NCBI GenBank assembly: GCA_029262635.1
Contig: JAJCZA010000005.1
Span: 535,135-599,134 of the forward strand
DNA from: Vampirovibrionales bacterium
GTDB taxonomy: Bacteria > Cyanobacteriota > Vampirovibrionia > Vampirovibrionales > Vampirovibrionaceae
Direction of reading: 5' to 3'
Length of the DNA stretch: 64,000 nt
This document shows, one piece after another, positions 1 to 64,000 of the stretch. How positions within the stretch are numbered: the first letter of the stretch is position 1; each line of letters begins with the position of its first letter. Both the position numbers and the translations under genes were made by a program. The notes under the pieces are model-generated. The model worked only from the letters and a program-made list of their open reading frames with translations, did not search any database and was not told where the DNA came from.

Positions 1-63
1 CTAAAAAGGAAGCCTTATATTAATGATTCAATGGTTAGGTTTTAATGTTGGTGATTGGCCGTT

Positions 64-846
64 ATGGATGATAGAGAGTCGATTAATCATTTTTCGTCTT
101 TTATAGAACAGGCGAAAATTAAAGCGTCAGATCTGATGCCGTTTGAGGATTGGCTTGGAGGCCATGGCGCAAAAACGGTTGAACTCGGTGAGGGAAATTG
201 GCCTGAGAGGAATCGGGAAGGTAATCCTGTTTATATGCCGGACGTTTCTGGAGTGCTTCCTAAGAAACCTCTGGAATCTATGCAGGAACAGGTGGATGTT
301 CTCGCTGCGCATATGAAAAACCAGCTAGGCGAACACCAACAAGCGATTTCAAATACGGGCCGCCTTTTCGATCAGCTGCTTTGGGAGCTTGAAAACCTGT
401 GCATGTGCTTTCAGGAATCGTTATCATCGAAAGGAGTGCCGACGGACCAGATTTATTCCCGAATTGACCCGGATCGGTCTGTGGGGATTCTCAATGTGCT
501 ATGGCACACCGTGAGTTTTACGGCACGAGGGAACACAAGGCCGATGGCCATGTATCGCTTTGGACGAGAACCACTGTTTACCGGGCGTATTGTTGCATTA
601 AGGGGTGATTATCTTGAAATGACCAATGGTAATTTAATGCCCGAATTTTCAGAGTTGCTCTCCCAAGAAGTGGCATCACTTTATATTCCTTCCGAAGTAG
701 ATACACCAGCTGTTCTGAGTATTAAGCATCTTGGAGATGAGGAGCAGTACCTGAACCAAGGGGAAGCGGCTCGCCAGTTTTTGCTCAAGGTCATTGAGAT
801 GGTTTGCGCAGGCGGGTATTTTCACGAGAAAGAATATTACTCATAA
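64..846 (+). CDS. hypothetical protein (ORF track begins at TTG 55; first ATG at 64)
   Basis: long uninterrupted ORF with coding-like composition; no recognisable motif; start uncertain. Confidence 0.4.
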   Translation: MDDRESINHFSSFIEQAKIKASDLMPFEDWLGGHGAKTVELGEGNWPERNREGNPVYMPDVSGVLPKKPLESMQEQVDVLAAHMKNQLGEHQQAISNTGRLFDQLLWELENLCMCFQESLSSKGVPTDQIYSRIDPDRSVGILNVLWHTVSFTARGNTRPMAMYRFGREPLFTGRIVALRGDYLEMTNGNLMPEFSELLSQEVASLYIPSEVDTPAVLSIKHLGDEEQYLNQGEAARQFLLKVIEMVCAGGYFHEKEYYS

Positions 847-849
847 AAA

Positions 850-892
850 GACGAGCGGCTTGGCAAGGGGTTGGGCCGGTCTGCTTTTTAGA
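850..892. terminator. bidirectional rho-independent terminator between convergent genes
   Basis: imperfect GC stem gagcggc(853-859)/gccggtc(875-881) followed by TTTTT on + strand; A-run upstream gives a U-tract for the minus-strand transcript too. Confidence 0.4.
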
Positions 893-905
893 AACGAAGC
901 CCTTG

Positions 906-1850
906 CTATGCGGCAAAGAAACCTTGGTTAAAATTAAAGCTGGAATAAGCCGGGTTAGCGTAGTTAACAATCATTCCCGGGTTAATGGGGTTTAATACTA
1001 GGGCTGAGGCTTGACCTGCTGCTTGCGCGCCCAGGAAGCCAGCGTTGGCATTACCCCCTTGAGGGCCAATGGAGGTGATAAAAGTGCCAAATGGGCTAAC
1101 TAACCGACCACCGGCGCCACCTTGCCCTTGCATGTTGGTCATTTGTTGTTGGAATGGGTTAACGGGCCCAAATCCTGGCATACCGCCAGAGAGGGGCGAA
1201 TTTTGTTGTATACCCAGACCGGAGATAGCTTGTTGTGGATTTCGGCCTGTTAATTGATTCATGAGAAAGCTACCACCGCCGGTGGCGAGAAAATTCATGA
1301 AGTTGGATGTGTCGGGTCTGGCAACCGGGGCCGAAAAACCACCGGGCTGTCCGAAGCCAAAAGGTTGGGAAGGTTGAGCAAGGGCGGGTTGTCCGCCAAA
1401 CCCTTGAGTGGTGCCGTTAAGGCCGCCAAAGCCAAGTGGACTTGCTGTTCCTAAGCTTTGCCCCATACTGACTGGGTTTAGTAAGGAGTTACTAAAGGCC
1501 CCACCTTGCATCATGCTGGTTGGCGCTAATGGGTTGGGGTTTGGACCAAAGGAACCAAAAGGAGCCCCGTTAAAAGGATCATACGGTGTGACCTGAAGCG
1601 GGTTGAATGGATTGACCTGGCCAAACGAGTTCGGTTGGATTGGATTGAAGCGACCAAAGGGCTGAGCAAACGGTGAGGCAACACCCAAGCCATTGACGGT
1701 ATTTGCGGGTGTGATGGGTAAGGGACCTGCCAATGAGGTTGAAACACCCATGGGGCCGAGTGAGACATTGCCGTTGCCATTAACTGTTCCCGTGCCCATG
1801 CCAAACGGCGTTAATGAAAAGCCACTAGCGTTGTTGATAGGGAATGACAT
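906..1850 (-). CDS. Gly/Pro/Asn/Gln-rich low-complexity protein with FG-type motifs (PFG, GFG, FGQ), no signal peptide
   Basis: 945-nt ORF; SD GGAGGAG about 11 nt upstream of ATG at 1850; highly biased composition; antisense ORFs are Pro/Cys-rich artefacts. Confidence 0.6.
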   Translation of the reverse strand: MSFPINNASGFSLTPFGMGTGTVNGNGNVSLGPMGVSTSLAGPLPITPANTVNGLGVASPFAQPFGRFNPIQPNSFGQVNPFNPLQVTPYDPFNGAPFGSFGPNPNPLAPTSMMQGGAFSNSLLNPVSMGQSLGTASPLGFGGLNGTTQGFGGQPALAQPSQPFGFGQPGGFSAPVARPDTSNFMNFLATGGGSFLMNQLTGRNPQQAISGLGIQQNSPLSGGMPGFGPVNPFQQQMTNMQGQGGAGGRLVSPFGTFITSIGPQGGNANAGFLGAQAAGQASALVLNPINPGMIVNYANPAYSSFNFNQGFFAA

Positions 1851-2161
1851 AAATTGCTTACTCCTCCGACTCTAATCACACCTGATTACGGACAGATGTC
1901 GTCGCCTCTTTCTTTCTTTTCTTCTTCATCCATAGAAGGACGATCGAGCAGGGTCAATTAATTGTTTCACTTCTAACTCATATCTAACTAAAATAACAAT
2001 TCCACTGTTATTTCTTAGAATAATAAAAACAAAAGAATAGGGCAGATTGTCTTTTTCCCTGTTTTTATTAAATAAAAGTTACAAAGTACGGTTAAGCGAG
2101 AGTCTCTAAAAGACCCGGCTTGATTCGAGGAAGGATGGAAAGTGAGGGGTCAGGAGATTTT

Positions 2162-2524
2162 TTAATAATGTTCTTGTAAAGAAGATTCGATCATTTGAGC
2201 AATGGTTGGAATCAGGCTTTTTTGGAGATCGTCCGGAGTGTCCTGCAAGAGTTGCATGGCCGAATGAAGGGTTTCATTTAGGTCGTACCACCGGCGTCGC
2301 AGGATCTCGCTTTCAATGGACTCATGATGACACACGGCTTGGTTCAGGGTTTCAATGGGGTTTTGAGCTTCTGCTTCGGTTCGGTGCTCAATAACAATCT
2401 TAATAATATTGAGGGCGACCTGAGCCTGATATTTATCGGAGGCTTGGCGCAGTTGCTCTAACGCCTTACTCAAGGCAGGATCCTTGTCGTACCACCGTTG
2501 ATACTCTCCTGTATTTTCTGGCAT
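2162..2524 (-). CDS. hypothetical protein (120 aa)
   Basis: ORF with ATG; no motif recognised. Confidence 0.4.
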   Translation of the reverse strand: MPENTGEYQRWYDKDPALSKALEQLRQASDKYQAQVALNIIKIVIEHRTEAEAQNPIETLNQAVCHHESIESEILRRRWYDLNETLHSAMQLLQDTPDDLQKSLIPTIAQMIESSLQEHY

Positions 2525-2590
2525 TACTGAGTTTAACTCCCTCTTCAGCTTCTCTCCATTGGATTGAGTTTATTATAACAAGGCCACCCG

Positions 2591-2620
2591 TTGACAAGCA
2601 CCATCCATTGGGACCATAAT
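2591..2620 (+). promoter_or_regulatory. sigma70-like promoter for the tRNA gene (TTGACA-N18-CATAAT)
   Basis: TTGACA at 2591-2596, CATAAT at 2615-2620, 24 nt upstream of the mature tRNA 5' end. Confidence 0.5.
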
Positions 2621-2644
2621 AAAAAATTAAAAATTGTGGCATAT

Positions 2645-2718
2645 GGCATAGTAGCTCAGCTGGTTAGAGCACACGGTTCATACCCGTGCGGTCGGTGGTT
2701 CGAATCCACCCTATGCCA
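2645..2718 (+). tRNA. tRNA-Met (anticodon CAT; elongator-type or possibly tRNA-Ile2/lysidine; not initiator since 1:72 is G:C)
   Basis: manual cloverleaf: acceptor GGCATAG/CTATGCC, D-stem GCTC/GAGC, anticodon stem CACGG/CCGTG with loop TTCATAC, T-stem GGTGG/CCACC with TTCGAAT loop; 74 nt; CCA not encoded. Confidence 0.9.
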
Positions 2719-2759
2719 GTTTTTTATGACCCGTTTTATGAAAAGAAGAGGAGCCGATT

Positions 2760-3026
2760 TTGTCCACCCTACCACCACCTGCTTTAAAAACAGCGATTAT
2801 CCTGCTGTTTAAATCAGCACCTCCGTTTGTCCTTTATTCGGAACAGCCGGAGGCTCTTTATGAGGAATTGAAAGGTGTGATTCGTTCGGTCAATATGGCG
2901 TCACCCAAGCTGATTGAAAAACAGGGCCATGGTCCCATCAAGAAGGTGACGTTCCTCGATACCGAGTTATTGGGTGTGTCGCTCCAGATGGGGGTTGTTC
3001 CGCAGTTTCCGATGACCCAGGCCTAG
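2760..3026 (+). CDS. possible small hypothetical protein (88 aa, TTG start)
   Basis: ORF only; convergent with TPR gene; no SD or motif. Confidence 0.2.
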   Translation: MSTLPPPALKTAIILLFKSAPPFVLYSEQPEALYEELKGVIRSVNMASPKLIEKQGHGPIKKVTFLDTELLGVSLQMGVVPQFPMTQA

Positions 3027-3955
3027 ACTTCCAGTAATTTATTTTCAAGCAAGGTGATATGTTGTCGGATTTCATCGATTTCTGAAGGGTTGCTTGTTTG
3101 TTCTAGGTATTGCTTAAAGATCTCAAGGGCTTCCTGATAGCGCTCCAGTTTTTCGAAAGCGTAACCCAAATTGTTAAGGGCAGTGGCGTAATCTGGATCC
3201 AGTTCAATGGCCTTTTGGTACTTAGCAATGGCCTGTTCCGGTTCATTTTTACAATAGTAGGCCAGTCCTAGTTGGTTATAGGCTTTGGCGTAGTTGGCGT
3301 CAACTTCAATGGTCTTTTGGCAATATTCAATGGTGCGCTCCCATTGGCCGCTTTTAGCCAGTGAGATAGAGAGCTCATAGTTACCTTCCAGATGGTTGGG
3401 GTCGATTTCCAGTACTTTGAGATAGGCTTCAATGGCCTCTTCAAACTGTTGGTTGCGATCATACAGCTTGCCGAGAAATAGCCAGGCGTTTTTATTATAA
3501 GGATCAGATTCCACGGCACCTTTATAAGACTCAATGGCTTTGTCATTATCGCCCCGGTTTTCATGAATGAGTCCGATACAATAAAGAGAATCACTGTCAT
3601 CGGGCTTAATTTCCAGTGCCTGCTCAAAGTATTGTTGTGCCTGGTCATATTGTTCGTCCGTATAGTAAAGTCGTGCCCGGTTGTAGAGGGCGTCGGAATC
3701 CTGCGGATCGAGTTCGATGGTTTTCTCAAAATACTCAATGGCTTTTTTTATATCCCCTTGATGTTGGGCCACCAACCCCAGGGTATAATAAGCGGGAGTG
3801 TAGCCAGATGAGAGGGCTAGGGCCTTTAGAAGATCCTGTTGTGCTTTCTCCATCAGTCCGCTCCGATAAAAGTCCAATGCTCGATTGTAATACCATTCCG
3901 GTGACCGGGTGGCGATTTGGAAATAGAAATAAAGGCCGCCCGCAATGCCCGCCAA
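3023..3955 (-). CDS. TPR-repeat protein, probably membrane-anchored
   Basis: about 7 tetratricopeptide repeats (AxxYYxLGxxyxxxGxxxxAxxxyxKALEldP pattern); ORF track start is TTG; in-frame upstream extension encodes a hydrophobic helix (NFPIIIWIVIGLILLL) back to a TGA at about 4051 with no ATG/GTG, so the true start is unresolved. Confidence 0.7.
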   Translation of the reverse strand: MAGIAGGLYFYFQIATRSPEWYYNRALDFYRSGLMEKAQQDLLKALALSSGYTPAYYTLGLVAQHQGDIKKAIEYFEKTIELDPQDSDALYNRARLYYTDEQYDQAQQYFEQALEIKPDDSDSLYCIGLIHENRGDNDKAIESYKGAVESDPYNKNAWLFLGKLYDRNQQFEEAIEAYLKVLEIDPNHLEGNYELSISLAKSGQWERTIEYCQKTIEVDANYAKAYNQLGLAYYCKNEPEQAIAKYQKAIELDPDYATALNNLGYAFEKLERYQEALEIFKQYLEQTSNPSEIDEIRQHITLLENKLLEV

Positions 3956-4098
3956 AAGTAGGATAAGACCAATAACAATCCAGATAATAATGGGGAAGTT
4001 CTCCGCTTTATGGTTCTGTTTTTCCCGCTTTTTATAAAAAAGTATTTTTATAAAATAGTATCCCTGATCCCCGTGTATGGACGCATCCTCTGAACGTC

Positions 4099-4671
4099 TT
4101 AAAATGCAATTTCAGACCGGGCATTCCCAAGCAGAGAAACGGTTGAGAAGTCGAGTGAAAACTCGCAACGCTCCGCATGGGCCAGCGCATACCCACCCAT
4201 GTTCAGCTCGATGCCGCCACTGGCATAAACCTGATCTTTTTTTGTGGACCATGTAAGGGAAGGCGCTTTAAGAGAACTGCCAGACTGATCGATGCTGGTG
4301 ACGGTTACTCCGTCCGTCAGGACCACGGCTTTATCTTTATCCACATAGGTTCCTTTTGGGGCGGTAAACGTAACGACGGGTTCGCCAGCGTCATTATAAA
4401 AGGTGCCCGAAATGTTCGTCAGGTTAGCTCCCGATTGGTCTTTGTAGTAAACGGTTTCCCGAACCTGAAGTTCCCACTTTTTGTGTTCTTTTTCGGTCAC
4501 GGTGAAGGTAACGTTCTCACCGGTAATGTCGCCGATGGGTTTACCGTTATTAGTCGAGCTTTCTGGATCAGGGGCACCGTTCATATAATAGCCGGTAAAA
4601 AGGAGGGAAAAAAGGCCGCCCAGAAGAATCAGACCTAAAATAGTATAAATTAATGTTTTTTGAGGGGCCAT
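4099..4671 (-). CDS. LptC-like membrane-anchored periplasmic protein (N-terminal TM, beta-rich body)
   Basis: 190 aa, single N-terminal TM helix then beta-strand-rich domain with LptC-like size and pattern; assignment is tentative. Confidence 0.4.
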   Translation of the reverse strand: MAPQKTLIYTILGLILLGGLFSLLFTGYYMNGAPDPESSTNNGKPIGDITGENVTFTVTEKEHKKWELQVRETVYYKDQSGANLTNISGTFYNDAGEPVVTFTAPKGTYVDKDKAVVLTDGVTVTSIDQSGSSLKAPSLTWSTKKDQVYASGGIELNMGGYALAHAERCEFSLDFSTVSLLGNARSEIAF

Positions 4672-4691
4672 GGGGGTAAATGTCCTGTTGG

Positions 4692-5585
4692 TTAAACCCG
4701 GGAGAAAACGCTTTCATTATAGCGCAACCCGTTCGGAGGTGTGACAGAGAAATGAGAAGGTATGACCGAGTGGGTTGATTTGGAAATGTGGGGGCGAAGC
4801 AAGGGACGGTGCCCAAATCCGTCGGAAGCAGTCTGTTGGAATGCCTGATAGGCCTTGTTATAAAAGGGGATGGCCAGGGGGGTGATGTGTTGTCCAAGCT
4901 GTTCGTATTTGTAATGAATTCCGTTTAAAATTCGATTGATCCGTTGTTTTTCATCCGGCGTGCTGATTAGTCCCGCTGAAATCCAATTTTTAAGGGCCTG
5001 GAGTAGTGGGGTTTTTTGATCCAGTTGATGGATTTTGAGCAAATCCAGAGTGGGCCAGTGGTTCGAGTTTAGGTGGCGAGATAAATAAGGGTAAAACGGA
5101 ATTTGGAAACTCTTCCAGAGGGTGGGGTTGTTAATCAGGGCGGTGGATAACCGGGTTAATGCCTGGTCTCGTTGTTCAGGGGAAAGGTGGTAGTCGGTTA
5201 TGCGTCCGAAAAAACGGGAAAAACTTAGGTCGGCAAACTCATTATTTTCCATCAGCTGATGGAATAGAGTGGCCTCTTTGGCGTCTTCACGGCACTCGAA
5301 ACGCAAGGTTCCATTGATGTGCAATTGCCAATAGGGCTTGGTTTGCCAAGTTTCTTTTTTCCAAATAATCAGATATAGAGTGTTGTTATTGGGCGCCCAT
5401 CCCATGGTCCATTCATTGGCCGGTAAGTTGTCATATAATAGGTTAATGGGGTCGTCGTATTCAGGTTTTAATCGATGCCAGCCTTTTTCCATCAGCTGAT
5501 GAAGGCACGACCGGGCTTCTTCGGAAGAGAAAAGAGGAGGTGTCTGTTTTTCAGGTAGGGTCGGAGTGGGAAAAAGGGTCATCAT
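4692..5585 (-). CDS. hypothetical protein (297 aa)
   Basis: long ORF, no motif recognised. Confidence 0.45.
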   Translation of the reverse strand: MMTLFPTPTLPEKQTPPLFSSEEARSCLHQLMEKGWHRLKPEYDDPINLLYDNLPANEWTMGWAPNNNTLYLIIWKKETWQTKPYWQLHINGTLRFECREDAKEATLFHQLMENNEFADLSFSRFFGRITDYHLSPEQRDQALTRLSTALINNPTLWKSFQIPFYPYLSRHLNSNHWPTLDLLKIHQLDQKTPLLQALKNWISAGLISTPDEKQRINRILNGIHYKYEQLGQHITPLAIPFYNKAYQAFQQTASDGFGHRPLLRPHISKSTHSVIPSHFSVTPPNGLRYNESVFSRV

Positions 5586-5678
5586 AGAGGCTCATCGAGT
5601 TTTTTTTGGCTCATGGGTGTGTCATATAATACAAAAGCTTCTGAACATTTTTTTGTGCGAGGATAAGCGAGCTTCCGA

Positions 5679-6365
5679 TTAAAAGGATAGGGGATTGACG
5701 GATGGTGGCGGCTCGATTGGGAGGGTTAGTCCGATTAGAGTGAGCAGGGTGGTGGTGATCGCACCACTGATTTGCAAGAAAAGAATCATCGCAACAGGAA
5801 GGATCGCAATCAGGCTTCGTTGCCAGCTTGCGTTGGAGTAGGCTTGCGTACCTAATGTCATGAGGGTTAGACTCCAAAGGGTGATGACGATCAGGGTGAC
5901 GACTTGAGTTATCATTAGGGCTGTGGTGTTCTGAATGAAAAAAAGAAGGGGGAAAAGAATAAGGTTGATCATAAGCAGGGAGGGTAAGGTGAAAAACAAA
6001 CATAACATGAAGACTTGTCGCCAATGAAGTGGTGCTTTAACCACGTGGCTGGTTCCCCAGAGAAAGAGAAACAGAACTGAAGGCCCCAGAATAAGGAGTT
6101 GCCAGGAGTGGATCAGCGTTTGAAAGTAGGTTGCTATAACTGAAAGAGTTTTCTTCCAAAGGTTTTGAGCTGTTATTTCAAGCCCATGGGTGGCCATGAT
6201 CTCGTGAAGAACGCTGAGTAAGAAGGTGATACCCAACATGCCAATCCATAAAGTCGCCAGTGTCTGCTTATTCCAATGATTGTTTTTATCTTTCTGAAAA
6301 AAACGGGAAGGGGCGATGAATAAATCCCGATAACCTTCGAGAACGGTTTGGCGTTTAATACACAT
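5679..6365 (-). CDS. polytopic membrane protein, Yip1-like topology
   Basis: soluble N-terminus then about 5 TM helices; last gene of the paa-like operon direction. Confidence 0.4.
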   Translation of the reverse strand: MCIKRQTVLEGYRDLFIAPSRFFQKDKNNHWNKQTLATLWIGMLGITFLLSVLHEIMATHGLEITAQNLWKKTLSVIATYFQTLIHSWQLLILGPSVLFLFLWGTSHVVKAPLHWRQVFMLCLFFTLPSLLMINLILFPLLFFIQNTTALMITQVVTLIVITLWSLTLMTLGTQAYSNASWQRSLIAILPVAMILFLQISGAITTTLLTLIGLTLPIEPPPSVNPLSF

Positions 6366-6377
6366 GACGAACTCGAC

Positions 6378-7598
6378 TTAAACCTTTTCAACAATCGTGG
6401 CAATGCCTTGTCCGACGCCAATACACATGGTGGCTAGACCGTAGCGACAATTGTCCCGGCGCATCATCTCGTAAATTAGGGTGGTCATGATTCTTGCCCC
6501 ACTACATCCTAGTGGATGCCCGAGTGCGATAGCGCCTCCGTTGACATTAATTTTAGAGACGTCGGCACCCAGCTCCTGAATACAAGCTAATGATTGAGCG
6601 GCGAAGGCCTCGTTGAGCTCAATAAGGTCAATTTGTTCCAATGTTAGTCCTGCCCGTTTTAAGGCTTTACGGGTGGCGGGTACGGGCCCCAATCCCATGT
6701 AGGCTGGATTAACCCCAGCAACTGACGTTGATCGAATACGAACCTTTGGGGTTAGTCCAAGTTCAAGCGCTTTCGCTTCTGACATAACGAGCAAGGCGGC
6801 GGCGCCATCGTTAATGCCGGATGAGTTTCCTGCCGTAACGCTTCCTCCCTCTTTAAATGCCGGTTTTAACGTGTGTAGTTTTTCCAACAGGGTGTCTGGG
6901 CGGGGATGCTCATCCGTATCCACAATAATGGGATCTTTCTTTTTTTGAGGAATAGTGACTGGAATAATTTCGTCTTTAAACCGGCCTTCGCTCATGGCTT
7001 TGCCCGCTTTCTGCTGACTATCAAAGGCAAACTGATCCTGCGCTTCTTGGGAGAGTTGAAATTTTTCGGCCACGTTTTCGGCTGTTTCGCCCATGCCGTA
7101 AGGGTAGTGCAATTGAGCCAGCTTCGGGTTGGTGAACCGCCAGCCGATGGTCGTATCAAAGAGGTCTGTCTTCCGGGAAAAAGCGGTGGGTGCCTTGGCC
7201 AGAACAAACGGTGCGCGGGTCATGCTTTCTACACCACCTGCAATGTAACACTCCGCCTCACCGGCTATAATGGCGTGGCTGGCCTGATTAATGGCCATAA
7301 GGCCTGAGCCACAGAGTCGGTTTACAGTGCCGCCAGCAATGGTTTCCGGGAGTTCGGCGAGTAGGACCGCCATCCGGGCCACGTTTCGATTGTCTTCGCC
7401 TGCTTGATTGGCGGCACCTAGAATCACGTCTTCAATGAGCGTTGGGTCCAGTTGGGGGTTACGCCGAACCAGTTCTTTCAGGACCAGAGCCGCTAAATCG
7501 TCTGGACGAACCGAGGCCAAGCTACCGGAAAATCGACCGACCGGGGTTCGGATAGCGTCAACAATGACGGGCGTGGTTTCCGGGGTGGTCGGGTTCAT
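6378..7598 (-). CDS. 3-oxoadipyl-CoA/3-oxoacyl-CoA thiolase (PaaJ/PcaF-like)
   Basis: thiolase signatures NRLCGSGL (active Cys), GGVESM, C-terminal GLATMCIGVGQG; start overlaps upstream gene by 4 nt. Confidence 0.9.
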   Translation of the reverse strand: MNPTTPETTPVIVDAIRTPVGRFSGSLASVRPDDLAALVLKELVRRNPQLDPTLIEDVILGAANQAGEDNRNVARMAVLLAELPETIAGGTVNRLCGSGLMAINQASHAIIAGEAECYIAGGVESMTRAPFVLAKAPTAFSRKTDLFDTTIGWRFTNPKLAQLHYPYGMGETAENVAEKFQLSQEAQDQFAFDSQQKAGKAMSEGRFKDEIIPVTIPQKKKDPIIVDTDEHPRPDTLLEKLHTLKPAFKEGGSVTAGNSSGINDGAAALLVMSEAKALELGLTPKVRIRSTSVAGVNPAYMGLGPVPATRKALKRAGLTLEQIDLIELNEAFAAQSLACIQELGADVSKINVNGGAIALGHPLGCSGARIMTTLIYEMMRRDNCRYGLATMCIGVGQGIATIVEKV

Positions 7599-8401
7599 GA
7601 CGAGGTTTCCTCCAGTTCGGTCTTGCTACCTTCGTAAATATAGAAACCTTCGCCGGTTTTAACACCAAGCTTGCCGGAGCCAGCCATCTGCTTGAGTAGA
7701 AGCACCGGACGGTAACGGTCTTCAAAATATTCGTTGACTAATGTGTCGAGAATCTGACAGATAACGTCGATACCGATTTTATCGGCCCATGCCAGTGGAC
7801 CTTCCGGGTAGTTCGTACCCAGCTTCATGGCGGTGTCAATATCTTCAGGGCTCGCCACGCCTTCCATTACGGCAGAAGCCGCCTCATTAACGAGCATAGC
7901 AAGCACTCTAGGGAGAACCAGTCCGGGGGTGTCCGTAATTTCATAAGCCTTGACCTGAAGGGATTGGAACAGATTTTTAGCCTTGGCTAGCGCTTCAGGG
8001 TCGGTGGCCTTGGTGGGCGCGAACTCAATAACGTGACGGCCTTGATAAAAGGCCAGCGGAGAGTACATGATGAGCCGGGAGATTACTTCTCTGTCAAAGA
8101 AGGGAGTATCATAGGTGGTTGCATAGCCTGAGGTGCTAATGCCTGATAAGAGAACAATGGGATGATGCTCTTCAGATAGGGCTTCCAGAAATTCTGGAAG
8201 ACTATGGTAGTCCATCCAGCCGTGATGGCAAATAATAACAAAGTCGGGCAGTTCATGAGCCTCTAGGGGTTCTTCCGGGATACTTTCCACATCGTCAATG
8301 TCATCGTAAATATGAACCTGATGTCCTGCCGTGCGACAGAGACTGAAAAAGGTTTGGGTAATCACATCCTGGGGCTTGCCCAGCAGAAAAATTTTACTCA
8401 T
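7595..8401 (-). CDS. 3-hydroxyacyl-CoA dehydrogenase-like protein with degenerate NAD-binding and catalytic motifs
   Basis: C-terminal 3HCDH dimerisation domain intact (PGLVLPRVLAMLVNEA...), but N-terminal GxGxxG replaced by LLGKPQD and the HFFNP catalytic-His region replaced by MYSPLAF. Confidence 0.65.
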   Translation of the reverse strand: MSKIFLLGKPQDVITQTFFSLCRTAGHQVHIYDDIDDVESIPEEPLEAHELPDFVIICHHGWMDYHSLPEFLEALSEEHHPIVLLSGISTSGYATTYDTPFFDREVISRLIMYSPLAFYQGRHVIEFAPTKATDPEALAKAKNLFQSLQVKAYEITDTPGLVLPRVLAMLVNEAASAVMEGVASPEDIDTAMKLGTNYPEGPLAWADKIGIDVICQILDTLVNEYFEDRYRPVLLLKQMAGSGKLGVKTGEGFYIYEGSKTELEETSS

Positions 8402-8427
8402 GGTAAGGGCTGAACTTTCTCGATGGT

Positions 8428-9324
8428 CTAGGCTTTCTTTGAGTCGTAGGTGTAAAATCCCTGATTGGTTTTTCGTCCCAACAGGCCGGCATCAACCATG
8501 CGACGTTGAATAATATGGGGTTTATAACGAGGTTCGTGGAAATAAGCTTCATAAACAGACTGAGTTACGGCGAAGTTGACGTCCAGTCCGATGAGATCCA
8601 TTAGCTCGAAGGGTCCCATCTTAAAGCCACCAGCTTCTTTTAAGACTTCATCAATGGTCTCATGAGATGTCGCTTGTTCTCCCAGAAGTCGGAGAGCTTC
8701 ACCGTAAAAGGGTCGAGCCACTCGGTTCACAATAAAACCCGGTGTGTCTTTGGCGATAACCGGGGTTTTACCGACGGCCTGAGCGAATACTTTTAAGGTC
8801 TCAATGATACGGGGATCTGTTCGTTCGCCCCGGATAATTTCAACGAGTTTCATCAGAGGCACTGGGTTAAAGAAATGGAGACCTGCTATTCGATCCGGAT
8901 TTTTGGTTGCGCCCGCAATTTCAGTGACGGAGAGCGACGAGGTATTGGAGGATAAAATTGTCCCGTCGGGAGCTAAGGCATCTAGCTCTTGAAAGATCTC
9001 TTTTTTGAGAGCCATGTTTTCCGGCACGGCTTCAATCACCAAATCGCACTGAGCCGTCTCTTTAAGCTTTAGTGTGGTGATCAGGTTTTCGTTGACCCGC
9101 TGAAGGTCATCGTCCGTTAGCTTGCCTCGGGCCTTTCCTTTGGCTAGTGAGGTTTCAATCTGGGTACGGCCCCGTTTGAGGAAGTCTTCCTTAATATCAA
9201 ACAGAACCACCTGAAACCCCTTGAGAGCAGAAATTTGGCCAATCCCTGCTCCCATCGTACCGGCGCCAACAATCCCGACCCGTTTAATGGTTTCAACAGG
9301 AGGGGTATCAGTTTTTTTGCTCAT
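8428..9324 (-). CDS. 3-hydroxyacyl-CoA dehydrogenase (PaaH/Hbd-type)
   Basis: GIVGAGTMGAGI Rossmann motif, HFFNPVPLMKLVEI catalytic region, C-terminal 3HCDH domain. Confidence 0.9.
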   Translation of the reverse strand: MSKKTDTPPVETIKRVGIVGAGTMGAGIGQISALKGFQVVLFDIKEDFLKRGRTQIETSLAKGKARGKLTDDDLQRVNENLITTLKLKETAQCDLVIEAVPENMALKKEIFQELDALAPDGTILSSNTSSLSVTEIAGATKNPDRIAGLHFFNPVPLMKLVEIIRGERTDPRIIETLKVFAQAVGKTPVIAKDTPGFIVNRVARPFYGEALRLLGEQATSHETIDEVLKEAGGFKMGPFELMDLIGLDVNFAVTQSVYEAYFHEPRYKPHIIQRRMVDAGLLGRKTNQGFYTYDSKKA

Positions 9325-10099
9325 AGTAGGGGATCCATTCCGGCATGGTCAGTCCTGCGGCCAATACCTTTTCTTCAACTTCCTGACGGTATTCCATGCG
9401 AACCACGTGGTTATCGCGTTTTTTTAGGCCTAGTTTTACGTAGGTCTGGCATCCAGGGGCGTTAGGTCGACCAAAGATGTTCATGACCCGAGGGTACCAT
9501 TTATTGAGCCCTTCCTGAAGCTCAACTTTGGTGTCTGGACTAGCGGCCAGCCGTTTGAACCAGGTATCTCCATGGACGACGTGCATCATTTCTTCCTTGA
9601 AAATGCTTTTGAGGCCGCGCATCCAAGGGGCGTAGCTTGATTCCAGCGTGTCTTCCAGTTGATGTCCGGCTCCTCGGTCCATAAGGAAGTTAAATAGAAT
9701 AAAATCAGTCCAGCTTTCGATGGGATAATAAAAAATATTCACCCGTTTATCTTGGGTTAGCCTTTCACTGGTCAGCTCTTGGCCCGAAGGCATTCGGAAA
9801 TGGTAGTCATGTTGCTTAATATAGCTTTCCACGTCCATGCCAAGTTCGGCCAGTAGATTAAACATAGCGTAAGCATGACGAATTTCGTCCTTGACGATTT
9901 GGGCGACCAACACTTTCTCGTGGATATCCGGGGCTTTCTCAATCCATGGAATATAACCATAAGCACCAGCTAGTTCAGAGTCTGCTTGTTGAAGCAGGAG
10001 GTTTGTCAGCGCTGTTCGATACTCTTCAGACATGTCGTTATTGGCTTCAATTTTTTCACCTGCGTTGATTTTTTCTACAAATTCTTCTGCGGTTACCAT
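9308..10099 (-). CDS. PaaA/PaaC-family ferritin-like diiron protein (lone copy)
   Basis: aligns by eye to PaaA core (YRTALTNLLLQQADSELAG / KDEIRH / EEMMHVVHG, ExxH pairs conserved); 263 aa, shorter than PaaA; no paaB/C/D/E nearby. Confidence 0.65.
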   Translation of the reverse strand: MVTAEEFVEKINAGEKIEANNDMSEEYRTALTNLLLQQADSELAGAYGYIPWIEKAPDIHEKVLVAQIVKDEIRHAYAMFNLLAELGMDVESYIKQHDYHFRMPSGQELTSERLTQDKRVNIFYYPIESWTDFILFNFLMDRGAGHQLEDTLESSYAPWMRGLKSIFKEEMMHVVHGDTWFKRLAASPDTKVELQEGLNKWYPRVMNIFGRPNAPGCQTYVKLGLKKRDNHVVRMEYRQEVEEKVLAAGLTMPEWIPYYEQKN

Positions 10100-10122
10100 G
10101 GTTTGGTTCTCCTTACGTTTAA

Positions 10123-10962
10123 TTATTTTCCAGTGAACACGGCTTCCCGTTTATCGAGAAATGCAGAAACCCCTTCCTGGTAATCGGTGGTCTGGCCAGC
10201 GATCTCCTGGAGGTGGGCTTCATAGTCCAGATAGTTCTCTAAATCTGAGGTTAGTCCCTTATTCATGGCGCGTTTAATTAAGCCAATGGCTTTAGTGGGG
10301 CCTTTTCCAAGCGTCTGAGCTAACACATTAGTCTCTGTTTTTAGGGTTTCTGCCGGGTAAATCCTGTTGACTAGCCCGTAATCGAGGGCTACTTCTGCTG
10401 AAATCTTATTACCCAGTAAAGCCAGCTCCATGGCACGCCCCATACCAACGAGGCGAGGCAACGTCCAACAAGCGCCTGAATCAGGGATCAACCCTACTTT
10501 GACAAAGGCCTGAATAAAACTGGCTTTCTCCGAAGCAATGCGCAAATCGCAGGCGAAAGCGATACTGGCACCCGCACCAGCGGCCACCCCATTAACCATG
10601 GCAATGACGGGTTTTTCTAGGGTGCGCAGTTTTTGGATAATCGGGCTATAGCGCTTTCGAATAGAGTCGCCTAGATGAGGACTGTCTCCGTTACTGGCGG
10701 TAACGCTACGACTTTGAAGATCTTGTCCGGCACAAAAGCCTCGTCCGGCGCCCGTGAGGATAATACAGCGAACTGCTTGATTTCGCTCGGCGGATTTTAA
10801 TGCCTTTTGTAATTCGAAGCTGAGTTCGTCATTAAAAGCGTTCAGGCAGTCAGGGCGATTTAAGGTTAGGGTTAGCACACCCTCCGCATTGAGTTCTTCG
10901 AGTAACCACTGGGTTTCAGTTTTTGCTTGAGTCATTTCGATGCCTCCTATTGATGCTGCCAT
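10123..10962 (-). CDS. enoyl-CoA hydratase/isomerase, PaaG-like
   Basis: crotonase fold, LTLNRPDCLNAF, GFCAGQDL oxyanion-hole motif. Confidence 0.8.
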   Translation of the reverse strand: MAASIGGIEMTQAKTETQWLLEELNAEGVLTLTLNRPDCLNAFNDELSFELQKALKSAERNQAVRCIILTGAGRGFCAGQDLQSRSVTASNGDSPHLGDSIRKRYSPIIQKLRTLEKPVIAMVNGVAAGAGASIAFACDLRIASEKASFIQAFVKVGLIPDSGACWTLPRLVGMGRAMELALLGNKISAEVALDYGLVNRIYPAETLKTETNVLAQTLGKGPTKAIGLIKRAMNKGLTSDLENYLDYEAHLQEIAGQTTDYQEGVSAFLDKREAVFTGK

Positions 10963-11738
10963 TCGGCTGGACGCTTTTCCATGAAGGCGGTCATGCCCTC
11001 TTTCTGGTCTTGTGAGGCAAACAGCAGGTAGAACAGCTTGCGTTCGTAATCGAGTCCGCCTTCAATGGTGGTATCAAATGATTTTAAGATGGCTTCTTTC
11101 GCCAGTTTTACGGCGACACCGGGTTTGTTCGCAATGGTTTTAGCGAGGACTTTGGCTTCATCCAATACCACTTCATCGGGCACGACTTTCGTGATGAGTT
11201 CCATGTCGTAGGCTTCCTGGGCTCCAAACATGCGACCCGTAAGAATCAACTCCATAGCACGGGCTTTACCGATGGCGCGAGTCAATCGTTGGGTACCTCC
11301 CGCACCAGGAATAACACCAATACTGATTTCCGGCTGACCAAATTTAGCGCCTTCGCCGGCAATAATCATGTCGCACATCATGGCCAACTCACAGCCGCCA
11401 CCTAAGGCGAACCCATTAATAGCGGCAATGATCGGTTTCTTCAGTTTGCGGACTCGATCCCATCGAGCCAGTTGATCAATGAGCAACATGTCCACAGCGG
11501 ATTTATCAGCCATTCGCTTGATATCAGCCCCGGCGGCAAAGGCTTTGGCGTTGCCCGTCACAATCAGGCACCCGATGGTGTCATCGTTGTCAAACGTTTC
11601 CAGGGCGTCCACCAGTTCGACCATTAAGTCCGGGCTGATAGCATTCAGCACATCGGGCCGATTAAGCTGGACAATGCCGACCCGGCCGTCTTTTTGGGTC
11701 AAAATATATTGATATTCCGTTGTGGTAGTGGTTGCCAT
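10947..11738 (-). CDS. enoyl-CoA hydratase (crotonase/PaaF-like)
   Basis: GIVQLNRPDVLNA, AFAAGADIK, GGGCELAMMCD motifs. Confidence 0.85.
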   Translation of the reverse strand: MATTTTTEYQYILTQKDGRVGIVQLNRPDVLNAISPDLMVELVDALETFDNDDTIGCLIVTGNAKAFAAGADIKRMADKSAVDMLLIDQLARWDRVRKLKKPIIAAINGFALGGGCELAMMCDMIIAGEGAKFGQPEISIGVIPGAGGTQRLTRAIGKARAMELILTGRMFGAQEAYDMELITKVVPDEVVLDEAKVLAKTIANKPGVAVKLAKEAILKSFDTTIEGGLDYERKLFYLLFASQDQKEGMTAFMEKRPAEWQHQ

Positions 11739-11763
11739 CGTCTATACCCTCTTTCGGTAAATG

Positions 11764-12627
11764 CTATTCCAACAGTTCTTTTCTTAGCATGCGGTAGTCG
11801 GGCTTGCGTTTTTCGACAAATGCCCGGGTGCCTTCGCCGGTTTCCAGACTGCCGGAGTGGATGGTCAGCCAGTCTCGGGCATGACCAATGGTCATGCCCC
11901 AGGAAAAATCCCGCCAGAAGTTTAGTTGTTGTTTGGTGTAGCGGGTGCATTCCGGTAGTTTATTTAGAAGCCTATCGGCCATGGCTTCAACGGCTGTGTC
12001 CAGTTGTTCTCGTGGCACTACTTGATTCACTAGGCCCCACTCTAAAGCTGTTCCAATCGGGATTTCTTCACACAGAAGCAGGATTTCCCGTGCCCGACGA
12101 TCGCCCACAATTAAAGGCAACCATTGGGTAGCGCCACCGGCAGCAACCGACCCATGAGCCGAGCCCACCTGGCGGATGTAAGTGTCCTCCACGGCAATGG
12201 CTAAGTCACAAGCCATGTTCAGTTCGTTGCCGCCGCCGACGACGATGCCATTAATCCGGGCAATAGTTGGTTTGCCAACGTTTCGGAGCTTTTCGTGCAT
12301 GTCAATGAACCCGCCCATCCACTTCCAGTAGTCACGCGGACGGTCCAGAAAGTTGGCGGCTTGTTCTTTCAGATCGGCACCAGTACAAAAAGCTCGTTCC
12401 CCGGCTCCCGTATAAATTACCACACCGACTTCATCATCCCACGAGGCGTCTTCCGTGGCTCGAATGATTTCTCGAAAAGTGAGAAAGTCAAAGGCGTTTA
12501 GGCTTTTCGGGCGGTTTAGAGTAATTTTGGCTCGCCCATTGTATTTTTCATAAATAATATTCTGAAACCCCATTTCTTCAGGTTTTTCAGCACCTAACAT
12601 GGGGTGTGTCTTACGGGTTGTTGTCAT
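11764..12627 (-). CDS. crotonase-superfamily enzyme, MenB/BadI-like subgroup
   Basis: ITLNRPKSLNAF, AFCTGADLKEQ; longer, MenB-like C-terminus. Confidence 0.7.
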   Translation of the reverse strand: MTTTRKTHPMLGAEKPEEMGFQNIIYEKYNGRAKITLNRPKSLNAFDFLTFREIIRATEDASWDDEVGVVIYTGAGERAFCTGADLKEQAANFLDRPRDYWKWMGGFIDMHEKLRNVGKPTIARINGIVVGGGNELNMACDLAIAVEDTYIRQVGSAHGSVAAGGATQWLPLIVGDRRAREILLLCEEIPIGTALEWGLVNQVVPREQLDTAVEAMADRLLNKLPECTRYTKQQLNFWRDFSWGMTIGHARDWLTIHSGSLETGEGTRAFVEKRKPDYRMLRKELLE

Positions 12628-12632
12628 GAGCG

Positions 12633-12968
12633 TTAATAAACTCCTGCGCCTTCAATGGTGGATACTTCGGATGTCACCATGGTGACGTATTTTGAGGCAA
12701 AGCTCATAAGGTTATCCCCGGCAGCCTGACCTTCTGGTGATTTTAACGCGTTTTTTAGTGCGTCCATACTATCAAAGGTGAGTTCAGCGACCATATAATG
12801 AGGTAGGTCACCGCCCATCATGTTTTTAGTGAGCTTGGATACTTCAACACGAGCTAATCCTGGCATTTTTTGAGCTAATGGCAAGTGGGTCTCAAAGTAT
12901 TGGCGGTCAAAATCTTCCGGATTATCCGGTTGGGAGTAGAAAGCAAAGAGTTTTGCGGCTTTTGACAT
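12633..12968 (-). CDS. EthD/Dabb-like small alpha+beta barrel protein
   Basis: 111 aa; first gene of the operon; SD GGAGGG upstream of ATG 12968; tentative family call. Confidence 0.45.
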   Translation of the reverse strand: MSKAAKLFAFYSQPDNPEDFDRQYFETHLPLAQKMPGLARVEVSKLTKNMMGGDLPHYMVAELTFDSMDALKNALKSPEGQAAGDNLMSFASKYVTMVTSEVSTIEGAGVY

Positions 12969-13108
12969 GGTTTAAATACCCTCCAGGCCGACATAATCGG
13001 CTCTCTCTGATTGAATGACAAACCAGTATGACACCTGATTTGCGCCTATTTTGTCACAAACGAAACAGAGAATCAAAAGAAATACCCGTGGACAGGTAGG
13101 AGCGTTTT

Positions 13109-14416
13109 TTATTTGGAATAGCTTTCGGCCACCAGCTCAATGGGGTGTGCTATGCGCATGGGGTTGGCGTTTTCCTGAAGCCCTTTGGTAATTTGAAGAA
13201 GGCAACCAGGGTTACCCGTGACCAGTGTTTGAGCTTGAGTCGCTTCGATGTGCCGAATTTTTTCCGCCAAGATGTCATTACTCAGCTCCGGGTGTTCCAA
13301 ATTATAGATGCCCGCACTGCCGCAGCAAAAAGCAGCGTCTTTTAATGGGAGGAGGGTGAGTCCTTCGATCTGGTGGAGAACGTTTTCAGGTTCGTTAATA
13401 ATACCCTGAGCATGGTGTAGGTGGCAGGCGGCATGGTAAGCTACGGTTTGGGGTATGGGAAGGCGACAAGGCTTTAAGGGTTTTTTGGCTAATAGAGCCA
13501 TGATATCTACGGTTTTTTCTGAGAAAAGGCGAGATTTTTCAGCGTAGATTCCGTCATTGGCCAGTAGTTTCGTATAGTCTTTTAGCGTGGATCCGCATCC
13601 GGCCGAATTAGTGATAACCCAGTCGGGTTGGGATCTTAAAATGGAAAGCACGTTTTTCCGAGCCAGTTTTTTTGCAATGTCGTCTTCCCCGCCATGGTAG
13701 GCCAGTGCACCACAACAGGTTTGTTCTGGGAGTGTGACGTAATAACCGTTATTGACCAATGCCTTAATGGTCGCCCAATGGACAGAGTTATACATGACAT
13801 CCATGATACAGCCTGTGAATAAAGCGACACGTTCGTGTTCAGGGTTTCCAAACGACATGCCGATGTTAAATGGTTTGTGTTGGGGGATGGGAGGAATAAG
13901 CGCTTCGTAATGTTGAATTAGTGGGAGGAGGCTTAGGACATTTGAAAATCGGACAAGACGTTGAAGTCCGGCTTTTTGATACAGACGAAGCCAGAAGGCC
14001 CCAAACTGAAGTAAGTTGGAGTTGGGTAGAACTGTTTGAAAGAAAAAGCGCTTGAGATGGCGAATGAACGGATTTTTCTGGGTTAAGAACATCTTTTGGG
14101 ACTGATGAAGAATATCGCCGTAGGGCACCCCGGAAGGACAAGCTGTTTCACAGGCGAGGCAACCGAGGCACTGGCTCAGGTGAGGTTCTATTTGCTTTGG
14201 CTGGAGATGCTCGTTGGGCTCGTCTGATTCGTTTTTAGCGTCCTGTAACATGTGCTTTAACAGGTAAAGTCGGCCTCGAGGAGATTCTACCTCGGAGCCA
14301 GTTACCTTATAAGTGGGGCAAACGGGTAGGCAGAAACCACAGTGAATACACGATTTCAACGAATTCAGCAGACTGTTTGTGGAAGGTAGAGGTGTTGAGG
14401 GTTCAGAAAAGGTCAT
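13109..14416 (-). CDS. glcF: glycolate oxidase iron-sulfur subunit GlcF-type (2x[4Fe-4S] + two CCG domains)
   Basis: CIHCGFCLPVCP and CLGCLACETACP ferredoxin motifs; CCG-domain motifs TCCGALAYHGG and AFCCGSAG. Confidence 0.85.
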   Translation of the reverse strand: MTFSEPSTPLPSTNSLLNSLKSCIHCGFCLPVCPTYKVTGSEVESPRGRLYLLKHMLQDAKNESDEPNEHLQPKQIEPHLSQCLGCLACETACPSGVPYGDILHQSQKMFLTQKNPFIRHLKRFFFQTVLPNSNLLQFGAFWLRLYQKAGLQRLVRFSNVLSLLPLIQHYEALIPPIPQHKPFNIGMSFGNPEHERVALFTGCIMDVMYNSVHWATIKALVNNGYYVTLPEQTCCGALAYHGGEDDIAKKLARKNVLSILRSQPDWVITNSAGCGSTLKDYTKLLANDGIYAEKSRLFSEKTVDIMALLAKKPLKPCRLPIPQTVAYHAACHLHHAQGIINEPENVLHQIEGLTLLPLKDAAFCCGSAGIYNLEHPELSNDILAEKIRHIEATQAQTLVTGNPGCLLQITKGLQENANPMRIAHPIELVAESYSK

Positions 14417-15690
14417 GAGCTGGACGATTCCTTTGTGTGAGAAGGGCTTGAAAAGACCAGGTGACGAGAGTGTAAGATATTATGCGGATCATACAGGGCT
14501 TTTAGTTGGTACATCAAGGCTTGAGCGACTGGGTCGTTAGGCAGGTTTAGTTTTTGAGTTAGGCTGAGAAAATCGGAGGGAAAGTCCAGTAGCTGGAGAT
14601 GCCCGCCTTGGTTCTGGGCTAATTTAGCCAGTTGCTTTAAAGGTTGTTTGAGTTTGGTCAATTGGGGCATATTGTCGGGCTGCCATATCAGGTGTACAAA
14701 CCCAGCGGCAAGACGAAGCTGGATGGGGTAGCTTTTGACTTCCGGGAACAAGGACTCAATTTCTTTTAGTGTTTTTCGTAAGGCGGACAAACCTTTGGGT
14801 ATGGTCAGACGAAGGAGGTGGGACTGATCCAGATGTGTCCGCTTTAGAAAAGATCGGGTTGTCTGGCTTGAGGTCGGTTTTGGGTTGCCCAGACAAGCTT
14901 TCAGTTCAGCCTCCAGCGTGCTGAATGAGTTTTTGGTTCCCTGCGCTCGGATCCAGAGTGCCCAGGATTCTTTTTGAAATAGTTCGCAGGCCGTGAGTTG
15001 GTGTCGGTGTTGATGAAGCCAGGGGAGCAAATCTTCCAGCCACGGGTGATGGGGTGACGAAACATAAAAGCCCCAGTCTTGAGTGGCCTCGGGTAGTGGA
15101 GCTAGTTTGAGGGTGACAGCGGTAATGACTCCCAGCGTATGATGGCTCCCGGTGTAGAATTTATTGAGGTCATATCCGGTGACGTTTTTAACCACCTCGC
15201 CACCGTAATGGGTGATTTCTCCATCGGGTGTTACCATTTCCAGGCCCAGCACGTAATCTCGAGGGTAACCGCCTGAAAGCCCTGTTTCCGCCGCTGGGCG
15301 GTCCTGAGCGATGACATCGGCGAGTAAGAGATCGTCCGGGTAGCTTAAGGGGAACTGTTGGCCTTGACTCGCGAGGGTTTGTCTTAGTTCACCCATGGTA
15401 ATGCCGGTTTCTACGGTAATGATTAGGTCATTTATTCGGTGGTTTCTAATGGTTTTTAGGTGTTTCATGTTCATCCAGAGGGGGTGTTCCATTAGTAGAG
15501 CGTCGTTATAGTTTAGAGAGAGAGGCCTCTTTTGTTGAACGGATATATGGAGGAGCTGGGCAACTTGTTCCACCTTGTTGGGGGTGAGAATGAACCCTTC
15601 GGTCTGGATGTCACCAATGGATAATGGTTGAATGACGGATGAGCTTTCCAGGGCTTCCAGTTCTTGGGTTGAAAGATCCATTAAATCCAT
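14413..15690 (-). CDS. glcE: glycolate oxidase FAD-binding subunit GlcE-type (with about 150-aa C-terminal extension)
   Basis: PCMH-type FAD-binding domain; 4-nt overlap with glcF, 10-nt overlap with glcD. Confidence 0.75.
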   Translation of the reverse strand: MDLMDLSTQELEALESSSVIQPLSIGDIQTEGFILTPNKVEQVAQLLHISVQQKRPLSLNYNDALLMEHPLWMNMKHLKTIRNHRINDLIITVETGITMGELRQTLASQGQQFPLSYPDDLLLADVIAQDRPAAETGLSGGYPRDYVLGLEMVTPDGEITHYGGEVVKNVTGYDLNKFYTGSHHTLGVITAVTLKLAPLPEATQDWGFYVSSPHHPWLEDLLPWLHQHRHQLTACELFQKESWALWIRAQGTKNSFSTLEAELKACLGNPKPTSSQTTRSFLKRTHLDQSHLLRLTIPKGLSALRKTLKEIESLFPEVKSYPIQLRLAAGFVHLIWQPDNMPQLTKLKQPLKQLAKLAQNQGGHLQLLDFPSDFLSLTQKLNLPNDPVAQALMYQLKALYDPHNILHSRHLVFSSPSHTKESSSS

Positions 15691-17090
15691 GCGCCTCCTG
15701 TGGTTAATAAGGGATTGCTGATGGAAAGGTGTGTTTCACCACAACCAGCTCGGATAGGAAATATTTTAAGGGGGTTAGACAGTTGCTGAGGGTCGAAAGC
15801 GGCTTTAATTTGTTTCATCTTGTTCAAGTCGGCCTCGGAAAACAGACGGGACATATATTTGGATTTTTCAATGCCAATGCCGTGTTCGCCACTCAGGACA
15901 CCGCCTGCTTGAAGGCAAACGTCTAAAATCTCCTCACCTCCTTTTAAAATCCGTTGGAGCATATCAGCATCGTCCGGGTCGAACAGGATATTGGGGTGTA
16001 GGTTGCCGTCGCCGGCATGGAAGACATTGCCGATAAGGATTTGGTGCTTTTTGCCAATGGCCAAAATCTTTTTCAGTACAGAGGTGAGCTCACTGCGTGG
16101 AATCACCGTATCGTGAAGATAAAAGGCGGGTTGGAATCGTCCGTAAGCGGCAACTGCACCTTTTCGAGCGGCCCAAATGGCTTGCCGATCTTCGGCGGTC
16201 TGAGCGGAACGGGTCTGCTGGGCGTTATTCTCCGAGAGGATGGCCATGAGTCGGTCTTCCTGATCCAGAACAACATGGAGGGTTCCGTCCAGCTCAATGA
16301 GAAGAACGGCTTCGCTGTCTTCAGGAAAGCCAATGTCATAAGCCTGATTAACGGCTTTGACCGTAAAGGCATCCATAAATTCCAGTGCGGATGGGATAAG
16401 GCCGCTGGCGATAATCTGAGATACAGCGTTTCCTGCCGATTCAATGGTGGAAAACGTCGCGAGATAAGCACGAATTTCTGTGGGCTTGGGGGTTAGTTGA
16501 ACGGTGGCTTGGGTGATAATGCCCAGCGTGCCTTCGGATCCGACTAACAGACCAATTAAATTCAAACCATGAGAAGAACGGGTTTTTCCACCGAGTCGGG
16601 TTATTTTACCATCTGGAAGGACGACTTCCAGTGCCAGAATATGATCCGTGGTGACGCCGTATTTAATACAGTGGATGCCACCAGCATTTTCCGCGATATT
16701 CCCGCCGAGGGTGCAGGCAGACTGGCTCGAGGGGTCGGGGGCATAGAACAGCCCGGTTGCCTCTAATGCTTGATTTAGGTGGGCGTTAACGACGCCCACT
16801 TCCACCGTGGCGGTGTGGTTCTCCGTGTCGATTTCCAGAATCTGATCCATGCGGTTTAGGCTGATGAGAACGCCGCCCTTTAAGGGAAGCGCACCGCCGG
16901 ATAGCCCGGTTCCCGCACCCCGAGCTGTAAAAGGGATTTTATGGGTGTGGCAAAAGCTAACCACCTGACTGACTTCTTGTGTGGTCTTGGGGAGTACCAC
17001 AATTTCCGGGGCGTTTTTTATCAGCAGGCAGGCGTCACATTCGTAGGCAATAAGTTCTTCCGGGCCGTCAAGAACAAAGCGGTGACCCAC
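15681..17090 (-). CDS. glcD: glycolate oxidase subunit GlcD (FAD-linked oxidase)
   Basis: FAD_binding_4 plus FAD-oxidase C-terminal domain (GTLGIIT, HAGDGNLHPNI). Confidence 0.9.
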   Translation of the reverse strand: MGHRFVLDGPEELIAYECDACLLIKNAPEIVVLPKTTQEVSQVVSFCHTHKIPFTARGAGTGLSGGALPLKGGVLISLNRMDQILEIDTENHTATVEVGVVNAHLNQALEATGLFYAPDPSSQSACTLGGNIAENAGGIHCIKYGVTTDHILALEVVLPDGKITRLGGKTRSSHGLNLIGLLVGSEGTLGIITQATVQLTPKPTEIRAYLATFSTIESAGNAVSQIIASGLIPSALEFMDAFTVKAVNQAYDIGFPEDSEAVLLIELDGTLHVVLDQEDRLMAILSENNAQQTRSAQTAEDRQAIWAARKGAVAAYGRFQPAFYLHDTVIPRSELTSVLKKILAIGKKHQILIGNVFHAGDGNLHPNILFDPDDADMLQRILKGGEEILDVCLQAGGVLSGEHGIGIEKSKYMSRLFSEADLNKMKQIKAAFDPQQLSNPLKIFPIRAGCGETHLSISNPLLTTGGAWI

Positions 17091-17294
17091 GATTTTTCGG
17101 AGATGGGCAACGCTAGCTTTTAATGTAATGGTGATGATAAAACGCTCCAGGACAAAATGCGAAGGGGTGAATCTATTATAGAAGAAAACGCCGTGAGGAA
17201 AATACGAGGTGTAAGTGAGGTGTGTTGGAGGTCTCTGTTTGGTGATAAGATAAAGGCCAATCGTTGGAATGATAAAAATGGAGAGGGTATTAAT

Positions 17295-17849
17295 ATGACC
17301 ATGACAGGAAGTGAATTAAGCGATAAGCGAGTCCTGATTTTTGCGGGTCCTGACTATGAGGATTCCGAGTTAATGTATCCTTTGCTCCGTTTTAAAGAGG
17401 CGGGAGCTGAGGTAAAAGTGGCCGGGCTAGGTGAAAAGACCTACCAAGGCAAAAAAGGAACTACCGTGGATGTAGACGGTAGTGCGGAAGATTTTGTTGT
17501 CGGCTATTGGGATTTAGTCGTAATTCCCGGTGGTTGGGCGCCGGATAAGATGCGGATGAATGAAGCCGTGCTGAAAATTGTTCGAAAAGCGGTGGAGTCA
17601 GACAATCTGGTGGCGGCTATCTGTCATGCGGGTTGGGTTTTGGTTTCGGCGGATGTGGTTCAAGGCAAAAAAGTGACCAGCTATCGGGCGATTAAAGATG
17701 ATATGGTGAACGCCGGTGCCACATGGGTGGATGCGGAAGTGGTGGTGGACGGTAATCTAGTGACGTCTCGAACGCCGGCGGATTTACCGGCTTTTTGTCG
17801 TACGTTGGTTAGCCTGATGACTCAAACGCTTGCTGTACCGACTGCTTGA
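17295..17849 (+). CDS. DJ-1/PfpI-family protein
   Basis: AAICHAGWVL nucleophile-elbow Cys motif; start moved to ATG 17295 with SD GGAGAGGG upstream (ORF track starts at 17157). Confidence 0.85.
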   Translation: MTMTGSELSDKRVLIFAGPDYEDSELMYPLLRFKEAGAEVKVAGLGEKTYQGKKGTTVDVDGSAEDFVVGYWDLVVIPGGWAPDKMRMNEAVLKIVRKAVESDNLVAAICHAGWVLVSADVVQGKKVTSYRAIKDDMVNAGATWVDAEVVVDGNLVTSRTPADLPAFCRTLVSLMTQTLAVPTA

Positions 17850-17872
17850 GATTAGGGCGGTTAGTCAGGCAA

Positions 17873-18763
17873 TTATCGATTAAATGAAACAAACGGGCGG
17901 ATGAGCGTTTGTAGTAATTTTTCAGGGCTCTCCAGATCCAGGGTTTGTTTCCGTTTGTATTGGATCATGGCGAGGCGAGCCAATAATGCCGCATGCCATC
18001 CATAACGGTTCGCCTGAATGTAATCGAGCAACGCTTCATAACAGGCCAGGGTATTTTCCTGTGTGTGTGTATCCCGGGTGTATGTGCGGTGCATGTTGTT
18101 TCGGTGGATTCGGTAAGAGACCATGGGTTCTGGGTCATAGTAAACATCCCATCCCAATGAAAATTGCATCCACAGATGCCAATCGCCGGTATGCGTGAGC
18201 TTGGGGTTGTAATGGCCCGCTTTTTCGTAGCAGGCTTTTCGGGCCATGGCCGCCACAACGGGGACAAAATTCTCTTGTACGATTTTTTTGTAAAAGGCCC
18301 GGCCCGGATATACGGTAGGTGTTTCTGCCAGTTTCGGGTAATTTAGCCGGGGCACCCATTTTTCGACCGGTTGGCTCTCCTCATCCATCACTTGAGCTCG
18401 ACAAAACGCCAATCCGGTAGCCGGGCCTTGCTCAAATACGGTCATGTACCGCTGAAGAATATCGGGCGAAGTGAGGCAATCATCCGCTGACACACACCAA
18501 AGAAATTCGCCTTGGGCCATGGCGATGCCGTGATTGTAATTGGCCATATGGCCTTTATTCTTTTTATGGCGGATATATATAACCCGTGGGTCGTTTTTTG
18601 CAAGTTGATTGGCGACTTCGGGTGTTTGATCCCGAGAGCAGTCATCTAGAATCAAGATCTCGAAATCTTCATAAGACTGCTTTAAAATCGAATGGACACA
18701 CTCCGCTAAGTAGTGTCCATATTGATAGGTTGGAACGAAAAAAGTGACCCGTGGCTTTCTCAT
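17873..18763 (-). CDS. family-2 glycosyltransferase
   Basis: FFVPTYQYGHYLAECVHSILKQSY...ILILDDCSRD (GT-A DxD region); ORF track start 18835 is GTG, ATG at 18763 preferred. Confidence 0.8.
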   Translation of the reverse strand: MRKPRVTFFVPTYQYGHYLAECVHSILKQSYEDFEILILDDCSRDQTPEVANQLAKNDPRVIYIRHKKNKGHMANYNHGIAMAQGEFLWCVSADDCLTSPDILQRYMTVFEQGPATGLAFCRAQVMDEESQPVEKWVPRLNYPKLAETPTVYPGRAFYKKIVQENFVPVVAAMARKACYEKAGHYNPKLTHTGDWHLWMQFSLGWDVYYDPEPMVSYRIHRNNMHRTYTRDTHTQENTLACYEALLDYIQANRYGWHAALLARLAMIQYKRKQTLDLESPEKLLQTLIRPFVSFNR

Positions 18764-18874
18764 TAGAGGGTTATTATAACCGAACCTGAGAAAAAGGAGA
18801 GGGAATAAAAGAAGGTGATACGATGAAAAGTTCACCAGTCAATAAAACGATAGTAAAAAAGGAGTTTACGGGCG

Positions 18875-19360
18875 ATGACGATGGAAAAAGAACAAGCGTT
18901 ATTGGGAGCGGGATGCTTTTGGGGTGTTGAAGCCACATTTCGAAAGATTGAGGGGGTGTTGGAAACTGCCGTAGGCTACTCTGGCGGCGATGTGGTTAAT
19001 CCTACTTACGAAGACGTTTGCACGGGCATTACTGATCATGCTGAGGTTGTTCATATTGTCTTTGATCCGAAGGTGGTTTCTTATCGTATGCTGTTAACTG
19101 TTTTTTGGCAGGTTCATGATCCCACGACCCCGAATCGGCAAGGGCCGGATCAAGGGACCCAGTATCGTTCGGTTGTTTTTTGCTATAGCGATGCTCAACA
19201 TGCCGAAGCCCAGCAAATAAAACAAGAGTTTGAAGAAGCTAAAAAATTTTCACAGCCCATTGTGACCGAAATAACGCCGGCCTCTCTCTTTTATCGGGCA
19301 GAAGAATATCATCAGCGTTATTTTGAAAAACAAGGTCGTGGTCATTGTTATAGACCATAG
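18875..19360 (+). CDS. msrA: peptide-methionine (S)-S-oxide reductase MsrA
   Basis: GAGCFWGVE active-site motif, full-length 161 aa. Confidence 0.9.
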   Translation: MTMEKEQALLGAGCFWGVEATFRKIEGVLETAVGYSGGDVVNPTYEDVCTGITDHAEVVHIVFDPKVVSYRMLLTVFWQVHDPTTPNRQGPDQGTQYRSVVFCYSDAQHAEAQQIKQEFEEAKKFSQPIVTEITPASLFYRAEEYHQRYFEKQGRGHCYRP

Positions 19361-19470
19361 AACTTATTTTAAATGTAACAAAACTGCAATATTAACAAGC
19401 ACCAAGAGCAATCTTAATAAAATATTTGTTTTTATATAAATAGCATATGTAAAACAGGCAAAAAGAGAGC

Positions 19471-19493
19471 AAAGGTGCTTTTAAAAGGTGCTT
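19471..19493 (+). promoter_or_regulatory. 10-bp direct repeat AAAGGTGCTT x2 (3-bp spacer) in the long AT-rich region upstream of the repeat-protein gene
   Basis: exact repeat at 19471-19480 and 19484-19493 inside a 250-bp AT-rich non-coding region. Confidence 0.25.
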
Positions 19494-19634
19494 CTATTTG
19501 AGTGCCTAATCGATCATTAAAAAATGACAAATCAAACACAGACAAAAATGGTTTGTTTTGATAATCAGAAGAAGAATTTTAACGGATACAGATCCGTGTG
19601 CAGATAGAGATTGAGAGAGTTTAAGGGAAATACT

Positions 19635-21956
19635 ATGATTAATCCCCTTTTTAACAACTACCAAACAGCGAGATCCTTCCAGATGAATCCGGGAGTGTAT
19701 CAGCTTCCGACCCAGGCCCAGCCGCTCGCTTTTCAGCAGCCTCAGTTTCAAGGCCAACAGGCTGTGGGGCAACAAGCTTTAGGGCAGCCTCAAGGGGCTC
19801 AAATGATGAACATGATGCTCCAAATGATGAGCATGTTGCTTCAAGTGCTTCAACAACAATTTAATCCGGGAGGCCAAAAACCTTTAGGCCAACAGCCAAA
19901 TGCTGCTGCAGGCAATGCGGGTAATGCAGGTAATGCAGGTAATAGTGGCGCTCTTGGTGGAGCTCCTGCTGCTGCCGGTAATGCAGGTAACGCGGGCAAT
20001 AGTGGTGGTATTTATGGCACCCCTGCCGCTGCAGGCAATGCGGGTAATGCAGGTAACGCAGGTAATAGTGGTGCTCTTGGTGGAGCTCCTGCCGCTGCCG
20101 GTAATGCAGGTAACGCGGGCAATAGTGGTGGTATTTATGGCACCACTGCCGCTGCAGGCAATGCGGGTAACGCAGATAATGGTGGAGCTCCTGTTGATGC
20201 AGGTAACGCAGGTAATGGTGCTGGTGTTTATGATGCTCCCGGTGGTGCTTACGGTGCTCCCGGCGGAGCCCCTCCTGCAGGTGATGCAGGCAATGGTGTT
20301 GGTAATGACGGTACGCAACCTTATCTACAGACCGACGCCGAAGATGCCGTGGATTATATCTTAGCTCAGACCCAAGGTGGTACCAGTGGCGTAAACGAAG
20401 CCATTGAAGGTCGCTTTGCCCGGGACGGTTCCCGATTTGCAACGGCAGGTGCTAATGAGTTTGATGCGGCGATCGTGTCGAATTATGCGGCCCAATTTAA
20501 AGCGTTTGCTCTTGGAAAGGATCCTAAATTCGATCCGGGTGTTGATGATGTTAGAACCATTGCCAATAACATTACCGAAGCGCAACAAGTTCAATTTACA
20601 CCGGAAGCGGAACTCTTATCCAAGGTGGCTGCGGTTTACCGGGGCGAGATGACCGGTAGCGTAAACGAGTATGACAACAATGCCCTGAGAAATGTTCTAC
20701 TTCAGTTTAACCGGGGTGACATTGCCAATACAGACGGTGTCGGCCAGTTTGACGTTCAGTCAATTGGTGGTGTGGTCAAAATGCTCAATGAAGAGCAAGA
20801 CCCGGCGCTTCGTCAGCAAATGCTTCAGCAGGTTTTTGACTTCCAGGGGAACTCTCCCTCCAGTCCAAGTGGAGCGGTTCCTCAGCTCGGTGCTTATCAG
20901 CGAGCCGTTGATGTGGTTCGAAACGGTACCATTGATGGCTTATTGAATAACTATGCCAATGGTGTTCAGACCACCCAGCCTCTTTACAATGGCCCGGCAA
21001 ATCCAAATGGCGAGCCTGTTTCAGGGGCAGTTAACCGGAATATTGATTTTCAGGCCCTGAGTACGCAAGATCGAACTGCTCTTGGACTCAATGACCGTGA
21101 TCGAGCTGTTCTCCATCTATATGGTCGTCAAATGATTTCTCAAGGGTTTCAGGATGGCGGTATCTACACTAATATTCTGGATAACAACACGGGTACCGCT
21201 GCGGAACAACAATTAGTTGCGGAACTTCGGGCAAGAGATCAAGCCCAGTTTGGTGTGGATACTGGTGTTGCGTTGGATGAAGAGTTTTTTGCTCTCCATC
21301 AACGACTCACGGGTGAAGATTTATCGACCCGATATGCCAACCGGCAGGTCAATGCTTCACAAGGTGCCATTAATATTGTTAACGATCTGGATCAGCTCCA
21401 GCAAAAGACAGGTTTATCCACGTTTGAGCAGTCTATCTTAAGACTCTATGGCCACGAACCCTTAATGAACGGCGGAAAAATTGATGGCTCCAGTCTCGCT
21501 TATACCATTGCCAACAGTAATGCATTAGATAGTGACGCAAAATCGGGTGGAAATGGTATTGATACTCAAGCTCAGACGTTACTGGAGCTTGATCTTGCTC
21601 GGGATGGTGTTGTCAACGGCGATGCGTTAAGCATTGGTTTTACTGGCGCATTAGATAAGCTTTATCTGGGTACAGAGGGTGTGACCGAACAAGGTCTGCA
21701 GCAAACCGTTATGAATCAAGCCGCTCAACTTGGCCGGACCACTCAACAAATTGGTCAAGATGTGTCTCGGGGTGTCGATGCTGCCATTGGTCAAGCAACT
21801 CAACTCGTTAAGGATCACCCAGTCACTTCCGTTGCCGCTGCAGGTGGACTAGCCGCCGCTACAGCTGTATGCCCTTACCTTGGTGGGTTAGGCGCATCGG
21901 GTGTCGCCGCAACATTTGGTGGCCCTCAGGCCGGAGGTAATGGTATTCCAGTCTAA
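19635..21956 (+). CDS. large low-complexity protein: Q-rich N-terminus, (GNA)n tandem repeats, about 580-aa C-terminal region of unknown function; no signal peptide
   Basis: ATG 19635 with SD AAGGGA 6 nt upstream (ORF track start 19611 is TTG); long ORF; antisense His/Tyr-rich ORFs are artefacts. Confidence 0.7.
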   Translation: MINPLFNNYQTARSFQMNPGVYQLPTQAQPLAFQQPQFQGQQAVGQQALGQPQGAQMMNMMLQMMSMLLQVLQQQFNPGGQKPLGQQPNAAAGNAGNAGNAGNSGALGGAPAAAGNAGNAGNSGGIYGTPAAAGNAGNAGNAGNSGALGGAPAAAGNAGNAGNSGGIYGTTAAAGNAGNADNGGAPVDAGNAGNGAGVYDAPGGAYGAPGGAPPAGDAGNGVGNDGTQPYLQTDAEDAVDYILAQTQGGTSGVNEAIEGRFARDGSRFATAGANEFDAAIVSNYAAQFKAFALGKDPKFDPGVDDVRTIANNITEAQQVQFTPEAELLSKVAAVYRGEMTGSVNEYDNNALRNVLLQFNRGDIANTDGVGQFDVQSIGGVVKMLNEEQDPALRQQMLQQVFDFQGNSPSSPSGAVPQLGAYQRAVDVVRNGTIDGLLNNYANGVQTTQPLYNGPANPNGEPVSGAVNRNIDFQALSTQDRTALGLNDRDRAVLHLYGRQMISQGFQDGGIYTNILDNNTGTAAEQQLVAELRARDQAQFGVDTGVALDEEFFALHQRLTGEDLSTRYANRQVNASQGAINIVNDLDQLQQKTGLSTFEQSILRLYGHEPLMNGGKIDGSSLAYTIANSNALDSDAKSGGNGIDTQAQTLLELDLARDGVVNGDALSIGFTGALDKLYLGTEGVTEQGLQQTVMNQAAQLGRTTQQIGQDVSRGVDAAIGQATQLVKDHPVTSVAAAGGLAAATAVCPYLGGLGASGVAATFGGPQAGGNGIPV
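19902..20186 (+). repeat. in-frame tandem repeat, 123-bp unit (41 aa AAAGNAGNAGNAGNSGALGGAPAAAGNAGNAGNSGGIYGTP) x2.3, near-identical copies
   Basis: units 19902-20024, 20025-20147, partial 20148-about 20186; only a few synonymous/one T-to-P differences. Confidence 0.85.
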
Positions 21957-22020
21957 TAAAAAGAATGTCTAAAGGAAAAGAAGTAGGTAGAGAAATAAAA
22001 GAGGAATTATGATTAAAAAG

Positions 22021-22058
22021 CAGAATCTCCTGACTTGTCAGGGGGTTCTGTTTTAAAA
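22021..22058 (+). terminator. rho-independent terminator after the repeat-protein gene
   Basis: stem cagaatctcctgac/gtcagggggttctg (loop ttgt) followed by TTTTAAAAT. Confidence 0.55.
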
Positions 22059-22066
22059 TAGAGGGC

Positions 22067-22396
22067 ATGACCCGTATCAACGAACTGGAAGCAGAAGAAT
22101 ATGCCCGCCACCACCTTTTAAAGTCGGGTATTGTTGCTGAGTTGAAAAAGAATAAAATCTATATTTGGACTATCAAAGCGGAGCCTGATGCCCTGTTTAT
22201 TGCCATTGATTCTCGTCAAAATACTCGGGCGGATATGGAAACGGTTTACCGCATCATTCGTGATTTTTTGACGCCTTTGCAACGGAAAATCGAGTTCAAA
22301 GAATTGGCGATTAAAGAAAACTGTTGTTTTGGGGTCTGTCACGGTTGCCTTAATGGGGATCCTCAAAGCCAAGCGCTTTGGATTGATTCAGAATAA
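22067..22396 (+). CDS. hypothetical protein (109 aa) with C-terminal CCFGVCHGC Cys cluster
   Basis: ORF with ATG; no family recognised. Confidence 0.35.
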   Translation: MTRINELEAEEYARHHLLKSGIVAELKKNKIYIWTIKAEPDALFIAIDSRQNTRADMETVYRIIRDFLTPLQRKIEFKELAIKENCCFGVCHGCLNGDPQSQALWIDSE

Positions 22397-22408
22397 TCTA
22401 ACCAGATT

Positions 22409-22855
22409 TTAAAAGAGAATGGCGTTTTCTTGGGTTCGATACGCTTGACCTCTGAATAGAGCCACAATTTGTTCGTTTTGGTTGGTAACCGTAACGTCAT
22501 AAATCCCATGACGGCCTTTTAGAGTCTGTTCGGATCCAGTTGCAATCAACTGATCGTCAACATAGACCGGGTTTGTATAGTTGATTGAACAATGAAGAGC
22601 CACACTCTTTTCATTTCGAGCGTTACTCGCATAGGCGAAAGCGGTGTCGGCTAATGTATAGGTCACTCCACCATGACAAATACCATGACCGTTGACCATA
22701 TCCGGGCGTATCGTTATGCTGACTTGGGCATAGCCAGGGCGGATCTCTAATAGTCTTAACCCTAAATGCTTTCCGGCTAAATCCTTAGATTGCAGGGCTT
22801 CCCCTACTGCTTGCGCTTGGTTTTTTGAAGGTTGCATGGTCTTATCTTTCCTCAA
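22409..22855 (-). CDS. PaaI/4HBT-type hotdog-fold acyl-CoA thioesterase
   Basis: hotdog fold with HGG motif (GICHGGVTYTLADTAFA); 148 aa. Confidence 0.8.
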   Translation of the reverse strand: MRKDKTMQPSKNQAQAVGEALQSKDLAGKHLGLRLLEIRPGYAQVSITIRPDMVNGHGICHGGVTYTLADTAFAYASNARNEKSVALHCSINYTNPVYVDDQLIATGSEQTLKGRHGIYDVTVTNQNEQIVALFRGQAYRTQENAILF

Positions 22856-22884
22856 ACTGGGGGATTGATTTGATTTTCTTTTAT

Positions 22885-23301
22885 TTAAATGAGAAGAAGC
22901 ATTCCACCAAGGATGGTTAACAGGCCAAATACCTGTTTGATGCTCAGGGTCTCTTTTAAGATGAAAAAACTGAGCAGTGTGACAAGGGCAAAGTTGGCAT
23001 TGAGCAGTGCCGTTGCGATGCCTGTTTTAGCTCCCGGTTGACTAAAAGCGGCATTTAGGCACACGACCATGCCGCTTAGAAATACACCGGCCAAGAGTGA
23101 GGTGAGCAGTCCTTTGGGTGAGACTAGTAAGTTCGGCTTGTTTAAAGCCCACAGAGTTGCGCCGAAGATAAAATTTGTTAAAAAAATGACTGTAACAACC
23201 GATAAAGACGACTGCCCCTGAGTATGGGCGAGGCGGGTCATAAAATTGCCGAGGCCGCCTAAAAGCAGTGCCAATAACGAATAGAAAACCCAGGTCGCCA
23301 C
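22885..23301 (-). CDS. EamA-like (single-domain, 4-TM) small membrane transporter
   Basis: 138 aa, 4 predicted TM helices, EamA-type pattern. Confidence 0.55.
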   Translation of the reverse strand: MATWVFYSLLALLLGGLGNFMTRLAHTQGQSSLSVVTVIFLTNFIFGATLWALNKPNLLVSPKGLLTSLLAGVFLSGMVVCLNAAFSQPGAKTGIATALLNANFALVTLLSFFILKETLSIKQVFGLLTILGGMLLLI

Positions 23302-23482
23302 AAATTAGATGCTCCGTTCTCAAATTAAGGTTGTTTTTCATTGTAACAAAAGTATAGGCGTCTTTCGGGTTTTAATCTGTTATTTTTAACCTTTTTAGGA
23401 TAAAATGCGACTGCTGTTCACGAACTTATGGAAGAGAAGAGGGGTGGTACGGCATCAAAGGTTGATAGACGGATAAAGCAAG

Positions 23483-24079
23483 ATGGATTTTAAAGAGCAT
23501 GATGTGCCCATGACACTGGAAGAAGCGCAGCAAACGTTGTGGATACATCAACAGGATACACCTAAAACAACTCAAGAAGCGCTTGCACGGGCGTCTCAGG
23601 CCATGATTGAATGTATTGGTGCTTTTCAGAATGATGAACTTATCATGGTACAGACCCGGCTTGAAGATACACTGGTTCAAATTCTTATGGTCATGAAAAC
23701 CCTGAACGTTTCTCCGGATTGTGCGCTGGAACGTGCGATTACTCGGGGAGTACAAACAACGGTCCAGCAACAACGGGCTTTTCATATTTATGGTGACCGA
23801 GTTGACATTCAGGTGGGGGGTGAGCTTCGGGGAGGGTGGCCGTTGTACACTCATGAAGACTATGAAGCGGTTGTTGCGCTGGCCCGCACCTTCGGGTGTG
23901 AGGTGACGCATCACGACTCGCAACAGTTGGCGCTGTTTAAGGCGACGTCCTCGTCTCGAACCGGTCCGACCATTCGTAATCGGGTTCCCAACTATTACAC
24001 CAACCCGTCTTCGAAAAAAGCGAATGCCAGCACGCCACGCCCTCAATTCACTCTGGTTTCTAATGACTGTTCGTCTTAA
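23483..24079 (+). CDS. hypothetical protein; N-terminal region weakly MazG-like (all-alpha NTP pyrophosphohydrolase)
   Basis: ExxE...E..D-like acidic pattern (LEEAQQ...IECIGAFQNDEL...LEDTLVQIL); tentative. Confidence 0.4.
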   Translation: MDFKEHDVPMTLEEAQQTLWIHQQDTPKTTQEALARASQAMIECIGAFQNDELIMVQTRLEDTLVQILMVMKTLNVSPDCALERAITRGVQTTVQQQRAFHIYGDRVDIQVGGELRGGWPLYTHEDYEAVVALARTFGCEVTHHDSQQLALFKATSSSRTGPTIRNRVPNYYTNPSSKKANASTPRPQFTLVSNDCSS

Positions 24080-24830
24080 CAAACTGATTGCTGATAGTGG
24101 TTTATGTTCTCGCCGGGAAGCGGATCGCCTGATTGAATCGGGCTGGGTGACGGTTAATAAGGAGAAAGTGACCACCCTGGGCTGTCAGGTGAATCCAAAA
24201 AACGATCAGATTCGAGTAAAAGGCAGGCTCCTACCAAAGCGTCAAAAAATATACGTGTTGTTTCATAAGCCTAAAGGGGCGATTACGACGAAGAAAGACG
24301 AAAAAAAGGATGCCAAACGCCAGACCATCTATGATGTTCTGCCTAAGAAATATGCTGCTTGTGATCCTGCGGGTCGGTTAGATAGAGACAGCACAGGGGC
24401 TTTGATTTTAACTAACGATGGTGATTTTATTTATCAAATCACCCATCCCCGTTTTCAGATGGAAAAAGTTTATCGGATTCGAGTTAACCGGGACATCCAA
24501 CCCGATTTAACCGCCCACCTTCTTTCCGGGGTCCCGTTTGAAGAGGAGGCTAAGACAGCTAAAGCTTCCAGTGTAAAGATTCTGGATGAACGCACTCTTC
24601 TTATAACGCTGGTCACCGGGATGAATCGACAAATTCGGCGGATGCTCATGTTACTCGGCTATAAGGTCACTAGCCTCAAGCGTATCCAATTTGGCCCTGT
24701 TCAGTTGGGCGATCTACCCCCCGGCAAGGTTCGTCCTCTCTCCGTTCCTGAAATTAAAGCTCTTACTCAGAAAGGCCCGGCAAAAGAAATAGGGAAAAAG
24801 CCGACTTCAAAACGACGGACTCAAAAATAA
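24063..24830 (+). CDS. pseudouridine synthase, RsuA/RluB family (S4 domain + catalytic domain)
   Basis: S4 RNA-binding N-terminus (RLNKLIADSGLCSRREADRLI), catalytic Asp motif GRLDRDSTGALILTNDG; start at ATG 24063 (ORF track 24024). Confidence 0.85.
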   Translation: MTVRLNKLIADSGLCSRREADRLIESGWVTVNKEKVTTLGCQVNPKNDQIRVKGRLLPKRQKIYVLFHKPKGAITTKKDEKKDAKRQTIYDVLPKKYAACDPAGRLDRDSTGALILTNDGDFIYQITHPRFQMEKVYRIRVNRDIQPDLTAHLLSGVPFEEEAKTAKASSVKILDERTLLITLVTGMNRQIRRMLMLLGYKVTSLKRIQFGPVQLGDLPPGKVRPLSVPEIKALTQKGPAKEIGKKPTSKRRTQK

Positions 24831-25020
24831 ACCTGACTATAAAATCAGGGAGAGACGTGGTAGCAGGGAAAATCTCCCAGCGAGATAACTGTAGGTGTCA
24901 CAGCTTGGTCTCGATAATCACGAAAATAAATCCGTCATTTGGAGGGCTTCAGAAGTAGATGAGGACTTTTGGCAGTGGTTTTGTTATACTATTAGGGTCT
25001 ATTAAACTGTCGAGGCACCT

Positions 25021-27525
25021 ATGTTTGAACGATTTACCGAGAAGGCCATTAAGGTCATCATGCTGGCTCAAGAAGAAGCACGCCGTTTAGGTCATAACTT
25101 TGTCGGAACGGAACAGATTTTGCTAGGGTTGATTGGCGAAGGAACAGGCATTGCCGCAAAAACCCTAAAAGGCATGGGGGTTAATCTCAAAGAAGCCCGC
25201 GCCGAAGTGGAAAAAATTATAGGCCGAGGATCCGGCTTTGTGGCGGTGGAAATCCCGTTCACCCCACGTGCTAAAAGGGTTTTAGAGCTTTCATGGGATG
25301 AGGCTCGACAGTTAGGGCATAATTATATCGGTACAGAGCATCTTTTGTTGGGGCTGATTCGAGAAGGTGAGGGCGTGGCCGCTCGTGTCCTGGAGAATCT
25401 CGGTGTGGATCTTACCAAGGTCCGTAGTAACGTTATTCGTATGCTGGGAGAAACCCGAGGCAGTGCGGTTTCTTCTTCTTCACCAGGACGAAGTAAAACC
25501 CCAACCCTTGACGAGTTCTCTATTGATCTTACTTTGGCCGCTCAGGAACTGCGTTTGGATCCTGTGGTGGGTCGAGAAAAAGAGATCAGCCGGGTCATTC
25601 AGATTTTAGGTCGCCGTTCGAAAAATAACCCGGTTCTTATTGGCGAGCCTGGTGTGGGTAAAACTGCTATTGCAGAAGGGCTCGCGCAACAAATTTATAC
25701 CGGTGATGTGCCGGAGACCTTAACAGAAAAGAAAATCGTCCAGTTGGATATTGGCCTATTAGTGGCCGGTACCAAATATCGGGGTGAATTTGAAGAGCGT
25801 CTGAAGAAGGTTATGGATGAAATTCGCCAAGCGGGTAACATTATTCTCGTGATTGACGAACTCCATACTTTGATTGGCGCGGGGGCTGCCGAAGGCGCTA
25901 TTGACGCAGCGAACATTTTAAAACCAGCCTTGTCTCGGGGTGAAATTCAGTGTATTGGCGCAACGACCATTAGCGAATACCGGAAGCACATAGAAAAGGA
26001 CGCGGCCTTGGAGCGTCGTTTTCAGCCGGTTATGATTGAAGAGCCCTCTATTGAAGAAACCATTGAAATCTTGAAAGGCTTGCGAGAAAAATACGAACAG
26101 CATCATAAGCTCATTATTACTGATGATGCGTTGGTTGCAGCTGCCAATCTATCTTCACGCTATATCGCCGACCGCTTTTTGCCCGATAAGGCCGTGGATT
26201 TGATTGATGAAGCAGGTTCAAAGGTTCGTTTGTCTACCAGTGCCCTACCGCCTGAAGGTAAAGAGCTGGAACAGGAACTTAAAGGGATTATTCGTCAAAA
26301 AGAAGAATCCATTCGGAATCAGGAATTTGAGACAGCCAGCGACCTTCGGGATCAGGAAGCGGAGTTACGAGAAAAAATTCGTGAGATTAGCGCGGAATGG
26401 AAGAAAACACTGGAAAACGAAAAGATTGAAGTGACCGAAGAGCATATCGCTGAAGTGGTCAGTGGCTGGACGGGTATTCCCGTTTCAAAACTCACCGAGA
26501 GTGAGTCTGAAAAACTGCTGAAGATGGAAGAAGTGATGCATGAGCGGGTGATTGGCCAACATGATGCGGTTGTATCTATTTGTAAGGCTATTCGCCGTGC
26601 TAGAGTTGGTTTAAAGAGTCCTGCTCGACCTATTGGTAGCTTTATTTTTAGTGGCCCCACCGGTGTGGGTAAAACGGAGCTAGCTAAAACGCTGGCTGAT
26701 TACCTGTTTGGCTCCGAGGACAACGTGATTCGGGTAGATATGTCCGAATTCATGGAGCGTCATACCGTTAGTAAGCTTATTGGGTCGCCTCCCGGTTATG
26801 TCGGCTTTAATGATGGTGGGCAGTTAACCGAAATGGTCCGACGCAAACCCTACTCGGTTGTCCTGTTTGATGAAATTGAAAAAGCCCATCCCGATGTGTT
26901 TAACGTCTTGCTCCAAATCCTGGATGATGGCCGGTTAACCGATTCCAAGGGACGTAATATTGACTTTAAAAATACCATTATTATTATGACCAGCAATGTC
27001 GGTGCGCGTGGTATCGAAAACCCATCGCCTCTAGGCTTCTCATCCCAGGGTGATGACTCGGCGGCTCGCTACGACAAGATGAAAGAAACCGTCATGGACG
27101 AGATGAAGAAAACGTTCCGTCCCGAGTTCTTGAACCGACTGGATGACATTATCATTTTCCATCAGCTGAAGAAAGAAGAAATCCGAGAAATTGTCGATAT
27201 TATGATGAACGACGTGATGAAGCGTATGGAACAGCAAGAAATGACACTCCTGCTCAACGATGACGTGAAAGACTTTATGGCCGACGAAGGGTACAGTCCG
27301 GCATATGGTGCTCGTCCGTTACGACGAGTTATTCAACGACGCATTGAGGATGAACTGACCGACCAACTGCTTACAGGTAAGTTTAAAGCCGGGGATGTGG
27401 TTGAGGCCAAGTTGAAGGAGAAGGCTATCGTTTTTGAAAAATCCCGAAAAAAAGGGACGGCGAAAAGCCAGAGTAAATCTGGAAAAGTGGAAAAAGTAGA
27501 AAAAGTCGAAAAACAGGAAGCCTAA
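25021..27525 (+). CDS. clpC: ATP-dependent Clp protease ATP-binding subunit ClpC
   Basis: double Clp_N repeat, Walker A GEPGVGKT and GPTGVGKT in two AAA+ modules, UVR-like middle domain, 834 aa. Confidence 0.95.
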
Positions 27526-27537
27526 GTTTGAGGTGGT

Positions 27538-28560
27538 ATGTCTGAAGAAATAATGCCGTCATCTGGACAACCCTCAGCGTCATTGTCGGCTCCTGCTCCT
27601 TACAGGGCAGGGGGGAAGGCTACTATTTTCGATATGTTCCTGCCGCCTCAAGCCTTTATTCTGTTGGTCATTTTACTGGCCATCCTTCCCGTAACCCTGT
27701 TAGCGGCTCAGAGCTTGTTTGTCCCACTATTTGAGGCGATTCGCTCCTTAATCTTGCCTGAAATGAGGGGGATGCAAACTATTTTACCGTGGGTCTTTTA
27801 TGTTCGACTGGGCATCTTTTTACTGCTGGCTTTTCTCGGTGTCTTTCAATTGATTCTCCGAATTCGATTGATCTATTATCAGGCTTGGGCTAAAAATTTT
27901 CCGCGATCGGATGTCTTGCATGTGGACTATCAACCGGATATACAACAATCTATCGTATCGGTTCAGAGTTGGAATCTTTATCGATTATTTGCTATTTGTC
28001 TGCCTCCCCTGATTATCGGGTCGACGTTTGTGGGCGTTTGTTTTTTGGAATTGTATTTATTTAATCAATTTATCGATATGCCCGCAACTAGCTTGCCGGC
28101 CGTGATTATCTCTTTTCTGTTTATCTCATTACTGCTTTTGATGTTTACTATTTTTGCCATCGGTAACAGTCTTTGGGTTATGATGATTACCCTGTTTGGT
28201 GACGTGGTAGCGATTACGGAGCCTGACTTGACAACGAAAACTATCTACGAGCGATGTCGTCGGGTTGCCTTTAGCTCGCCATTAGTTTATTTACTGTATC
28301 CTGCTTATTTCCTGTTTCTGGTCGGACTTTTTGCTGAAGTGGCTTGGTTCGTTATGACCTATGATTTGCAGGATTTACTTCAGTTTAAAATTAATTTTTT
28401 CTGGGTTTTTATTTTGGAAACGGTGACGTTGGCAGTTTATCTTGGGCTGAACTTCCTTAAGTTTTACACGTATCATTATGCTTTAAAGTGGTATTATCGA
28501 CGTTTACCCGAAGCCTTCCGAAAACGGTTTGCTCCCCCTGCCGTACTGACCCAAGTATAG
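27538..28560 (+). CDS. polytopic membrane protein of unknown function, co-transcribed with clpC (12-bp gap)
   Basis: about 8 hydrophobic helices; no family recognised. Confidence 0.55.
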   Translation: MSEEIMPSSGQPSASLSAPAPYRAGGKATIFDMFLPPQAFILLVILLAILPVTLLAAQSLFVPLFEAIRSLILPEMRGMQTILPWVFYVRLGIFLLLAFLGVFQLILRIRLIYYQAWAKNFPRSDVLHVDYQPDIQQSIVSVQSWNLYRLFAICLPPLIIGSTFVGVCFLELYLFNQFIDMPATSLPAVIISFLFISLLLLMFTIFAIGNSLWVMMITLFGDVVAITEPDLTTKTIYERCRRVAFSSPLVYLLYPAYFLFLVGLFAEVAWFVMTYDLQDLLQFKINFFWVFILETVTLAVYLGLNFLKFYTYHYALKWYYRRLPEAFRKRFAPPAVLTQV

Positions 28561-28775
28561 CTTTCATTAGTTATGTTCTTGAATTCTGGATAAACCTAAT
28601 TACTCTTGTAATAAAAGAGAAAGCCCATGGAATCACCCTACAGGGTGTCCGCTATTTAATGTAACTTCGGGCTTTCGCTGTTCAGGTTGCGATTGAACCG
28701 CCGAAGCCACAAGAAGAAGTTGAGTTTTGTGTTTTTCTAAGGCTTGCTATTCTGGAATGTTGAGGCTAAATCAAA

Positions 28776-30044
28776 ATGGTTACAAGGGTTTACAACAGCT
28801 ATATGCCCAATATTGTTCGCCCTCAAAAGGAGGCGGAACAAAAGCTGACCCCAGACGCGGGAAATCAAGGGTTCGACACTCGACAGCAGTCTCAAGGACT
28901 AGCGACTGTTGTTGAAGAGGCCCAACATCATAAAATTCATTTGAACACCATTCTCCATGATTTTAAAAGTACCATGGACGCCCTTGGTGCTGACGACACC
29001 ATTCGGGGTGAAGTGGATGCTTACCTTAATGTGGTTTCTCTTCAAGCGGAAAAGACATCTCCTTCGGTTCCCTTTATTCGGCAAACCCTAAAAACTGCCG
29101 CCGATTCACTAGATGGGTTCATTGCTAAAGCCCTTGATCAGCCCTCTCGAGTGGTTCGTGATTGGGTAGAAGCGTTGTTGCTCCAAAAAATTGAATACCG
29201 GGATAGTACTTCTCCGGTTCCCACCCAGTTAAACCGACCCTCTTGGCAAGGTGGTGATTCTGATGCCATTCCAGAAAAAGAAGCCGACTCTCTTTTAAGT
29301 CCACTTTCTCTTGAAGAGAAAAAAACGTTTAAAGCACAGGTTCAACAGGGAAAAACCCTGGTTAGCCAAGGGGATATTCTTGAGGGTGCCATGCCTGTTT
29401 TCCAATCGGCTTTGGAGTACATTCAGGGTAAAGATCAGCCTTTGTTGGAAGGGCAATTGTTGACGCTCATGGGGCGAACCCTGACAAAAGCTAATCAGAA
29501 AGATCAGGCCATAACTTATTTCAAGCAAGCCGAACGCCTGCTTGGTCAAGCCAACCAATGGGAAAGGCAAGCCACCCTCCGCTATAAACTAGGTACCTAT
29601 TATGATGAACGAGGTGAACTTGAGGTTGCCCAACACTATTACGAAGGAGCCTTGTCTTTGAGGAAAGCGAACCAAAGTCATCAAGAAGGGTTTGAAGGTA
29701 TCTTAAACGACTTGGGTGTACTGTACCTTCGACAAGGTGATAGTCAAAAAGCGCTTGTGACACTAAGTGAGGCGACTCATATGGCTTCAGTGCAACAAAC
29801 CACGCAAGTCAGCCCTTTCTTACCGGATATTCACAGTAACTTGGGGGCACTGCATCGGCTGAACCAGGATTATGCCGCTTCGGCGACTGCCTACCGGCAA
29901 TCTCTAAAAATGGCGCAAGCCCTAAAAGATAAAGCCAGCTACACTCGAAGCCTGAATAATCTGATGGAACTCTATCGTGAAAGCGGTCAAACGGAAAAAA
30001 TCCCTTCCCTCCAACAACGTCTTAATAAGCTCCAGAGCCAATAA
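28776..30044 (+). CDS. TPR-like repeat protein (hypothetical)
   Basis: C-terminal half shows TPR-like periodicity (AITYFKQAERLLGQANQWERQA..., AQHYYEGALSLRK...). Confidence 0.55.
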   Translation: MVTRVYNSYMPNIVRPQKEAEQKLTPDAGNQGFDTRQQSQGLATVVEEAQHHKIHLNTILHDFKSTMDALGADDTIRGEVDAYLNVVSLQAEKTSPSVPFIRQTLKTAADSLDGFIAKALDQPSRVVRDWVEALLLQKIEYRDSTSPVPTQLNRPSWQGGDSDAIPEKEADSLLSPLSLEEKKTFKAQVQQGKTLVSQGDILEGAMPVFQSALEYIQGKDQPLLEGQLLTLMGRTLTKANQKDQAITYFKQAERLLGQANQWERQATLRYKLGTYYDERGELEVAQHYYEGALSLRKANQSHQEGFEGILNDLGVLYLRQGDSQKALVTLSEATHMASVQQTTQVSPFLPDIHSNLGALHRLNQDYAASATAYRQSLKMAQALKDKASYTRSLNNLMELYRESGQTEKIPSLQQRLNKLQSQ

Positions 30045-30045
30045 G

Positions 30046-31413
30046 CTAGAACCCTAGCACTGTCAATAGTTCCTGTGTACTGTAAGCATCGTAAATGACT
30101 TTAAAAGGGAGTCCCAGATCTGCTGATAGGGTCTCCAGCGTGTCGCCATCCAAAAACAGGTGAGTGTCCTCTTTCAGCATAATACCGGGAACCACAGCAA
30201 AGTCGTACCCTTTACTTTCCTCGACCTGCCCTGATAGGTCATGGTTGGATAACGTATGACGAATGTCTCGACCGGTTACCAGGCCAGCGACCCCGATAGA
30301 TCTTCCCCAAATCTGGCTTTCGACAGCTAGACACTGAATCGATAACCCTTCAATTTTGTTGAGCCGCTCGACAATGGGTTCTAGTGAGGGTAGGGCCAGT
30401 TTTCCGGTTAAAATGAGAATACGCTTTGGCTTCGGTAATCTCTTTGGTAGAACGGTTGCCCGCTCATCGAAATCATTTAGCAACATTCGAGCGGCCCCGA
30501 CCCCGTCATCGAGTTGGGGGAAATCGCCATAGGTCTGATAATCGGGAAGTGGCAGTCCGGCTTTGTAATAAAACTCATCGGAAATAAAGACAAAATCCTC
30601 AATATCGTCTTCAGAAATTGGGCGGTACTTATCCTTAAACGCTTGAACCCGTTGAACCACCGAGCGGGCTGATGTTTCATCCACAGGCGTTAGGTCTGGC
30701 AGGTGGGAGCGAACCTCTGTCAATCCCACAGGAATAACGGCCACTGACATAGTCTCGGGCGAAAGAGAATGTAGATCTTCCAGTGTCTGGGTTAAGGACT
30801 CACCATCATTAATCCCTGGACATACCACGACCTGACAATGGAACGGCACGCCCAACCCGCTCAACCATCGGAGTTCCTTCATGATGTGTCCGCCAAATTT
30901 AGGGTTTTTGAGCAGACGGACTCGGATTTCGGGTATGGTGGAGTGGACGGAGACATACAACGGTCCTGGGCGTATCTGCTCAATGCGCTGTCGGTCACGC
31001 GGTGTTAAGTTGGTTAAGGTGATGTAAGTGTTGTTGAAATAAGATAGGCGCCAATCGTCGTCCTTTACGTACAGGCTTGGGCGAAGGCCGGGAGGTTGTT
31101 GATCAATAAAGCAGAAAGGACAGGCATTGTTACACGTTTTAATGGGGGTGAACACGGGTGAGGTAAAAACCAGACCAGGATCCTCAAAGGGAGCTTTTTC
31201 CAAGGTAAAAACCTTGATGGATGAAATCTCCTCTAAACTATTGGTGCGTTTGACCGTAAACTCAAGGTATGCTGAGTCAGCGGTCTCAAATTGATAGTCG
31301 AACATATCTTCCAAGTCGTCCCGACCGTTAATAGCCACCACCTGATCCCCCGGTTGCAACCCAATGCGTGCCGCCGGAGAGTCGGAAACAACAGAATGGA
31401 TGAAAATCTCCAT
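30046..31413 (-). CDS. PDZ-domain Fe-S protein of the DUF512 / radical-SAM-like family
   Basis: N-terminal PDZ (GLQPGDQVVAINGR), CxxxCxxC motif TCNNACPFCF, DUF512-like C-terminus. Confidence 0.7.
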   Translation of the reverse strand: MEIFIHSVVSDSPAARIGLQPGDQVVAINGRDDLEDMFDYQFETADSAYLEFTVKRTNSLEEISSIKVFTLEKAPFEDPGLVFTSPVFTPIKTCNNACPFCFIDQQPPGLRPSLYVKDDDWRLSYFNNTYITLTNLTPRDRQRIEQIRPGPLYVSVHSTIPEIRVRLLKNPKFGGHIMKELRWLSGLGVPFHCQVVVCPGINDGESLTQTLEDLHSLSPETMSVAVIPVGLTEVRSHLPDLTPVDETSARSVVQRVQAFKDKYRPISEDDIEDFVFISDEFYYKAGLPLPDYQTYGDFPQLDDGVGAARMLLNDFDERATVLPKRLPKPKRILILTGKLALPSLEPIVERLNKIEGLSIQCLAVESQIWGRSIGVAGLVTGRDIRHTLSNHDLSGQVEESKGYDFAVVPGIMLKEDTHLFLDGDTLETLSADLGLPFKVIYDAYSTQELLTVLGF

Positions 31414-31434
31414 ACCTGCTATAGTAGCTTAACT

Positions 31435-33132
31435 ATGAGTCAATCTCCATCACCGCCTTCAAAACTGTTTATCCGAAGCGAAGTGCTTGCGGTTATTGAA
31501 TACCTCTGCGTTGTTGAAGCACCTTCTAAGCAGGACCGTGCCAAACAAATTCGTCGTCTCAATGATATTCCCGATCGAAAAACCGTGCTGGATATTCTTT
31601 TAAAAGAACTCAAACGCACCACCACTCAATCGACACTTCAGGCTATTACAGAGCTGTGTATGGAATTGGGTACCATTGAACTGCTTCAGGAGCCTTTGTG
31701 GGTTATTATTCAAAACCCCAATACATTGGATGAGAACAAGGATGCGGCTAATTTAATCTTGCGTCATTTGGGCGACGAAACGGATCCTGATCTCTATCTT
31801 GAGTATCTGGAAGATCCTCAGGGCCTAATTAACCGGGAAACCGAGCGTATGCTGGAAGTGGCGGCTCGTAACCCGGAAGCGCTTATCGATTTTATCGATT
31901 TTATTTTTTCTCTTCCGATGGAAGAGCAGGTGAATCTTCTCAGTTCACTTCAGGCTGATTACTCCATGGACCACTTGCTTAATATTTATATTCCCATGTT
32001 TTTGGCCGAACCTCCGTTGGAGGTGAAAGAACTTATTATCAAAAGTTTAGGCACTATTCGCCATATGCAATCGGCTGTTTTTCTTGATGATATTCAGGAT
32101 GAGTACGAAACTGATTCCAATCTCTCCAAGCTGATTAAACATGCTATTAACGAGCTTCGCATTGCCGGCATCTATAAGTCGGAATTGTTAGAGGGCTATC
32201 GAAAGGAGCTGGCTAAACCTCACACCATTCTCGATGACAGTGTCCTTTATCAGTGTTACGTTACCCTGACCGATGGTATTGGTAATCAGGGACTCATTGT
32301 CAGCCGAAAGCAGAACAATGGGGATATTAGCATGATGAGCGTGGCCATTAACGACCTTCATGGACTTATCGACTGTTTTGGTTTCTACCAGCTTAGCCAT
32401 GATGATTTTGAACGTATTTCTGACAAATTCCATGAAGAATCATGCAAAATTGAAGTATCGCCTTCGTATGCCCGTCGAAAACTGGATCAGGCAGAAGCCC
32501 TGTCTCGAAAGAACAAAAACCGTATTCCTTACGAATACACTTGTTGGAAAGTTCTCATTGAAGATTTTCCCAATGAGCCTATCGATACCATGAGTCTTTG
32601 CCGGGATTTGGCTAAGCCTGAGTGGGTGGTTGAATGTGCTAATTTATACCGCCATCCGGATTTTGAGACCTGGTTCCTTGAAGAGGGAGATCATCCGGTG
32701 GTCACGGAAGTTTTGGGCGATATTGTTCAAATTACTCAGCAAGCCATTGCGGATCATTTGCCCGTTGAAGAGTTTATAACCATTATGAATCGGTATGCCT
32801 TGGGCTTAGCCATGGCGCTGATGACCACGGAATGGCGCGATATTATCATTTATCGTTTGGCGGACACGGCCTACCTGCTCAATCGGGAAGAAAGCAAAAC
32901 CTTTTCGGCCTTGGCCGCTACGGAAGTGATGAAACTGGTGTCTTACGAGCCGGAAGATGAAGAAAAAGTTTTGAATATTGGTTTTATTCGCCAATTTGGT
33001 CGCCGATGTATTGAGGAACAATTGCTTCGATTGAAAAGCGAAGTGGGTACAAAAAACCCAACCCCCATTCAGGATATCCGAACGCTGGAAGCGCTGGTGG
33101 ATTATGTGATCACGACATGGGAGCTACAGTGA
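31435..33132 (+). CDS. hypothetical protein (about 565 aa)
   Basis: start moved to ATG 31435 (ORF track 31291 would overlap the divergent gene by about 120 nt); no motif recognised. Confidence 0.55.
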   Translation: MSQSPSPPSKLFIRSEVLAVIEYLCVVEAPSKQDRAKQIRRLNDIPDRKTVLDILLKELKRTTTQSTLQAITELCMELGTIELLQEPLWVIIQNPNTLDENKDAANLILRHLGDETDPDLYLEYLEDPQGLINRETERMLEVAARNPEALIDFIDFIFSLPMEEQVNLLSSLQADYSMDHLLNIYIPMFLAEPPLEVKELIIKSLGTIRHMQSAVFLDDIQDEYETDSNLSKLIKHAINELRIAGIYKSELLEGYRKELAKPHTILDDSVLYQCYVTLTDGIGNQGLIVSRKQNNGDISMMSVAINDLHGLIDCFGFYQLSHDDFERISDKFHEESCKIEVSPSYARRKLDQAEALSRKNKNRIPYEYTCWKVLIEDFPNEPIDTMSLCRDLAKPEWVVECANLYRHPDFETWFLEEGDHPVVTEVLGDIVQITQQAIADHLPVEEFITIMNRYALGLAMALMTTEWRDIIIYRLADTAYLLNREESKTFSALAATEVMKLVSYEPEDEEKVLNIGFIRQFGRRCIEEQLLRLKSEVGTKNPTPIQDIRTLEALVDYVITTWELQ

Positions 33133-33140
33133 GCCGCCCG

Positions 33141-33587
33141 ATGGATGCTCCGAAACAAGGTCGTATATTAGCCATTGATTTAGGTAAAAAACGGGTCGGG
33201 TTAGCGGTTAGTGATCCCTTGGGACATTTTGCTGTCGGATTAGAAACCCTCACTTGCAGCAAAAATACCGATCTACTCACCCAGTTACAGCCCATTTTTG
33301 AAACGTACAACGTCCATACCGTGGTGCTTGGGTTGCCCATGAACATGAACGGAAGCGAAGGCTTTAAAGCGCAAGAGTCCCGTGAGTTTGGCGAAGTGCT
33401 TACGCAAGAAACCGGTCTACCTGTTGAGTTTATTGACGAGCGACTGACCTCGGTTATTGCTCATCAAACGTTGCAAGCTCAGGGAATTAGCTCCAGACAA
33501 TCCCGAAAAAAAGGGCTGGTGGATGAAACGGCCGCTAAGTTGATTCTGCAAAGTTATCTGGACGGGCAGGAAAATAGGCGTCTTTAA
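33141..33587 (+). CDS. ruvX: Holliday-junction resolvase-like YqgF/RuvX
   Basis: GRILAIDLGKKRVGLAVSD RNase-H-like motif; alternative ATG at 33117. Confidence 0.85.
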   Translation: MDAPKQGRILAIDLGKKRVGLAVSDPLGHFAVGLETLTCSKNTDLLTQLQPIFETYNVHTVVLGLPMNMNGSEGFKAQESREFGEVLTQETGLPVEFIDERLTSVIAHQTLQAQGISSRQSRKKGLVDETAAKLILQSYLDGQENRRL

Positions 33588-33593
33588 ACTTCT

Positions 33594-33634
33594 AAAAACC
33601 CGTCTTCTGATTCAGAAGACGGGTTTTTATTTTT
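33594..33634. terminator. bidirectional rho-independent terminator between ruvX(+) and glnA(-)
   Basis: perfect hairpin aaaaacccgtcttctga/ttcagaagacgggttttt flanked by A-run and T-run. Confidence 0.85.
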
Positions 33635-33656
33635 AGTTTGAGAGGTGGGCTTGTTT

Positions 33657-35009
33657 TTAGAAACGCCCCATATAGCGGTTGAGTTCCCAAGGGGTTATGT
33701 TGGTTCTAAAGTCATCCCATTCGTTTTCTTTCACTTTAATAAATTGGGTGAAGATATGTTCACCCAATGCTTCTTTAGCCACTTCACTGGCTTTGAACTC
33801 TTCCATCGCCTCAAACAGATTCCCTGGAAGTGAGGCAATACCCATCTCTTTACGCTGAGCTTTAGAGAGTTGATAGATATTCGTGGTCATGGCGGCTGGC
33901 GATTCCGTCTCATTTTTTACGCCATGCATTCCGGCGGTCAATAATGCCGCAAACGCAAGGTAGGGGTTGGCTGCCGGATCCGGTGAACGAAGTTCCACTC
34001 GGGTGGCGTTGCCCCGCTTGGCCGGGATCCGCAAAAGGGCGCTTCGATTGGCCGCAGACCAGGCCACGTAAACCGGTGCCTCGTAACCGGGAACCAACCG
34101 TTTGTAGCTATTAATCAACGGGTTTAAAATGGCGGTGATGCCTCGAACATTGCTCAGTAAACCACCGATGAAGTGGTGTGAAGTCGCACTTAACTGGTAA
34201 TCGCCCTTTTCATCGAAGAAAGCATTTTTGCCATCCAGATGAGCCAGCGATTGGTTGCAGTGCATCCCGGAACCATTGGCGCCAAAGACGGGCTTGGGGA
34301 TAAACGTGGCGTGGAGGCCATGGTTGGCGGCAATTTTTCGAGTGATGATTTTGGCTGTGGTTACCCGATCCGCCTGAGTTAAGGCATCGGCGTATTTAAA
34401 ATCAATCTCATGCTGGCCTTGAGCAACCTCATGATGATCGGCTTCCATCTCGAAACCAAGGGTTTCAAGGGCTTCCACGATCTCACTTCGCACGATTTCA
34501 CCTTGATCATCCGGGCCTAAATCGTAGTAACCTCCTGTGTCATGAGTCCGGGTAGAAATGGAACCATCCGGGTCTTTCTCAAAGAGGAAAAATTCCAACT
34601 CCGGCCCGACGTTGAAAATAAAGCCCTGTTTTTTGACATCGGCCAACACCCGCTTCAGGTTATTTCGGGGGCATCCGTCAAAAGGAGTGCCATCCGGGTT
34701 ATAAATATCACAAATCACCCGAGCCACGCCTCGGTCACCTTCTTTCCAGGGCATTACCTGAAAAGTGTTTCGGTCCGGGTGAAAAACCATGTCCGAGGTT
34801 TCAATGGTTCGGAAACCCTCAATGGAGGAACCGTCCAGCATATTCTCATTGTTCAGCGCTTTTTCCAGCTGATCCACATGGATATTCATATTTTTAGGCA
34901 AACCATGGATATCCACAAACTGGAGGCGTACCATTTTGACCTGTTCCGTCTTTGCCAGCTTCAAAATTTCGGCGATGGAGGGAGCAGAGGAAACATCGGT
35001 AGTCGGCAT
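33657..35009 (-). CDS. glnA: glutamine synthetase type I (GSI-alpha-like, 450 aa)
   Basis: N-terminal beta-grasp (VRLQFVDIHGLPKN...DGSSIEGF) and catalytic domain closely parallel to B. subtilis-type GlnA; no adenylylation-loop insertion. Confidence 0.9.
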   Translation of the reverse strand: MPTTDVSSAPSIAEILKLAKTEQVKMVRLQFVDIHGLPKNMNIHVDQLEKALNNENMLDGSSIEGFRTIETSDMVFHPDRNTFQVMPWKEGDRGVARVICDIYNPDGTPFDGCPRNNLKRVLADVKKQGFIFNVGPELEFFLFEKDPDGSISTRTHDTGGYYDLGPDDQGEIVRSEIVEALETLGFEMEADHHEVAQGQHEIDFKYADALTQADRVTTAKIITRKIAANHGLHATFIPKPVFGANGSGMHCNQSLAHLDGKNAFFDEKGDYQLSATSHHFIGGLLSNVRGITAILNPLINSYKRLVPGYEAPVYVAWSAANRSALLRIPAKRGNATRVELRSPDPAANPYLAFAALLTAGMHGVKNETESPAAMTTNIYQLSKAQRKEMGIASLPGNLFEAMEEFKASEVAKEALGEHIFTQFIKVKENEWDDFRTNITPWELNRYMGRF

Positions 35010-35171
35010 GAGGTTTTCCTTTCAACATTCAGGGCTAACAAGCAAGTGATGATGCATTCTATTTTATCTGAAAGATGATGGGTTTGATATTTTTTGTGTA
35101 AACCCTCATCCCATTTGTGATAAGTTAACGTTAACGTAAAGGTTAATAAAATTTGAACGCTATTTTACCCT

Positions 35172-35489
35172 ATGGCATTAACTCACATTAATTCAAAAGC
35201 GTTGACTCGGCTTCTGCAAAGCGATGAGCAGGTTTGTCTGTTGGATGTTCGAACGCTGGAAGAGTATCTCCATTTAGGACACCTGGCCGAGAGTCTTTTG
35301 ATTCCTATTCATGAAATACCGGCTCGTGTGGAGGAACTAGACCCGAAGGTTCCAACCGTGGTAATCTGTCAACACGGTGTGCGCAGTGCGCAAGTGGCCT
35401 ATTACCTTGATGAACTTGGGTTTGAAGATGTCCAAAACTTTGAGCCCGGCATGGCAGAATGGACAGGCCCTCTTGAAGGTATTAAATAA
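35172..35489 (+). CDS. rhodanese-domain protein (single domain)
   Basis: CQHGVRS active-site loop. Confidence 0.8.
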   Translation: MALTHINSKALTRLLQSDEQVCLLDVRTLEEYLHLGHLAESLLIPIHEIPARVEELDPKVPTVVICQHGVRSAQVAYYLDELGFEDVQNFEPGMAEWTGPLEGIK

Positions 35490-35506
35490 AAAAGGATAAC
35501 CACTCC

Positions 35507-36598
35507 ATGGTACAAGTTTCAAAAGAAGCAGTTCTTAAAGCCCTATCCACAGTAGATGACCCCGATTTGAAACGTCCTTTGACAGAATTGGGCATGATTG
35601 ATAAGCTGACTATTTGCGAAGGCAACGTGGCATTTGATTTGAAATTGACCACGACCGCTTGTCCGCTCAAGGAAAAGATGCGAGAAGATGCCATGGCGGC
35701 TGTTAAGCAAGTCTCCGGTGTGGAAAACGTGACCGTGAATATTTCCAAGGATACGGTCACCCTTCAGGCTAAAGTGAAAGAGCGGCAAGCCGTTCCGGGG
35801 ATTAAGAATATTATTGCTGTTTCTAGCGGTAAGGGTGGTGTTGGTAAAAGTACCGTTGCTGTTAATTTGGCTTGTTCTATGGTCAAGCAGGGAGCAAACG
35901 TTGGAATCCTTGATGCGGATATCTATGGCCCGAATGTCCCTCTGATGATGGGACTGGGTGGCCGAACCCTGAAGGAAACTAACGCCGACGGCAAGCTTAT
36001 CGCTCCAGAAAACCATGGGGTGAAGGTCATGAGCATGGCTTTTTTAGTGAAAGACGATCAGCCGGTTGTCTGGCGTGGACCGATGCTGGATAAAGTGATC
36101 CGCCAATTTTTAAATGATACCGATTGGGGCGAGCTGGATTATCTGATTATTGATTTACCGCCCGGCACGGGTGACGCTCAGCTTACGATTGTTCAGGCGA
36201 CACCCGTTGTAGGTGCTGTTATTGTGACCACCCCGCAAGATGTGGCCCTGCTGGATAGCCGAAAAGGGTTGGCCATGTTTACCAATGCTAATATTCCGGT
36301 TATCGGCATTGTGGAAAATATGAGCTATCACGTATGCCAGCATTGCAATGAGCGGGATGACATTTTTGGTCATGATGGCGGGCGTTTGGCGGCGGAAAAA
36401 TTGGCCGTTCCCTTCCTGGGAGCTGTGCCCTTAATCTCGAAAGTTCGGGAACAAGCCGACAAAGGTCATCCTGTGGTTCTCTCAGAACCGGATTCGGAAG
36501 TGGCTAAGCAATTAAGCGAGATCTCCCATCGAGTGGTTGCCAAAGTCTGCGAATTGGGCATCGAGTCCCATCAGACACCCGAAGCGCTTCCTGTTTAG
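35507..36598 (+). CDS. apbC: Fe-S cluster carrier ATPase ApbC/Mrp with N-terminal DUF59/MIP18 domain
   Basis: deviant Walker A SGKGGVGKST, CQHC motif, N-terminal DUF59. Confidence 0.9.
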   Translation: MVQVSKEAVLKALSTVDDPDLKRPLTELGMIDKLTICEGNVAFDLKLTTTACPLKEKMREDAMAAVKQVSGVENVTVNISKDTVTLQAKVKERQAVPGIKNIIAVSSGKGGVGKSTVAVNLACSMVKQGANVGILDADIYGPNVPLMMGLGGRTLKETNADGKLIAPENHGVKVMSMAFLVKDDQPVVWRGPMLDKVIRQFLNDTDWGELDYLIIDLPPGTGDAQLTIVQATPVVGAVIVTTPQDVALLDSRKGLAMFTNANIPVIGIVENMSYHVCQHCNERDDIFGHDGGRLAAEKLAVPFLGAVPLISKVREQADKGHPVVLSEPDSEVAKQLSEISHRVVAKVCELGIESHQTPEALPV

Positions 36599-36601
36599 CC
36601 T

Positions 36602-36781
36602 ATGCAAGTTCAGATTGCTGATGGCTGTATTGCTTGCAACGTCTGTGAATCTATTTGTCCTGAGGTGTTTGCGGTTCATGATGTGTGTGAGGCTGATAAC
36701 AGCGCGATACAAGGCCATGAAGCCGCCTGCCGTCAAGCCGCTCAGGAATGCCCGGTTTTCGTCATTCTTATTGAAGAATAA
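36602..36781 (+). CDS. small monocluster ferredoxin (59 aa; below the ORF-track size cutoff)
   Basis: ATG 3 nt after apbC stop; CIACNVCESICP plus distal ...ECP Cys, as in single [3Fe/4Fe-4S] ferredoxins. Confidence 0.6.
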   Translation: MQVQIADGCIACNVCESICPEVFAVHDVCEADNSAIQGHEAACRQAAQECPVFVILIEE

Positions 36782-36801
36782 CACGGTTTGAGGTGTAAAA
36801 A

Positions 36802-37488
36802 ATGACGACGGGTCTTTCGGTTGAAGAAAAAACTATATCAGCTCAGGGAAAGGCTTTTCAGCTATTTCAGGAAGCTAAAAAGCAAAAATTGATTCAGCCG
36901 GGAAAGACAGAAAAACAATTGAGTGATGAGGTTTATCAATTAGCCGATGAACTTTTTGGGGTTAAAAAATATTGGCACAAACGGATTGTTCGTTCAGGTT
37001 TGAATACACTTGAAACGTATTCAGGTAATCCGCCCAATTTAATCATTCAAGATGATGACATTGTGTTCTTTGATTTTGGTCCTATTTTTGATTCTTATGA
37101 AGCGGATCTCGGTCGTACGTATGTGCTGGGTCAGGATTCGAATAAATTAAGACTACAGAAAGACTTGGAATGTATTTTTATAGAAGGAAAACAGTTTTAT
37201 AAAGAAAACCCAGAGCTTAGTGGTCATGATTTCTACGGAAAAATTGTTTCTTTATCCGAGGAGCGTGGGTGGCAATATGGAAATTCTCATTGTGGCCATT
37301 TAATTGGTGAATTTTCCCATGAAAGGCGTTGTGGCGAGTTGCCAGAGAATTATATTTGTACGGATAACTTAAAGTCAATGGATACACTGGATCGACATGG
37401 CGAGTTTCGTCACTGGATTCTAGAAATACATTTGGTTGACCCGACCAATCAATGGGGCGGGTTTTATGAGGATTTATTGACACTCTAA
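36802..37488 (+). CDS. short M24-family (pita-bread fold) metallopeptidase-like protein; AT-rich gene
   Basis: D..x11..D (FFDFGPIFDSYEADLGRT), HLIGEFSHE and ILEIH metal-ligand pattern; about 38% GC versus about 50% flanks; SD GAGGTG. Confidence 0.55.
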   Translation: MTTGLSVEEKTISAQGKAFQLFQEAKKQKLIQPGKTEKQLSDEVYQLADELFGVKKYWHKRIVRSGLNTLETYSGNPPNLIIQDDDIVFFDFGPIFDSYEADLGRTYVLGQDSNKLRLQKDLECIFIEGKQFYKENPELSGHDFYGKIVSLSEERGWQYGNSHCGHLIGEFSHERRCGELPENYICTDNLKSMDTLDRHGEFRHWILEIHLVDPTNQWGGFYEDLLTL

Positions 37489-38690
37489 CCTGAAACCGGT
37501 TCCATAATGAGTTCGTCGCTGTCTAATGGTTTTTCGATTTCTTCGATGTCTTTGGCGTGGAGGGCGTTTTTTAGGCTGGTGTCGCCTTGGTAACTTTTAA
37601 TGAGTTCCGCTTCAAAAAAGGTCAGGGCTTCGACTTCGGTTTCGATTCGGGCGATTTTCTCTTCGCCTTTAAAGACGAAAAATTTTCCTTTACCCCCGGC
37701 AATACCAATATCCGCTCGCTCACATTCGCCGGGGCCGTTGACGAAACAACCCATGACGGCCACATGAAGCGGGCTTTTACCGTAGATGCGATCATACTTA
37801 GCCACCATGGCCTCGACTTGGCGGGTCAGGCCGTGAAGATCAATTTCGCACCGCCCGCAGGCCGGGCAACTGACAATATCCGAGCCGGTTTTTCGCAGGC
37901 CGAGGCTTTTCAAAATCTCATGCCCCGCAAAGACCTCTTCGATGGAATCCGCCGTGAGCGAAATACGGATGGTGTCGCCAATGCCTTCGCTGAGCAGAAT
38001 CCCTAGGGCTACGGAACTTTTAATAATACCCCGTTTCAGCGTTCCGGCTTCGGTCACGCCGAGATGGAGTGGGTAAGGTACCTCACTGGCCAGTCGCTGG
38101 TAAGCGGCCACGGCATCCATGGGGTCGCTGGCTTTAACGGAAATTTTCATTTGGTCAAAGTCTTCTGCTTCCAGCAGGCGCACGTTCAATTGGGCGCTTT
38201 CCACCAGTTGGGTCACCAGATTGTCCGGGTACTTTTCTTTGACGCTTTTTTCAACGGAACCACTATTGACACCGATTCGAATGGGGAGGTCCCGTTCTTT
38301 GGCCTTGGCCACCACCGCCCGGGTAAATTCGGCCCGGCCAATATTTCCGGGATTAATGCGCAGGCCGTGGACGCCATTATCCGCCGCTTGTAGGGCGAGA
38401 CGGTAATCAAAATGAATATCGGCAATTACCGGAATAGGCGAGGCGGGGACAATCTGCTTTAGGGCATCGGCAGCTTCTTTATCCGGAACGGCCACCCGGA
38501 TAATCTCGCACCCGGCGTCCGCCAGCCGCTGAATTTGATACACACTGGTTTTCACATCCCGCGTGTCATTCACTAACATGGATTGAACCGCAATGGGCGC
38601 ATCGCCACCGATTTCGACGGGACCCACATGGATTTTTTTAGAGGCACGTCGTTGGTTTTGTTTTTTATTATTGGTTAGGTCAGTAGTCAT
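37485..38690 (-). CDS. ispG: 4-hydroxy-3-methylbut-2-enyl diphosphate synthase IspG
   Basis: GcpE TIM-barrel N-domain and C-terminal Cys motifs (CPACGRC...GCFVNGPGE); 401 aa. Confidence 0.9.
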   Translation of the reverse strand: MTTDLTNNKKQNQRRASKKIHVGPVEIGGDAPIAVQSMLVNDTRDVKTSVYQIQRLADAGCEIIRVAVPDKEAADALKQIVPASPIPVIADIHFDYRLALQAADNGVHGLRINPGNIGRAEFTRAVVAKAKERDLPIRIGVNSGSVEKSVKEKYPDNLVTQLVESAQLNVRLLEAEDFDQMKISVKASDPMDAVAAYQRLASEVPYPLHLGVTEAGTLKRGIIKSSVALGILLSEGIGDTIRISLTADSIEEVFAGHEILKSLGLRKTGSDIVSCPACGRCEIDLHGLTRQVEAMVAKYDRIYGKSPLHVAVMGCFVNGPGECERADIGIAGGKGKFFVFKGEEKIARIETEVEALTFFEAELIKSYQGDTSLKNALHAKDIEEIEKPLDSDELIMEPVSG

Positions 38691-38737
38691 AATTGAAGTT
38701 TTTATCTGAATTAAAGTAGGTAATTAAAGCAGAAAGA

Positions 38738-39469
38738 TCATTTAGTTTCTTCAGGACTGCGAAAGTCTAAGGGAGAAAAGTTTTGTGAATAGTGACAGGG
38801 TAAGGTTAAAGGTATGGAATCACTTTTATCATAGTCGTATTCATGAAGCCAGTGTGTGACATTAAATGCGTCAACTGACTGATCATCAAAAAGTAATATC
38901 CAACCAACTGGCCACCAAGATACCTCTGCAACTATTTGGCTATAACTTGTTTTGAAATTTATAGGAGATGTTATGCCTGTTGTATAGCGACCACTCCTTT
39001 GGCATTTTAAATAAAGGTAAATATGTAGCGGGTCAATAGATCCGGTTTTTTCTCTATTTAGTATTAATTCTCGGAGAATTTGTTGTTTGTCTGAGAAATC
39101 AGTGCCACAAGTACAACAGAACATAGCGAGTACTTGCTTTATAATCCTTAGAGGAAAAACATCCCGTACAGTGATTGGAAGGTCTTTTTGAGCATTTCCT
39201 TCGTGAGCAAGATCGACAAGTTGTTTGATAAATTCTATGTAGGGTCTTGCATACCAGCTTCCTGTGTCATTGTTGCATTTTCGACAAGAAACCCGTTCGG
39301 CACTACCCCCCTGTCGCTGTTTGCCTTGCCAAGTTAGTTCTCCACTGTGCAGCTCAAGGGCTTGAAGTAATACGGTATCTTCGTTAAAAGCTCTTCTTGG
39401 AGGAACATGTTCTCTAGAGAGGGGGCCAATACGGCCACAGATACAACACTTACCTTCGGTGTTTGGCAT
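38738..39469 (-). CDS. HNH-endonuclease-domain protein with unknown about 160-aa C-terminal domain; AT-rich single-gene insertion
   Basis: CCICG...SREHVPP...N...SCRKCNNDTG matches the HNH CxxC/H/N/CxxCN architecture; about 38% GC. Confidence 0.5.
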   Translation of the reverse strand: MPNTEGKCCICGRIGPLSREHVPPRRAFNEDTVLLQALELHSGELTWQGKQRQGGSAERVSCRKCNNDTGSWYARPYIEFIKQLVDLAHEGNAQKDLPITVRDVFPLRIIKQVLAMFCCTCGTDFSDKQQILRELILNREKTGSIDPLHIYLYLKCQRSGRYTTGITSPINFKTSYSQIVAEVSWWPVGWILLFDDQSVDAFNVTHWLHEYDYDKSDSIPLTLPCHYSQNFSPLDFRSPEETK

Positions 39470-39472
39470 TAT

Positions 39473-41176
39473 CTAGACCATTGGCTCTTTTTCCGGGTAG
39501 TATTCTTTGAGATAGCCGGGGGTGGGGAGGCTTTCTTTGTAGAGGATGTCTCGGGGGACGCCGAGGTTAATGGTGTCCCACGGGAGGATTTCCGATTCCG
39601 GGCGTTCCCGCAGGGCGTACCAATCGAGTTCGGGGAAATCGAGTTCGCCTTCAGCCCTGAGTTCTTTCATGGCGCGATTAATATGACCCAGCGAACCGCC
39701 GTGTTCGTAGAACCGGACAAGAAGCTTGGAGAGTCGTCGATCACCTCGGGACAAAAACGCCTGAAAGTAATCCCACTTGGCGCTGGTGGCCCGAACATCA
39801 CAGGTTTTAGCGAGGCCCTTTTTTAGGCGCTTAAATCGCGCGTCCACGTCTTTATTATCTGGGCGACTCATCCACTGGAAGGGGGTGCCACCTTTGGGCA
39901 CGAAGGAACTGGAGCCCAAAATAATTTCTAAACCCGGCGCCGCCTGCTTTACTTCTTTCATTAGGGCTACGGTTTCGTCAATATCTTCAGGTGTTTCGTC
40001 GGGAAGAGCTACCATGCCGTAAAATTTCAGTGATTTTAGTCCGCCCGCTTTGGCGATTTCAGCGCACTGAATGATTTGTTCATGTTTCAGGTTTTTATTA
40101 ATGCGACGACGAAGTTTTTCCGAACCGGTCTCAATGGCCACCGTGAGCTGGCGCTGATTGCCCCGGACAAACGTTTTAACAATATCCTCGGTGATGGTAT
40201 CCACCCGCAAAGACGAGGCGGAAATATCCAAGTCCGGGTTTTCATCGAGTTTTTTGTGGAGGTGAGCGCAGATATCGTCAAAATTCGGGTGATTGGAAAT
40301 CAGCGCCCCTAAAAGCCCGAGCTTGTTGGTGTGTTGCAGGCCTTGGTCAATGATTTGAATAATACGATCCGCACTGGGTCCACGAGCCGGGAGCATAGAA
40401 TAGCTGGCGAGGCAGAAGCGGCACCGGTGGGCGCACCCTCGCATGACTTCCACCAGAAATTTATTGGCAAAAATAGCCTTGTCCGAAATAATGGGGCTGG
40501 AGGCGACAAAGTTATCCATGTTTTCGATCAGGCGTTTTTGCACAACGGTGGGAATGTCATCGTATTTGGGGGTGATGCTTTTAATGGGGCCGTCCGGGCT
40601 TTCGTATTCAACCTCATACAGTCCGGGAGCGTAAAGACCGGGAACTTCCGCCGCGATGCGTCGAATGAGTTCTTCTCGATCTGTCAGGTGTTCGTATTTT
40701 TTATAGGCTTGGGTTAGTTCGCTCATCATCTCTTCGCCTTCGCCGACGAGGAAAAAATCAAAAAAGTCGGCAAAGGGCTCTGGATTACTCATGGGTACCG
40801 GGCCACCGGCAAAAATTAGGGGATGACTTCGGTTCCGGTCTTTGGCGAAAAACGGGATGTTGTATGTCTCGAATGTTTTAAGAATCGCGATGACATCCAG
40901 CTCAAAGGAAAACGAAAAGCCCATGAGTTCAAACTGGCGAGGGTCGTAATCGGTCAGCGTATCCATATAGACCCGGCTGACATTAACATCCGGATTTTGA
41001 TCCATGTCTTTAAAGAGAATGAGATAGCCCAATGATGACAGGGCAATCTGATAGCTTGCGGGATACATAAATCCGAGATTGACCGCATCGGGGTTGGGCG
41101 GGACAGGATCGTAAAGATAGATCTCTTGTGCCTCGTCCTTGCGGTAGACGGCGTCTTTTCGGGTGGTTTGAGCCAT
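39473..41176 (-). CDS. B12-binding-domain radical SAM protein (class B), function unknown
   Basis: N-terminal cobalamin-binding-like domain, CAHRCRFC CxxxCxxC motif, long C-terminal extension; 567 aa. Confidence 0.8.
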   Translation of the reverse strand: MAQTTRKDAVYRKDEAQEIYLYDPVPPNPDAVNLGFMYPASYQIALSSLGYLILFKDMDQNPDVNVSRVYMDTLTDYDPRQFELMGFSFSFELDVIAILKTFETYNIPFFAKDRNRSHPLIFAGGPVPMSNPEPFADFFDFFLVGEGEEMMSELTQAYKKYEHLTDREELIRRIAAEVPGLYAPGLYEVEYESPDGPIKSITPKYDDIPTVVQKRLIENMDNFVASSPIISDKAIFANKFLVEVMRGCAHRCRFCLASYSMLPARGPSADRIIQIIDQGLQHTNKLGLLGALISNHPNFDDICAHLHKKLDENPDLDISASSLRVDTITEDIVKTFVRGNQRQLTVAIETGSEKLRRRINKNLKHEQIIQCAEIAKAGGLKSLKFYGMVALPDETPEDIDETVALMKEVKQAAPGLEIILGSSSFVPKGGTPFQWMSRPDNKDVDARFKRLKKGLAKTCDVRATSAKWDYFQAFLSRGDRRLSKLLVRFYEHGGSLGHINRAMKELRAEGELDFPELDWYALRERPESEILPWDTINLGVPRDILYKESLPTPGYLKEYYPEKEPMV

Positions 41177-41229
41177 GGGGTTGGGTTACCTAATTACAAT
41201 TTCGTCACATTCGTTTTAATATATGGGCA

Positions 41230-41256
41230 TTCTATTTATTATTTTTCGAAATAGAA
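41230..41256. promoter_or_regulatory. inverted repeat TTCTATTT-N11-AAATAGAA in divergent promoter region between the two radical SAM genes
   Basis: 8-bp perfect arms at 41230-41237 and 41249-41256. Confidence 0.3.
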
Positions 41257-41313
41257 CAGGCTAATTCTAGTGTAGAAGCCACTATAACACCGACGAAAAG
41301 GGAACACAAAACC

Positions 41314-42411
41314 ATGACCACTTTGGCCCCCGAAATTAAAGAAACACTGCCGACGAACCGCTTGGAGCGAAACGAGGCGTTGCGCCTGTTTCAAGAAGCG
41401 GATTTGTTTACCTTGGGCATTATGGCCGAAGAGGTAAAATATCGCTTTCACGGGGCGAATCCAGCATATACGTTTGTGATTGACCGAAATGTGAACTACA
41501 CCAATGTGTGTAATGTGGATTGTCTATTCTGCGCCTTTTATCGTCCGGCAGACCACCCGGAAGCTTATACCCTGACTTTTGAGCAAATTAAAGAGAAGGT
41601 GGAAGAGCTGATGCTTGCGGGTGGAACCCAGCTATTGCTTCAAGGCGGCGTGAACCCGGATTTGCCGTTTGAGTATTACACGGATCTGGTGCGAAATATT
41701 CGAAATGAATTCCCGGAGCTGACCATTCATGCTTTTTCGCCGACAGAAGTCTCTTTTATGGCAGAGCAGACGGGGCAATCTGTCAAATGGATTTTAGAGC
41801 AGTTGATTGATGCCGGTATGTCGTCCTTGCCGGGCGCCGGCGGTGAAATTCTCCACGATGATATCCGGCGCAAGGTTAGTCATAAAAAAGTGAAGACTGA
41901 AGACTGGATGGGTGTGATGGATACGGCGCACAAGCTTGGCATGAAAACCTCATCGACGATGATGTTTGGCATGATGGAAGAGGATTGGCACATTATCGAT
42001 CATCTGTTCCGCATCCGAGAACAGCAGGATAAAACCGGCGGATTCCTGTCCTTTATTCCGTGGACTTTTCAACGAGCCAACACCAAGTTAGAACGCTTGC
42101 CCAATCAGGCCGCTACCGGACTAGAATATTTGCGAGTCAGTGCCATGGCCCGGATTATTCTGGATAACGTCCCTAATATCGGTGCATCGTGGATTACCCA
42201 AGGCGTTAAGCTCGGTCAAACCGCTCTGACGATGGGCGCTAATGATATGGGCGGACTGCTCCTCGAAGAAAACGTGGTGACCCAAGCCGGAATCAACCCC
42301 ACGAGAAAAAGCGTCGAAGAAATGGTTAAAGCCATCCACGACACCGGCCACGACGCCGCCCAACGCGATACGGCGTATAATATCTTGAAGGTCTTTCCGG
42401 TGGGAGTGTAA
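41314..42411 (+). CDS. radical SAM enzyme of the MqnC/MqnE (futalosine-pathway) / CofH-like family
   Basis: CNVDCLFCAF CxxxCxxC motif and family-typical length/pattern; cannot discriminate MqnC versus MqnE. Confidence 0.7.
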   Translation: MTTLAPEIKETLPTNRLERNEALRLFQEADLFTLGIMAEEVKYRFHGANPAYTFVIDRNVNYTNVCNVDCLFCAFYRPADHPEAYTLTFEQIKEKVEELMLAGGTQLLLQGGVNPDLPFEYYTDLVRNIRNEFPELTIHAFSPTEVSFMAEQTGQSVKWILEQLIDAGMSSLPGAGGEILHDDIRRKVSHKKVKTEDWMGVMDTAHKLGMKTSSTMMFGMMEEDWHIIDHLFRIREQQDKTGGFLSFIPWTFQRANTKLERLPNQAATGLEYLRVSAMARIILDNVPNIGASWITQGVKLGQTALTMGANDMGGLLLEENVVTQAGINPTRKSVEEMVKAIHDTGHDAAQRDTAYNILKVFPVGV

Positions 42412-42414
42412 ACA

Positions 42415-43143
42415 TTATTGATTTTTCTTGCTTCTCAATTCTTCTAATAGTCGTTCAGACAAATCAAGAATAGTATTCCAGTCGGCTAATATTTGTGCGT
42501 GAAATTGAATCATGGGTGGATCGGTTTCAGAGTCAGCTACAATAAAGGGCTTAAAATTTTCTGACTGAGTTTGGTTAATGTTGCTTTTAAAGTCTGCCCT
42601 TTCATTGGTTCTCTTCTTATAATCTTCCGCCTTCTTTGGGGTTAAACAAAAGGGTGGAATATAAGGAGGCATTCTATGTGCGAGAGAGTGGCGGAATTGC
42701 TCTAAATTTTCTTTCCACTTTGTAAGCCGCTCAGAATTTAGATACTCTCTGAATTCCTCAGATAACTTCCTTTGAATTTTTTTATTAAATAGACTTACCT
42801 CATGCTTTCTTTTAGACTCAAATTGGGTTTCTGTAACCCATATCCAAGCAAGGTTATCAATGCAGCCATAAGTATTGAAAGAAAATGCTTGCAGGTTAAT
42901 AGTAATATCAGTGAGAGTCTTATCAGACGGTCCTTCTGCTTGATTTAGAGGGCAAAGCATATAAGTATTTTGAATACACCTTTTTAAAGTAGACATTCTA
43001 CGAAGTAACCCGTTATATACGTAATTGGGGTATTCCTGAGTGTCGAAAAAAAGAGTATATTTAGATACTAGGTCTTGATGGGTTTCTTCTACAGAGTTGT
43101 AGCCTGTTGTAAGCTTCTTGATGTTTTCTTGAGAATAAAACAT
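42415..43143 (-). CDS. hypothetical protein with HEPN-like RxxxxAH motif (Abi_2/AbiD-like candidate); AT-rich single-gene insertion
   Basis: about 33% GC; FRHSLAHR resembles the Rx4-6H HEPN motif; otherwise no match. Confidence 0.4.
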   Translation of the reverse strand: MFYSQENIKKLTTGYNSVEETHQDLVSKYTLFFDTQEYPNYVYNGLLRRMSTLKRCIQNTYMLCPLNQAEGPSDKTLTDITINLQAFSFNTYGCIDNLAWIWVTETQFESKRKHEVSLFNKKIQRKLSEEFREYLNSERLTKWKENLEQFRHSLAHRMPPYIPPFCLTPKKAEDYKKRTNERADFKSNINQTQSENFKPFIVADSETDPPMIQFHAQILADWNTILDLSERLLEELRSKKNQ

Positions 43144-43186
43144 TTTCTCTTGTTTCTTACTTATTTAAACACTTGCTCTATAGTAA

Positions 43187-43233
43187 CAAAAAAGCTGTTC
43201 TCAAAGTCTTCCAACTTTAGGAACAGCTTTTTA
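43187..43233. terminator. bidirectional rho-independent terminator downstream of the YceI-like gene
   Basis: stem agctgttc/gaacagct with A-run before and T-run after. Confidence 0.6.
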
Positions 43234-43248
43234 AATAATGGATTCGGG

Positions 43249-43908
43249 TTACTTTAGTGATTCGGGGTCATCGGTGGCGAAGGCGTCAATGGTTACATTC
43301 ACGGTTTCAGATAATTTGACGAACAGGGCTTCCGGTCGGGGAATGCCGTGTTCGGTCAGAGTGACGGGAAACGTTCCTCGAATACGAATCATATTACCGG
43401 ATTTGAATCGTTTATGGGTGGTGAGCGACTCTTCAAAATAAGTAACCTTCATAGAAGCCGATTTCGGCACGCTCACACCATGAATGGTAAAGGGGCCGGT
43501 GGCGTTGATGGTGACCACATCACCGGTTTTAAACGGAGCTTTGGCCTTGGTTTTAATGCGAGTGGCCTTAAATGTCGCTTTTGGGAATTTTGCGGTATGT
43601 AAAAAGTTATCCCGCATGTGCTGGTTTCGCAGTGGGATACCCGTATCAATGCTGGCTAAATCCACATTAAAGGTTACTTCAAACGGGTGCTTTTTATCAA
43701 ACGTGAATGAATCATCGTAGCAAACTTTGCCTTTGATTTTATTGGTGACCCCTTCAATTAGTTCTACCGGAGCATCGGACGAGAAGCGGACCACATCCCG
43801 GTTTGAATGGTCGTCAATATAAAAACATTTGGCTTCGGCACCTGAGGGCAAAAAGCTAACCATCCCTAAAAGAGCGGCGAGTACGACTAAAAATTTAATT
43901 TGTTTCAT
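43249..43908 (-). CDS. YceI-like periplasmic protein (signal peptide)
   Basis: Sec signal MKQIKFLVVLAALLGMVSFLPSGAEA; YceI-like beta-barrel pattern; SD AAGGA 25 bp after the upstream gene. Confidence 0.7.
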   Translation of the reverse strand: MKQIKFLVVLAALLGMVSFLPSGAEAKCFYIDDHSNRDVVRFSSDAPVELIEGVTNKIKGKVCYDDSFTFDKKHPFEVTFNVDLASIDTGIPLRNQHMRDNFLHTAKFPKATFKATRIKTKAKAPFKTGDVVTINATGPFTIHGVSVPKSASMKVTYFEESLTTHKRFKSGNMIRIRGTFPVTLTEHGIPRPEALFVKLSETVNVTIDAFATDDPESLK

Positions 43909-43933
43909 TGATGTTGATTCCTTTATTCTGATT

Positions 43934-44830
43934 CTAAATGACTGTTACGGAGCCGGATAAAACTCCCAAAGAATAGCACTGGTTAAGAAGTTTAAGCCCT
44001 TCTTCAAATAGCTTTTCTTTAGGAATCGCTTCCAATTCTGGCATGGTTTTTTGTAGCGTTTCCAAGGTTTTCAAATAAGATGATGATTTTTCTGACGTCG
44101 ACATAAACGCTGAGGTCAGCGGATTTAATCGGAAAAACCGAGCCTTTAATGTTTCGGGATCCCGATAAATTAAGATATCACTGGGCGCCGGTTTTACCTT
44201 TGAAAAAATAGTGAGTTGCTCATCCTCTGTCATATCCATTTGCCTTAAAATTTCGGGCACCGGATAGATAAATGACTTTAAGTGCCGAGCTGAATTCCAG
44301 ACGGGTTTCCACTGGCCTAACTCATTAGCAGAGTCAGGAACACCTGGCTCGAATGACTGAGGGAAGACGATGTCAGGCGCATTCTGAACGGTTACTTCAA
44401 TGCCTTCGTACCATGCTAAGTCAGCAAGAAAAGGAAATTTATCTCCTACTTCATTCAAGTTATGACGACAAGTAACAGCAGGGTTAGACGCCATGGTTTC
44501 TAAAAACTCAGGGAAAGCTTCCATGGAGCGATAAAGCTGAAATGAGGTATTGGGATAGATTCGCCGGTAAACTTCGGCCAGATGAACCCATTGAGCATTG
44601 CTAAAAAATCGAGCCGTGTAGGGGAAGATATTGTTCATTGTCGAAAAAATACCGCCTCGCAGTAGTTCTTCGTACAAATACAAGCCTTCTCTTGGAATAC
44701 CAGCTAAATGCTGCCCTTGAGGCGTTTGAGTAAATGCGGTCCACGAGGCTTCATCATTCAGAACGTTATGGCCGTCCATGGTTAGTAAGGCGGTGCCCAA
44801 TTGTTGTTGAAGTTCTTTAACGCTTGCCAT
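43934..44830 (-). CDS. DUF2063-family protein (MbnC/BufC-like partner of DUF692 enzymes)
   Basis: N-terminal region fits the DUF2063 pattern (..YRRIYPNTSFQLYRSMEAFPEFL..); start overlaps the DUF692 stop (ATGA). Confidence 0.6.
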   Translation of the reverse strand: MASVKELQQQLGTALLTMDGHNVLNDEASWTAFTQTPQGQHLAGIPREGLYLYEELLRGGIFSTMNNIFPYTARFFSNAQWVHLAEVYRRIYPNTSFQLYRSMEAFPEFLETMASNPAVTCRHNLNEVGDKFPFLADLAWYEGIEVTVQNAPDIVFPQSFEPGVPDSANELGQWKPVWNSARHLKSFIYPVPEILRQMDMTEDEQLTIFSKVKPAPSDILIYRDPETLKARFFRLNPLTSAFMSTSEKSSSYLKTLETLQKTMPELEAIPKEKLFEEGLKLLNQCYSLGVLSGSVTVI

Positions 44831-45723
44831 TATCCTGCCAGCTCCTTTCGCTTTCTAGGAGCCGTTTTTCTTATGACGCCATAATGCTTTTCCCAAAGGG
44901 CTTTAATTCGTTCAATTTCGGGTCTAAGTTCGCTGAAAGGTGGGATATTAAGATCTCGCTCCAGCATCACTCCGCTGGGCTGACATTGTTTTAAGACATA
45001 ATCCAGCAGCTCCCACACCGCCTCTTTAACCGGTGCACCATGGGTATCCACCAAGCCTTCGGGATACTCTGTGTGGCCAGCCATATGAATTTGAACCACT
45101 CGCTCTAAAGGCAACGCATCAAAATAGGCTTTGACATCCCAATGGTGATTCGTGGCGTTCACAAACACATTGTTTACATCCAGCAACAGGCCGCAGTCAG
45201 CTTGTTCTAAAATACTAGCCAGATAGACTTCATCGCTCATCTCATTGTCGGGGTAATTCACATAAAATGAAGGGTTTTCAATCAAGACCGGAATTTGAAA
45301 GGTGTCTTGTAAGTATTTGATTCGCTCGGCCACATGGTTTACCGATGCTTGATGACGAGGCATGGGGATCAAATCGTTAAAATACAAACTGTTAATCCCG
45401 CTAAAGGTCAGGTGGTCGCTAAACCAAGCTGGTTTAACGATGTCGAAAAGTTCTTTAAGCTGTTGAATATAAAGGGGATCCCACGGGTCGGTACTGCCGA
45501 TAGAAAGGCTCACGCCGTGAGAGACAAGAGGGTAGACTGCCATGGCTTTTTCCAGACGTTGACGAGCCAATCCGCCTTTACCCATATAATTTTCAGGGGT
45601 GATTTCCACCCAGTCTAAAATATCGGTGGCTTCCAGTGTCTCCTGCAGGAGGGAATCACGAAGACCCAAGCCGACACCAAGTATCGGCGTTCCTTGGAAC
45701 CCGGCTTGATGTCTCTGTGTCAT
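44830..45723 (-). CDS. DUF692-family (MbnB/BufB-like, xylose-isomerase-like TIM barrel) peptide-modifying enzyme candidate
   Basis: UPF0276 signatures incl. IENPSFY; start placed at second ATG 45723 with SD GGAGG 8 nt upstream (ORF track 45738). Confidence 0.75.
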   Translation of the reverse strand: MTQRHQAGFQGTPILGVGLGLRDSLLQETLEATDILDWVEITPENYMGKGGLARQRLEKAMAVYPLVSHGVSLSIGSTDPWDPLYIQQLKELFDIVKPAWFSDHLTFSGINSLYFNDLIPMPRHQASVNHVAERIKYLQDTFQIPVLIENPSFYVNYPDNEMSDEVYLASILEQADCGLLLDVNNVFVNATNHHWDVKAYFDALPLERVVQIHMAGHTEYPEGLVDTHGAPVKEAVWELLDYVLKQCQPSGVMLERDLNIPPFSELRPEIERIKALWEKHYGVIRKTAPRKRKELAG

Positions 45724-45801
45724 TTGATTCGCCTCCATTGCAGAAAACTCTGGATTATTTGTTTGTTATTAGTTTAGAGTTAAAAGCTATTAGTTACTTA
45801 C

Positions 45802-45837
45802 GAAAAAAGCCTAATAATTAACACCAGCTGTGCTGGT
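45802..45837 (-). terminator. weak hairpin (possible attenuator) between the precursor gene and the modification genes
   Basis: stem accagc/gctggt overlapping the precursor stop codon, U-tract 14 nt downstream on the transcript. Confidence 0.25.
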
Positions 45838-46124
45838 TATTTGTCGGAACCGCAGGTGCCGGCACCGCATTTATCTCCGCCGCCTTTATCGCCGTGGTCT
45901 TTATCTTTACCGCATTTATCAGAACCGCATTTATGCTCGCCTTTGTCTTTGCCACATTTATCGGAACCACATTTGTCGCCTTCAGCGATGAGGGTGCCGT
46001 TTCCGGTAAATTCGGTCATACCAAAAAGGCCATCGTTAGCTTGAGCTTGTTGATCAACAGCCGCAACACTAGCAACAACACCAAGGGCAAGGGCAACAGC
46101 CGATAATTTATTTTTATAGTTCAT
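45837..46124 (-). CDS. secreted 6-Cys low-complexity peptide (RiPP/bufferin-like precursor candidate)
   Basis: Sec signal with AQA cleavage site; mature part GDKCGSDKCGKDKGEHKCGSDKCGKDKDHGDKGGGDKCGAGTCGSDK with all six Cys in x-C-G context; SD AAGGAG upstream. Confidence 0.7.
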   Translation of the reverse strand: MNYKNKLSAVALALGVVASVAAVDQQAQANDGLFGMTEFTGNGTLIAEGDKCGSDKCGKDKGEHKCGSDKCGKDKDHGDKGGGDKCGAGTCGSDK

Positions 46125-46145
46125 TGAGGTTAAACTCCTTACTTA

Positions 46146-46159
46146 TTAATTCGAATTAA
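46146..46159. promoter_or_regulatory. perfect 14-bp palindrome TTAATTCGAATTAA just upstream of the precursor gene's RBS (candidate operator)
   Basis: self-complementary; partly duplicated (ATTAATTCG x2); a second 16-bp A/T palindrome TCTTTTTTAAAAAAGA lies at 46192-46207. Confidence 0.35.
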
Positions 46160-46339
46160 TTCGTTTTTTACCAATTATCCAGTTTAAATATCTTTTTTAA
46201 AAAAGAAGATACTCTAGTGTAGACGATACACCCCTCAAATGTTCCAAAGTTCACTCAGGGAGTTGATTACCGTTCAGTAACCAATAGAAACCCACCGGCT
46301 TTTCAGCTTTACATTTCCTGACATATAACCAAGTTACCT

Positions 46340-49300
46340 TTAAGTAACCGGAGCCTCTCGAGGCATTTCGCTCACCGCCCCATGGCACCGCTCACAAATG
46401 TCAGGATGATCAGCGAAAGTCCCAACCGACTCCCGATAATTCCAACAACGCTCACATTTTGAGTAACTAGAAACGCTACATTTTATTGAATATTGCTCAC
46501 CCACTAAACTATTATTTCCATAATGACCAAAATATCCTGACAAATCTAAGTCCTCTTCGAAATTCAGGTTAACTTCTGAACAAAGAAAAAGCATTTCTAA
46601 ATCTGTCTTATTCATATCTATTCTATTGATTGGTTCTAATCCATTCTGAACAACCGCACCAATAGTTGCAACTATTTCTGTAAGTTGCTCAATCTTTTTA
46701 TCAGAAGCAGACGTTAGATTATAGGATATTTCTTTAAATCTTTCCATCGAGCGATTTACATCATATTTCAAAGCTAAAATAGCTTCAAATTGTTCTCGTT
46801 CATCATATTTATAATATTTTTGGTTAAGCTCAGGCCAAGGTGCCATCGTAATACTTACGGGAGGCATATCAAACCCATAATTTGGTTTTTGCTCCTCTTG
46901 AAGATGTGACCAGATGTCTTCGGCCAAGTGAGGGGCGACGGGGACGAGCATGGGGAGCATGGTTGTGAATACTTCGTAGAGGACGGTTTGCATGGCTCGG
47001 CGACGAGGGGCGTTTTCAGGATCGCAGTAGAGGACGTCTTTGGCGACATCAAAATAGAGAGATGACAATTCAGTCACACAAAAGTTCTGGAGGACTTGAT
47101 AGTAGTGATGGAATTGGTAATGATCAAACGCTTCAGTTAATTTGCTCACCACTTCTTGCATGCGGTGCAGGGTGTATTTATCCAGGTCTGAAAGATTCTC
47201 ATACGGTTCCGTATGAGAATCGGGATCAAACCCGGCTAAATTGCCGAGCATAAAGCGCATGGTGTTTCTTACTTTTTTGTAGACTTCCACCAACTGTTTG
47301 ATAATCTCGTCGCCAATACGCACATCCACCGAATAATCCACACTAGCGACCCACAAACGAAGCACGTCGGCGCCGTATTGATTCATGATTTTATTGGGGT
47401 CAATCACGTTGCCCAGGGATTTACTCATTTTGCGCCCGTTGCCATCCAATACAAAGCCATGGGTCAAAACGCTTTTAAACGGTGCTTTCTGATGGAGCAT
47501 CACCGAGGTGAGCAACGATGACTGGAACCAGCCCCGGTGCTGGTCAGAACCTTCCAGATATAGCTCTACGGGTATTTCACCCAATTCGTCTTTTCGGGCT
47601 TCCACCACGGCGGTGTGGGTAATACCACTATCAAACCAGACATCCATGATGTCGGTTTCTTTGGTAAATTCTTTACTTCCACAGGCGCAAGTCGTGTCAT
47701 CGCTTAATAGCTCTGCGGCAGATTTAGCCCACCATGCATCAGAAGATTCTTTGCAGAATAAGTCATATAAATCTTCCGTGGTTTTTTCGTTGATTAGAGG
47801 TTTATCGCAGGCTTTGCAATAGAAAACCGGAATGGGAACGCCCCACACTCGTTGACGACTTATACACCAATCGCCTCGACCTTCCACCATGCTAGCAATC
47901 CGAGCTTCGCCTCGTTCCGGAATCCACTTGGCTTGCTTAATTTCGCCGAGAGCTTCGTTTCGAATTTTATCAATGCTAATAAACCACTGTTCCGTGGCCC
48001 GATAAATCACCGGTTGGTGACAACGCCAACAATGGGGATAACTGTGATCAATCTTGCGATGTCCGAGCAGGGCACCTTTTTCCTTGAGGATCTCAATGAC
48101 GATTTCGTTGCCCTTGCTGTAATGTTGACCGATTAGCCGAGGTTCTTGCGCTTTGTCTGTAAACACGCCCTTAGCATCCACCGGCGACACAATGCCAATG
48201 GGATTGTTTTTTAAGGGGCCATTATCATACTGCTGGCAAATCACATAATCTTCCATCCCGTGGCCGGGCGCCGTATGTACGACCCCGGTACCTGCTTCAA
48301 GAGTTACATGGCGGCCCGTTAAAATAGGAACTACCCGATCATTTATAAACGGATGATGTGCATTGAGAAATTCTAAATCCTTCCCTTTAATCTTTGCCAA
48401 CGTGGGAAATGTTGATTCATTCAAGGGCTTGATCATTGACATCATAGCAGCCTGAATATTAAGTAGTTTCATTCCCTTATTTGGAGCCTCATTTGACGCT
48501 GTAACCTTTCCAGAGGCACCTTCCAAGGTGGGTTCCAATTGTTTGCCGATTTTAGCAAGCTCTTTTACCAAACATTCAATAACCTGTTCCTTAAGTTCCG
48601 AAGCAACAAGATACTTTTGCCCTGATATTTTTTCTTCAAAAACTTCATACTCATATTCGGGATGCACCGATAATGCTAAGTTGGCCGGAATGGTCCAGGG
48701 GGTGGTGGTCCAGATGACCACGGACGCATCTTTCAGCATCTCCTGACCGGGTTTGAGCGAGCTGTTATCAATGGCAAACTTCACATAAATGCTATCGCTT
48801 GTATGGTTATCGTATTCGACTTCGGCATCGGCTAGGGCGGTTTCGCAGTGGGAACACCAGTAGACGGGTTTTAGGCCTTTGTAGACGTAATCTTTTTTGT
48901 GCATTTCGTAGAAGGCTTTAATTTGAGTGGCTTCAAATTTAGGATCCGTGGTGATGTAGGGGTGTTCCCAATCGCCCCAGACGCCGAGGCGTTTAAAATT
49001 GGTTTCTTGTCCTTTGAGGTTTTTCGCCCCGAAGTCTCGACATTTTTGGCGCAGTTCCACGTCAGAAATGGCCTTTCGTCCGCCTTTAATACTTTTGACC
49101 ACCGCATTTTCAATGGGCAGGCCATGGCCATCATATCCGGGAACGTAAGGCGCATAATGCCCTCGTTGATATTGATAGCGGGTGACAATATCCTTGAGAA
49201 TTTTATTTAAAGCCGTTCCAATGTGGATTTTATCCGAACTCAGGTACGGCGGGCCATCATGGAGAATAAATTTTTCGGCACCACTCGCTTTTCGTTGTTC

Positions 49301-49459
49301 TTGCGCTTTAAAATAAATCTGCTGATCGTCCCAAAACTGCTCAATTTCTGGCTCTCGTGTGGCGGCGCCGGCCTTCATTTTAAAGGTCGTCTCAGGCAAG
49401 AGTAGGGTCTCTTTGTAGTTGATTTTAGAATTTTCAGAAGTGTTTTCAGCAGAAGTCAT
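46340..49459 (-). CDS. ileS: isoleucine--tRNA ligase (bacterial type with C-terminal Zn finger)
   Basis: HIGH-variant IHIGTALNK, KMSKS (GRKMSKSLGN), CP1 editing domain, C-terminal CxxC...CxxC; start at ATG 49459. Confidence 0.95.
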   Translation of the reverse strand: MTSAENTSENSKINYKETLLLPETTFKMKAGAATREPEIEQFWDDQQIYFKAQEQRKASGAEKFILHDGPPYLSSDKIHIGTALNKILKDIVTRYQYQRGHYAPYVPGYDGHGLPIENAVVKSIKGGRKAISDVELRQKCRDFGAKNLKGQETNFKRLGVWGDWEHPYITTDPKFEATQIKAFYEMHKKDYVYKGLKPVYWCSHCETALADAEVEYDNHTSDSIYVKFAIDNSSLKPGQEMLKDASVVIWTTTPWTIPANLALSVHPEYEYEVFEEKISGQKYLVASELKEQVIECLVKELAKIGKQLEPTLEGASGKVTASNEAPNKGMKLLNIQAAMMSMIKPLNESTFPTLAKIKGKDLEFLNAHHPFINDRVVPILTGRHVTLEAGTGVVHTAPGHGMEDYVICQQYDNGPLKNNPIGIVSPVDAKGVFTDKAQEPRLIGQHYSKGNEIVIEILKEKGALLGHRKIDHSYPHCWRCHQPVIYRATEQWFISIDKIRNEALGEIKQAKWIPERGEARIASMVEGRGDWCISRQRVWGVPIPVFYCKACDKPLINEKTTEDLYDLFCKESSDAWWAKSAAELLSDDTTCACGSKEFTKETDIMDVWFDSGITHTAVVEARKDELGEIPVELYLEGSDQHRGWFQSSLLTSVMLHQKAPFKSVLTHGFVLDGNGRKMSKSLGNVIDPNKIMNQYGADVLRLWVASVDYSVDVRIGDEIIKQLVEVYKKVRNTMRFMLGNLAGFDPDSHTEPYENLSDLDKYTLHRMQEVVSKLTEAFDHYQFHHYYQVLQNFCVTELSSLYFDVAKDVLYCDPENAPRRRAMQTVLYEVFTTMLPMLVPVAPHLAEDIWSHLQEEQKPNYGFDMPPVSITMAPWPELNQKYYKYDEREQFEAILALKYDVNRSMERFKEISYNLTSASDKKIEQLTEIVATIGAVVQNGLEPINRIDMNKTDLEMLFLCSEVNLNFEEDLDLSGYFGHYGNNSLVGEQYSIKCSVSSYSKCERCWNYRESVGTFADHPDICERCHGAVSEMPREAPVT

Positions 49460-49538
49460 CGTAATTCCTGACGTATTTAATAACAAGGCAACATGGCCTC
49501 ATAGTCTACCAGAAAAGCGGTTATGATTTAAGTTTTGG

Positions 49539-51476
49539 TTAGGAAACTGACGAATGATCCAACGTCGTTAAAGCTGAACTGCTCGCATCCATCAGACGTT
49601 TACCCACGTCGTCAAAGGTGATATTCAGGGTCACTCGGTCTTCACCCGGAATCACTTTTGCGACGACGCCTTCGCCATATTTCTCGTGAGAGACTCGATC
49701 GCCGGCTTGATAGCCTGCTTTTTCTATCAAATCCTGACTTTCTGGGTCCATGGTTGATAAAATTGGGATCGGCTCGGAAGCCCTGTTTTGGAGCTTAGGG
49801 GTTGTCGCAACGCTGGCATCCACATGGGTATCGTCGCTACCGATGGCTGTGCTAGAGGTCACTTCCGAATCAAAGTCAAAATCGAACTCATCGTCCATAT
49901 CGGATACCGTTGACGTTTGGTCGTCAAGAGACGACGGGAAGAGTTCATCCAGTGCCGCTTCCTGATCGGCGTCCAGTACCGGAGGTGTGTCATCAGTCGG
50001 TTCAAGTGGAGGGGCTATATCGGGATGGCGATCAGGAAGCGGTTCGTCCAGCCGGGTATCAAAATCAAAATCCAGATCGTCATCTTCTTCTATGTCCGCT
50101 TTTGCTTCTGCTTCCACCTCTTCTGGCAACGAGTCGGTTGATGCTTCTGTTAATAAAGATTCTGCCGATTGTAAGGTTAGATTAGACGCTTCTAAAACAA
50201 GAGTCTCCGCTTTTTGTTCGGTGTTAGCAGTTGTAGTCTCTGGAAACGGTGTAAAGCACTCCTCGGCCTCGTCAGTATCTCCATCTATTAGCGAAGCTGA
50301 TTCCGCTTCCAGCTGCTCTATTTCATCCAGTTCATCTCCATCAAGCCCTTTGAGAGTGGCTTTCATTGGCAAGCCCAGGGTCATTTCGCCGCAAAGGTGT
50401 ACATGAACCTCATCACCGCCCAATTCGTATTCCGCTTCAAAATAGTGAGCAACAGCGTCTGTATAAGTTGCTTCCGACTGACGAGACGATAACACGAGCA
50501 CGTTGTATTCTGCTTCATCCCACTTTTGAATGTAGTGGGGTAAGTTATCCAAATAATTTTCGGGATAAACCAAGACCGGAATCAGGCCGTGTTCTTTATG
50601 ACGGATCAACTCATGGCACACATAATCGTAAAAAACGCCTCGCCATGGGTTTTCAATACCTGATAAGTCCAGCACATTCATTTGATCGGATACCGTGGCG
50701 TCCATGGCAAAAACCTTTTCTGGACTGGTAGCAAAGACTTGTTGTGCATGCATGGTATGGAGCACGTGAATCAGGGCACCTTTGGCGGGACACTCATCGT
50801 AAAGTTGGGTGTTGAGAAAATACTTGAAAGGGATAAAATCCAGTGTTAAGGGCAATGCGCGGGATAAAAGTGCCAGTCCCTCGTCTTGGAACGCTTCAGG
50901 CAGGGCTTCACCCACTTTAGATAAAAACGTGGCAACCCCAATGCCTTGTAAAGAAAGTTGGACTTCTTGTCCGGCCGTCATGACATGATAACCTTCCGCA
51001 AAGGCAAACAATCCTAAGGGATCCATGACCAATAACCGTTGATCCACCTGAAGCCCGTCCATGATTTCTACCAGGGCCTGGTGTTTGGCTTCTAGTGAAT
51101 CACCACTAACGACACTTAATGTTCCGAGTCTTTTTAGGTCGCCCATAAAGGAGCCCCCAAGAAACAAAGGTGAGCGTACATGCCCTAACAGTGTTTGGAG
51201 TTCACCCCCCAATTCTGTGGCATTTAAAAGGGTTGCCTGAGAAAACCCCATGCCCGGTTCCCCGAAAAGAACCGTCATTGAAGCCAGGCACTCAGCGTTT
51301 GTCGTTAAGTGGTCTACCGAGCTCAACGTTTGTAGAGAGGTCACTTCGGTATAGACGGGGGCATCGCCCTCCAGTCTTAATAATTGTCCCACAACCAGTG
51401 GTGTTGAGGCATCAATAAACGCTTCGATCTCGGAGGAGGTAACACGTTTTGGACGAATGGAAAGGGGCACAGCCAC
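49539..51476 (-). CDS. hypothetical protein: N-terminal degenerate P-loop-like domain, long acidic DFDFD-containing linker, C-terminal UvrD/PcrA-type Tudor-like domain
   Basis: GEPGMGFS in place of a Walker A GxxGxGKT; C-terminus GDRVSHEKYGEGVVAKVIPGEDRVTLNITFDDVGKRLM parallels the UvrD C-terminal domain. Confidence 0.5.
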   Translation of the reverse strand: MAVPLSIRPKRVTSSEIEAFIDASTPLVVGQLLRLEGDAPVYTEVTSLQTLSSVDHLTTNAECLASMTVLFGEPGMGFSQATLLNATELGGELQTLLGHVRSPLFLGGSFMGDLKRLGTLSVVSGDSLEAKHQALVEIMDGLQVDQRLLVMDPLGLFAFAEGYHVMTAGQEVQLSLQGIGVATFLSKVGEALPEAFQDEGLALLSRALPLTLDFIPFKYFLNTQLYDECPAKGALIHVLHTMHAQQVFATSPEKVFAMDATVSDQMNVLDLSGIENPWRGVFYDYVCHELIRHKEHGLIPVLVYPENYLDNLPHYIQKWDEAEYNVLVLSSRQSEATYTDAVAHYFEAEYELGGDEVHVHLCGEMTLGLPMKATLKGLDGDELDEIEQLEAESASLIDGDTDEAEECFTPFPETTTANTEQKAETLVLEASNLTLQSAESLLTEASTDSLPEEVEAEAKADIEEDDDLDFDFDTRLDEPLPDRHPDIAPPLEPTDDTPPVLDADQEAALDELFPSSLDDQTSTVSDMDDEFDFDFDSEVTSSTAIGSDDTHVDASVATTPKLQNRASEPIPILSTMDPESQDLIEKAGYQAGDRVSHEKYGEGVVAKVIPGEDRVTLNITFDDVGKRLMDASSSALTTLDHSSVS

Positions 51477-51660
51477 AACTCCTTTTTATTCTGTCAATAG
51501 CAATAGAAAACGGACAGGGTATCGTCTCATGTCCGTTTCCTCTTGTTCTATTCTATCCTCAAAAACGCATTGAATTAACCCTTTCATTGGTTTCACTTAC
51601 AATAGGCAACATAATCCGATATAATGCAACGGATACAACCGTTGCAGAAAGTCCATTTCC

Positions 51661-52917
51661 ATGAGCTCATCGCCTAACCTACTGGATATACTGGCCGATC
51701 AAAATCGGAAATCCCCGTTGGCCGATCGCCTGCGCCCCAAAACGCTGGACGATTATTTGGGACAAGACAGCGTTGTCGGAGAAAATACGCCGCTTCGCAA
51801 CTTAATTCTGGCTAAAGAATTGACCTCCCTTATTTTCTGGGGGCCGCCGGGGGTGGGTAAAACCACGCTGGCTCGCATTATCGCCAATAACTCCAATGCC
51901 CGTTTTATTGAGCTTAGTGCCGTTAATTCCGGTATTAAGGAACTCCGACAGGCTGTTACCGATGCGGAAGAGACACTTCGAAGCTCTGGCAGCCAAACTG
52001 TGGTTTTTATTGATGAGATTCACCGATACAGTAAAACCCAACAAGACGCGATTCTACCTTACGTGGAAAACGGCACCATCGTCCTGATGGGTGCCACCAC
52101 CGAGAACCCTTCTTTTCAAGTGGTCTCTGCCTTGTTATCCCGAGTGTTAATTGTGCGCCTTGGTTATCTAGAACGGGAGCAAATGAAAGCACTGGTCAAA
52201 CGAGGCATGGATCACCTTGGCTCGTTAACACTTTCCGAAGAAGCGGCTGGCTTTATTGTGGATTATGCTAACGGTGACGGACGAAGTGCTTTAGGTTTAT
52301 TAGAAAATGCCGCTAAATGCGCTCCCAAAAAGGAGGGTCAGCGTACCGTAGACCTACCCCTTTTGGAGCAACTCGCTCAGCAAAACCGCCTGAATTATGA
52401 TCGCCATGGCGATGAACATTACGACCATGCCTCCGCCTTCCAGAAGAGTCTTCGGGGCAGTGACCCGGACGCGGCTTTATATTGGCTTGCTAAAATGATT
52501 GCCGGTGGTGAGGACCCCCGGTTTATTGCCCGCCGACTTATTGTCACAGCCTCGGAAGACGTGGGCCTTGCCCGACCGACCGCTTTATTATTAGCTAACG
52601 CCGCTGCCGACTCGGTTGAACGTATTGGACTACCGGAAGGGCGCATCCCTTTGGCCATGGCTACCGCTTACATTGCCCGGGCCCCAAAATCGAATCATGC
52701 TTACCGAGCCGTTGATGCGGCCTTGTATGATATTCAGCATGGGGGTAAAAATTATCCGGTTCCTGCCCATCTGCGAGATGCTCATTACGCCGCCGCCAAG
52801 GAAAAATATGGTCATGGTGCGGATTATGTTTACACTCACGCCAACCCGGAAGCCTCCCAAACCTTTTTGCCTGATGAACTCATCGGCACCCGTTACCTTG
52901 ACCCGGAGACGCCTTGA
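51661..52917 (+). CDS. rarA: replication-associated recombination protein A (RarA/MgsA AAA+ ATPase)
   Basis: GPPGVGKTTLA Walker A, VFIDEIHR Walker B, MgsA C-terminal domains. Confidence 0.9.
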   Translation: MSSSPNLLDILADQNRKSPLADRLRPKTLDDYLGQDSVVGENTPLRNLILAKELTSLIFWGPPGVGKTTLARIIANNSNARFIELSAVNSGIKELRQAVTDAEETLRSSGSQTVVFIDEIHRYSKTQQDAILPYVENGTIVLMGATTENPSFQVVSALLSRVLIVRLGYLEREQMKALVKRGMDHLGSLTLSEEAAGFIVDYANGDGRSALGLLENAAKCAPKKEGQRTVDLPLLEQLAQQNRLNYDRHGDEHYDHASAFQKSLRGSDPDAALYWLAKMIAGGEDPRFIARRLIVTASEDVGLARPTALLLANAAADSVERIGLPEGRIPLAMATAYIARAPKSNHAYRAVDAALYDIQHGGKNYPVPAHLRDAHYAAAKEKYGHGADYVYTHANPEASQTFLPDELIGTRYLDPETP

Positions 52918-52924
52918 ATAGAGT

Positions 52925-53512
52925 ATGCATAACTTTCCTCGAAACGTTCCGATTATTCTAGCTTCCGGCTCCCCTCGACGGCAAGAGCTTTTGACCTCTA
53001 TTGGTGTTGAGTTTAGTATCATCAAACCTGATGTGGATGAGGAAGGTTTCGATGTGGCCCATCTGACGCCTTATCAGCTGGTTGAATTCCTGGCAGAGAA
53101 AAAGGCCGGGTCTGTTGCTAATAGCCACCCCCAAGCATTTGTTATTGGCTCAGACACGGTGGTCAGCTTAGAAAACCAGGTTTTGGGCAAGCCTCACGAT
53201 GAAGCTGAGGCTTTTACCATGCTCAGGCAACTTCAGGGTAATTGCCATCATGTTATTTCTGGTATTTCAGTCTGCTACAACGGACAATGCATCTCAAGTC
53301 ATGCCGTGACAGAAGTTACAATGGATCCCATGAACGATGAGCTTATTCGGCAATACATTGCCACGGGAGAACCCATGGATAAAGCGGGTGCTTACGCGAT
53401 TCAGGGGTACACAAGTCTATTTATCCCTCGGATTAACGGATGTTACTTTAACGTGGTGGGCATGTCCTTGAACCTTTTGAATCGACTGGTTCGACAAGTT
53501 AAAATCGCTTAA
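52925..53512 (+). CDS. maf: Maf-like nucleoside triphosphate pyrophosphatase
   Basis: ILASGSPRRQELL N-terminal motif, 195 aa. Confidence 0.85.
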   Translation: MHNFPRNVPIILASGSPRRQELLTSIGVEFSIIKPDVDEEGFDVAHLTPYQLVEFLAEKKAGSVANSHPQAFVIGSDTVVSLENQVLGKPHDEAEAFTMLRQLQGNCHHVISGISVCYNGQCISSHAVTEVTMDPMNDELIRQYIATGEPMDKAGAYAIQGYTSLFIPRINGCYFNVVGMSLNLLNRLVRQVKIA

Positions 53513-53527
53513 TATTGCTAGCTTAAG

Positions 53528-54070
53528 TTAATTTGGCTGCCAAAGTCCCTGTTGAGCCATTCGTGCTTGTGTTTCAATTCTCTCGAAACGTTTCTGAAAC
53601 CGTTTATTGGGATGAATAAACAGGGTGGTTACCAACCCTTGTTCTAGTAGTTGTTCATTAATGGATTGTGGTGCATCGGGTTGTTCGTAGATAAATGCCA
53701 GAGTCCGTCCAAAGGGGTCCTGTTTTTCCTGATCGAACATTAAATAGACCTTTTTTTTGAGGAGTTTATTTTGCACAAACGTTCTGGCCTCAACCGAAAA
53801 AGGTTCGTCTCGACCTTCCATGTCGGGATTATTGCGCCGCCTTCTTGAATAACGGGTTTCCGGTGCGTCGATGCCTAAAAACCGGATGTATTCCCGAGGT
53901 TTTTCAATTTGGGCATTGCCATTCAAATCACAGGCGATGGTATCCCCATCAAACACCTTTAATACATGGCAGGGTATCCGTTCACTTTCAGTCGATACTG
54001 GCGGTTTTTGAGTATAACCGGAGTCGCAGGCGGTAAAAGTAATTATAGCGGCTAATACGAAGAGTCCCAT
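53528..54070 (-). CDS. secreted thermonuclease (SNase-like) lipoprotein
   Basis: lipobox LAAIITFTAC; SNase motifs (FDGDT, RFLGIDAPE, GRTLAFIY); start at ATG 54070 to avoid overlap with hbd. Confidence 0.75.
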   Translation of the reverse strand: MGLFVLAAIITFTACDSGYTQKPPVSTESERIPCHVLKVFDGDTIACDLNGNAQIEKPREYIRFLGIDAPETRYSRRRRNNPDMEGRDEPFSVEARTFVQNKLLKKKVYLMFDQEKQDPFGRTLAFIYEQPDAPQSINEQLLEQGLVTTLFIHPNKRFQKRFERIETQARMAQQGLWQPN

Positions 54071-54098
54071 TAAAGTCGGGCTCGGCCTAAAAGAAAGG

Positions 54099-54995
54099 CT
54101 AATCGTAAACAAAGAAACCGCGTCCCGATTTTCGTCCCAGATAACCGGCGTCCACATATTGTTTTAGCAACGGACATGGGCGGAACCGGGCGTCGTTAAA
54201 TCCTTCGTAAAGCACGTTAATCACTGACAGGCATGTATCCAGCCCAATAAAATCAGCCAGTGTTAACGGACCCATGGGGTGGTTCATGCCGAGCTTCATC
54301 ACCGTATCAATATCTTCTGGCGAGCCGATACCCTCGTATACGGCGAACATGGCTTCATTTAATAGAGGCATTAAAATACGGTTCGAGATGAATCCTGGAA
54401 AATCCCGAGCCACGACCGTGGTTTTGCCCATGTTTTGCGACAAGGCGTTAATGGTTTGATAGGTCGTGTCCGAAGTTTGGGCTCCACGGATAATCTCCAC
54501 CAGTTTCATTAGTGGTACCGGATTCATGAAATGCATGCCAATCACTTGAGAGGGCCGTTTTGTGGCCGCCGCTAAACGGGTAATAGAAATACTGGAGGTG
54601 TTACTGGCCAGAATGGCCTCTGGCTTAAGTAAGGCATCCAGCTTTTTAAACACGTCTATTTTCACGGCCTCGCTCTCCACAATGGCCTCGACTACTACGT
54701 CTGCGTTATTTAGGGCATTAAAATCCTGCTCAAAATGAATATGAGCTAAGGCTTTTTCTTTATCGGAAGCCGTGATTTTTTCTTTTTCTACAAACTTGGC
54801 TAAACTTTTCTCAATGGTCTTTTCCGCTCGGCCTAAAGCGTCGGCGGACATATCATGGATGATTACATTTAGACCGGCAGATGCCGCCGCTACCTGGGCA
54901 ATGCCATTTCCCATCTGACCACCGCCAATAACACCAATGGTTTTAATGTCTTGTACCGAAAGCACGTTGGTTTCCGATAAAACTGCGTTGCTCAT
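54099..54995 (-). CDS. hbd: 3-hydroxybutyryl-CoA dehydrogenase
   Basis: GVIGGGQMGNGIA, HFMNPVPLMKLVEI. Confidence 0.9.
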   Translation of the reverse strand: MSNAVLSETNVLSVQDIKTIGVIGGGQMGNGIAQVAAASAGLNVIIHDMSADALGRAEKTIEKSLAKFVEKEKITASDKEKALAHIHFEQDFNALNNADVVVEAIVESEAVKIDVFKKLDALLKPEAILASNTSSISITRLAAATKRPSQVIGMHFMNPVPLMKLVEIIRGAQTSDTTYQTINALSQNMGKTTVVARDFPGFISNRILMPLLNEAMFAVYEGIGSPEDIDTVMKLGMNHPMGPLTLADFIGLDTCLSVINVLYEGFNDARFRPCPLLKQYVDAGYLGRKSGRGFFVYD

Positions 54996-55051
54996 CTATT
55001 CAGCCCTCTTTTAATTATTGCCTAATTTTCTGCGAGTCCTGTTTATAAGGT

Positions 55052-56233
55052 TTAAACCATTTCAACCACCACCGCTACGGCCTCACCACCGCCAATACAC
55101 AGGGTAACCACCCCCCGTTTCTTGTTTTGGTCCTTTAAGGCATGAAGCAGGGTTACCAGCAATCGATTGCCCGACGCACCAATGGGGTGACCCAAGGCAA
55201 CGGCGCCCCCTCGGACATTCACTTTCTCAAGCGGGATATCTAAATCTGCCATGGCGGCCATGGTGACCACAGAAAATGCTTCGTTAATCTCAAAGAGGTC
55301 AATATCGGAGACCGTCAAGCTCAGCTTCGCCAATATTTTTTTGATGGCACCCACCGGGGCGGTGGTAAACCATTCGGGGTCTTGGCTGAACGTGGCCGAA
55401 CCCAGGATTTTCGCCATGGGCTTTAACCCATGAGCTTCAATGGCTTTTCCTGAAGCAACGAGAACGGTTGAAGCTCCATCGTTAATGGTTGAGGCGTTCC
55501 CGGCTGTAATAGTACCTTCCTTGGCAAACGCTGCACGTAACTTACCCAGTTTATCAGGGTCGCCTTTGAACGGCTCTTCATCAGTATCCACAATAATCGG
55601 GTCTTTCCGTCGTTGCGGCACTTCCACTGGCACAATCTCCGCTTTAAACGCACCAGACTCGATGGCTTTACGGGCACGCTCATAACTGGTTTTAGCAAAA
55701 TCGTCCTGAGCTTCTCGAGTGAAGTGGTATTTTTCAGCGCACATCTCACCCGCGTTTCCCATATGGAAATCGTGATAGGGATCCCATAGGCCGTCCAGAA
55801 TCATGCTGTCTTTAATTTCTCGGTGCCCCATTCGGTAGCCGTTGCGTGCATCCATCAAGTAATGAGGACTTTGGCTCATGGACTCCATACCGCCCGCAAT
55901 CACCAAGTCCGCCTCGCCAGCTTTGATCTCTGCGGCGGCCATCATCACGGTTTTAAGGCCCGAACCGCATACTTTATTCACGGTTACCGCACCGGTGGAT
56001 GTGGGGATGCCTGCCTTAATCATGGCTTGTCGTGCAGGAGCTTGTCCCTGGCCTGCGGGTAGTACGCAACCCATTAATACTTCATCAACCTCTCCCGGCG
56101 AAACACCGGCGCGTTCTAAAACCGCTTTAATAACAACGCTACCCAAGACCGGAGCAGGCACACTGGACAACGACCCTAGAAAGCTACCCATTGCTGTTCG
56201 GGCACCACTGATAATGTATACATCGTTACTCAA
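55052..56233 (-). CDS. acetyl-CoA C-acetyltransferase (biosynthetic thiolase)
   Basis: NKVCGSGL, GGMESMS, C-terminal CIGGGEAVA. Confidence 0.9.
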   Translation of the reverse strand: MSNDVYIISGARTAMGSFLGSLSSVPAPVLGSVVIKAVLERAGVSPGEVDEVLMGCVLPAGQGQAPARQAMIKAGIPTSTGAVTVNKVCGSGLKTVMMAAAEIKAGEADLVIAGGMESMSQSPHYLMDARNGYRMGHREIKDSMILDGLWDPYHDFHMGNAGEMCAEKYHFTREAQDDFAKTSYERARKAIESGAFKAEIVPVEVPQRRKDPIIVDTDEEPFKGDPDKLGKLRAAFAKEGTITAGNASTINDGASTVLVASGKAIEAHGLKPMAKILGSATFSQDPEWFTTAPVGAIKKILAKLSLTVSDIDLFEINEAFSVVTMAAMADLDIPLEKVNVRGGAVALGHPIGASGNRLLVTLLHALKDQNKKRGVVTLCIGGGEAVAVVVEMV

Positions 56234-56422
56234 TCTGCTTACCCCTATATTAATTTGTCTTTAATTATAACCAAAAAGCCTGATATAAAAACTTCTCGAC
56301 TCTATCATTTCGATTAGTCTACTCCAAACCGATACGCCGCTATATTCGAATGCTCATACAAAACGCTTCCGGTTTAATTTTTCTATGAATCGAGCTATAT
56401 TGCTGTGGATGGGTAATATGAT

Positions 56423-57340
56423 ATGACGAATGTAAGGATAAAAATGACCATGGGACTCTTCACACCTTTTAAACGTTTTTGGCGTTTCTGCTGTTTTTTT
56501 GATGACCAACGGGTCGCTTATCTTGAACTCAATGGAATGATTGCAGAGCAACGTGAATTGTCATCAGTGCCTGAGTTTTTAGACCACCTTGATAAAGTCG
56601 AGGAAGAGGGATTTTCAGCTATTTTGCTGCATATTAACAGCCCCGGCGGAACGGTCGGAGCGTCTCAGGCAGTCTATGAACGCCTGATGGAACTGCGCAA
56701 TGAAAAAGGCGTTAAAATCGTCGTTACTTTGGGTGATGTTTCGGCGAGCGGTGGAGTTTATGTGGCTATGGCTGCCCATAAAATTATCAGCCATGGGGGG
56801 ACCATTACCGGGTCGATTGGGGTCATTATTAAATCGGGCAATTTCCGGGAACTGTTGGACAAAATCGGTATTCAGTCCGAGGTAGTTAAATCGGGTGAAT
56901 TTAAAGATATCCTGAGTACGGATCGTGCTTTGACGGCGATGGAAAAAGGACTCTTGCAAAGTACAATTGATGATACGTATGAGCAATTTATCAGTGTGGT
57001 GGCCCAAGGGCGAAACCTTGACCCGGAGACTGTAAAAACCTTTGCGGACGGCCGCATTTTCACAGGCCGTCAAGCTCTTGAATATCAGTTGGTTGATGAG
57101 TTAGGTGGAAAAGCCAAAGGGGTTGAGGTGTTGAAAAAATTAATGGGTCTTCCTGAGAAAAGTGAACCCAAACTCGTGACCTTCCAGAAGAGAAAATCCA
57201 TCCTGAACCGTCTGATTGCAGGCGAATCCCTGCAAGGTCGTCATACCTCTGGTCAGCATATTAGCGTCTTCTTACGTCAGTGGCTTGATCATCAAAACAC
57301 ATTCAGTCATATTCCTCTGTGGTTGATGCCCAAGTCGTAG
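56423..57340 (+). CDS. sppA: signal peptide peptidase SppA (36K type, S49)
   Basis: S49/ClpP-fold motifs (INSPGGTV, SASGGVYVA, Ser-Lys dyad region). Confidence 0.85.
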   Translation: MTNVRIKMTMGLFTPFKRFWRFCCFFDDQRVAYLELNGMIAEQRELSSVPEFLDHLDKVEEEGFSAILLHINSPGGTVGASQAVYERLMELRNEKGVKIVVTLGDVSASGGVYVAMAAHKIISHGGTITGSIGVIIKSGNFRELLDKIGIQSEVVKSGEFKDILSTDRALTAMEKGLLQSTIDDTYEQFISVVAQGRNLDPETVKTFADGRIFTGRQALEYQLVDELGGKAKGVEVLKKLMGLPEKSEPKLVTFQKRKSILNRLIAGESLQGRHTSGQHISVFLRQWLDHQNTFSHIPLWLMPKS

Positions 57341-57543
57341 CTTATTCCGGAAGGGAGGAGAAATAGATACACGCAAACGCCTCTTCATCCATGGCACGTT
57401 CCCACTTCTCACAGTAATTTTTGTCTTTAAGGTGATAACATCCGCCGCACCGGTTCTTTCGACGGTCATATTTTCCTTGTCGCTCTTTAGAGCGACGATG
57501 GAGCCCTAGCATTCGTCTTTCCTCGTGTGGTTCCTGCATCGGT

Positions 57544-58674
57544 TTAATTCTCCGAGTCCTGTTTTGAGGATTGCCATACGGTCTTTCCTGAGCGGTTGAC
57601 ATACGCCCATGTGCTACTCGTCTTTTGATGGTGATTGCCCTGTAGCCCCGTCATTCCAGTATCTTCCATCGTGCTGTGTTTAACCAGCGCTAGCCCTCGG
57701 GAAAAATTCCAGGCCATTTTAAATACGGGCTCAATGACCCACTGTCCTTTTTTATCGAAGAATCCCCACCTTTTATTGAGCTTAAAGGCGGCTCGACCTT
57801 CTTTAAAAGCGCCAATTCGGTCATAAGTGGGTTGAATGACTATTTTGCCTTTTTGGTTAATCACACCCCATTTCCCATCGGTTTTGACACTGGCGAGTGT
57901 CTCGCTGAAGGAGCGAACTAACTCAAATTCAGGCTGAACAACCCACTCACCGTTTAAATTGATAAACCCCCATTGCCCGTTTTGCTTTACTCCCGCCAGC
58001 GATTCTGAAAACGGCATTGCCCATTCAAATGACGGGGCGATAACGGGGGTTCCGGTTTTGTCCATATAACCCCAATAGTTGTTTTCACCCTTAAAGGCCG
58101 AAAGTCCTTCCGAAAAAGCCTCTTGCTGGTCACTTTTTGGGCGAACCACTAATGCGCCTTGACGATCAATAAACACCCAGCGCCCACTGTTTTTCACCCG
58201 AGCCATTCCTTCGACAAAGGGAAAGGCCCGCTCAAAAAGAGGAGGAATTACCATGGTTCCTTTTTGATCGATATAGCCCCATCGATCGCCTTTATTGATC
58301 ATGATGGCGGCTAATCCGTCAGAAAAATCAGTGGCTTTGACAAACCAGGGGGTGATGGCGACTTTTCCTGACTCGTTCAGGTATCCCCAACGTCCACGTT
58401 GACGTACCCGAATTAAACCTTCGGAAAACTCACCTGCTAACTCATATTGTGGATCAATTTTTATCTTACCCTTTGCGTTAATGAACCCCCAGCCCTCTTG
58501 TTCCTGAATCGCAAATAAATCAGAGCCTGTCCATCCGGTTAGACTGAAAAACGTTAATATCACTAGGCAACAAAGCCCTGAGGCTTGTCGGGCTAGACTC
58601 TTCTTAAGCAGAGAGCGGGTTATATCCTCCATAGAACAGCATTGAGCCATGGCTAATCTCTGATTCCCTATCAA
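57544..58674 (-). CDS. WG-containing (KWG-type) repeat protein, probably secreted
   Basis: about 9 repeats of ..G(K/R)WG(F/Y)I(D/N)..G..VI.P.F; hydrophobic N-terminal segment; likely start at ATG 58632. Confidence 0.7.
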   Translation of the reverse strand: MIGNQRLAMAQCCSMEDITRSLLKKSLARQASGLCCLVILTFFSLTGWTGSDLFAIQEQEGWGFINAKGKIKIDPQYELAGEFSEGLIRVRQRGRWGYLNESGKVAITPWFVKATDFSDGLAAIMINKGDRWGYIDQKGTMVIPPLFERAFPFVEGMARVKNSGRWVFIDRQGALVVRPKSDQQEAFSEGLSAFKGENNYWGYMDKTGTPVIAPSFEWAMPFSESLAGVKQNGQWGFINLNGEWVVQPEFELVRSFSETLASVKTDGKWGVINQKGKIVIQPTYDRIGAFKEGRAAFKLNKRWGFFDKKGQWVIEPVFKMAWNFSRGLALVKHSTMEDTGMTGLQGNHHQKTSSTWAYVNRSGKTVWQSSKQDSEN

Positions 58675-58734
58675 CGTGATTTGCTTATTATAGGATAAAA
58701 GAAGGATGACTTAAAAGAAAGCCTGTGAGTTGGT

Positions 58735-59892
58735 TCAAACGACTTTTGCTTTCCCCAGACGTACCATTGTTTCGGTATAAAAATCCTCAAAACGACTATC
58801 TAAAACGGCCTGCCGAGCAGATTGAGTCGTCTCTATCAAGAATTGAATATTATGAATGCTCATTAACATGGACGCGGTCCATTCTTTCTGGCGGAATAAA
58901 TGACGAATGTATGCTCGACTATGGTTTTGGCAGGTAAAACACGAACAACCTTCTACCAGTGGGCCAAAATCTTCTTTGAATTCGGCGTTTTTAATAATCC
59001 GCCGTCCATCTGGAGAAAAAAATGAGCCATGGCGGGCGATCCGGGTGGGCATGACGCAATCAAACATATCCATCCCACGTCGGATGCAGTCCAGCAAGTC
59101 CTCCGGTGTACCTACGCCCATAAGATATCGGGGTTTATCCTTTGGTAAAAACGGTGCCGTCAGTTCCACAATCCGATTAATTTCCTCTCGGGGTTCGCCC
59201 ACACTGACACCCCCAATGGCAAACCCGTAGGCAGGAAAGTCTTGAACAAACTGGGCGCTTTTTTCCCGTAAATCTGGATAAGTAGAGCCCTGGACAATGG
59301 GGAAAAGAGCTTGGTCATGTGGTCTAGCGTGGTGCTGAAAGCATTCGTCCAGCCAACGGTGGGTTTTTTCCAGTGATTGGCTGGCATAGTCTCGTGTGGC
59401 TGGATAGGGCGGGCATTCATCAAACGCCATGATTACATCGGGTCCCAGACTGTTTTGAATGGTCATGGACTCTTTGGGACCAATAAAATGGTAATTTCCA
59501 GAGATCGGATCCTTGAACCGCACGCCATCTTCTCGAATATCCCGAAGTTGGGACAGGCTAAACACCTGGAATCCACCGGAATCCGTTAGGATTGGCCCAT
59601 TCCAATTCATCCATTGGTGTAGTCCACCGGCTTTTTCAATAAGCTCCGGGCCTGGCCGTAAGTACAAGTGATATGAATTGCACAAGACCATGGACGCGCC
59701 TGTGTCCTTTACCTGAGACCAGCTCATGGTTTTTACGGTTGAGTGGGTCCCTACGGGCATAAACATCGGGGTTTTTACCTCGCCGTGGGGTGTTTTAAAA
59801 GTTCCGGCCCGAGCCGTGCCCTTCTCTGTTTTTTCAGACGCTTCGAGTTGAAACGAAAACGGGGGAGATGAAGCCGAGGTCATAAAAGCCAT
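58735..59892 (-). CDS. tgt: queuine tRNA-ribosyltransferase
   Basis: FMPVGT, LTDSGGFQV, Zn site CSCFTCQNHSRAYIRH. Confidence 0.9.
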   Translation of the reverse strand: MAFMTSASSPPFSFQLEASEKTEKGTARAGTFKTPHGEVKTPMFMPVGTHSTVKTMSWSQVKDTGASMVLCNSYHLYLRPGPELIEKAGGLHQWMNWNGPILTDSGGFQVFSLSQLRDIREDGVRFKDPISGNYHFIGPKESMTIQNSLGPDVIMAFDECPPYPATRDYASQSLEKTHRWLDECFQHHARPHDQALFPIVQGSTYPDLREKSAQFVQDFPAYGFAIGGVSVGEPREEINRIVELTAPFLPKDKPRYLMGVGTPEDLLDCIRRGMDMFDCVMPTRIARHGSFFSPDGRRIIKNAEFKEDFGPLVEGCSCFTCQNHSRAYIRHLFRQKEWTASMLMSIHNIQFLIETTQSARQAVLDSRFEDFYTETMVRLGKAKVV

Positions 59893-60427
59893 TCCTATTC
59901 TTATGATTTTAAGATTATCTTAACGCAAACCAGACGATCCCTCTGGACCGAAGAGAAAAGGCTGCCGAAGAGGCTCGGTTTTAAGTGTATAAAAACAGTT
60001 AAATTAATAGTTGGTCATATCCTGTCATCAACTCACTGAAAAATGACTTTATATAGTTGAGAGCACACGAATCTAAAAACGATCGACCAACCTGAGAACA
60101 ACCGAAGTATCAGTAAGAAATTGAGCTGATGCATAACAGGCATAAAAAAGCATTCGGAAAATTATGGGGATATTGTATTGATGGCACATTGTGAACAGAA
60201 AAAAGAGATCGCCTACTCTGAGTACGAACCACACTCCGTCACCGCAAAACGCTACCGCACTTCCAACTATTTTTTAAACGATCAGCTTAAATGCTCGGAA
60301 GCGATTCATGACTTCCAGTCGGTTAAAACGCTGGTGAACGGACTGCCACAATTCAGTCTGCGTTCCAAATTTGAGTTTATCGAACAACCGGTTGTCGCTT
60401 CTAAAAAATAAACTGGAGCGCGCGCTT

Positions 60428-62896
60428 CTATCGGAAGGTTATTGAGCATTGGGATGACAGGGCCTCTTTTACTCGAGTCACCACGTCATCAATCACGGCA
60501 TCGGTCAAGGTGGTTTCGTTTGATTGCAAGGTCAGGCGATAGGCTAGGCTTCGTTCGTTTTTGGCTAACTGTTCACCCCGGTACTCATCAAACACATCAA
60601 TCGAGGTGAGTAGAGGTTCTTTCAAGGCGGTAACCATAGCCACAATCTCTTTGTGTGAAACGGTTTCCGCTGCGGAAAAAGCGATGTCCCTTTTAACAGA
60701 AGGGTAGCTGGATACAACAATCTCTCTTGTCGTTTGCGTTTGCTGCTTAACACCCTTGTAAATGGCTTCAAAATCCAGCTCAAAAACAAACACCGGTTGA
60801 CGGAATTTTAAGCGTGCCTCAAACATGGGGTGGATTTGTCCGAGGATGCCGACCGTTTTTTTGCCCAATAGCAGTCGGGCGGTTTTTCCCGGATGCATGT
60901 AGGGCGTTCCTGTTTCAGGTTCGAAGGAGCACACACTGTCCAGCTTTAAGGTGATGAGCAGTTGTTCTACGACGCCTTTCGCTTCGTAAAAATCCACCGG
61001 TTGAATCGCCGAAGGCACATGCCATTGGCCGGAATAACCAGAACCTGTTAACACACCGGACACATAGAGTTTTTCCACGACACCGGATGATTTTTCGTTG
61101 GCCTGGCCCAGTTTAAAAAACGTACGACCCACTTCGAACAGCCAGATATCTTCTACACCCTGACTCAGGTTGTATTTGGCAATTTCAATCAGGTTAGGTA
61201 ACAGGCTTTGCCGCATTAGTGTGTGTTCTTTGGAATGAGAGTTAATGACCTGAACTAATTGATCCCGGTTGACTTCAAAGCCGGTTTTTTTGAGTAAAGA
61301 TTCGCCAATCAGCGAGTTGGTCATGACTTCCTGAAGTCCAGAGCCGCTTAAGGCGGTTCGAGTTTGCCGCAATAAATCTTGCCGTAGAGAATAAGCCGCT
61401 GAACGAGTCTTTCGGGGCAGGGTATACGGCACGTTGTCGTAACCATAAATTCGAACGACTTCCTCAATGAGATCCACTTCCCGATAGACGTCGTGCTGAC
61501 GGTAAGAGGGCACAGAAAATTCGAGTGTGTCACTGGATTCGCTTAAAGGGGTAAAGCCCAATTTATCTAAAATATCGAGGGTGGTCTTTTTATCAATGGC
61601 CACACCTAATAATTTCTCAATACGAGACAAACGCAAAGGCACTCGGACTTCTTGAGTTTTAAGTGGAGGCGACTCCACGAAGCCGATAAATTCAGCGCCA
61701 GCTAATTCTTCGTATAGCTGAACCGCTCGAAACAGCGCTTTTTTACAGGCGCCTCGATCCACACCACGTTCAAACCGGGCTGAGGCTTCACTTCGTAAGC
61801 CTACACTTTTGGCACTGCGCCGATTACTTTGAGGGAAAAAATAAGCGGATTCTAAAAACAGGTTTTTTGAATCATCGCCAATTTCTGTTTCCTCGCCTCC
61901 CATCAAGCCGGCCAAAGCTACGGGCTGATCGTCTTTTGTAATGAGTACAGCTTCAGAAGAAAGGGTCCGTTCTTCGCCATCCAATGTGGTTATTGTTTCG
62001 CCGTCTTTGCTGCGACGCACCCCAATCAAACCGGCGCCTAATTTATCAGAATCGAAGGCATGCAAGGGCTGCCCTGTTTCTAACATGACATAATTCGTAA
62101 TATCTACCACATTATTAATGGAGCGCACCCCGGCGGCTTCCAGCCGACGAGCCATCCAGGCCGGTGAGGGGGCAATTTTTAGCCCTTTCATCACAGCACC
62201 GGCATAATATTCACAAATATCGGGGTCGTCCAACTTAATCGTAAAGCCCTCGCAAACAGGAGAGGCTGTTCTTTCTTTTATCTCCGGCAAGGTTACAGGT
62301 AGATTATGTAAGGCCGCTACTTCCCGTGCGACACCGATCATGGCCATGTGATCGCCCCGGTTTGCTGTCGGTGCGGAATCCAGCACTTGATCCGATGACA
62401 GGTTGAGTACCTTCGTCAAATCATCTCCCAGCGGACTCTCGTTTGCCAGCCCGTCCAAGACCCAAATACCTCCTTCTTCCGCCGGTGTGTAGCGCTCGGA
62501 TAGGCCCAGTTCGTCTAGTGAACAAATCATGCCGCAGGACTCCACGCCCCGAATCTTGGCCCGTTCCAGCGTAAAGGTTGTGTTGTCTTTTCGGCTGAGT
62601 ACGGTTGCCCCAATGGAGGCATAGGCGATTAAAATCCCTTCTCGAACATTACTTGCACCGCATACCACTTTGTTTTGTGCGGTGCCAATATCGACGGTTA
62701 CCAGATTCAGTCGATCCGCGTTAGGGTGTTTTTCAACGGTCAGCACCTTGCCGAGACAAACGCCAGAAAAGGCGGCGCCAACGGATTCAATGCCTTCCAC
62801 TTCCAACCCGGAGTTGGTCAAATCCTCGGATAAATCCGCCGGGTTAATCCCGTCTACATTGACATATTCGCTTAACCAGTCTAAAGAAATTTTCAT
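60428..62896 (-). CDS. pheT: phenylalanine--tRNA ligase beta subunit
   Basis: N-terminal tRNA-binding domain (GKVLTVEKHPNADRLNLVTVDIG), B3/4, B5, FDX-ACB C-terminus; 822 aa. Confidence 0.95.
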   Translation of the reverse strand: MKISLDWLSEYVNVDGINPADLSEDLTNSGLEVEGIESVGAAFSGVCLGKVLTVEKHPNADRLNLVTVDIGTAQNKVVCGASNVREGILIAYASIGATVLSRKDNTTFTLERAKIRGVESCGMICSLDELGLSERYTPAEEGGIWVLDGLANESPLGDDLTKVLNLSSDQVLDSAPTANRGDHMAMIGVAREVAALHNLPVTLPEIKERTASPVCEGFTIKLDDPDICEYYAGAVMKGLKIAPSPAWMARRLEAAGVRSINNVVDITNYVMLETGQPLHAFDSDKLGAGLIGVRRSKDGETITTLDGEERTLSSEAVLITKDDQPVALAGLMGGEETEIGDDSKNLFLESAYFFPQSNRRSAKSVGLRSEASARFERGVDRGACKKALFRAVQLYEELAGAEFIGFVESPPLKTQEVRVPLRLSRIEKLLGVAIDKKTTLDILDKLGFTPLSESSDTLEFSVPSYRQHDVYREVDLIEEVVRIYGYDNVPYTLPRKTRSAAYSLRQDLLRQTRTALSGSGLQEVMTNSLIGESLLKKTGFEVNRDQLVQVINSHSKEHTLMRQSLLPNLIEIAKYNLSQGVEDIWLFEVGRTFFKLGQANEKSSGVVEKLYVSGVLTGSGYSGQWHVPSAIQPVDFYEAKGVVEQLLITLKLDSVCSFEPETGTPYMHPGKTARLLLGKKTVGILGQIHPMFEARLKFRQPVFVFELDFEAIYKGVKQQTQTTREIVVSSYPSVKRDIAFSAAETVSHKEIVAMVTALKEPLLTSIDVFDEYRGEQLAKNERSLAYRLTLQSNETTLTDAVIDDVVTRVKEALSSQCSITFR

Positions 62897-62931
62897 GATG
62901 TGTCGTTTTACCTATCTACTTTTCTCTTTGT

Positions 62932-63336
62932 CTATTTTTTTTCGATATTAATATAACTGATGACTTTCGTTGTCCCTAAGTCCTCGAGACGAATGTCTTC
63001 AATTTGGTATCCAAGTAATTTGAGAAGTCGTCCTCCGCTTAAATAATTTAATTGGTTACGGGTCTCTGTTCGCTGTTTTCTATTTTTAAATTCATAGGTC
63101 AACAAAACACCTTCTTGATAGGGGCGTTTAAAGAGTAAATTTTTCAATAAACGGAAATTATCTTTGAGTATGGAAAATTTACTTGGGTTTTTATAATCAA
63201 CCATTAAATAATTCTCGTCGGGGACGGATTGAATTTGGTCTGCGGGCAAATGAAGGTATCTCTGGGCTCGCTGCCGCATAGTTTTTCGTTGTTCTTCATT
63301 GGCGAGCCCTCGAAAGCGTACCGTGTTTAGATTCAT
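62932..63336 (-). CDS. hypothetical AT-rich ORF inserted between pheS and pheT
   Basis: 134-aa ORF with ATG, about 39% GC versus about 50% in pheT/pheS; no motif recognised. Confidence 0.4.
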   Translation of the reverse strand: MNLNTVRFRGLANEEQRKTMRQRAQRYLHLPADQIQSVPDENYLMVDYKNPSKFSILKDNFRLLKNLLFKRPYQEGVLLTYEFKNRKQRTETRNQLNYLSGGRLLKLLGYQIEDIRLEDLGTTKVISYINIEKK

Positions 63337-63376
63337 CGTGTGGGTTCCTTCTGATTCAATCTTTGAGAAAGGTGGA

Positions 63377-64000
63377 TTAGCCTTTAAAGTCGTTTAAAAA
63401 ACGTAAATCGTTTTGGTAGAAGTCTCGGATGTTATGGATGTTGTATTTCAGCATGGCTAATCGCTCGATGCCCATGCCAAAAGCAAAGCCCGTGTATTTC
63501 TCGGCGTCGATACCGCAGTTTTCCAGCACGTTGGGGTCCACCATCCCACAACCCATAATTTCTAGCCACTCCTCTTTAACTTGACCATTCACCGTGCGTT
63601 TATACAGTACGTCCATTTCCATACTGGGTTCGGTAAATGGGAAATAACTGGTTCGAAACCGAGTGGGGCGCTCTTCGCCAAACAGCCGTTTGATAAATTC
63701 CTGGAGAATTCCCTTTAAATCGGATACCGTTACGTCTTCATCCACCAATAAGCCTTCCAGTTGGTGGAACAACACGTTTTTCTTACTGCTCACGTCTTCG
63801 TTTCGATACACGCGCCCTGGTGAAATGACTCGAACCGGTAGCGGGTTTTTTTCCATGTAGCGAATCTGAGAGTTAGAGGTCTGGCTTCGAAGCAGAACAT
63901 GGCTATCCACGTCGGTGTAAAACGTATCCTGCATGTCTCGTGCCGGATGATTTGGCGGAAAGTTCAGGGCGTCAAAATTATAGTAATCTGTTTCGACTTC
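63377..64000 (-). CDS. pheS: phenylalanine--tRNA ligase alpha subunit (3' part; gene continues beyond window end)
   Basis: class II motifs 2/3 ([26 protein letters not shown]); ORF stays open to position 64000. Confidence 0.9.

Follow-up and report, generated by a model that had tools for sequence, protein, structure and literature searches.

An acquired HNH-family gene between radical-SAM and ispG genes in a Vampirovibrionales genome and the large, unnamed family of candidate conflict nucleases to which it belongs

Bacterial proteins of the HNH_5 type form 'group 8' of a 2017 classification of His-Me finger nucleases, a group that is absent from viruses and has no assigned function (PMC5714182). 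Two further kinds of nuclease offer points of comparison for the gene described here, namely the single-gene modification-dependent nucleases, in which a nuclease domain is combined with a swappable sensor domain (PMC12191111), and the HNH homing endonucleases that phages encode as free-standing genes, such as T4 MobA-E and the relatives of I-HmuI (PMC5714182, Table 1). As regards genomic setting, the hotspots of P2 and P4 elements hold anti-phage systems, and variable prophage slots act as reservoirs (Rousset et al. 2022, PMC9122126). We examined how a solitary HNH-family gene in a Vampirovibrionales genome, and the family of which it is a member, compare with these systems. The analysis points to a recently acquired gene whose relatives travel as cargo of mobile elements and which may encode a stand-alone nuclease of defence or exclusion.

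The HNH-family open reading frame lies on the minus strand at 38738..39469 of the window (the whole stretch of DNA analysed, 64 kb) and is complete, encoding 243 aa, with the stop codon included in the ORF listing. Upstream is a radical-SAM gene of the B12-binding type, TIGR03960-like according to Pfam and NCBIfam (39473..41176, minus), and downstream is ispG (GcpE; 37485..38690, minus; Pfam GcpE E = 7e-137); both are native, ispG with the exception of its first 12 codons. All three genes share one orientation. The radical-SAM stop (39473) is 3 bp from the HNH ORF, and the stop of the latter is separated from the ispG start (38690) by an AT-rich spacer of 47 bp (38691..38737, minus), so that the flank lengths of 47 bp and 3 bp given in the earlier note agree exactly with the ORF coordinates. 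A tandem AATTAAAG(T/C)AG pair occupies positions 38709-38732 of this spacer (repeat D6). The same note had described an AT-rich gene of about 38% GC between ispG and the radical-SAM gene, and this description holds for the placement and the AT-richness; the GC content is corrected to 40.6% for the ORF and 39.4% for the span 38691-39472, which comprises the ORF and both its spacers, against 51-53% for the neighbours (ispG 52.5%, radical-SAM gene 50.8%). With a GC3 of 0.299 the ORF is the lowest among the 51 window ORFs that are 150 aa or longer (mean 0.482, sd 0.060, z ~ -3), and only 4.6% of the 732-bp intervals in the 64 kb are equally AT-rich. Low-GC patches at 18.9-19.7 kb and 46-47 kb were considered as further foreign genes and rejected, as they correspond to msrA plus intergenic sequence and to the 3' end of ileS, respectively. 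A promoter and terminator scan of the coding strand between the radical-SAM gene, the HNH gene and ispG returned no promoter-like or terminator-like site; the HNH gene is probably co-transcribed with both neighbours, and its translation may be coupled to that of the radical-SAM gene, whose stop is 3 bp upstream. Its neighbours in the window are housekeeping genes only, with no defence genes among them.

Comparison with related genomes indicated how this arrangement arose. In a metagenome contig whose radical-SAM orthologue shares 92% aa identity (L012), the radical-SAM stop is followed after 18 bp by the ispG start and the HNH gene is absent; the radical-SAM gene also abuts ispG, again with the HNH gene absent, in GCA_006844805.1 (L014; 18-bp spacer) and GCA_029262655.1 (L013; 28-bp spacer). 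The absence of the gene and the abutting of its neighbours in these three close relatives therefore indicate a lineage-specific insertion. The breakpoints are common to the relatives, with homology ending at 39487/39489 and resuming at 38653 (local alignments to L012; blastn to L013 and L014), and they delimit an 833-bp segment (38654..39486, minus) that is absent from the relatives and stands in place of ~42 bp at their radical-SAM-ispG junction. These comparisons show the gene to be a recent horizontal acquisition between two native housekeeping genes, and the foreign origin proposed from composition is supported by its absence at this position from the three closest relatives. The window ispG is 94% identical to P0196, and its closest named relatives, at ~67-71% identity, come from Vampirovibrionales and Melainabacteria metagenome-assembled genomes, which would assign the window to the non-photosynthetic branch of the cyanobacterial lineage. 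A scan of GTDB species genomes, among which the window lineage is not represented, returned only a distant Clostridia radical-SAM gene when searched for orthologous loci.

The insert extends into ispG itself. The relatives have a common IspG N-terminus, MAIKRRESKKI, whereas the window protein begins MTTDLTNNKKQNQRRASKKI (orthologue N-termini compared). The new 5' end of the gene (38654..38690, minus), consisting of the start codon and the first 12 codons, is AT-rich, derives from the insert (MTTDLTNNKKQN-) and has replaced the ancestral MAIK-. The insertion thus removed the ancestral ispG start and was not a clean landing. Identity of the flanks to the relatives is 0.88-0.90 to the left of the junction (radical-SAM side) and 0.73-0.75 to the right, within a background of 0.72-0.92, and no co-conversion tract was detected at the junction. 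An arrival of the insert together with diverged donor flanks was ruled out, as there is no dip in identity at the junction. The boundaries of the insert are sharp, and its ends show only short, chance-level matches when compared for terminal direct or inverted repeats, and no integrase, transposase or recombinase gene adjoins it.

An insertion of this form raises the possibility of a selfish gene akin to free-standing homing endonucleases, which would cut the empty radical-SAM/ispG junction or an equivalent site in another host, be copied in by break repair, and persist through its mobility and not through benefit to the host. Such a gene would account for an insertion that falls precisely between conserved genes of one orientation, with very short spacers and neither a recombinase nor terminal repeats, and for the presence/absence polymorphism seen among the relatives L012, L013 and L014, and the HNH fold is a classic one among homing endonucleases (PMC5714182, Table 1). 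The window gene resembles T4 MobA-E and the I-HmuI relatives in being a lone HNH gene between conserved genes and of sporadic presence. However, the deletion of the ancestral ispG start and the lack of a co-conversion tract both argue against homing at this junction, and the wider distribution of the family, described below, leads us to regard this explanation as unlikely.

The N-terminal domain of the protein (residues 1-83; 39221..39469, minus) was delimited from conserved columns, a structural model and HNH_5 matches within the family. Its motif in the window protein comprises C8-x2-C11, E20-H21-V-P23-P24, N29 and C62-x2-C65-N66, and in 37 close and 150 diverse family members each of these residues is either invariant or conserved to at least 90%. 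Among the 150 diverse representatives, which share ~30% identity with the window protein, G55, C62, C65, Y73 and K111 are invariant; conservation of at least 90% extends to C8, C11, E20, H21, P23, P24, N29 and N66 and, in the C-terminal part, to P106, L107, Q112, E182, P187, D235 and R237. The window copy is full length and has lost none of the invariant and near-invariant residues, and the HNH His and Asn are retained on proper alignment across the 150 diverse members. A whole-chain AlphaFold2 model (pLDDT 85, pTM 0.84) has a beta-beta-alpha layout (strand 14-19, strand 59-62, helix 63-82) in which E20-H21 directly follow the first strand and C62-x2-C65-N66 sit at the junction of the second strand and the helix, capping the latter. 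Between the two core strands the model contains a variable loop of low confidence (residues 34-54).

Searches with the window protein matched none of the HNH models of Pfam, NCBIfam or PADLOC at E<1. Its sole HNH-annotated match in PHROGs was non-significant (phrog_28142, E=0.27), and it matched the unannotated phrog_21495 (E = 3e-4) over residues 4-68 only. Other family members provided the connection: HNH_5 (PF14279) was matched by 22 of the 37 close members (best E 0.0017) and 75 of the 150 diverse members (best E 5.5e-6), and among the latter there were also matches to Endonuclease_7 (9/150) and HNH (5/150). A search of PDB sequences with the single protein gave noise only, and the best result of a family-profile search was a sub-threshold match to the HNH region of IscB (E = 0.74). 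No HNH structure was returned by Foldseek against the PDB, for which a core of ~40 residues split by a disordered loop is a poor target. As no direct significant match was obtained, membership of the HNH superfamily is argued from the motif and by transitivity through the HNH_5 matches of family members. From these data we conclude that residues 1-83 probably form a divergent Cys4-zinc HNH/His-Me finger domain with its predicted catalytic set intact. The 'classic HNH signature' reported earlier is therefore borne out in its residues, but 'classic' is too strong a word for a protein that matches no curated HNH model.

Judged by the description of group 8 (PMC5714182), the family may overlap it. 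The likeness lies in the C-x2-C...(D/E)-H...N...C-x2-C-N zinc-finger beta-beta-alpha-metal motif and in the matches of half of the diverse family members to HNH_5, and group 8 is, like the family, bacterial, absent from viruses and of no assigned function. The differences are that the window protein falls below every HNH model threshold and that the family has a variable loop of ~30 residues between the core strands and a conserved 160-aa C-terminal domain for which there is no Pfam model.

This C-terminal alpha/beta domain (residues 84-243; 38741..39220, minus), delimited by conservation and by a domain-only model, matches the HNH part in its degree of conservation. A model of the domain by itself gave a pLDDT of 91.6 and a pTM of 0.86, with six strands and several helices. 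Foldseek found no match to it in the PDB at E<=0.001 (best E 0.15, TM <=0.23), and the whole-chain model likewise gave no match at E<=0.001 in the PDB or BFVD. Faint resemblances of the domain to PAS, Cache, GAF, longin and Cyt1A folds were set aside as unusable (E 0.15-0.6, probability <0.35, TM <=0.23). Neither the window protein nor the 150 members matched a Pfam model in this region, and sequence and fold searches for modified-base reader folds (SRA, PUA/EVE/ASCH/YTH, winged helix and inactivated EndoIII) found no match to the domain. An uncharacterised domain of 160 aa after the HNH motif had been noted before, and it proved to be conserved, unannotated and without a fold match in the PDB. 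A DNA-binding module is one conceivable identity, and this would suit a homing-like gene; however, NUMOD- or IENR-type DNA-binding modules, as found in phage homing endonucleases, were not detected in the family with Pfam, and the domain is conserved family-wide instead of varying with the target site.

A word-index search recovered 40 homologues, none of them annotated and none with a Pfam domain, and an exhaustive profile search at E<=1e-3 yielded 3,032 representative clusters (50% identity), including 929 with E<=1e-30. With few exceptions these clusters have lengths of 240-290 aa and are matched along their full length, a pattern that we count in favour of the two-domain protein being the likely unit under selection across the family. 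The longer variants include one with a C-terminal HTH_17 domain and others whose extensions have no Pfam domain. Members occur in Firmicutes, Actinobacteria, Proteobacteria, Myxococcota and the cyanobacterial lineage, and on plasmids, prophages and chromosomes. Plasmid homologues were found in 16 records (22-27% identity) from Lactobacillales, Listeria, Enterococcus, Streptomyces, Rhodococcus, Iamia and Vibrio, and those in RefSeq/GenBank are all annotated as 'hypothetical protein'. The PHROGs profile phrog_21495 was matched by 88 of the 150 diverse members (best E 2e-11) and its length of 269 is like that of the family, but it is an unannotated profile of unknown function and provides no functional information. 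In searches of phage sequence, tblastn against 50,697 phage genomes returned no homologue, and in IMG/VR only five loci in 2.9 million contigs carry the family. This near-absence from phages, together with the lack of a recurrent target site and of a co-conversion tract, sets the family apart from T4 MobA-E and the I-HmuI relatives and weighs further against a homing-like origin.

Screening for known defence systems, a check that the earlier note had proposed, gave no defence-model match for the window protein or the 150 members with PADLOC-DB v2.0.0 (2023): the best match of the window protein was to PbeC (E = 0.0021, over 58 residues), and the relevant models were matched by 0/150 family members. 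In the literature we found no named system with an architecture of HNH plus this C-terminal domain. The family is thus large and unnamed, it has no curated model, and two thirds of its length has no structural relative.

The genomic neighbourhoods of homologues were examined as ~20 individual loci, a set without statistical control. The HNH-family gene is solitary in every locus examined, in 10 of 14 loci its AT content exceeds that of the flanks, and the insertion site is different each time, which argues against homing to a recurrent site. Several homologues lie near genes of conflict systems. One is four genes downstream of a type I restriction-modification (R-M) operon (L003), another is near HipA and a Multi_ubiq/Prok-E2/JAB-ThiF/BubE operon (L001), a third has a Prok-E2/ThiF operon directly upstream (L106), and a fourth has a ParE toxin-antitoxin pair on one side and a SIR2_2 gene on the other (L103). 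Toxin-antitoxin and IS genes are near the homologue of L020, IS elements are on both flanks of that of L109, and P1-like phage-plasmid genes surround that of L021. By contrast, L004-L008 have a housekeeping context (cobW/WD40). Some homologues are on conjugative or integrative elements. Taken together, members of the family travel alone as cargo, and the variable slots that they occupy are found in prophages, plasmids, integrative elements and chromosomal islands.

Methyltransferase genes adjoin or are near the homologues of several loci. In L104 a D12-class Dam-like methylase gene is 70 bp upstream and co-oriented, within an MTase/ParB cluster; a ParB-N6_N4 MTase gene adjoins the homologue of L015, with an integrase gene nearby; on a Leuconostoc plasmid (L108) the homologue is within an R-M cluster with S-subunit, C5-methylase and adenine-methylase genes nearby; and on a Weissella plasmid (L022) a type III-like R-M pair (MTase and helicase), a Y-family polymerase and MobQ are in the vicinity. 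As HNH enzymes are known among type II nucleases (PMC5714182), these loci could reflect a sequence-specific, type II-like HNH restriction endonuclease, present in the window as an orphan or with its methyltransferase elsewhere in the genome. However, most homologues have no adjacent methyltransferase, none adjoins the window gene, and a crude motif screen for DNA methyltransferases was negative across the 64-kb window. A sequence-specific enzyme from which the host is not protected would kill it. Those methyltransferases that do occur near homologues differ in class, a pattern that fits co-location in defence islands better than cognate pairing. We therefore consider a type II-like enzyme to be very unlikely.

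Genes of transfer and replication also recur among the neighbours, with a TraG/TrwB coupling protein gene 23 bp upstream of the homologue in L009, MobQ in L022, and a ResIII helicase, Rep protein and integrase in L019. Such neighbours would suit an accessory nuclease with a role outside conflict, for instance in the maintenance of mobile elements or in DNA processing. A related alternative is that the window copy is a decaying passenger kept by the dependence of ispG on its start: as the start codon and first 12 codons of ispG are inside the insert, a simple deletion would inactivate this essential gene of the MEP pathway. Against these explanations, no gene of transfer or replication accompanies the family consistently from locus to locus, and the full-length window copy with all conserved residues shows no sign of decay. 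We judge a non-conflict role or passive retention of this kind to be improbable.

A prophage locus on an IMG/VR contig (L017/L023) provided a second example of insertion between conserved genes and a further view of the company that the family keeps. Here a family member of 254 aa (26% identical) lies between the genes for the large terminase (TerL) and the portal protein and has 31% GC versus 50% in its flanks, a parallel to the window that counts in favour of a homing-like gene. We compared 73 related loci in which the portal is 72-100% identical. The TerL|portal gap is at most 70 bp in ~30 of them, and the remaining gaps contain 0.4-3.8 kb of differing cargo that is AT-richer than the flanks. 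The family occupies one of the 73 junctions and is absent from the other 72, a sporadic presence that could again be read as the polymorphism of a homing gene; however, the other occupants are unrelated cargo. By Pfam this cargo includes AIPR, AbiEii (adjoining an ORF without a Pfam match that is a putative antitoxin), the pair of ParE and RelB, Fic/Doc, an HTH-ImmA-like protein and a canonical HNH protein that is distinct from the family and has a C-terminal domain of its own. A non-defence moron is also present, in the form of the isochorismatase-like gene of L024. The TerL|portal slot is a general cargo hotspot, because toxin-antitoxin, Abi and other cargo, and not homing endonucleases, fill the remaining occupied junctions, and the occupation of the slot by many unrelated cargo types rules it out as a homing site. 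The slot resembles the P2 and P4 hotspots (PMC9122126) in holding AT-richer Abi and toxin-antitoxin cargo between conserved phage genes. The phage group concerned is a different one, however, and the sharing of a slot is an association; furthermore, the window copy is chromosomal and not prophage-borne.

These circumstantial lines of evidence lead us to favour a stand-alone conflict nuclease, acting in defence or exclusion, with a C-terminal sensor and an HNH effector, a reading that we hold to be about as likely to be right as wrong. Counted in its favour are the prophage slot shared with AIPR, AbiE, ParE and Doc and the proximity of homologues to R-M, toxin-antitoxin, SIR2 and E2/E1 systems. 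Counted against it are the failure of any family member to match the relevant PADLOC v2 models, the position of the window copy among housekeeping genes, the non-defence contexts of some homologues (cobW/WD40) and the presence of non-defence morons in cargo slots. Of the suggestion in the earlier note that the gene derives from either defence/abortive infection or homing, the first part thus receives circumstantial support from the slot and the neighbours of homologues, tempered by the lack of a PADLOC match, and the second part lacks the signatures of homing.

For a conflict nuclease of this kind, the C-terminal domain would sense or recognize its target, which might be a feature of invading DNA (a modification or a structure) or a cue of infection, and would thereby license the N-terminal HNH domain to cleave nucleic acid. 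The logic would be like that of modification-dependent (type IV-like) or abortive-infection nucleases composed of a single protein. The family shares with McrA/ScoMcrA (HNH) and the END nucleases (type IV, PMC12191111) a solitary gene, the combination of a nuclease with a separate putative recognition domain and the absence of a cognate methylase, and many of its members, the window copy not among them, lie in putative defence islands or on mobile genetic elements. It differs from the type IV nucleases in that its C-terminal domain has no recognized modified-base reader, a new kind of reader being conceivable; because no known reader or sensor fold was matched, we can only infer the sensor role of this domain. 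The domain order of McrA is opposite to the HNH-first order of the family.

A bolder extension, that the family founds a new anti-phage system, widespread and made of a single protein, whose sensor has a new fold, is a tentative proposal that we rate at somewhat below an even chance. If the protein is a defence nuclease, the catalogue would gain a common system of one gene together with a new sensor domain, and thousands of 'hypothetical proteins' would be better annotated. If it is not, the gene would be a further example of an acquired HNH gene, and of modest interest. A further possibility, that the family is a minimal self-mobilizing element of one gene, in which the HNH domain and a new DNA-binding fold would direct insertion between conserved genes of chromosomes, prophages and plasmids without a recombinase, with the window copy having become fixed via the ispG start, appears distinctly unlikely.

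Irrespective of the function of the protein, the window provides a clean natural example of a foreign gene structurally entangled with an essential gene, and the initiation of ispG inside the insert bears on how accessory genes become hard to lose. The radical-SAM/ispG junction is also recurrently variable, because in a more distant relative (L105), whose ispG is 78% identical, the same junction is occupied by two other genes, one for a protein of 184 aa of unknown function and one for a DAGK-like kinase.

The divergent pair of radical-SAM genes in the window, a CofH/MqnE-like gene of the futalosine-pathway type (41314..42411, plus strand) and a TIGR03960-like gene (39473..41176, minus strand), forms together with ispG the sole block that is syntenic with every relative examined (L012-L014, which lack the HNH gene, and the more distant L105). 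In L105, whose ispG is 78% identical, the junction between the radical-SAM gene and ispG (4332..5903) is occupied by two other genes, encoding a 184-aa uncharacterized protein and a DAGK_cat kinase, so the gene content of this junction varies within the lineage. The start of ispG, an essential gene of the MEP pathway, falls within the inserted AT-rich DNA of the window (38654..38690), and the N-terminus of its product reads MTTDLTNNKKQN- here and MAIK- in the relatives. Because the start codon lies inside the insert, simple loss of this DNA would also take away the ispG start codon.

Within the window, GC3 is lowest in the HNH gene (38738..39469, minus strand) and two further ORFs, and all three are grouped around this single three-gene block. 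One of the two further ORFs is an orphan of 242 aa (42415..43143, minus strand; 35.7% GC, GC3 0.33) immediately after the mqnE-like gene, which had no match in Pfam, NCBIfam or PHROGs and only a weak PADLOC match to 'E1-E2' (E = 9e-4). The other (36802..37488, plus strand; 228 aa, 38% GC) encodes a partial Peptidase_M24 domain, is convergent with ispG and overlaps its 3' end by 4 bp. Both ORFs are singleton clusters, the orphan not being common to the relatives and the Peptidase_M24 ORF not being present in them. Downstream of ispG, L012 (6171..7259) and L014 (7356..8444) carry an AT-rich gene, absent from the window, for a 362-aa protein made of G-G-x-G-N-D-R-F-K repeat units. Elsewhere in the window, a 781-aa ORF (19611..21956, plus strand) contains, close to its N-terminus, a long stretch of low complexity made up of AGNAGNAGNSG-type repeats.

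In the related IMG/VR prophage loci (L023-L102), the large terminase (TerL) and portal genes flank a cargo hotspot. About 30 of the 73 loci have nothing in this slot, and in others it holds AIPR, AbiEii, ParE/RelB, Fic/Doc, HTH-ImmA, a canonical HNH protein, a 642-aa ATPase-like protein with partners, or one of several uncharacterized genes, with all of this cargo being AT-richer than its flanks.

Neighbourhoods of two other HNH-family members may point to a link with bacterial ubiquitin-like conflict systems. In L106 (5013..7994), an 86-aa ORF, a Prok-E2_E gene and a ThiF (E1) gene are followed, after 28 bp and in the same orientation, by a divergent member (27% identical). In L001 (17350..19815), a Multi_ubiq/Prok-E2_E/JAB-ThiF/BubE operon lies 6.5 kb from another member.

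Follow-up and report, generated by a model that had tools for sequence, protein, structure and literature searches.

A likely captophorin-type RiPP operon of Vampirovibrionales with a YceI gene in the place of DoxX

Our data show that four minus-strand genes in a 64-kb window (64,000 nucleotides, the whole stretch of DNA analyzed) are real and look like one operon, and that the most likely product of this operon is a secreted cysteine-rich peptide, modified by enzymes, that would bind copper. At a probability of about 0.7, we read the locus as a captophorin-type RiPP operon closest to oxazolin (HvfABC), in which six cysteines would become 5-thiooxazoles for periplasmic Cu(I) sequestration and a YceI protein would act as an accessory outside peptide maturation. 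The gene content, family placement, metal-ligand conservation and conserved synteny described below are direct observations. The features, all on the minus strand, are:

43183..43232, minus: intrinsic terminator closing the operon, 19-pair hairpin (fold compared with shuffles)
43249..43908, minus: YceI-family periplasmic lipocalin, 219 aa (Pfam, AlphaFold, Foldseek)
43934..44830, minus: DUF2063/HvfC-type partner (PME1), 298 aa (Pfam/NCBIfam)
44830..45723, minus: MNIO (DUF692), 297 aa from the second ATG (Pfam/NCBIfam, iron ligands)
45823..45837, minus: small stem-loop, 6 pairs, directly 3' of the precursor stop codon (-8.3 kcal/mol)
45837..46124, minus: precursor peptide gene, 95 aa
45837..45974, minus: precursor core, residues 51-95 and stop codon, with six Cys
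45975..46034, minus: conserved N-region of the precursor, residues 31-50, DGLFGMTEFTGNGTLIAEGD (subfamily alignment)
46038..46124, minus: Sec-type signal peptide, precursor residues 1-29 (read from the sequence; motif conserved in homologues)
46174..46201, minus: sigma-70-like promoter candidate, TTTAAA, 16-nt spacer, GATAAT (consensus scan)
46202..46339, minus: conserved non-coding region from the ileS stop codon to the operon promoter

An ORF check of the window placed the genes in the order peptide, MNIO, DUF2063 partner and YceI. They are joined by a promoter-like site, ribosome-binding sites, a 1-nt overlap of the partner's ATG with the MNIO stop codon (ATAATG at 44830), a 25-nt gap from the partner gene to YceI and, at the end, a strong terminator. 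This terminator, flanked 5' by an A-run and 3' by a U-run, folds with a dG of -21.3 kcal/mol (z = -5.98), and was equaled by none of 200 shuffles. In the window, no terminator separates the partner gene from YceI.

The first gene is preceded by an AAGGAG ribosome-binding site and encodes a peptide that begins with MNYKNK, a hydrophobic core and a putative AQA|N cleavage site. Homologues share a QQA[QN]A motif at the signal end, and cleavage of the HvfA signal peptide has been shown experimentally (PMC11252979). The following N-region lines up with NPFxMxELxxGYMVA, a motif of EGKCG-type oxazolins, and shows little or no variation at L33, F34, E38 and A47 among 30 subfamily members; by analogy with work on HvfA and HvfC (PMC11252979), it may be the docking site for the partner protein. 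The core consists of 5-residue repeats (GDKCG SDKCG ... EHKCG SDKCG ... GDKCG AGTCG) with cysteines at positions 52, 57, 66, 71, 86 and 91, arranged as three CGxxxCG pairs, five in K-C-G and one in T-C-G context. These six cysteines are the predicted modification sites. The sequence KCGSDKCGKDK occurs twice, at residues 51-61 and 65-75, and its two 33-nt copies differ at five positions, all synonymous. Comparison with the orthologue in a related locus (L004) revealed 24 synonymous and 5 non-synonymous codon differences, indicating that the precursor is a translated gene under purifying selection and not a chance ORF.

The only family models matching the precursor are those of HvfA/oxazolin, both below cut-off (NCBIfam HvfA, 31.9 bits against 95; KCGExKCG_twice, 18.7 bits), and hhalign matches it over its full length to the EGKCG oxazolin family (probability 98.9%, E 1e-17). 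Like HvfA/oxazolin precursors, it has a Sec signal, the docking motif and three CGxxxCG pairs, and it is of the same length. A subfamily profile retrieved 374 cluster representatives, and nearly all of them have the same layout of signal, docking motif and KCG repeats. Judged by these sequence matches, the precursor is a divergent member of the HvfA/oxazolin family ("Lys-Cys 5-mer" captophorins), and the closest known system is HvfABC/oxazolin of Haemophilus influenzae (PMC11252979, PMC13097082).

The second gene encodes an MNIO, predicted to be a Cys-to-5-thiooxazole oxidase. An alternative start at 45738 would give 302 aa; the second ATG at 45723 is most likely the true start, because it is preceded by GGAGG at a distance of 8 nt and is the start chosen in public gene calls. 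The protein matches Pfam PF05114 (MbnB_TglH_ChrH/DUF692) at 320 bits, and its best NCBIfam scores are 302.9 for BufB (cut-off 310) and 274.9 for HvfB (cut-off 360), compared with 113 for ApyH, 68 for ChrH and 37 for MbnB (cut-off 325). Among solved structures, 3BWW is the closest to it (E 2e-52) and is itself 72% identical to HvfB. The nine iron ligands known from MbnB (PMC9060507) have all been retained (H74, H109, E154, D187, N190, H218, D231, H233 and E260 in the 302-aa numbering), among them the three site-3 residues required for HvfB activity (bioRxiv 10.64898/2026.07.17.739211). Also kept is D262, the Asp after the ERD motif, which by our mapping corresponds to FonB-D249, the proposed catalytic base (PMC13097082). 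Mapped by motif only, two FonB substrate determinants are changed, Arg16 to Asp28 and Phe250 to Leu263. FonB Arg16 contacts Glu1 of EGKCG (PMC13097082), and these changes agree with the absence of Glu from repeat position 1. With them, the MNIO could have another site selectivity and perhaps another product. The third gene encodes the partner, which matches DUF2063 in Pfam (37 bits, cut-off 27.2), falls below cut-off for NGO1945_C (25.5 bits, cut-off 27) and NCBIfam HvfC (73.5 bits, cut-off 142), and weakly matches 3DEE.

The fourth gene encodes a protein with a signal peptide (...GAEA|K) that matches the YceI family in Pfam (77 bits). Its AlphaFold model (pLDDT 90, pTM 0.81) resembles YceI proteins in each of the best 21 Foldseek PDB matches, with target-normalised TM scores of 0.66-0.79. 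It shares its Pfam domain, 8-stranded barrel fold and signal peptide with E. coli YceI, P. aeruginosa PA0423 and B. cenocepacia BcnA/BcnB, a family with ubiquinone-8 or octaprenyl ligands that acts in lipid-peroxyl radical detoxification (PMC9113575). Known YceI proteins are usually paired with cytochrome b561, as are BcnA/BcnB with LcoA (PMC9113575), whereas here the gene lies within a RiPP operon and has no cytochrome b561 gene next to it. The branch to which the protein belongs is specific to Melainabacteria and carries a 'KHPF' insertion; some of its members have an extra ES.TT.KRFKSG loop.

The sequence-only reading of this DNA had described the tightly spaced minus-strand genes and closing terminator, the 95-aa Sec-signal peptide with all six cysteines in K/T-C-G context and an internal duplication, the DUF692 and DUF2063 identities, and a YceI-like fourth gene, all of which our analysis upholds; the DUF692 gene is present as described, with its start moved to the second ATG.

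Operons of this type occur in Vampirovibrionales/Melainabacteria, and the order peptide-MNIO-partner-YceI is found in at least eight loci (the window, L001, L002, L004, L021, L022, L023 and L025), a conservation that covers related genomes. These loci lie in three flanking contexts (ileS/SecG, obg/cellulose synthase and Omp85/UbiA). In a further locus (L005) the partner and YceI genes are still neighbors, at 51% YceI identity, and across all nine loci the two genes lie on the same strand, 16-66 nt apart. DoxX was not detectable within the 64-kb window and is found in none of the at least eight YceI-type loci; one related locus has DoxX without YceI, and another has neither. The absence of DoxX, with YceI in its place, had been noted from the sequence alone and holds. 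The accessory gene is the new element, and we propose that YceI is a lineage-specific accessory in the slot that DoxX has in proteobacterial clusters.

Like the precursor, HvfA of nontypeable H. influenzae has 95 aa, a Sec signal, an N-region and three repeats, each with two cysteines spaced CxxxxC in K-C-G context, and the Hvf genes follow the same order of precursor, MNIO and DUF2063 partner (PMC11252979). The HvfA, HvfB and HvfC models are among the best NCBIfam matches for the three proteins, at scores well below the equivalog cut-offs. No component of the operon reaches any such cut-off, which marks it as a sister lineage and makes functional equivalence an extrapolation. The operon differs from the Hvf system in its repeats (SDKCG, GDKCG, EHKCG and AGTCG, with no EGKCG motif), its docking motif (GLFGMTEF, versus NPFxMxEL in oxazolin), its lack of the HvfA Cys38/Cys43 disulfide pair in the N-region, its 3' YceI gene in place of HvfX (DoxX), and its host (Melainabacteria, versus Pseudomonadota). 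The captophorins fontiphorin (FonABC) and gonophorin (Gadgil et al. 2026, PMC13097082) likewise combine an MNIO, a PME1 and a Cys-rich precursor with 5-residue Lys-Cys-Gly repeats, and their metal ligands and putative catalytic-base Asp are kept here. Genes reported to co-occur with this class are DoxX, DUF2282 and regulators (PMC13097082); YceI is not among them.

Bufferins Buf1 (DUF2282) and Buf2 (Buf_6/12Cys), encoded with BufB/BufC and DoxX, share the Sec-exported precursor, MNIO and DUF2063 partner, and buffer periplasmic copper with thiooxazoles (PMC11626156, PMC12452194), as we propose here. The MNIO scores slightly higher against BufB than against HvfB. We rejected the precursor as a Buf1 or Buf2 bufferin: it has no Pfam match to DUF2282 and has a Lys-Cys context rather than the Cys-Lys of Buf2, which places it in neither bufferin precursor family. 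Sigma/anti-sigma and NrsF genes are also absent, as is DoxX. Methanobactin (MbnA/MbnB/MbnC) shares the MNIO iron ligand set, a modified Cys in a ribosomal peptide and a copper-binding product, but MbnA has a leader peptide rather than a Sec signal, the chemistry is oxazolone/thioamide, and the function is copper acquisition, with transport genes that are absent here. The sequence-only reading, a variant of a periplasmic metal-binding RiPP system, thus named the right class; its comparison with six-Cys bufferins does not hold for the precursor, and it had not named HvfABC/oxazolin. Nor are KCG-repeat Sec-signal precursors uncharacterised, as it had suggested, since about 2,000 (PMC12452194) to more than 6,900 (PMC13097082) are catalogued and the novelty is correspondingly smaller.

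We infer the chemistry, metal, localisation and YceI role of the favored captophorin-type model as follows. The precursor would be translated with its Sec signal, and the partner would bind the conserved LF-x-M-x-E-F/V...IAEG segment before export and bring the C-terminal (K/T)CG repeats to the MNIO, a multi-iron enzyme. With O2, the MNIO would perform a four-electron oxidation of each cysteine, converting all six to 5-thiooxazoles (-4 Da each) in the cytoplasm; the oxazolin structure has been revised to 5-thiooxazoles (PMC13097082; bioRxiv 10.64898/2026.07.17.739211). Sec would export the peptide and signal peptidase I would cut after AQA29, leaving a 66-residue Lys/Asp/Gly-rich product in the periplasm. 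That a periplasm exists follows from LptC, encoded in the window, which indicates an outer membrane. There, the product would sequester Cu(I), by oxazolin analogy at about one Cu per CGxxxCG heterocycle pair, and protect against copper or oxidative stress. The YceI protein, whose gene is probably co-transcribed, may handle a hydrophobic isoprenoid quinone or lipid-peroxidation product under the same envelope stress, and would play no part in peptide maturation.

The core system could operate in this way with YceI a mere neighbor, a general envelope-stress lipocalin with no functional tie to the peptide. YceI proteins do work elsewhere, with cytochrome b561 (PMC9113575), YceI relatives at 31-39% identity never adjoin an MNIO, and one related genome (L026) has peptide, MNIO and partner without YceI despite sharing the window's SNase/3HCDH/thiolase neighborhood. 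The literature gives YceI no role in MNIO clusters and mentions it there only once, in a figure legend on Legionella. We nonetheless consider chance proximity unlikely: the adjacency recurs in unrelated flanking contexts, persists down to 45-51% YceI identity, and keeps the strand and short gaps; in the window, the strong terminator comes directly after YceI; and the sole DoxX locus lacks YceI.

It is also conceivable, if quite improbable, that the MNIO modifies the peptide with other chemistry (oxazolone/thioamide or another Cys rearrangement) or for another thiophilic species (such as As, Hg, Au or Zn). MNIO chemistry is diverse (PMC12452194, Table 1), there are bufferin fusions with links to mercury (PMC12452194), and the sub-cut-off equivalog scores and altered FonB-determinant positions leave room for divergence. 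Near the operon there is neither a copper-responsive regulator nor a copper pump nor any other metal gene, so nothing in the window links it specifically to copper. In one relative (L003), rhodanese, methyltransferase and ArsC/glutaredoxin genes precede those of the precursor and MNIO, which hints at a stress other than copper. Against this, the BufB and HvfB scores far exceed those for ApyH, ChrH and MbnB, five of the six sites have the Cys-Gly dyad and Lys-Cys context that FonB prefers, and every characterised MNIO-PME1 pair installs 5-thiooxazoles on Cys, giving Cu-binding products (PMC13097082). That the small ORF is an unmodified, metallothionein-like periplasmic protein or a non-substrate, with the MNIO pair acting elsewhere, seems barely credible. 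Unmodified HvfA does bind 2-3 Cu(I), weakly (PMC11252979), and related genomes (L024, L028) have orphan precursor genes far from any MNIO; yet the precursor gene lies directly upstream of the MNIO in 10 of 10 MNIO-containing loci examined, its N-region is conserved like a recognition sequence, and PME1-MNIO pairs are dedicated RiPP enzymes (PMC13097082).

Upstream of the operon, the promoter candidate agrees with consensus at 9 of 12 positions (a consensus match only), and its GATAAT hexamer is invariant in the window, L002 and L004. The adjacent non-coding region contains an AT-rich palindrome, TCTTCTTTTTTAAAAAAGA, adjoining the -35 hexamer; an ileS terminator, UP element or operator are candidate roles. 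Its nucleotide identity to L002 and L004 is 76-84%, with flanking coding DNA equal or lower at 70-80%. We found no Rfam match for the region, and its predicted hairpins have near-zero covariation support among only three close sequences. Taken alone, the stem-loop after the precursor gene folds weakly. It could act as a partial terminator or stabilise the mRNA, and in either role would raise the ratio of precursor to enzyme, probably by keeping precursor mRNA above enzyme mRNA. L002 and L004 have a hairpin at the same position with two compensatory pair changes, and L003, L021 and L022 have hairpins of unrelated sequence there, that of L021 reaching -37 kcal/mol and followed by a U-run.

Four co-directional open reading frames occupy 43249-46124 of the minus strand, as a sequence-only reading of this DNA had described:

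45837-46124 (-), precursor peptide, 95 aa
44830-45723 (-), MNIO enzyme (DUF692)
43934-44830 (-), DUF2063 partner protein (PME1)
43249-43908 (-), predicted YceI lipocalin-like protein

The rest of that layout also held. The partner ATG and the MNIO stop codon share one base; 25 nt separate the partner gene from the YceI gene; and a terminator closes the operon (a 19-pair hairpin with A- and U-runs at its flanks, dG -21.3 kcal/mol, z = -6). Pfam searches bore out the families proposed for the three larger genes: the MNIO gave a whole-model match to PF05114 (MbnB_TglH_ChrH/DUF692; 320 bits, cut-off 25, 261 of 263 profile positions), the partner matched PF09836 (DUF2063; 37 bits, cut-off 27.2), and the fourth protein matched PF04264 (YceI; 77 bits, cut-off 23.7). 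At its core, the operon adds a member to a class, the MNIO-PME1 systems, that is well populated and was characterized recently. New here are a conserved YceI accessory gene, an altered repeat motif with apparently altered enzyme determinants, and a Melainabacteria host.

The precursor starts with a basic n-region, a hydrophobic core of 17 residues and the cleavage motif AQA|N, features that its homologues keep and that we read together as a putative Sec signal peptide. The 20 residues after it are DGLFGMTEFTGNGTLIAEGD, and the tail is Lys/Asp/Gly-rich with six cysteines, at positions 52, 57, 66, 71, 86 and 91. Five of these stand in K-C-G and one in T-C-G context, in agreement with the sequence-only reading, and they are grouped as three CGxxxCG pairs, so that the repeats are xxKCG 5-mers in three adjacent pairs. 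The internal KCGSDKCGKDK duplication noted in that reading is real: five differences, all of them synonymous, separate its two 33-nt copies. Comparison with the orthologue in the related locus L004 revealed 24 synonymous and 5 non-synonymous codon differences, and the precursor ORF is a translated gene.

No Pfam family matched the precursor at E<=0.1, and DUF2282, the Buf1 bufferin domain, was specifically absent. Family matches were limited to two NCBIfam models of HvfA-family RiPP metallophores, both below cut-off: the HvfA model NF050188 (31.9 bits, cut-off 95), aligned end to end with residues 5-93 opposite positions 5-95 of the 96-position profile, and the KCGExKCG_twice domain NF050137 (18.7 bits, cut-off 19.5). 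The EGKCG motif, signature of the Buf_EGKCG group (PMC12452194), is found at none of the six sites of the window precursor; P0003, its relative in locus L001, has one. A profile built from the window peptide plus four close homologues, searched against 1.84 billion representative proteins, gave 374 matches at E<=1e-3. Almost all are 80-180 residues long and combine a signal peptide and five-residue (K/H)CG repeats with a conserved '(L/P)F-x-(M/L)-x-E-(V/L) ... A' segment. When the non-EGKCG subfamily (30 sequences) was aligned to 20 EGKCG precursors with hhalign, the match (98.9% probability, E 1e-17, 86 columns) spanned the signal peptide, the conserved (docking-motif) segment and the repeats; low-complexity repeats inflate this score somewhat, and the match across the non-repetitive N-region carries the weight. 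We conclude that the precursor is a divergent member of the HvfA/oxazolin superfamily, and that its group is the 'Buf_EGKCG/oxazolin' cluster (PMC12452194), equivalent to the captophorin 'Lys-Cys 5-mer' group (PMC13097082).

Public gene calls start the MNIO at the second ATG, at 45723 (297 aa). The longest ORF starts at 45738 (-), and a GGAGG lies inside its first codons, 8 nt before the second ATG. Because the public calls begin at that ATG, an exact sequence look-up with the 302-aa form, whose numbering we use below, returned no match. Among solved MNIO structures the nearest is 3BWW from Histophilus somni (E 2e-52), a protein with 72% identity to HvfB. The nine iron ligands of MbnB, which form three sites (His54, His90, Glu133, Asp163, Asn166, His192, Asp208, His210 and Glu239; PMC9060507), are all kept, as H74, H109, E154, D187, N190, H218, D231, H233 and E260, including the three residues of site 3, replacement of which abolishes HvfB activity. 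By motif, D262, which follows an ER motif, maps to the proposed catalytic Asp of the fontiphorin enzyme FonB (D249). In the substrate determinants known from FonB, the window enzyme seems to differ: in a motif-only mapping, FonB Arg16 corresponds to Asp28 (GLGLRDS, versus GLGYRRD in 3BWW) and FonB Phe250 to Leu263 (ERDL, versus ERDF in 3BWW). In FonB, Arg16 contacts Glu1 of EGKCG, and the Glu-binding Arg and the Glu at position 1 of the repeat (SDKCG, GDKCG) are lost together.

To which branch of the class the operon belongs was decided by comparison with the characterized systems. A methanobactin operon would have an MbnA-type leader/core peptide; the window precursor has a Sec signal instead and gave no MbnA match, and the MNIO scored 37.2 bits against the MbnB equivalog TIGR04159 (cut-off 325). 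The wording of the sequence-only reading had suggested a Buf_6/12Cys bufferin. The best NCBIfam model for the MNIO is BufB (NF050167, 302.9 bits, 7 bits under the cut-off of 310), with HvfB second (NF003818, 274.9 bits, cut-off 360) and the ApyH, ChrH and MbnB models far lower. Bufferin precursors carry either DUF2282 (Buf1) or Cys-Lys motifs (Buf2), and the window precursor has no DUF2282 and a Lys-Cys context; it is this cysteine context that sets it apart from Buf2, and the bufferin suggestion did not stand. HvfA of nontypeable Haemophilus influenzae (NTHi), with which we compared the precursor through its published description and EGKCG-type homologues, likewise has 95 residues: a Sec signal of 24 residues is followed by an N-region and three AEGKCGEGKCG repeats, the six cysteines of which are modified by HvfB/HvfC (PMC11252979). 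The HvfABCX operon differs from the window operon in carrying a DoxX gene (HvfX). The best NCBIfam model for the partner is HvfC NF050145 (73.5 bits, cut-off 142), and the partner's C-terminal NGO1945_C/HvfC_C (RRE-type) domain scored 25.5 bits, slightly under the cut-off of 27. Since the curated equivalog thresholds for HvfA, HvfB, HvfC and BufB are all missed, and both EGKCG and DoxX are absent, the system should be filed as a sister lineage, neither an HvfABC orthologue nor a bufferin. The operon has the defining features of a captophorin locus, namely an MNIO, an adjacent PME1 partner, a Lys-Cys 5-mer precursor, and the iron ligands plus a motif-mapped catalytic Asp (PMC13097082).

We propose that the window system works like oxazolin and the captophorins, and that its chemistry, localization and metal are those of the characterized systems. 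The partner would bind the conserved N-region of the precursor, as suggested by the binding of HvfA by HvfC and by the effect of changes in the N-region (PMC11252979). The MNIO, in a mixed-valent diiron state, would oxidize each cysteine to a 5-thiooxazole, as in characterized systems (PMC13097082; bioRxiv 10.64898/2026.07.17.739211). Sec would export the modified product, and signal peptidase I would cleave off residues 1-29; the presence of an LptC gene in the window means that this organism possesses an outer membrane and a periplasm. The resulting 66-residue peptide would bind Cu(I), roughly one per heterocycle pair as argued for oxazolin, or binding may be more stochastic, with aggregation, as for fontiphorin.

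Neighbourhoods of relatives were built from precursor homologues; a contig scan with the MNIO gave one relative only. All named relatives are Vampirovibrionales, Vampirovibrio sp. or Candidatus Melainabacteria. The conservation check proposed in the sequence-only reading showed that the four-gene order recurs in related loci (L001, L002, L004, L021-L023 and L025).

Gene order at the window operon and related loci
Window, L001, L002, L022, L025: precursor-MNIO-partner-YceI; flanked by ileS, in several also by SecG
L004 (duplicate record L006): precursor-MNIO-partner-YceI; YceI gene runs off the contig end
L021: precursor-MNIO-partner-YceI; between obg and a cellulose synthase gene
L023: precursor-MNIO-partner-YceI; between Omp85 and UbiA genes
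L005: partner-YceI fragment; 1.4-kb metagenome contig, YceI 51% identical
L026: precursor-MNIO-partner, without YceI
L027: DoxX-precursor-MNIO-partner (classical order); more distant branch

MNIO identity to the window enzyme is 69% in L001 and 86% in L002, and the partner-to-YceI gap is 16-66 nt in all YceI-type loci. The cassette holds its order in changing surroundings, and the simplest reading is therefore that the YceI gene belongs to it. The absence of DoxX was upheld as well: none is found among the small ORFs of the window, and tblastn with the L027 DoxX had no match in any YceI-type locus, the window included (best E there 0.19). YceI and DoxX never occur together in this sample, which is too small to prove substitution.

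The same comparison gave several further observations. A trio of SNase, 3-hydroxyacyl-CoA dehydrogenase and thiolase genes lies at 53528-56233 of the window and also beside the YceI-less cassette of L026 (780-3453), placing the cassette at varying distances from one housekeeping block in related genomes. A second, tandem precursor is present in L023 (4619-4912) and L026 (4204-4755); the window has a single precursor-like ORF. The genomes of L001 and L002 have orphan precursor copies at a long distance from any MNIO (L024:5001-5267 and L028:606-929), and the L024 copy adjoins a Crp-family regulator gene. On an ENA metagenome contig (L003:5220-8011), rhodanese, SAM-methyltransferase and ArsC/glutaredoxin genes precede a precursor and an MNIO gene, inside which the contig stops, a context that may connect arsenic or sulfur stress with some members of the family.

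An AlphaFold model of the fourth protein, built with 40 homologues, reached a mean pLDDT of 90 and a pTM of 0.81. The top 21 Foldseek matches of this predicted structure in the PDB are all YceI-family proteins (E 3.6e-12 to 7.7e-06), including PA0423, E. coli YceI, TT1927b, HP1286, BcnA/BcnB and the X158 domain. The model thus predicts a YceI lipocalin-like eight-stranded barrel. We rejected C28/C63 as a metal site or essential disulfide; the two residues are conserved in the four closest relatives only. YceI proteins are periplasmic or secreted lipocalins whose barrel, in crystal structures, usually contains ubiquinone-8, octaprenyl phosphate or octaprenylphenol; they are typically encoded beside a cytochrome b561, and in Burkholderia the two act jointly against lipid-derived peroxyl radicals (PMC9113575). 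YceI-like domains also occur in redox proteins that serve copper-dependent LPMOs (PMC8981238). The usual cytochrome b561 partner (YceJ/LcoA) is not adjacent here, the neighbours being the PME1 gene and a 242-aa soluble ORF.

What would a YceI protein do in such an operon? DoxX, the usual fourth gene, has been discussed in relation to oxidative or thiol stress (PMC11252979; PMC12452194; PMC13097082). Together with the quinone and lipid-radical biology of YceI, this leads us to infer, in what is the weakest part of our explanation, that YceI may be a stress-related accessory analogous to DoxX, handling quinone or oxidized lipid and taking no part in biosynthesis. That the YceI lipocalin functionally replaces DoxX in Melainabacteria captophorin operons seems to us rather unlikely. 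On the replacement view, both proteins would tie the periplasmic thiooxazole peptide, or copper damage, to the isoprenoid quinones of the membrane: YceI would be a soluble carrier of quinones or lipid peroxyls, and DoxX a quinone-linked protein within the membrane. If true, their apparent either/or pattern would be the first testable handle on the role of the DoxX genes in tens of thousands of MNIO-PME1 clusters. In the searchable papers and supplements, a YceI gene beside an MNIO cluster appears only in one supplementary figure legend, on a single bufferin cluster of Legionella in which a cytochrome b gene is also present.

Two observations concern the redox setting of YceI genes. Adjoining the operon, at 39473-42411 and 37485-38690, are genes for a CofH/MqnC-type radical SAM protein, a second radical SAM protein and GcpE/IspG. 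The CofH/MqnC-type gene probably belongs to the futalosine route to menaquinone, which would make menaquinone the likely isoprenoid quinone available to YceI here. More distant YceI relatives (31-39% identity), none of which adjoins an MNIO, are encoded directly 3' of a conserved protein of ~350-400 aa at these sites:

L008:1499-2686
L010:532-1716
L012:363-1547
L015:5737-6960
L016:902-2125
L019:5555-6697

This protein is 35-59% identical between lineages. It carries a signal peptide, a CxxCH haem motif in its N-terminal part (LPRY.A.Y.Q.C.LCH.NPTGGG) and an aromatic residue at the C-terminus, and matches nothing in Pfam or NCBIfam. We take it to resemble Cyc2-type fused cytochrome-porins, and the two genes would be a further case of YceI paired with a redox protein.

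MNIO-PME1 clusters are among the commonest bacterial peptide natural-product loci, and a role as copper buffers of the periplasm and as virulence factors is emerging for their products bufferins, oxazolin and fontiphorin. Pseudomonadota are the focus of published surveys; here an equivalent logic is found in Vampirovibrionales/Melainabacteria, the non-photosynthetic sister group of cyanobacteria. The non-EGKCG repeat, with its differing motif-mapped determinants, offers a natural test case for FonB recognition rules. The consistent swap of DoxX for YceI is the only feature without a description in the literature searched, and could help explain the role of the accessory gene in the class. The overall picture of how MNIO-PME1 systems work is unchanged by the window locus, the specialist value of which is that it is useful more than surprising.

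Expression signals of the operon were examined in the same sequences. An AAGGAG ribosome-binding site precedes the precursor gene, with a sigma-70-like TTTAAA-16-GATAAT further upstream. A small hairpin follows the precursor stop codon, and then come 113 nt, the GGAGG and the second MNIO ATG (45723). The stem-loop is found at the same place in L002 and L004, two of its pairs having changed in a compensatory way, and hairpins of unrelated sequence occupy this position in L003, L021 (-37 kcal/mol, with a U-run) and L022. RiPP operons commonly keep precursor mRNA in excess over enzyme mRNA, and the recurrence of a hairpin here is what this would lead one to expect. The spacer from the ileS stop codon to the operon promoter (46202-46339) is 76-84% identical to L002 and L004, equal to or above the adjoining genes, and contains a GTGTA-N5-TACAC dyad and an AT-rich palindrome. 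We do not claim an RNA element in the ileS-precursor spacer: the consensus hairpins, from three close sequences, have a covariation term of +0.34, which is essentially none. A search of 45700-46400 against Rfam at E<=1 found no known riboswitch or leader ahead of the operon, and at gathering thresholds the single match in the whole window is a tRNA gene at 2645-2718 (+), with 70.8 bits.

Around the operon we found no copper or regulator genes; its neighbours are the housekeeping genes ileS, the MqnC/CofH-like radical SAM gene, GcpE, MgsA and Maf. The 242-aa ORF at 42415-43143 (-) was rejected as a component of the operon's system because of its place behind the terminator, its absence from related loci and the lack of a convincing family match, with none in Pfam, NCBIfam or PHROG and a marginal PADLOC match to E1-E2 (E 9e-4). 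This ORF sits in a low-GC patch (0.36, versus about 0.45-0.49), and its absence from the related loci suggests that it may be a recent insertion.

Follow-up and report, generated by a model that had tools for sequence, protein, structure and literature searches.

Among the closest described systems is HvfA (NTHI1441) of Haemophilus influenzae with its enzymes HvfB and HvfC (PMC11252979; bioRxiv 10.64898/2026.06.05.730506). HvfA is a peptide of 95 aa whose six Cys, arranged in three KCGxxKCG pairs, are all modified by HvfBC to a product that binds Cu(I); the peptide is exported by the Sec pathway and cleaved (PMC11252979). Homologous enzyme pairs turn each xxKCG Cys of HvfA, FonA and NgoA into a heterocycle (PMC11252979; PMC12668002), and a revised assignment gives 5-thiooxazole as the modification of oxazolin, fontiphorin and gonophorin. 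Fontiphorin (FonA/FonBC) and gonophorin (NgoA/NgoBC), in the captophorin Lys-Cys group, are built from xxKCG pentamer repeats and depend on a pair of an MNIO and a PME-1 (DUF2063) protein with 5-thiooxazole as the predicted product (PMC12668002). FonBC requires two repeats and fully modifies DGKCG; Ala, Arg or Thr may stand in for Lys, positions 1 and 2 can be changed in most ways, and the Cys must be followed by Gly or Ala (PMC12668002). The same study lists one MNIO-PME1 pair of Vampirovibrio chlorellavorus from the Vampirovibrionales clade, in a supplementary data table only (PMC12668002). The Buf_EGKCG/oxazolin family's precursors and those of the bufferins Buf1 (DUF2282) and Buf2 carry Sec signal peptides and vary in length and repeat number (31-506 aa) (PMC12452194; PMC11626156), and the bufferin operons of Caulobacter are under ECF-sigma control (PMC3511200). 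A DoxX gene is frequent, not universal, in HvfA/oxazolin clusters, and the bufferin/oxazolin literature contains a single mention of YceI, in the supplementary legend to one bufferin cluster. Publications already cover the oxazolin/HvfA family with its chemistry and its variation in repeat number.

The window, by which we mean the whole 64-kb stretch of DNA that was analysed, comes from a member of the Vampirovibrionales and contains an operon in the order precursor, MNIO (DUF692), DUF2063 partner and YceI, with the precursor gene in first place:

45837..46124, minus strand: gene of the precursor peptide (95 aa and a stop codon), read as a divergent HvfA/oxazolin family member
44830..45738, minus strand: MNIO (DUF692) peptide maturase, BufB/HvfB subgroup by profile scores
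43934..44830, minus strand: DUF2063/HvfC-type partner (PME type 1), its start overlapping the MNIO stop by 1 nt
43249..43908, minus strand: fourth gene, secreted YceI-family lipocalin-like protein (PF04264, 77 bits)

With a probability of roughly 0.8, the first of these genes is an 'HvfA-like' A gene that encodes the precursor of an oxazolin/captophorin-type RiPP metallophore. Its translation, MNYKNKLSAVALALGVVASVAAVDQQAQANDGLFGMTEFTGNGTLIAEGDKCGSDKCGKDKGEHKCGSDKCGKDKDHGDKGGGDKCGAGTCGSDK, divides into three parts:

46038..46124, minus strand: predicted Sec-type signal peptide, residues 1-29, assigned heuristically from the hydropathy profile
45975..46037, minus strand: leader-like segment, residues 30-50, NDGLFGMTEFTGNGTLIAEGD, conserved in relatives
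45840..45974, minus strand: core (residues 51-95), with six xxxCG sites that form three CGxxxCG pairs

The signal peptide implied in the preliminary description, which had been made from the sequence alone, was found with an n-region (MNYKNK), an h-region (LSAVALALGVVASVAAV) and a c-region (DQQAQA) and a heuristically predicted cleavage between AQA and N. This anatomy is conserved in relatives, which keep QQAQA or QQANA at the end of the signal peptide, and the region has neither a lipobox Cys nor a twin-Arg motif. In the leader-like segment, G32, L33, F34, E38, L45, A47, E48, G49 and D50 are invariant in five sequences; among the short relatives, 41 have an LFxMxEV-type segment and 101 an NPF-type segment. 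This part of the peptide is probably the docking site for the DUF2063 partner.

The core is rich in Lys, Asp and Gly. Its Cys residues (positions 52, 57, 66, 71, 86 and 91; Cys-to-Cys spacing 5, 9, 5, 15 and 5, with the same values in P0001, a 95% identical relative) lie in the sites GDKCG, SDKCG, EHKCG, SDKCG, GDKCG and AGTCG. Just as had been pointed out beforehand, the peptide KCGSDKCGKDK occurs twice with identical protein copies, GDKCG and GTCG are present as well, and every Cys is followed by Gly (6/6); Lys precedes five of the six. Since Gly accounts for 17 of the 66 residues of the mature part, six Cys-Gly dipeptides out of six would arise by chance with a probability of about 0.26^6 = 3e-4. 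All six sites fit the substrate rules of FonBC: a small residue follows the Cys, at least two repeats are present, and Thr for Lys as well as Asp at position 1 fall within the tolerance of that enzyme at positions 1-3. Position 2 is Asp or His in the precursor, in contrast to the Gly of captophorins, from which the locus also differs in lineage and accessory gene.

The likeness to HvfA extends over the entire molecule. Both peptides have 95 aa, with an N-terminal Sec signal followed by an N region of roughly 20 residues and a hydrophilic, Gly/Lys-rich core; both have six Cys of the modified type in three K-C-G-x-x-K-C-G pairs with 5-residue spacing, and in both the genes for an MNIO and a DUF2063 partner come next. 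The differences concern the motif ((S/G)DKCG, EHKCG or GTCG here, AEGKCGEGKCG in HvfA), the repeat period (14 residues as against about 17), the C38/C43 disulfide pair of HvfA, which the precursor lacks, the fourth gene (YceI instead of DoxX (HvfX)) and the host (Vampirovibrionales as opposed to Pseudomonadota); furthermore, the present MNIO scores higher on the BufB than on the HvfB model, unlike in the HvfA system. With the bufferins the locus shares the Sec signal peptide, the large MNIO sequence cluster, a DUF2063 partner and presumably a copper-related function, but the precursor has no DUF2282, unlike Buf1, and no DoxX gene adjoins the operon. Methanobactin (MbnA with MbnB/MbnC) resembles the proposed product in that its copper-binding heterocycles arise from Cys of a ribosomal peptide through oxidation by an MNIO; its precursors have a leader peptide instead of a Sec signal and two Cys instead of repeats, its product is an oxazolone/thioamide, and its partner is MbnC, as opposed to the DUF2063 partner and the 37 bits on the MbnB model observed here.

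Curated family models recognise the precursor incompletely. It reaches 31.9 bits (E = 1.5e-7) on NCBIfam NF050188 HvfA, below the equivalog cut-off of 95, and 18.7 bits on NF050137 KCGExKCG_twice, below the domain cut-off of 19.5, whereas the sister peptides P0002, P0003 and P0012 exceed the latter with 21.3-22.4 bits; the clade therefore lies at the edge of this model. None of the six sites has the canonical EGKCG motif, and a Pfam scan of the precursor gave no match, DUF2282 included. Some relatives, but not the peptide of the window, match the 'Cys-every-fifth RiPP CefA' model weakly and below its cut-off, and this assignment was rejected. No second precursor paralogue was found in the 64-kb window, in which an Rfam scan detected one tRNA only. 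Orthologues with the same operon context are 54-95% identical. The C-G dipeptides, whose lack of conservation in homologues the preliminary description had named as a refutation, are conserved: Cys is followed by Gly at 601 of 619 positions (97%) in 101 profile matches and at 629 of about 680 in 109 further short matches. The latter derive from a profile search of 1.84 billion representatives, which yielded 133 matches that were new compared with an earlier search; 24 long proteins among them were dropped as low-complexity false positives because Cys-Gly sites were rare or lacking in the eight that were inspected. The relatives are often rich in His (DDHCG, HKCG, HHDEHH), which is consistent with metal binding.

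The description of the ORF as a RiPP precursor adjoining a DUF692/DUF2063 pair is supported by homology with characterised systems. The MNIO matches PF05114 (Pfam MbnB_TglH_ChrH) with 320 bits (cut-off 25) at profile positions 1-261 of 263. Its NCBIfam scores are 302.9 bits for BufB, just below the cut-off of 310, 274.9 bits for HvfB, well below 360, and 37.2 bits for MbnB (cut-off 325); to judge from these profiles, it clearly belongs to the BufB/HvfB subgroup and is no equivalog by NCBI thresholds. The closest PDB entry, at 2e-52, is 3BWW, a protein with 72% identity to HvfB, and the motifs SDHL, EN, LDVNN, HMAGH, VDTHG and LERD are conserved. When an offset of +1 between the HvfB and the 3BWW numbering is applied, the Asn pair of LDVNN together with Asp and His in VDTHG would be the equivalents of the site-3 residues N175, D242 and H244 of HvfB, each of which is needed for activity. 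The partner protein scores 37 bits on PF09836, the N-terminal domain (cut-off 27.2), 25.5 bits on PF22106, just below its cut-off of 27, and 73.5 bits on NCBIfam HvfC, below the cut-off of 142. No PDB entry matched when this protein was searched by sequence. Its AlphaFold model (pLDDT 86) was compared by Foldseek, with 3DEE (NGO1945) as the best PDB entry (E = 3.9e-6, TM 0.72) and TglI also found; the model thus predicts an NGO1945-like two-domain fold. The YceI gene begins 25 nt downstream of the partner gene and occupies the usual place of DoxX.

The search of the genome contigs with the MNIO gave a single locus, and other gene contexts were obtained by exact-protein look-ups. In every complete locus that was examined (L002, L003, L004, L006, L008 and L011) the order is precursor, MNIO and partner, and YceI takes the same fourth position in L003, L004, L006 and L008, so that together with the window the A-B-C-YceI operon is conserved in five loci. 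Among the 33 ORFs of the window scanned with Pfam there is neither a DoxX nor an ECF sigma factor, and no sigma or anti-sigma gene adjoins the operon. The following elements were located around the precursor gene:

46222..46245, minus strand: promoter-like motif of the ECF-sigma type, GGAAC-N15-CGTC; it starts 121 nt upstream of the precursor's ATG
46191-46206: second perfect palindrome, TCTTTTTTAAAAAAGA
46174..46201, minus strand: sigma-70-like promoter match TTTAAA-16-GATAAT, weak, 9/12 positions
46145..46160, no strand assigned: perfect palindrome of 16 nt, ATTAATTCGAATTAAT, located after the promoter-like sites and ahead of the ribosome-binding site
46135..46140, minus strand: AAGGAG as ribosome-binding site, 10 nt ahead of the ATG; conserved in both L002 and L003
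45823..45837, minus strand: stem-loop ACCAGC-ACA-GCTGGT, overlapping the precursor stop codon and followed by an A/T-rich tract

GGAAC-N15-CGTC has its sole match in the 64-kb window, both strands included, at this position, with 1.19 matches expected anywhere in the window. Aligning the upstream regions with MAFFT gave no information on the distant loci, and the comparison was therefore anchored on the motif: it occurs 118-233 nt upstream of the precursor in L002, L003, L004, L005 and L011, and as the variant GGAAC-N16-AGTC in L006 and L008. By analogy with the characterised homologues, it may function as an ECF-type promoter. The sigma-70-like match is regarded as weak because shuffled sequence contains such matches at least as often. 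The palindrome ATTAATTCGAATTAAT, a possible operator, is identical in L002 and partly kept in L003. The hairpin behind the stop codon is energetically not unusual (fold z-score -1.1); we retain it because a hairpin, with a different sequence, recurs at the same place in L002, L003, L005, L006 and L008, and not on account of its folding energy. Lying between the genes of the precursor and the enzymes, it may act as an attenuator or stabilise the mRNA.

The preliminary description had further claimed a near-perfect internal duplication at the DNA level, from which an expansion or contraction of the core by repeat slippage was deduced. The two copies of the KCGSDKCGKDK repeat are:

45941..45974, minus strand: copy 1, AAATGTGGTTCCGATAAATGTGGCAAAGACAAAG
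45899..45932, minus strand: copy 2, AAATGCGGTTCTGATAAATGCGGTAAAGATAAAG, 29/34 nt identical to copy 1

The 34-nt string that had been quoted for both copies is found once, from 45932 to 45899, and the other copy, from 45974 to 45941, differs from it at five positions. All five differences in this 85% identical pair are synonymous and lie at third codon positions. Comparison of two independent back-translations of the 11-aa peptide, with the codon usage of the window, gives 6.6 expected differences and a probability of 0.29 for five or fewer; the likeness of the copies lies within the expectation for random codon choice and therefore does not exceed what the identical protein sequence imposes. 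The longest exact DNA repeat within the precursor gene is 12 nt. The claim of a near-perfect duplication consequently fails, and the slippage argument loses the basis on which it was put forward. Turnover of the repeats in the lineage is nevertheless real. The DNA repeats of the precursor genes in the sister genomes are identical at 36/36 (L002) and 56/57 positions (L003), and relatives carry between 2 and 12 Cys (3-10 within the first set, 2-12 within the second), the four closest ones having six each. The contrast of decayed DNA repeats in this gene with homogenised ones in the sister genomes is a small, clean case of concerted evolution in a RiPP core.

Our model of the pathway follows the characterised homologues in its chemistry, export, copper binding and stoichiometry. 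The pre-peptide would be synthesised in the cytoplasm, where the MNIO pairs with its translationally coupled DUF2063 partner, which probably docks on GLFGMTEF..LIAEGD. With an iron cofactor and O2, the two proteins would perform a four-electron oxidation at each of the six (D/H/T)-C-G cysteines. This would most likely turn each Cys into a 5-thiooxazole that includes the carbonyl of the residue before it, corresponding to -4 Da per Cys. Gly would be needed after each Cys because the enzyme presumably accepts only a very small residue at this position; the earlier suggestion that the core suits enzymes which build heterocycles on Cys with a small following residue is supported by this homology and by the restriction of FonBC to Gly or Ala. 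The peptide would then be exported via Sec, with removal of the 29-residue signal peptide after AQA, and the hydrophilic product either kept in the periplasm or released. Pairs of thiooxazoles may bind Cu(I) with about one Cu per CGxxxCG pair, i.e. about three per peptide, and the role of the peptide is probably copper buffering or defence. Several features speak against the oxazolin reading: both NCBIfam precursor cut-offs are missed, there is no EGKCG and no DoxX in the operon, the MNIO remains just below the BufB and well below the HvfB cut-off, and the peptide lacks the two disulfide Cys that HvfA has near its N-terminus.

Of the other ways to explain the ORF, a chance low-complexity frame has a negligible probability. 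The frame is short, of low complexity, without a Pfam match and unnamed in public sources, but it has a strong ribosome-binding site and 54-95% identical orthologues in conserved synteny, the five differences between its repeat copies are all synonymous, and it matches the HvfA model with E = 1.5e-7; conservation effectively refutes the chance frame, and by these sequence features the ORF is a real gene. It is very improbable that this gene encodes an unmodified secreted Cys-rich peptide, metal-binding or disulfide-bonded, to which the MNIO is adjacent by coincidence. Unmodified HvfA also binds 2-3 Cu(I), and stand-alone precursor-like genes such as P0008 in L009 exist with no MNIO adjacent; yet precursor, MNIO and partner stand in the same order in every complete locus, the genes of the two enzymes follow directly downstream and are translationally coupled, and the strict Cys-Gly rule of the peptide matches the substrate rule of the enzyme.

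If the peptide is modified by these enzymes, the product might still be the oxazolone/thioamide pair known from methanobactin, which is isobaric with 5-thiooxazole, was the original assignment for HvfA (PMC11252979) and lives on in the names of NCBIfam NF050188 and NF050137. We regard this as improbable: 5-thiooxazole is the revised assignment for oxazolin both of the original authors and of an independent group, the BufB and HvfB models give the MNIO 303 and 275 bits compared with 37 from MbnB, and the partner is of the DUF2063/PME-1 type, not MbnC. A different use of the same molecule, as a copper-acquiring chalkophore or in an other-metal or redox role, is unlikely. In its favour, both acquisition and protection have been discussed for oxazolin, the His/Asp-rich cores of relatives could bind Cu(II), Zn or Ni, and the YceI lipocalin in place of DoxX hints at a link to lipids or quinones and oxidative stress (PMC9113575). 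Copper buffering or defence is favoured by the protection that bufferins confer against copper excess (PMC11626156), by the homologous operon of Caulobacter, which is induced by metal stress via ECF sigma F, by the ECF-type motif upstream of the precursor gene and by an operon without any gene for an uptake receptor or transporter. We keep to the oxazolin/captophorin-type copper RiPP as the most probable reading, by which the biochemical reading of the preliminary description is largely right and already published.

The locus is an addition to the oxazolin/HvfA family from an unusual bacterial lineage and no new kind of system, and it leaves the understanding of the chemistry of the family unchanged. 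We consider it doubtful, if conceivable, that the Vampirovibrionales-type loci form a distinct, undescribed subclass of thiooxazole metallophores, characterised by a (D/H)KCG core, a secreted YceI lipocalin consistently in place of the membrane protein DoxX, a conserved ECF-type promoter and post-precursor hairpin, and repeats homogenised by gene conversion. The copper-binding RiPPs (oxazolin, captophorins and bufferins) are extended to non-photosynthetic relatives of the cyanobacteria, in a case that curated models just miss; annotation pipelines would leave the precursor peptide unnamed, as it is in public sources. Through the consistent exchange of DoxX for YceI, the role of the fourth gene becomes accessible to comparison. 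Should the two proteins prove to be functional alternatives, a redox step on the exported peptide that is linked to lipids or quinones would be suggested, and such a step, if true, could clarify the role of DoxX across the bufferin/oxazolin superfamily.

The 95-aa peptide encoded at 45837-46124 is a divergent member of a known RiPP family, that of HvfA and its product oxazolin. It begins with a signal-peptide-like N-terminus (MNYKNK, a 17-residue hydrophobic stretch and DQQAQA), followed by a middle segment (NDGLFGMTEFTGNGTLIAEGD) and a hydrophilic core (KCGSDKCGKDKGEHKCGSDKCGKDKDHGDKGGGDKCGAGTCGSDK), and a ribosome-binding site, AAGGAG, lies 10 nt 5' of its ATG. The six Cys of the core are arranged as three CGxxxCG pairs; Lys precedes five of them and, as the preliminary description had observed, Gly follows every one, for which simple arithmetic gives a chance of ~3e-4, Gly making up 17 of the 66 residues of the mature part.

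Elements of the precursor operon in the window and their counterparts in related loci (L numbers) of other genomes
46222-46245, minus strand: ECF-sigma-type motif GGAAC-N15-CGTC, the sole such match in the window
46191-46206: perfect 16-nt A/T-rich palindrome TCTTTTTTAAAAAAGA, between the ECF-type motif and the ribosome-binding site
46145-46160: perfect 16-nt A/T-rich palindrome ATTAATTCGAATTAAT, likewise between motif and ribosome-binding site
45837-46124, minus strand: precursor gene
45823-45837: stem-loop overlapping the precursor stop codon
44830-45738, minus strand: MNIO/DUF692 enzyme (PF05114, 320 bits)
43934-44830, minus strand: DUF2063/HvfC-type partner, downstream of the MNIO gene
43249-43908, minus strand: YceI-family secreted protein, fourth operon gene, downstream of the partner
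L002 3194-3217, L003 5880-5903, L004 5815-5838, L005 5768-5791, L011 391-416: GGAAC-N15(-17)-CGTC
L003 8301-8960, L004 8149-8799, L006 8303-8971, L008 6072-6761: YceI-family secreted fourth gene

HvfA of H. influenzae is likewise a 95-aa protein; its Sec signal is 24 residues long, and three AEGKCGEGKCG repeats hold its six Cys. Each of the six loses 4 Da through the action of HvfB and HvfC, giving oxazolin, which binds Cu(I) (PMC11252979). First taken for an oxazolone/thioamide, the modified group is now assigned as a 5-thiooxazole, both by the original authors and by an independent group; to this second group are also due the characterisation of fontiphorin and gonophorin and the class name captophorins (PMC12668002). 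The fontiphorin enzymes FonBC require at least two repeats and accept only Gly or Ala after Cys, but positions 1-3 are permissive, and Thr in place of Lys and the variant DGKCG are among the many changes tolerated there (PMC12668002); all six sites of the window peptide comply with these substrate rules. The Buf_EGKCG/oxazolin family comprises ~2,000 proteins, which vary in repeat number and are 31-506 residues long; most come from Pseudomonadota, and DoxX is present in most of the family's clusters (PMC12452194; PMC11626156). The earlier proposals of heterocycle formation on Cys that precede a small residue, of an expandable repeat core and of a secreted unstructured peptide thus match published family knowledge, the first in the Gly/Ala rule and the second in the variable repeat number. 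The initial observation is partly confirmed, and its interpretation is largely correct and already known.

The locus departs from the canonical systems in its motifs, scores and gene content. None of the six sites reads EGKCG, the window precursor having (S/G)DKCG, EHKCG and GTCG instead. Its bit scores stay below the cut-offs of the HvfA equivalog model (31.9, cut-off 95) and of the KCGExKCG_twice domain (18.7, cut-off 19.5), the second of which sister peptides narrowly pass, and the N-terminal disulfide pair of HvfA is missing. The fourth gene encodes YceI in all five complete loci of the clade, in contrast to DoxX in canonical oxazolin/bufferin clusters. In the literature searched, YceI is named a single time, in the supplementary legend to a bufferin cluster, and none of the papers containing two or more of the terms YceI, DUF692 and DUF2063 mentions YceI. 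A table in the supplementary data of the captophorin study lists an MNIO-partner pair of Vampirovibrio chlorellavorus (PMC12668002); the clade has therefore been caught by genome mining, yet not described.

Precursor orthologues share 95, 69, 56 and 54% identity with the window peptide. A profile built from these matched 101 proteins in a word-indexed search and 374 representatives at E <= 1e-3 in an exhaustive search; the long proteins among the latter were rejected as low-complexity false positives. Among the relatives, P0007 originates from 'Vampirovibrio sp.' and P0099, from Pseudomonas, carries the source name 'HvfA family'. Across the 101 matches Gly follows 601 of 619 Cys, with Lys before 447, and 109 additional short matches show the same Cys-Gly pattern. 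The C-G dipeptides, whose lack of conservation would have spoken against the preliminary description, are hence conserved in agreement with the published motif, though partly circularly, because the profile selects for C-G. A search of species-representative genomes with the MNIO returned a Vampirovibrionales MAG as sole relative (69% identity). These relatives make Vampirovibrionales the probable order of the host. The gene order precursor-MNIO-partner-YceI is common to the window, L003, L004, L006 and L008, and ileS lies upstream of the operon in the window, an upstream ileS being seen in five loci. A second precursor-like gene, P0008 (107 aa), stands alone at L009 606-929, in the assembly shared with L003 (GCA_029262655.1): neither an MNIO nor a partner gene adjoins it, its neighbour on the opposite strand encodes an FAD/NAD-binding oxidoreductase, and P0008 itself has one additional Cys without a following Gly (MCASHLF). 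The window contains no such second copy.

The MNIO falls short of the NCBIfam cut-offs for BufB (302.9, cut-off 310) and HvfB (274.9, cut-off 360) and scores 37 for MbnB. Its closest solved structure is 3BWW (2e-52), itself 72% identical to HvfB, and the conserved active-site motifs are all kept; by our own mapping, LDVNN and VDTHG would provide the equivalents of N175, D242 and H244, which HvfB requires for activity. The partner ATG overlaps the MNIO stop by 1 base, which suggests translational coupling. By sequence the partner has no match in the PDB. Its AlphaFold model (pLDDT 86, pTM 0.79, built with 13 homologues) best matches NGO1945 (3DEE, E = 3.9e-6, TM 0.72) and TglI (8HI7_A), and the predicted fold is that of the PME-1/RRE partner type.

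Upstream of the precursor, the GGAAC-N15(-17)-CGTC motif recurs across distantly related loci, 118-233 nt 5' of the gene in L002, L003, L004, L005 and L011, and L006 and L008 have a variant, GGAAC-N16-AGTC, at the equivalent place. It resembles ECF-sigma promoters and is a putative promoter element; the homologous bufferin operon of Caulobacter is sigma F-dependent and metal-induced via GTAACC-N16-CGAA (PMC3511200). No ECF sigma gene occurs among the window ORFs scanned. The palindromes could be operator sites: ATTAATTCGAATTAAT is identical in L002, where TCTTTTTTAAAAAAGA is slightly altered in its T/A run, and both recur in part in L003. Hairpins of unrelated sequence occupy the position of the stem-loop in L002, L003, L005, L006 and L008, that of L006 being strong, GC-rich and followed by a T-run. 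Attenuators or stabilisers that raise the precursor-to-enzyme ratio are known for other RiPP operons, and the stem-loop fits such a putative role.

The remaining window genes are housekeeping (ClpB-like, PheRS, GcpE, MqnC-like radical SAM, MgsA and others). Directly downstream of YceI, and not counted in the operon, lies a 242-aa ORF (42415-43143, minus strand) with no Pfam or NCBIfam match; in L003 and L008 YceI is followed by secG on the opposite strand and then by a 232-239-aa ORF without Pfam family on the operon strand. Upstream of ileS, a very acidic 645-aa protein (49539-51476, minus strand) has a C-terminal PcrA/UvrD tudor domain as sole match; in L003 and L004, too, ileS is preceded by a large gene for which Pfam offers little or nothing, that of L004 weakly matching the same domain. 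A 781-aa ORF (19611-21956, plus strand), without Pfam family, contains at 19901-20179 2.3 tandem copies of a 123-nt unit (95% matches), which is built of 9-nt sub-repeats TGCAGGTAA encoding Ala/Gly/Asn-rich units.

The precursor had been described as a near-perfect duplication at the DNA level, prone to slippage. At the protein level KCGSDKCGKDK is indeed present twice and exactly, but the DNA copies agree at only 29 of 34 positions: the 34-mer occurs once, its second copy has five mismatches, all at synonymous third positions, and the longest exact direct repeat within the gene is 12 nt. Two independent back-translations with the codon usage of the window would differ at 6.6 positions on average (P(<=5) = 0.29); there is therefore no DNA trace of recent duplication beyond peptide constraint. 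The situation differs in sister lineages. In L002, whose peptide is 95% identical, the two copies form a perfect 36/36 DNA repeat (gene at 3322-3609), and in L003 a longer unit of 19 aa is repeated at 56/57 nt (gene at 6001-6309). Zero mismatches under independent codon choice have a probability of ~5e-5, and repeat copies compared between genomes show 2-5 mismatches per 33 sites. That copies resemble each other more within a genome than across genomes indicates gene conversion or re-duplication, i.e. concerted evolution, in the sister lineages, whereas the window gene is without it, its copies having diverged at synonymous positions while purifying selection maintained the peptide. The lineage thus does show repeat turnover, while the window gene itself is a poor slippage substrate; the Cys number is six in all four closest relatives but ranges from 3 to 10 (mode 6) across the 101 matches.

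We propose that modification would take place in the cytoplasm, where an MNIO-partner heterodimer would dock on the peptide's conserved leader-like segment and convert each Cys by four-electron oxidation to a 5-thiooxazole. Sec would then export the peptide, with cleavage after Ala29, and the product may bind Cu(I) at about one ion per CGxxxCG pair. We assign this family and chemistry-level model a probability of about 0.8. Less confidently, we regard a role of the product in copper buffering or defence as probable, and YceI as a putative accessory periplasmic protein. What the locus adds to the family is modestly new: the lineage, the motif variant, the YceI gene, the conserved promoter-like motif and the concerted evolution of the repeats.
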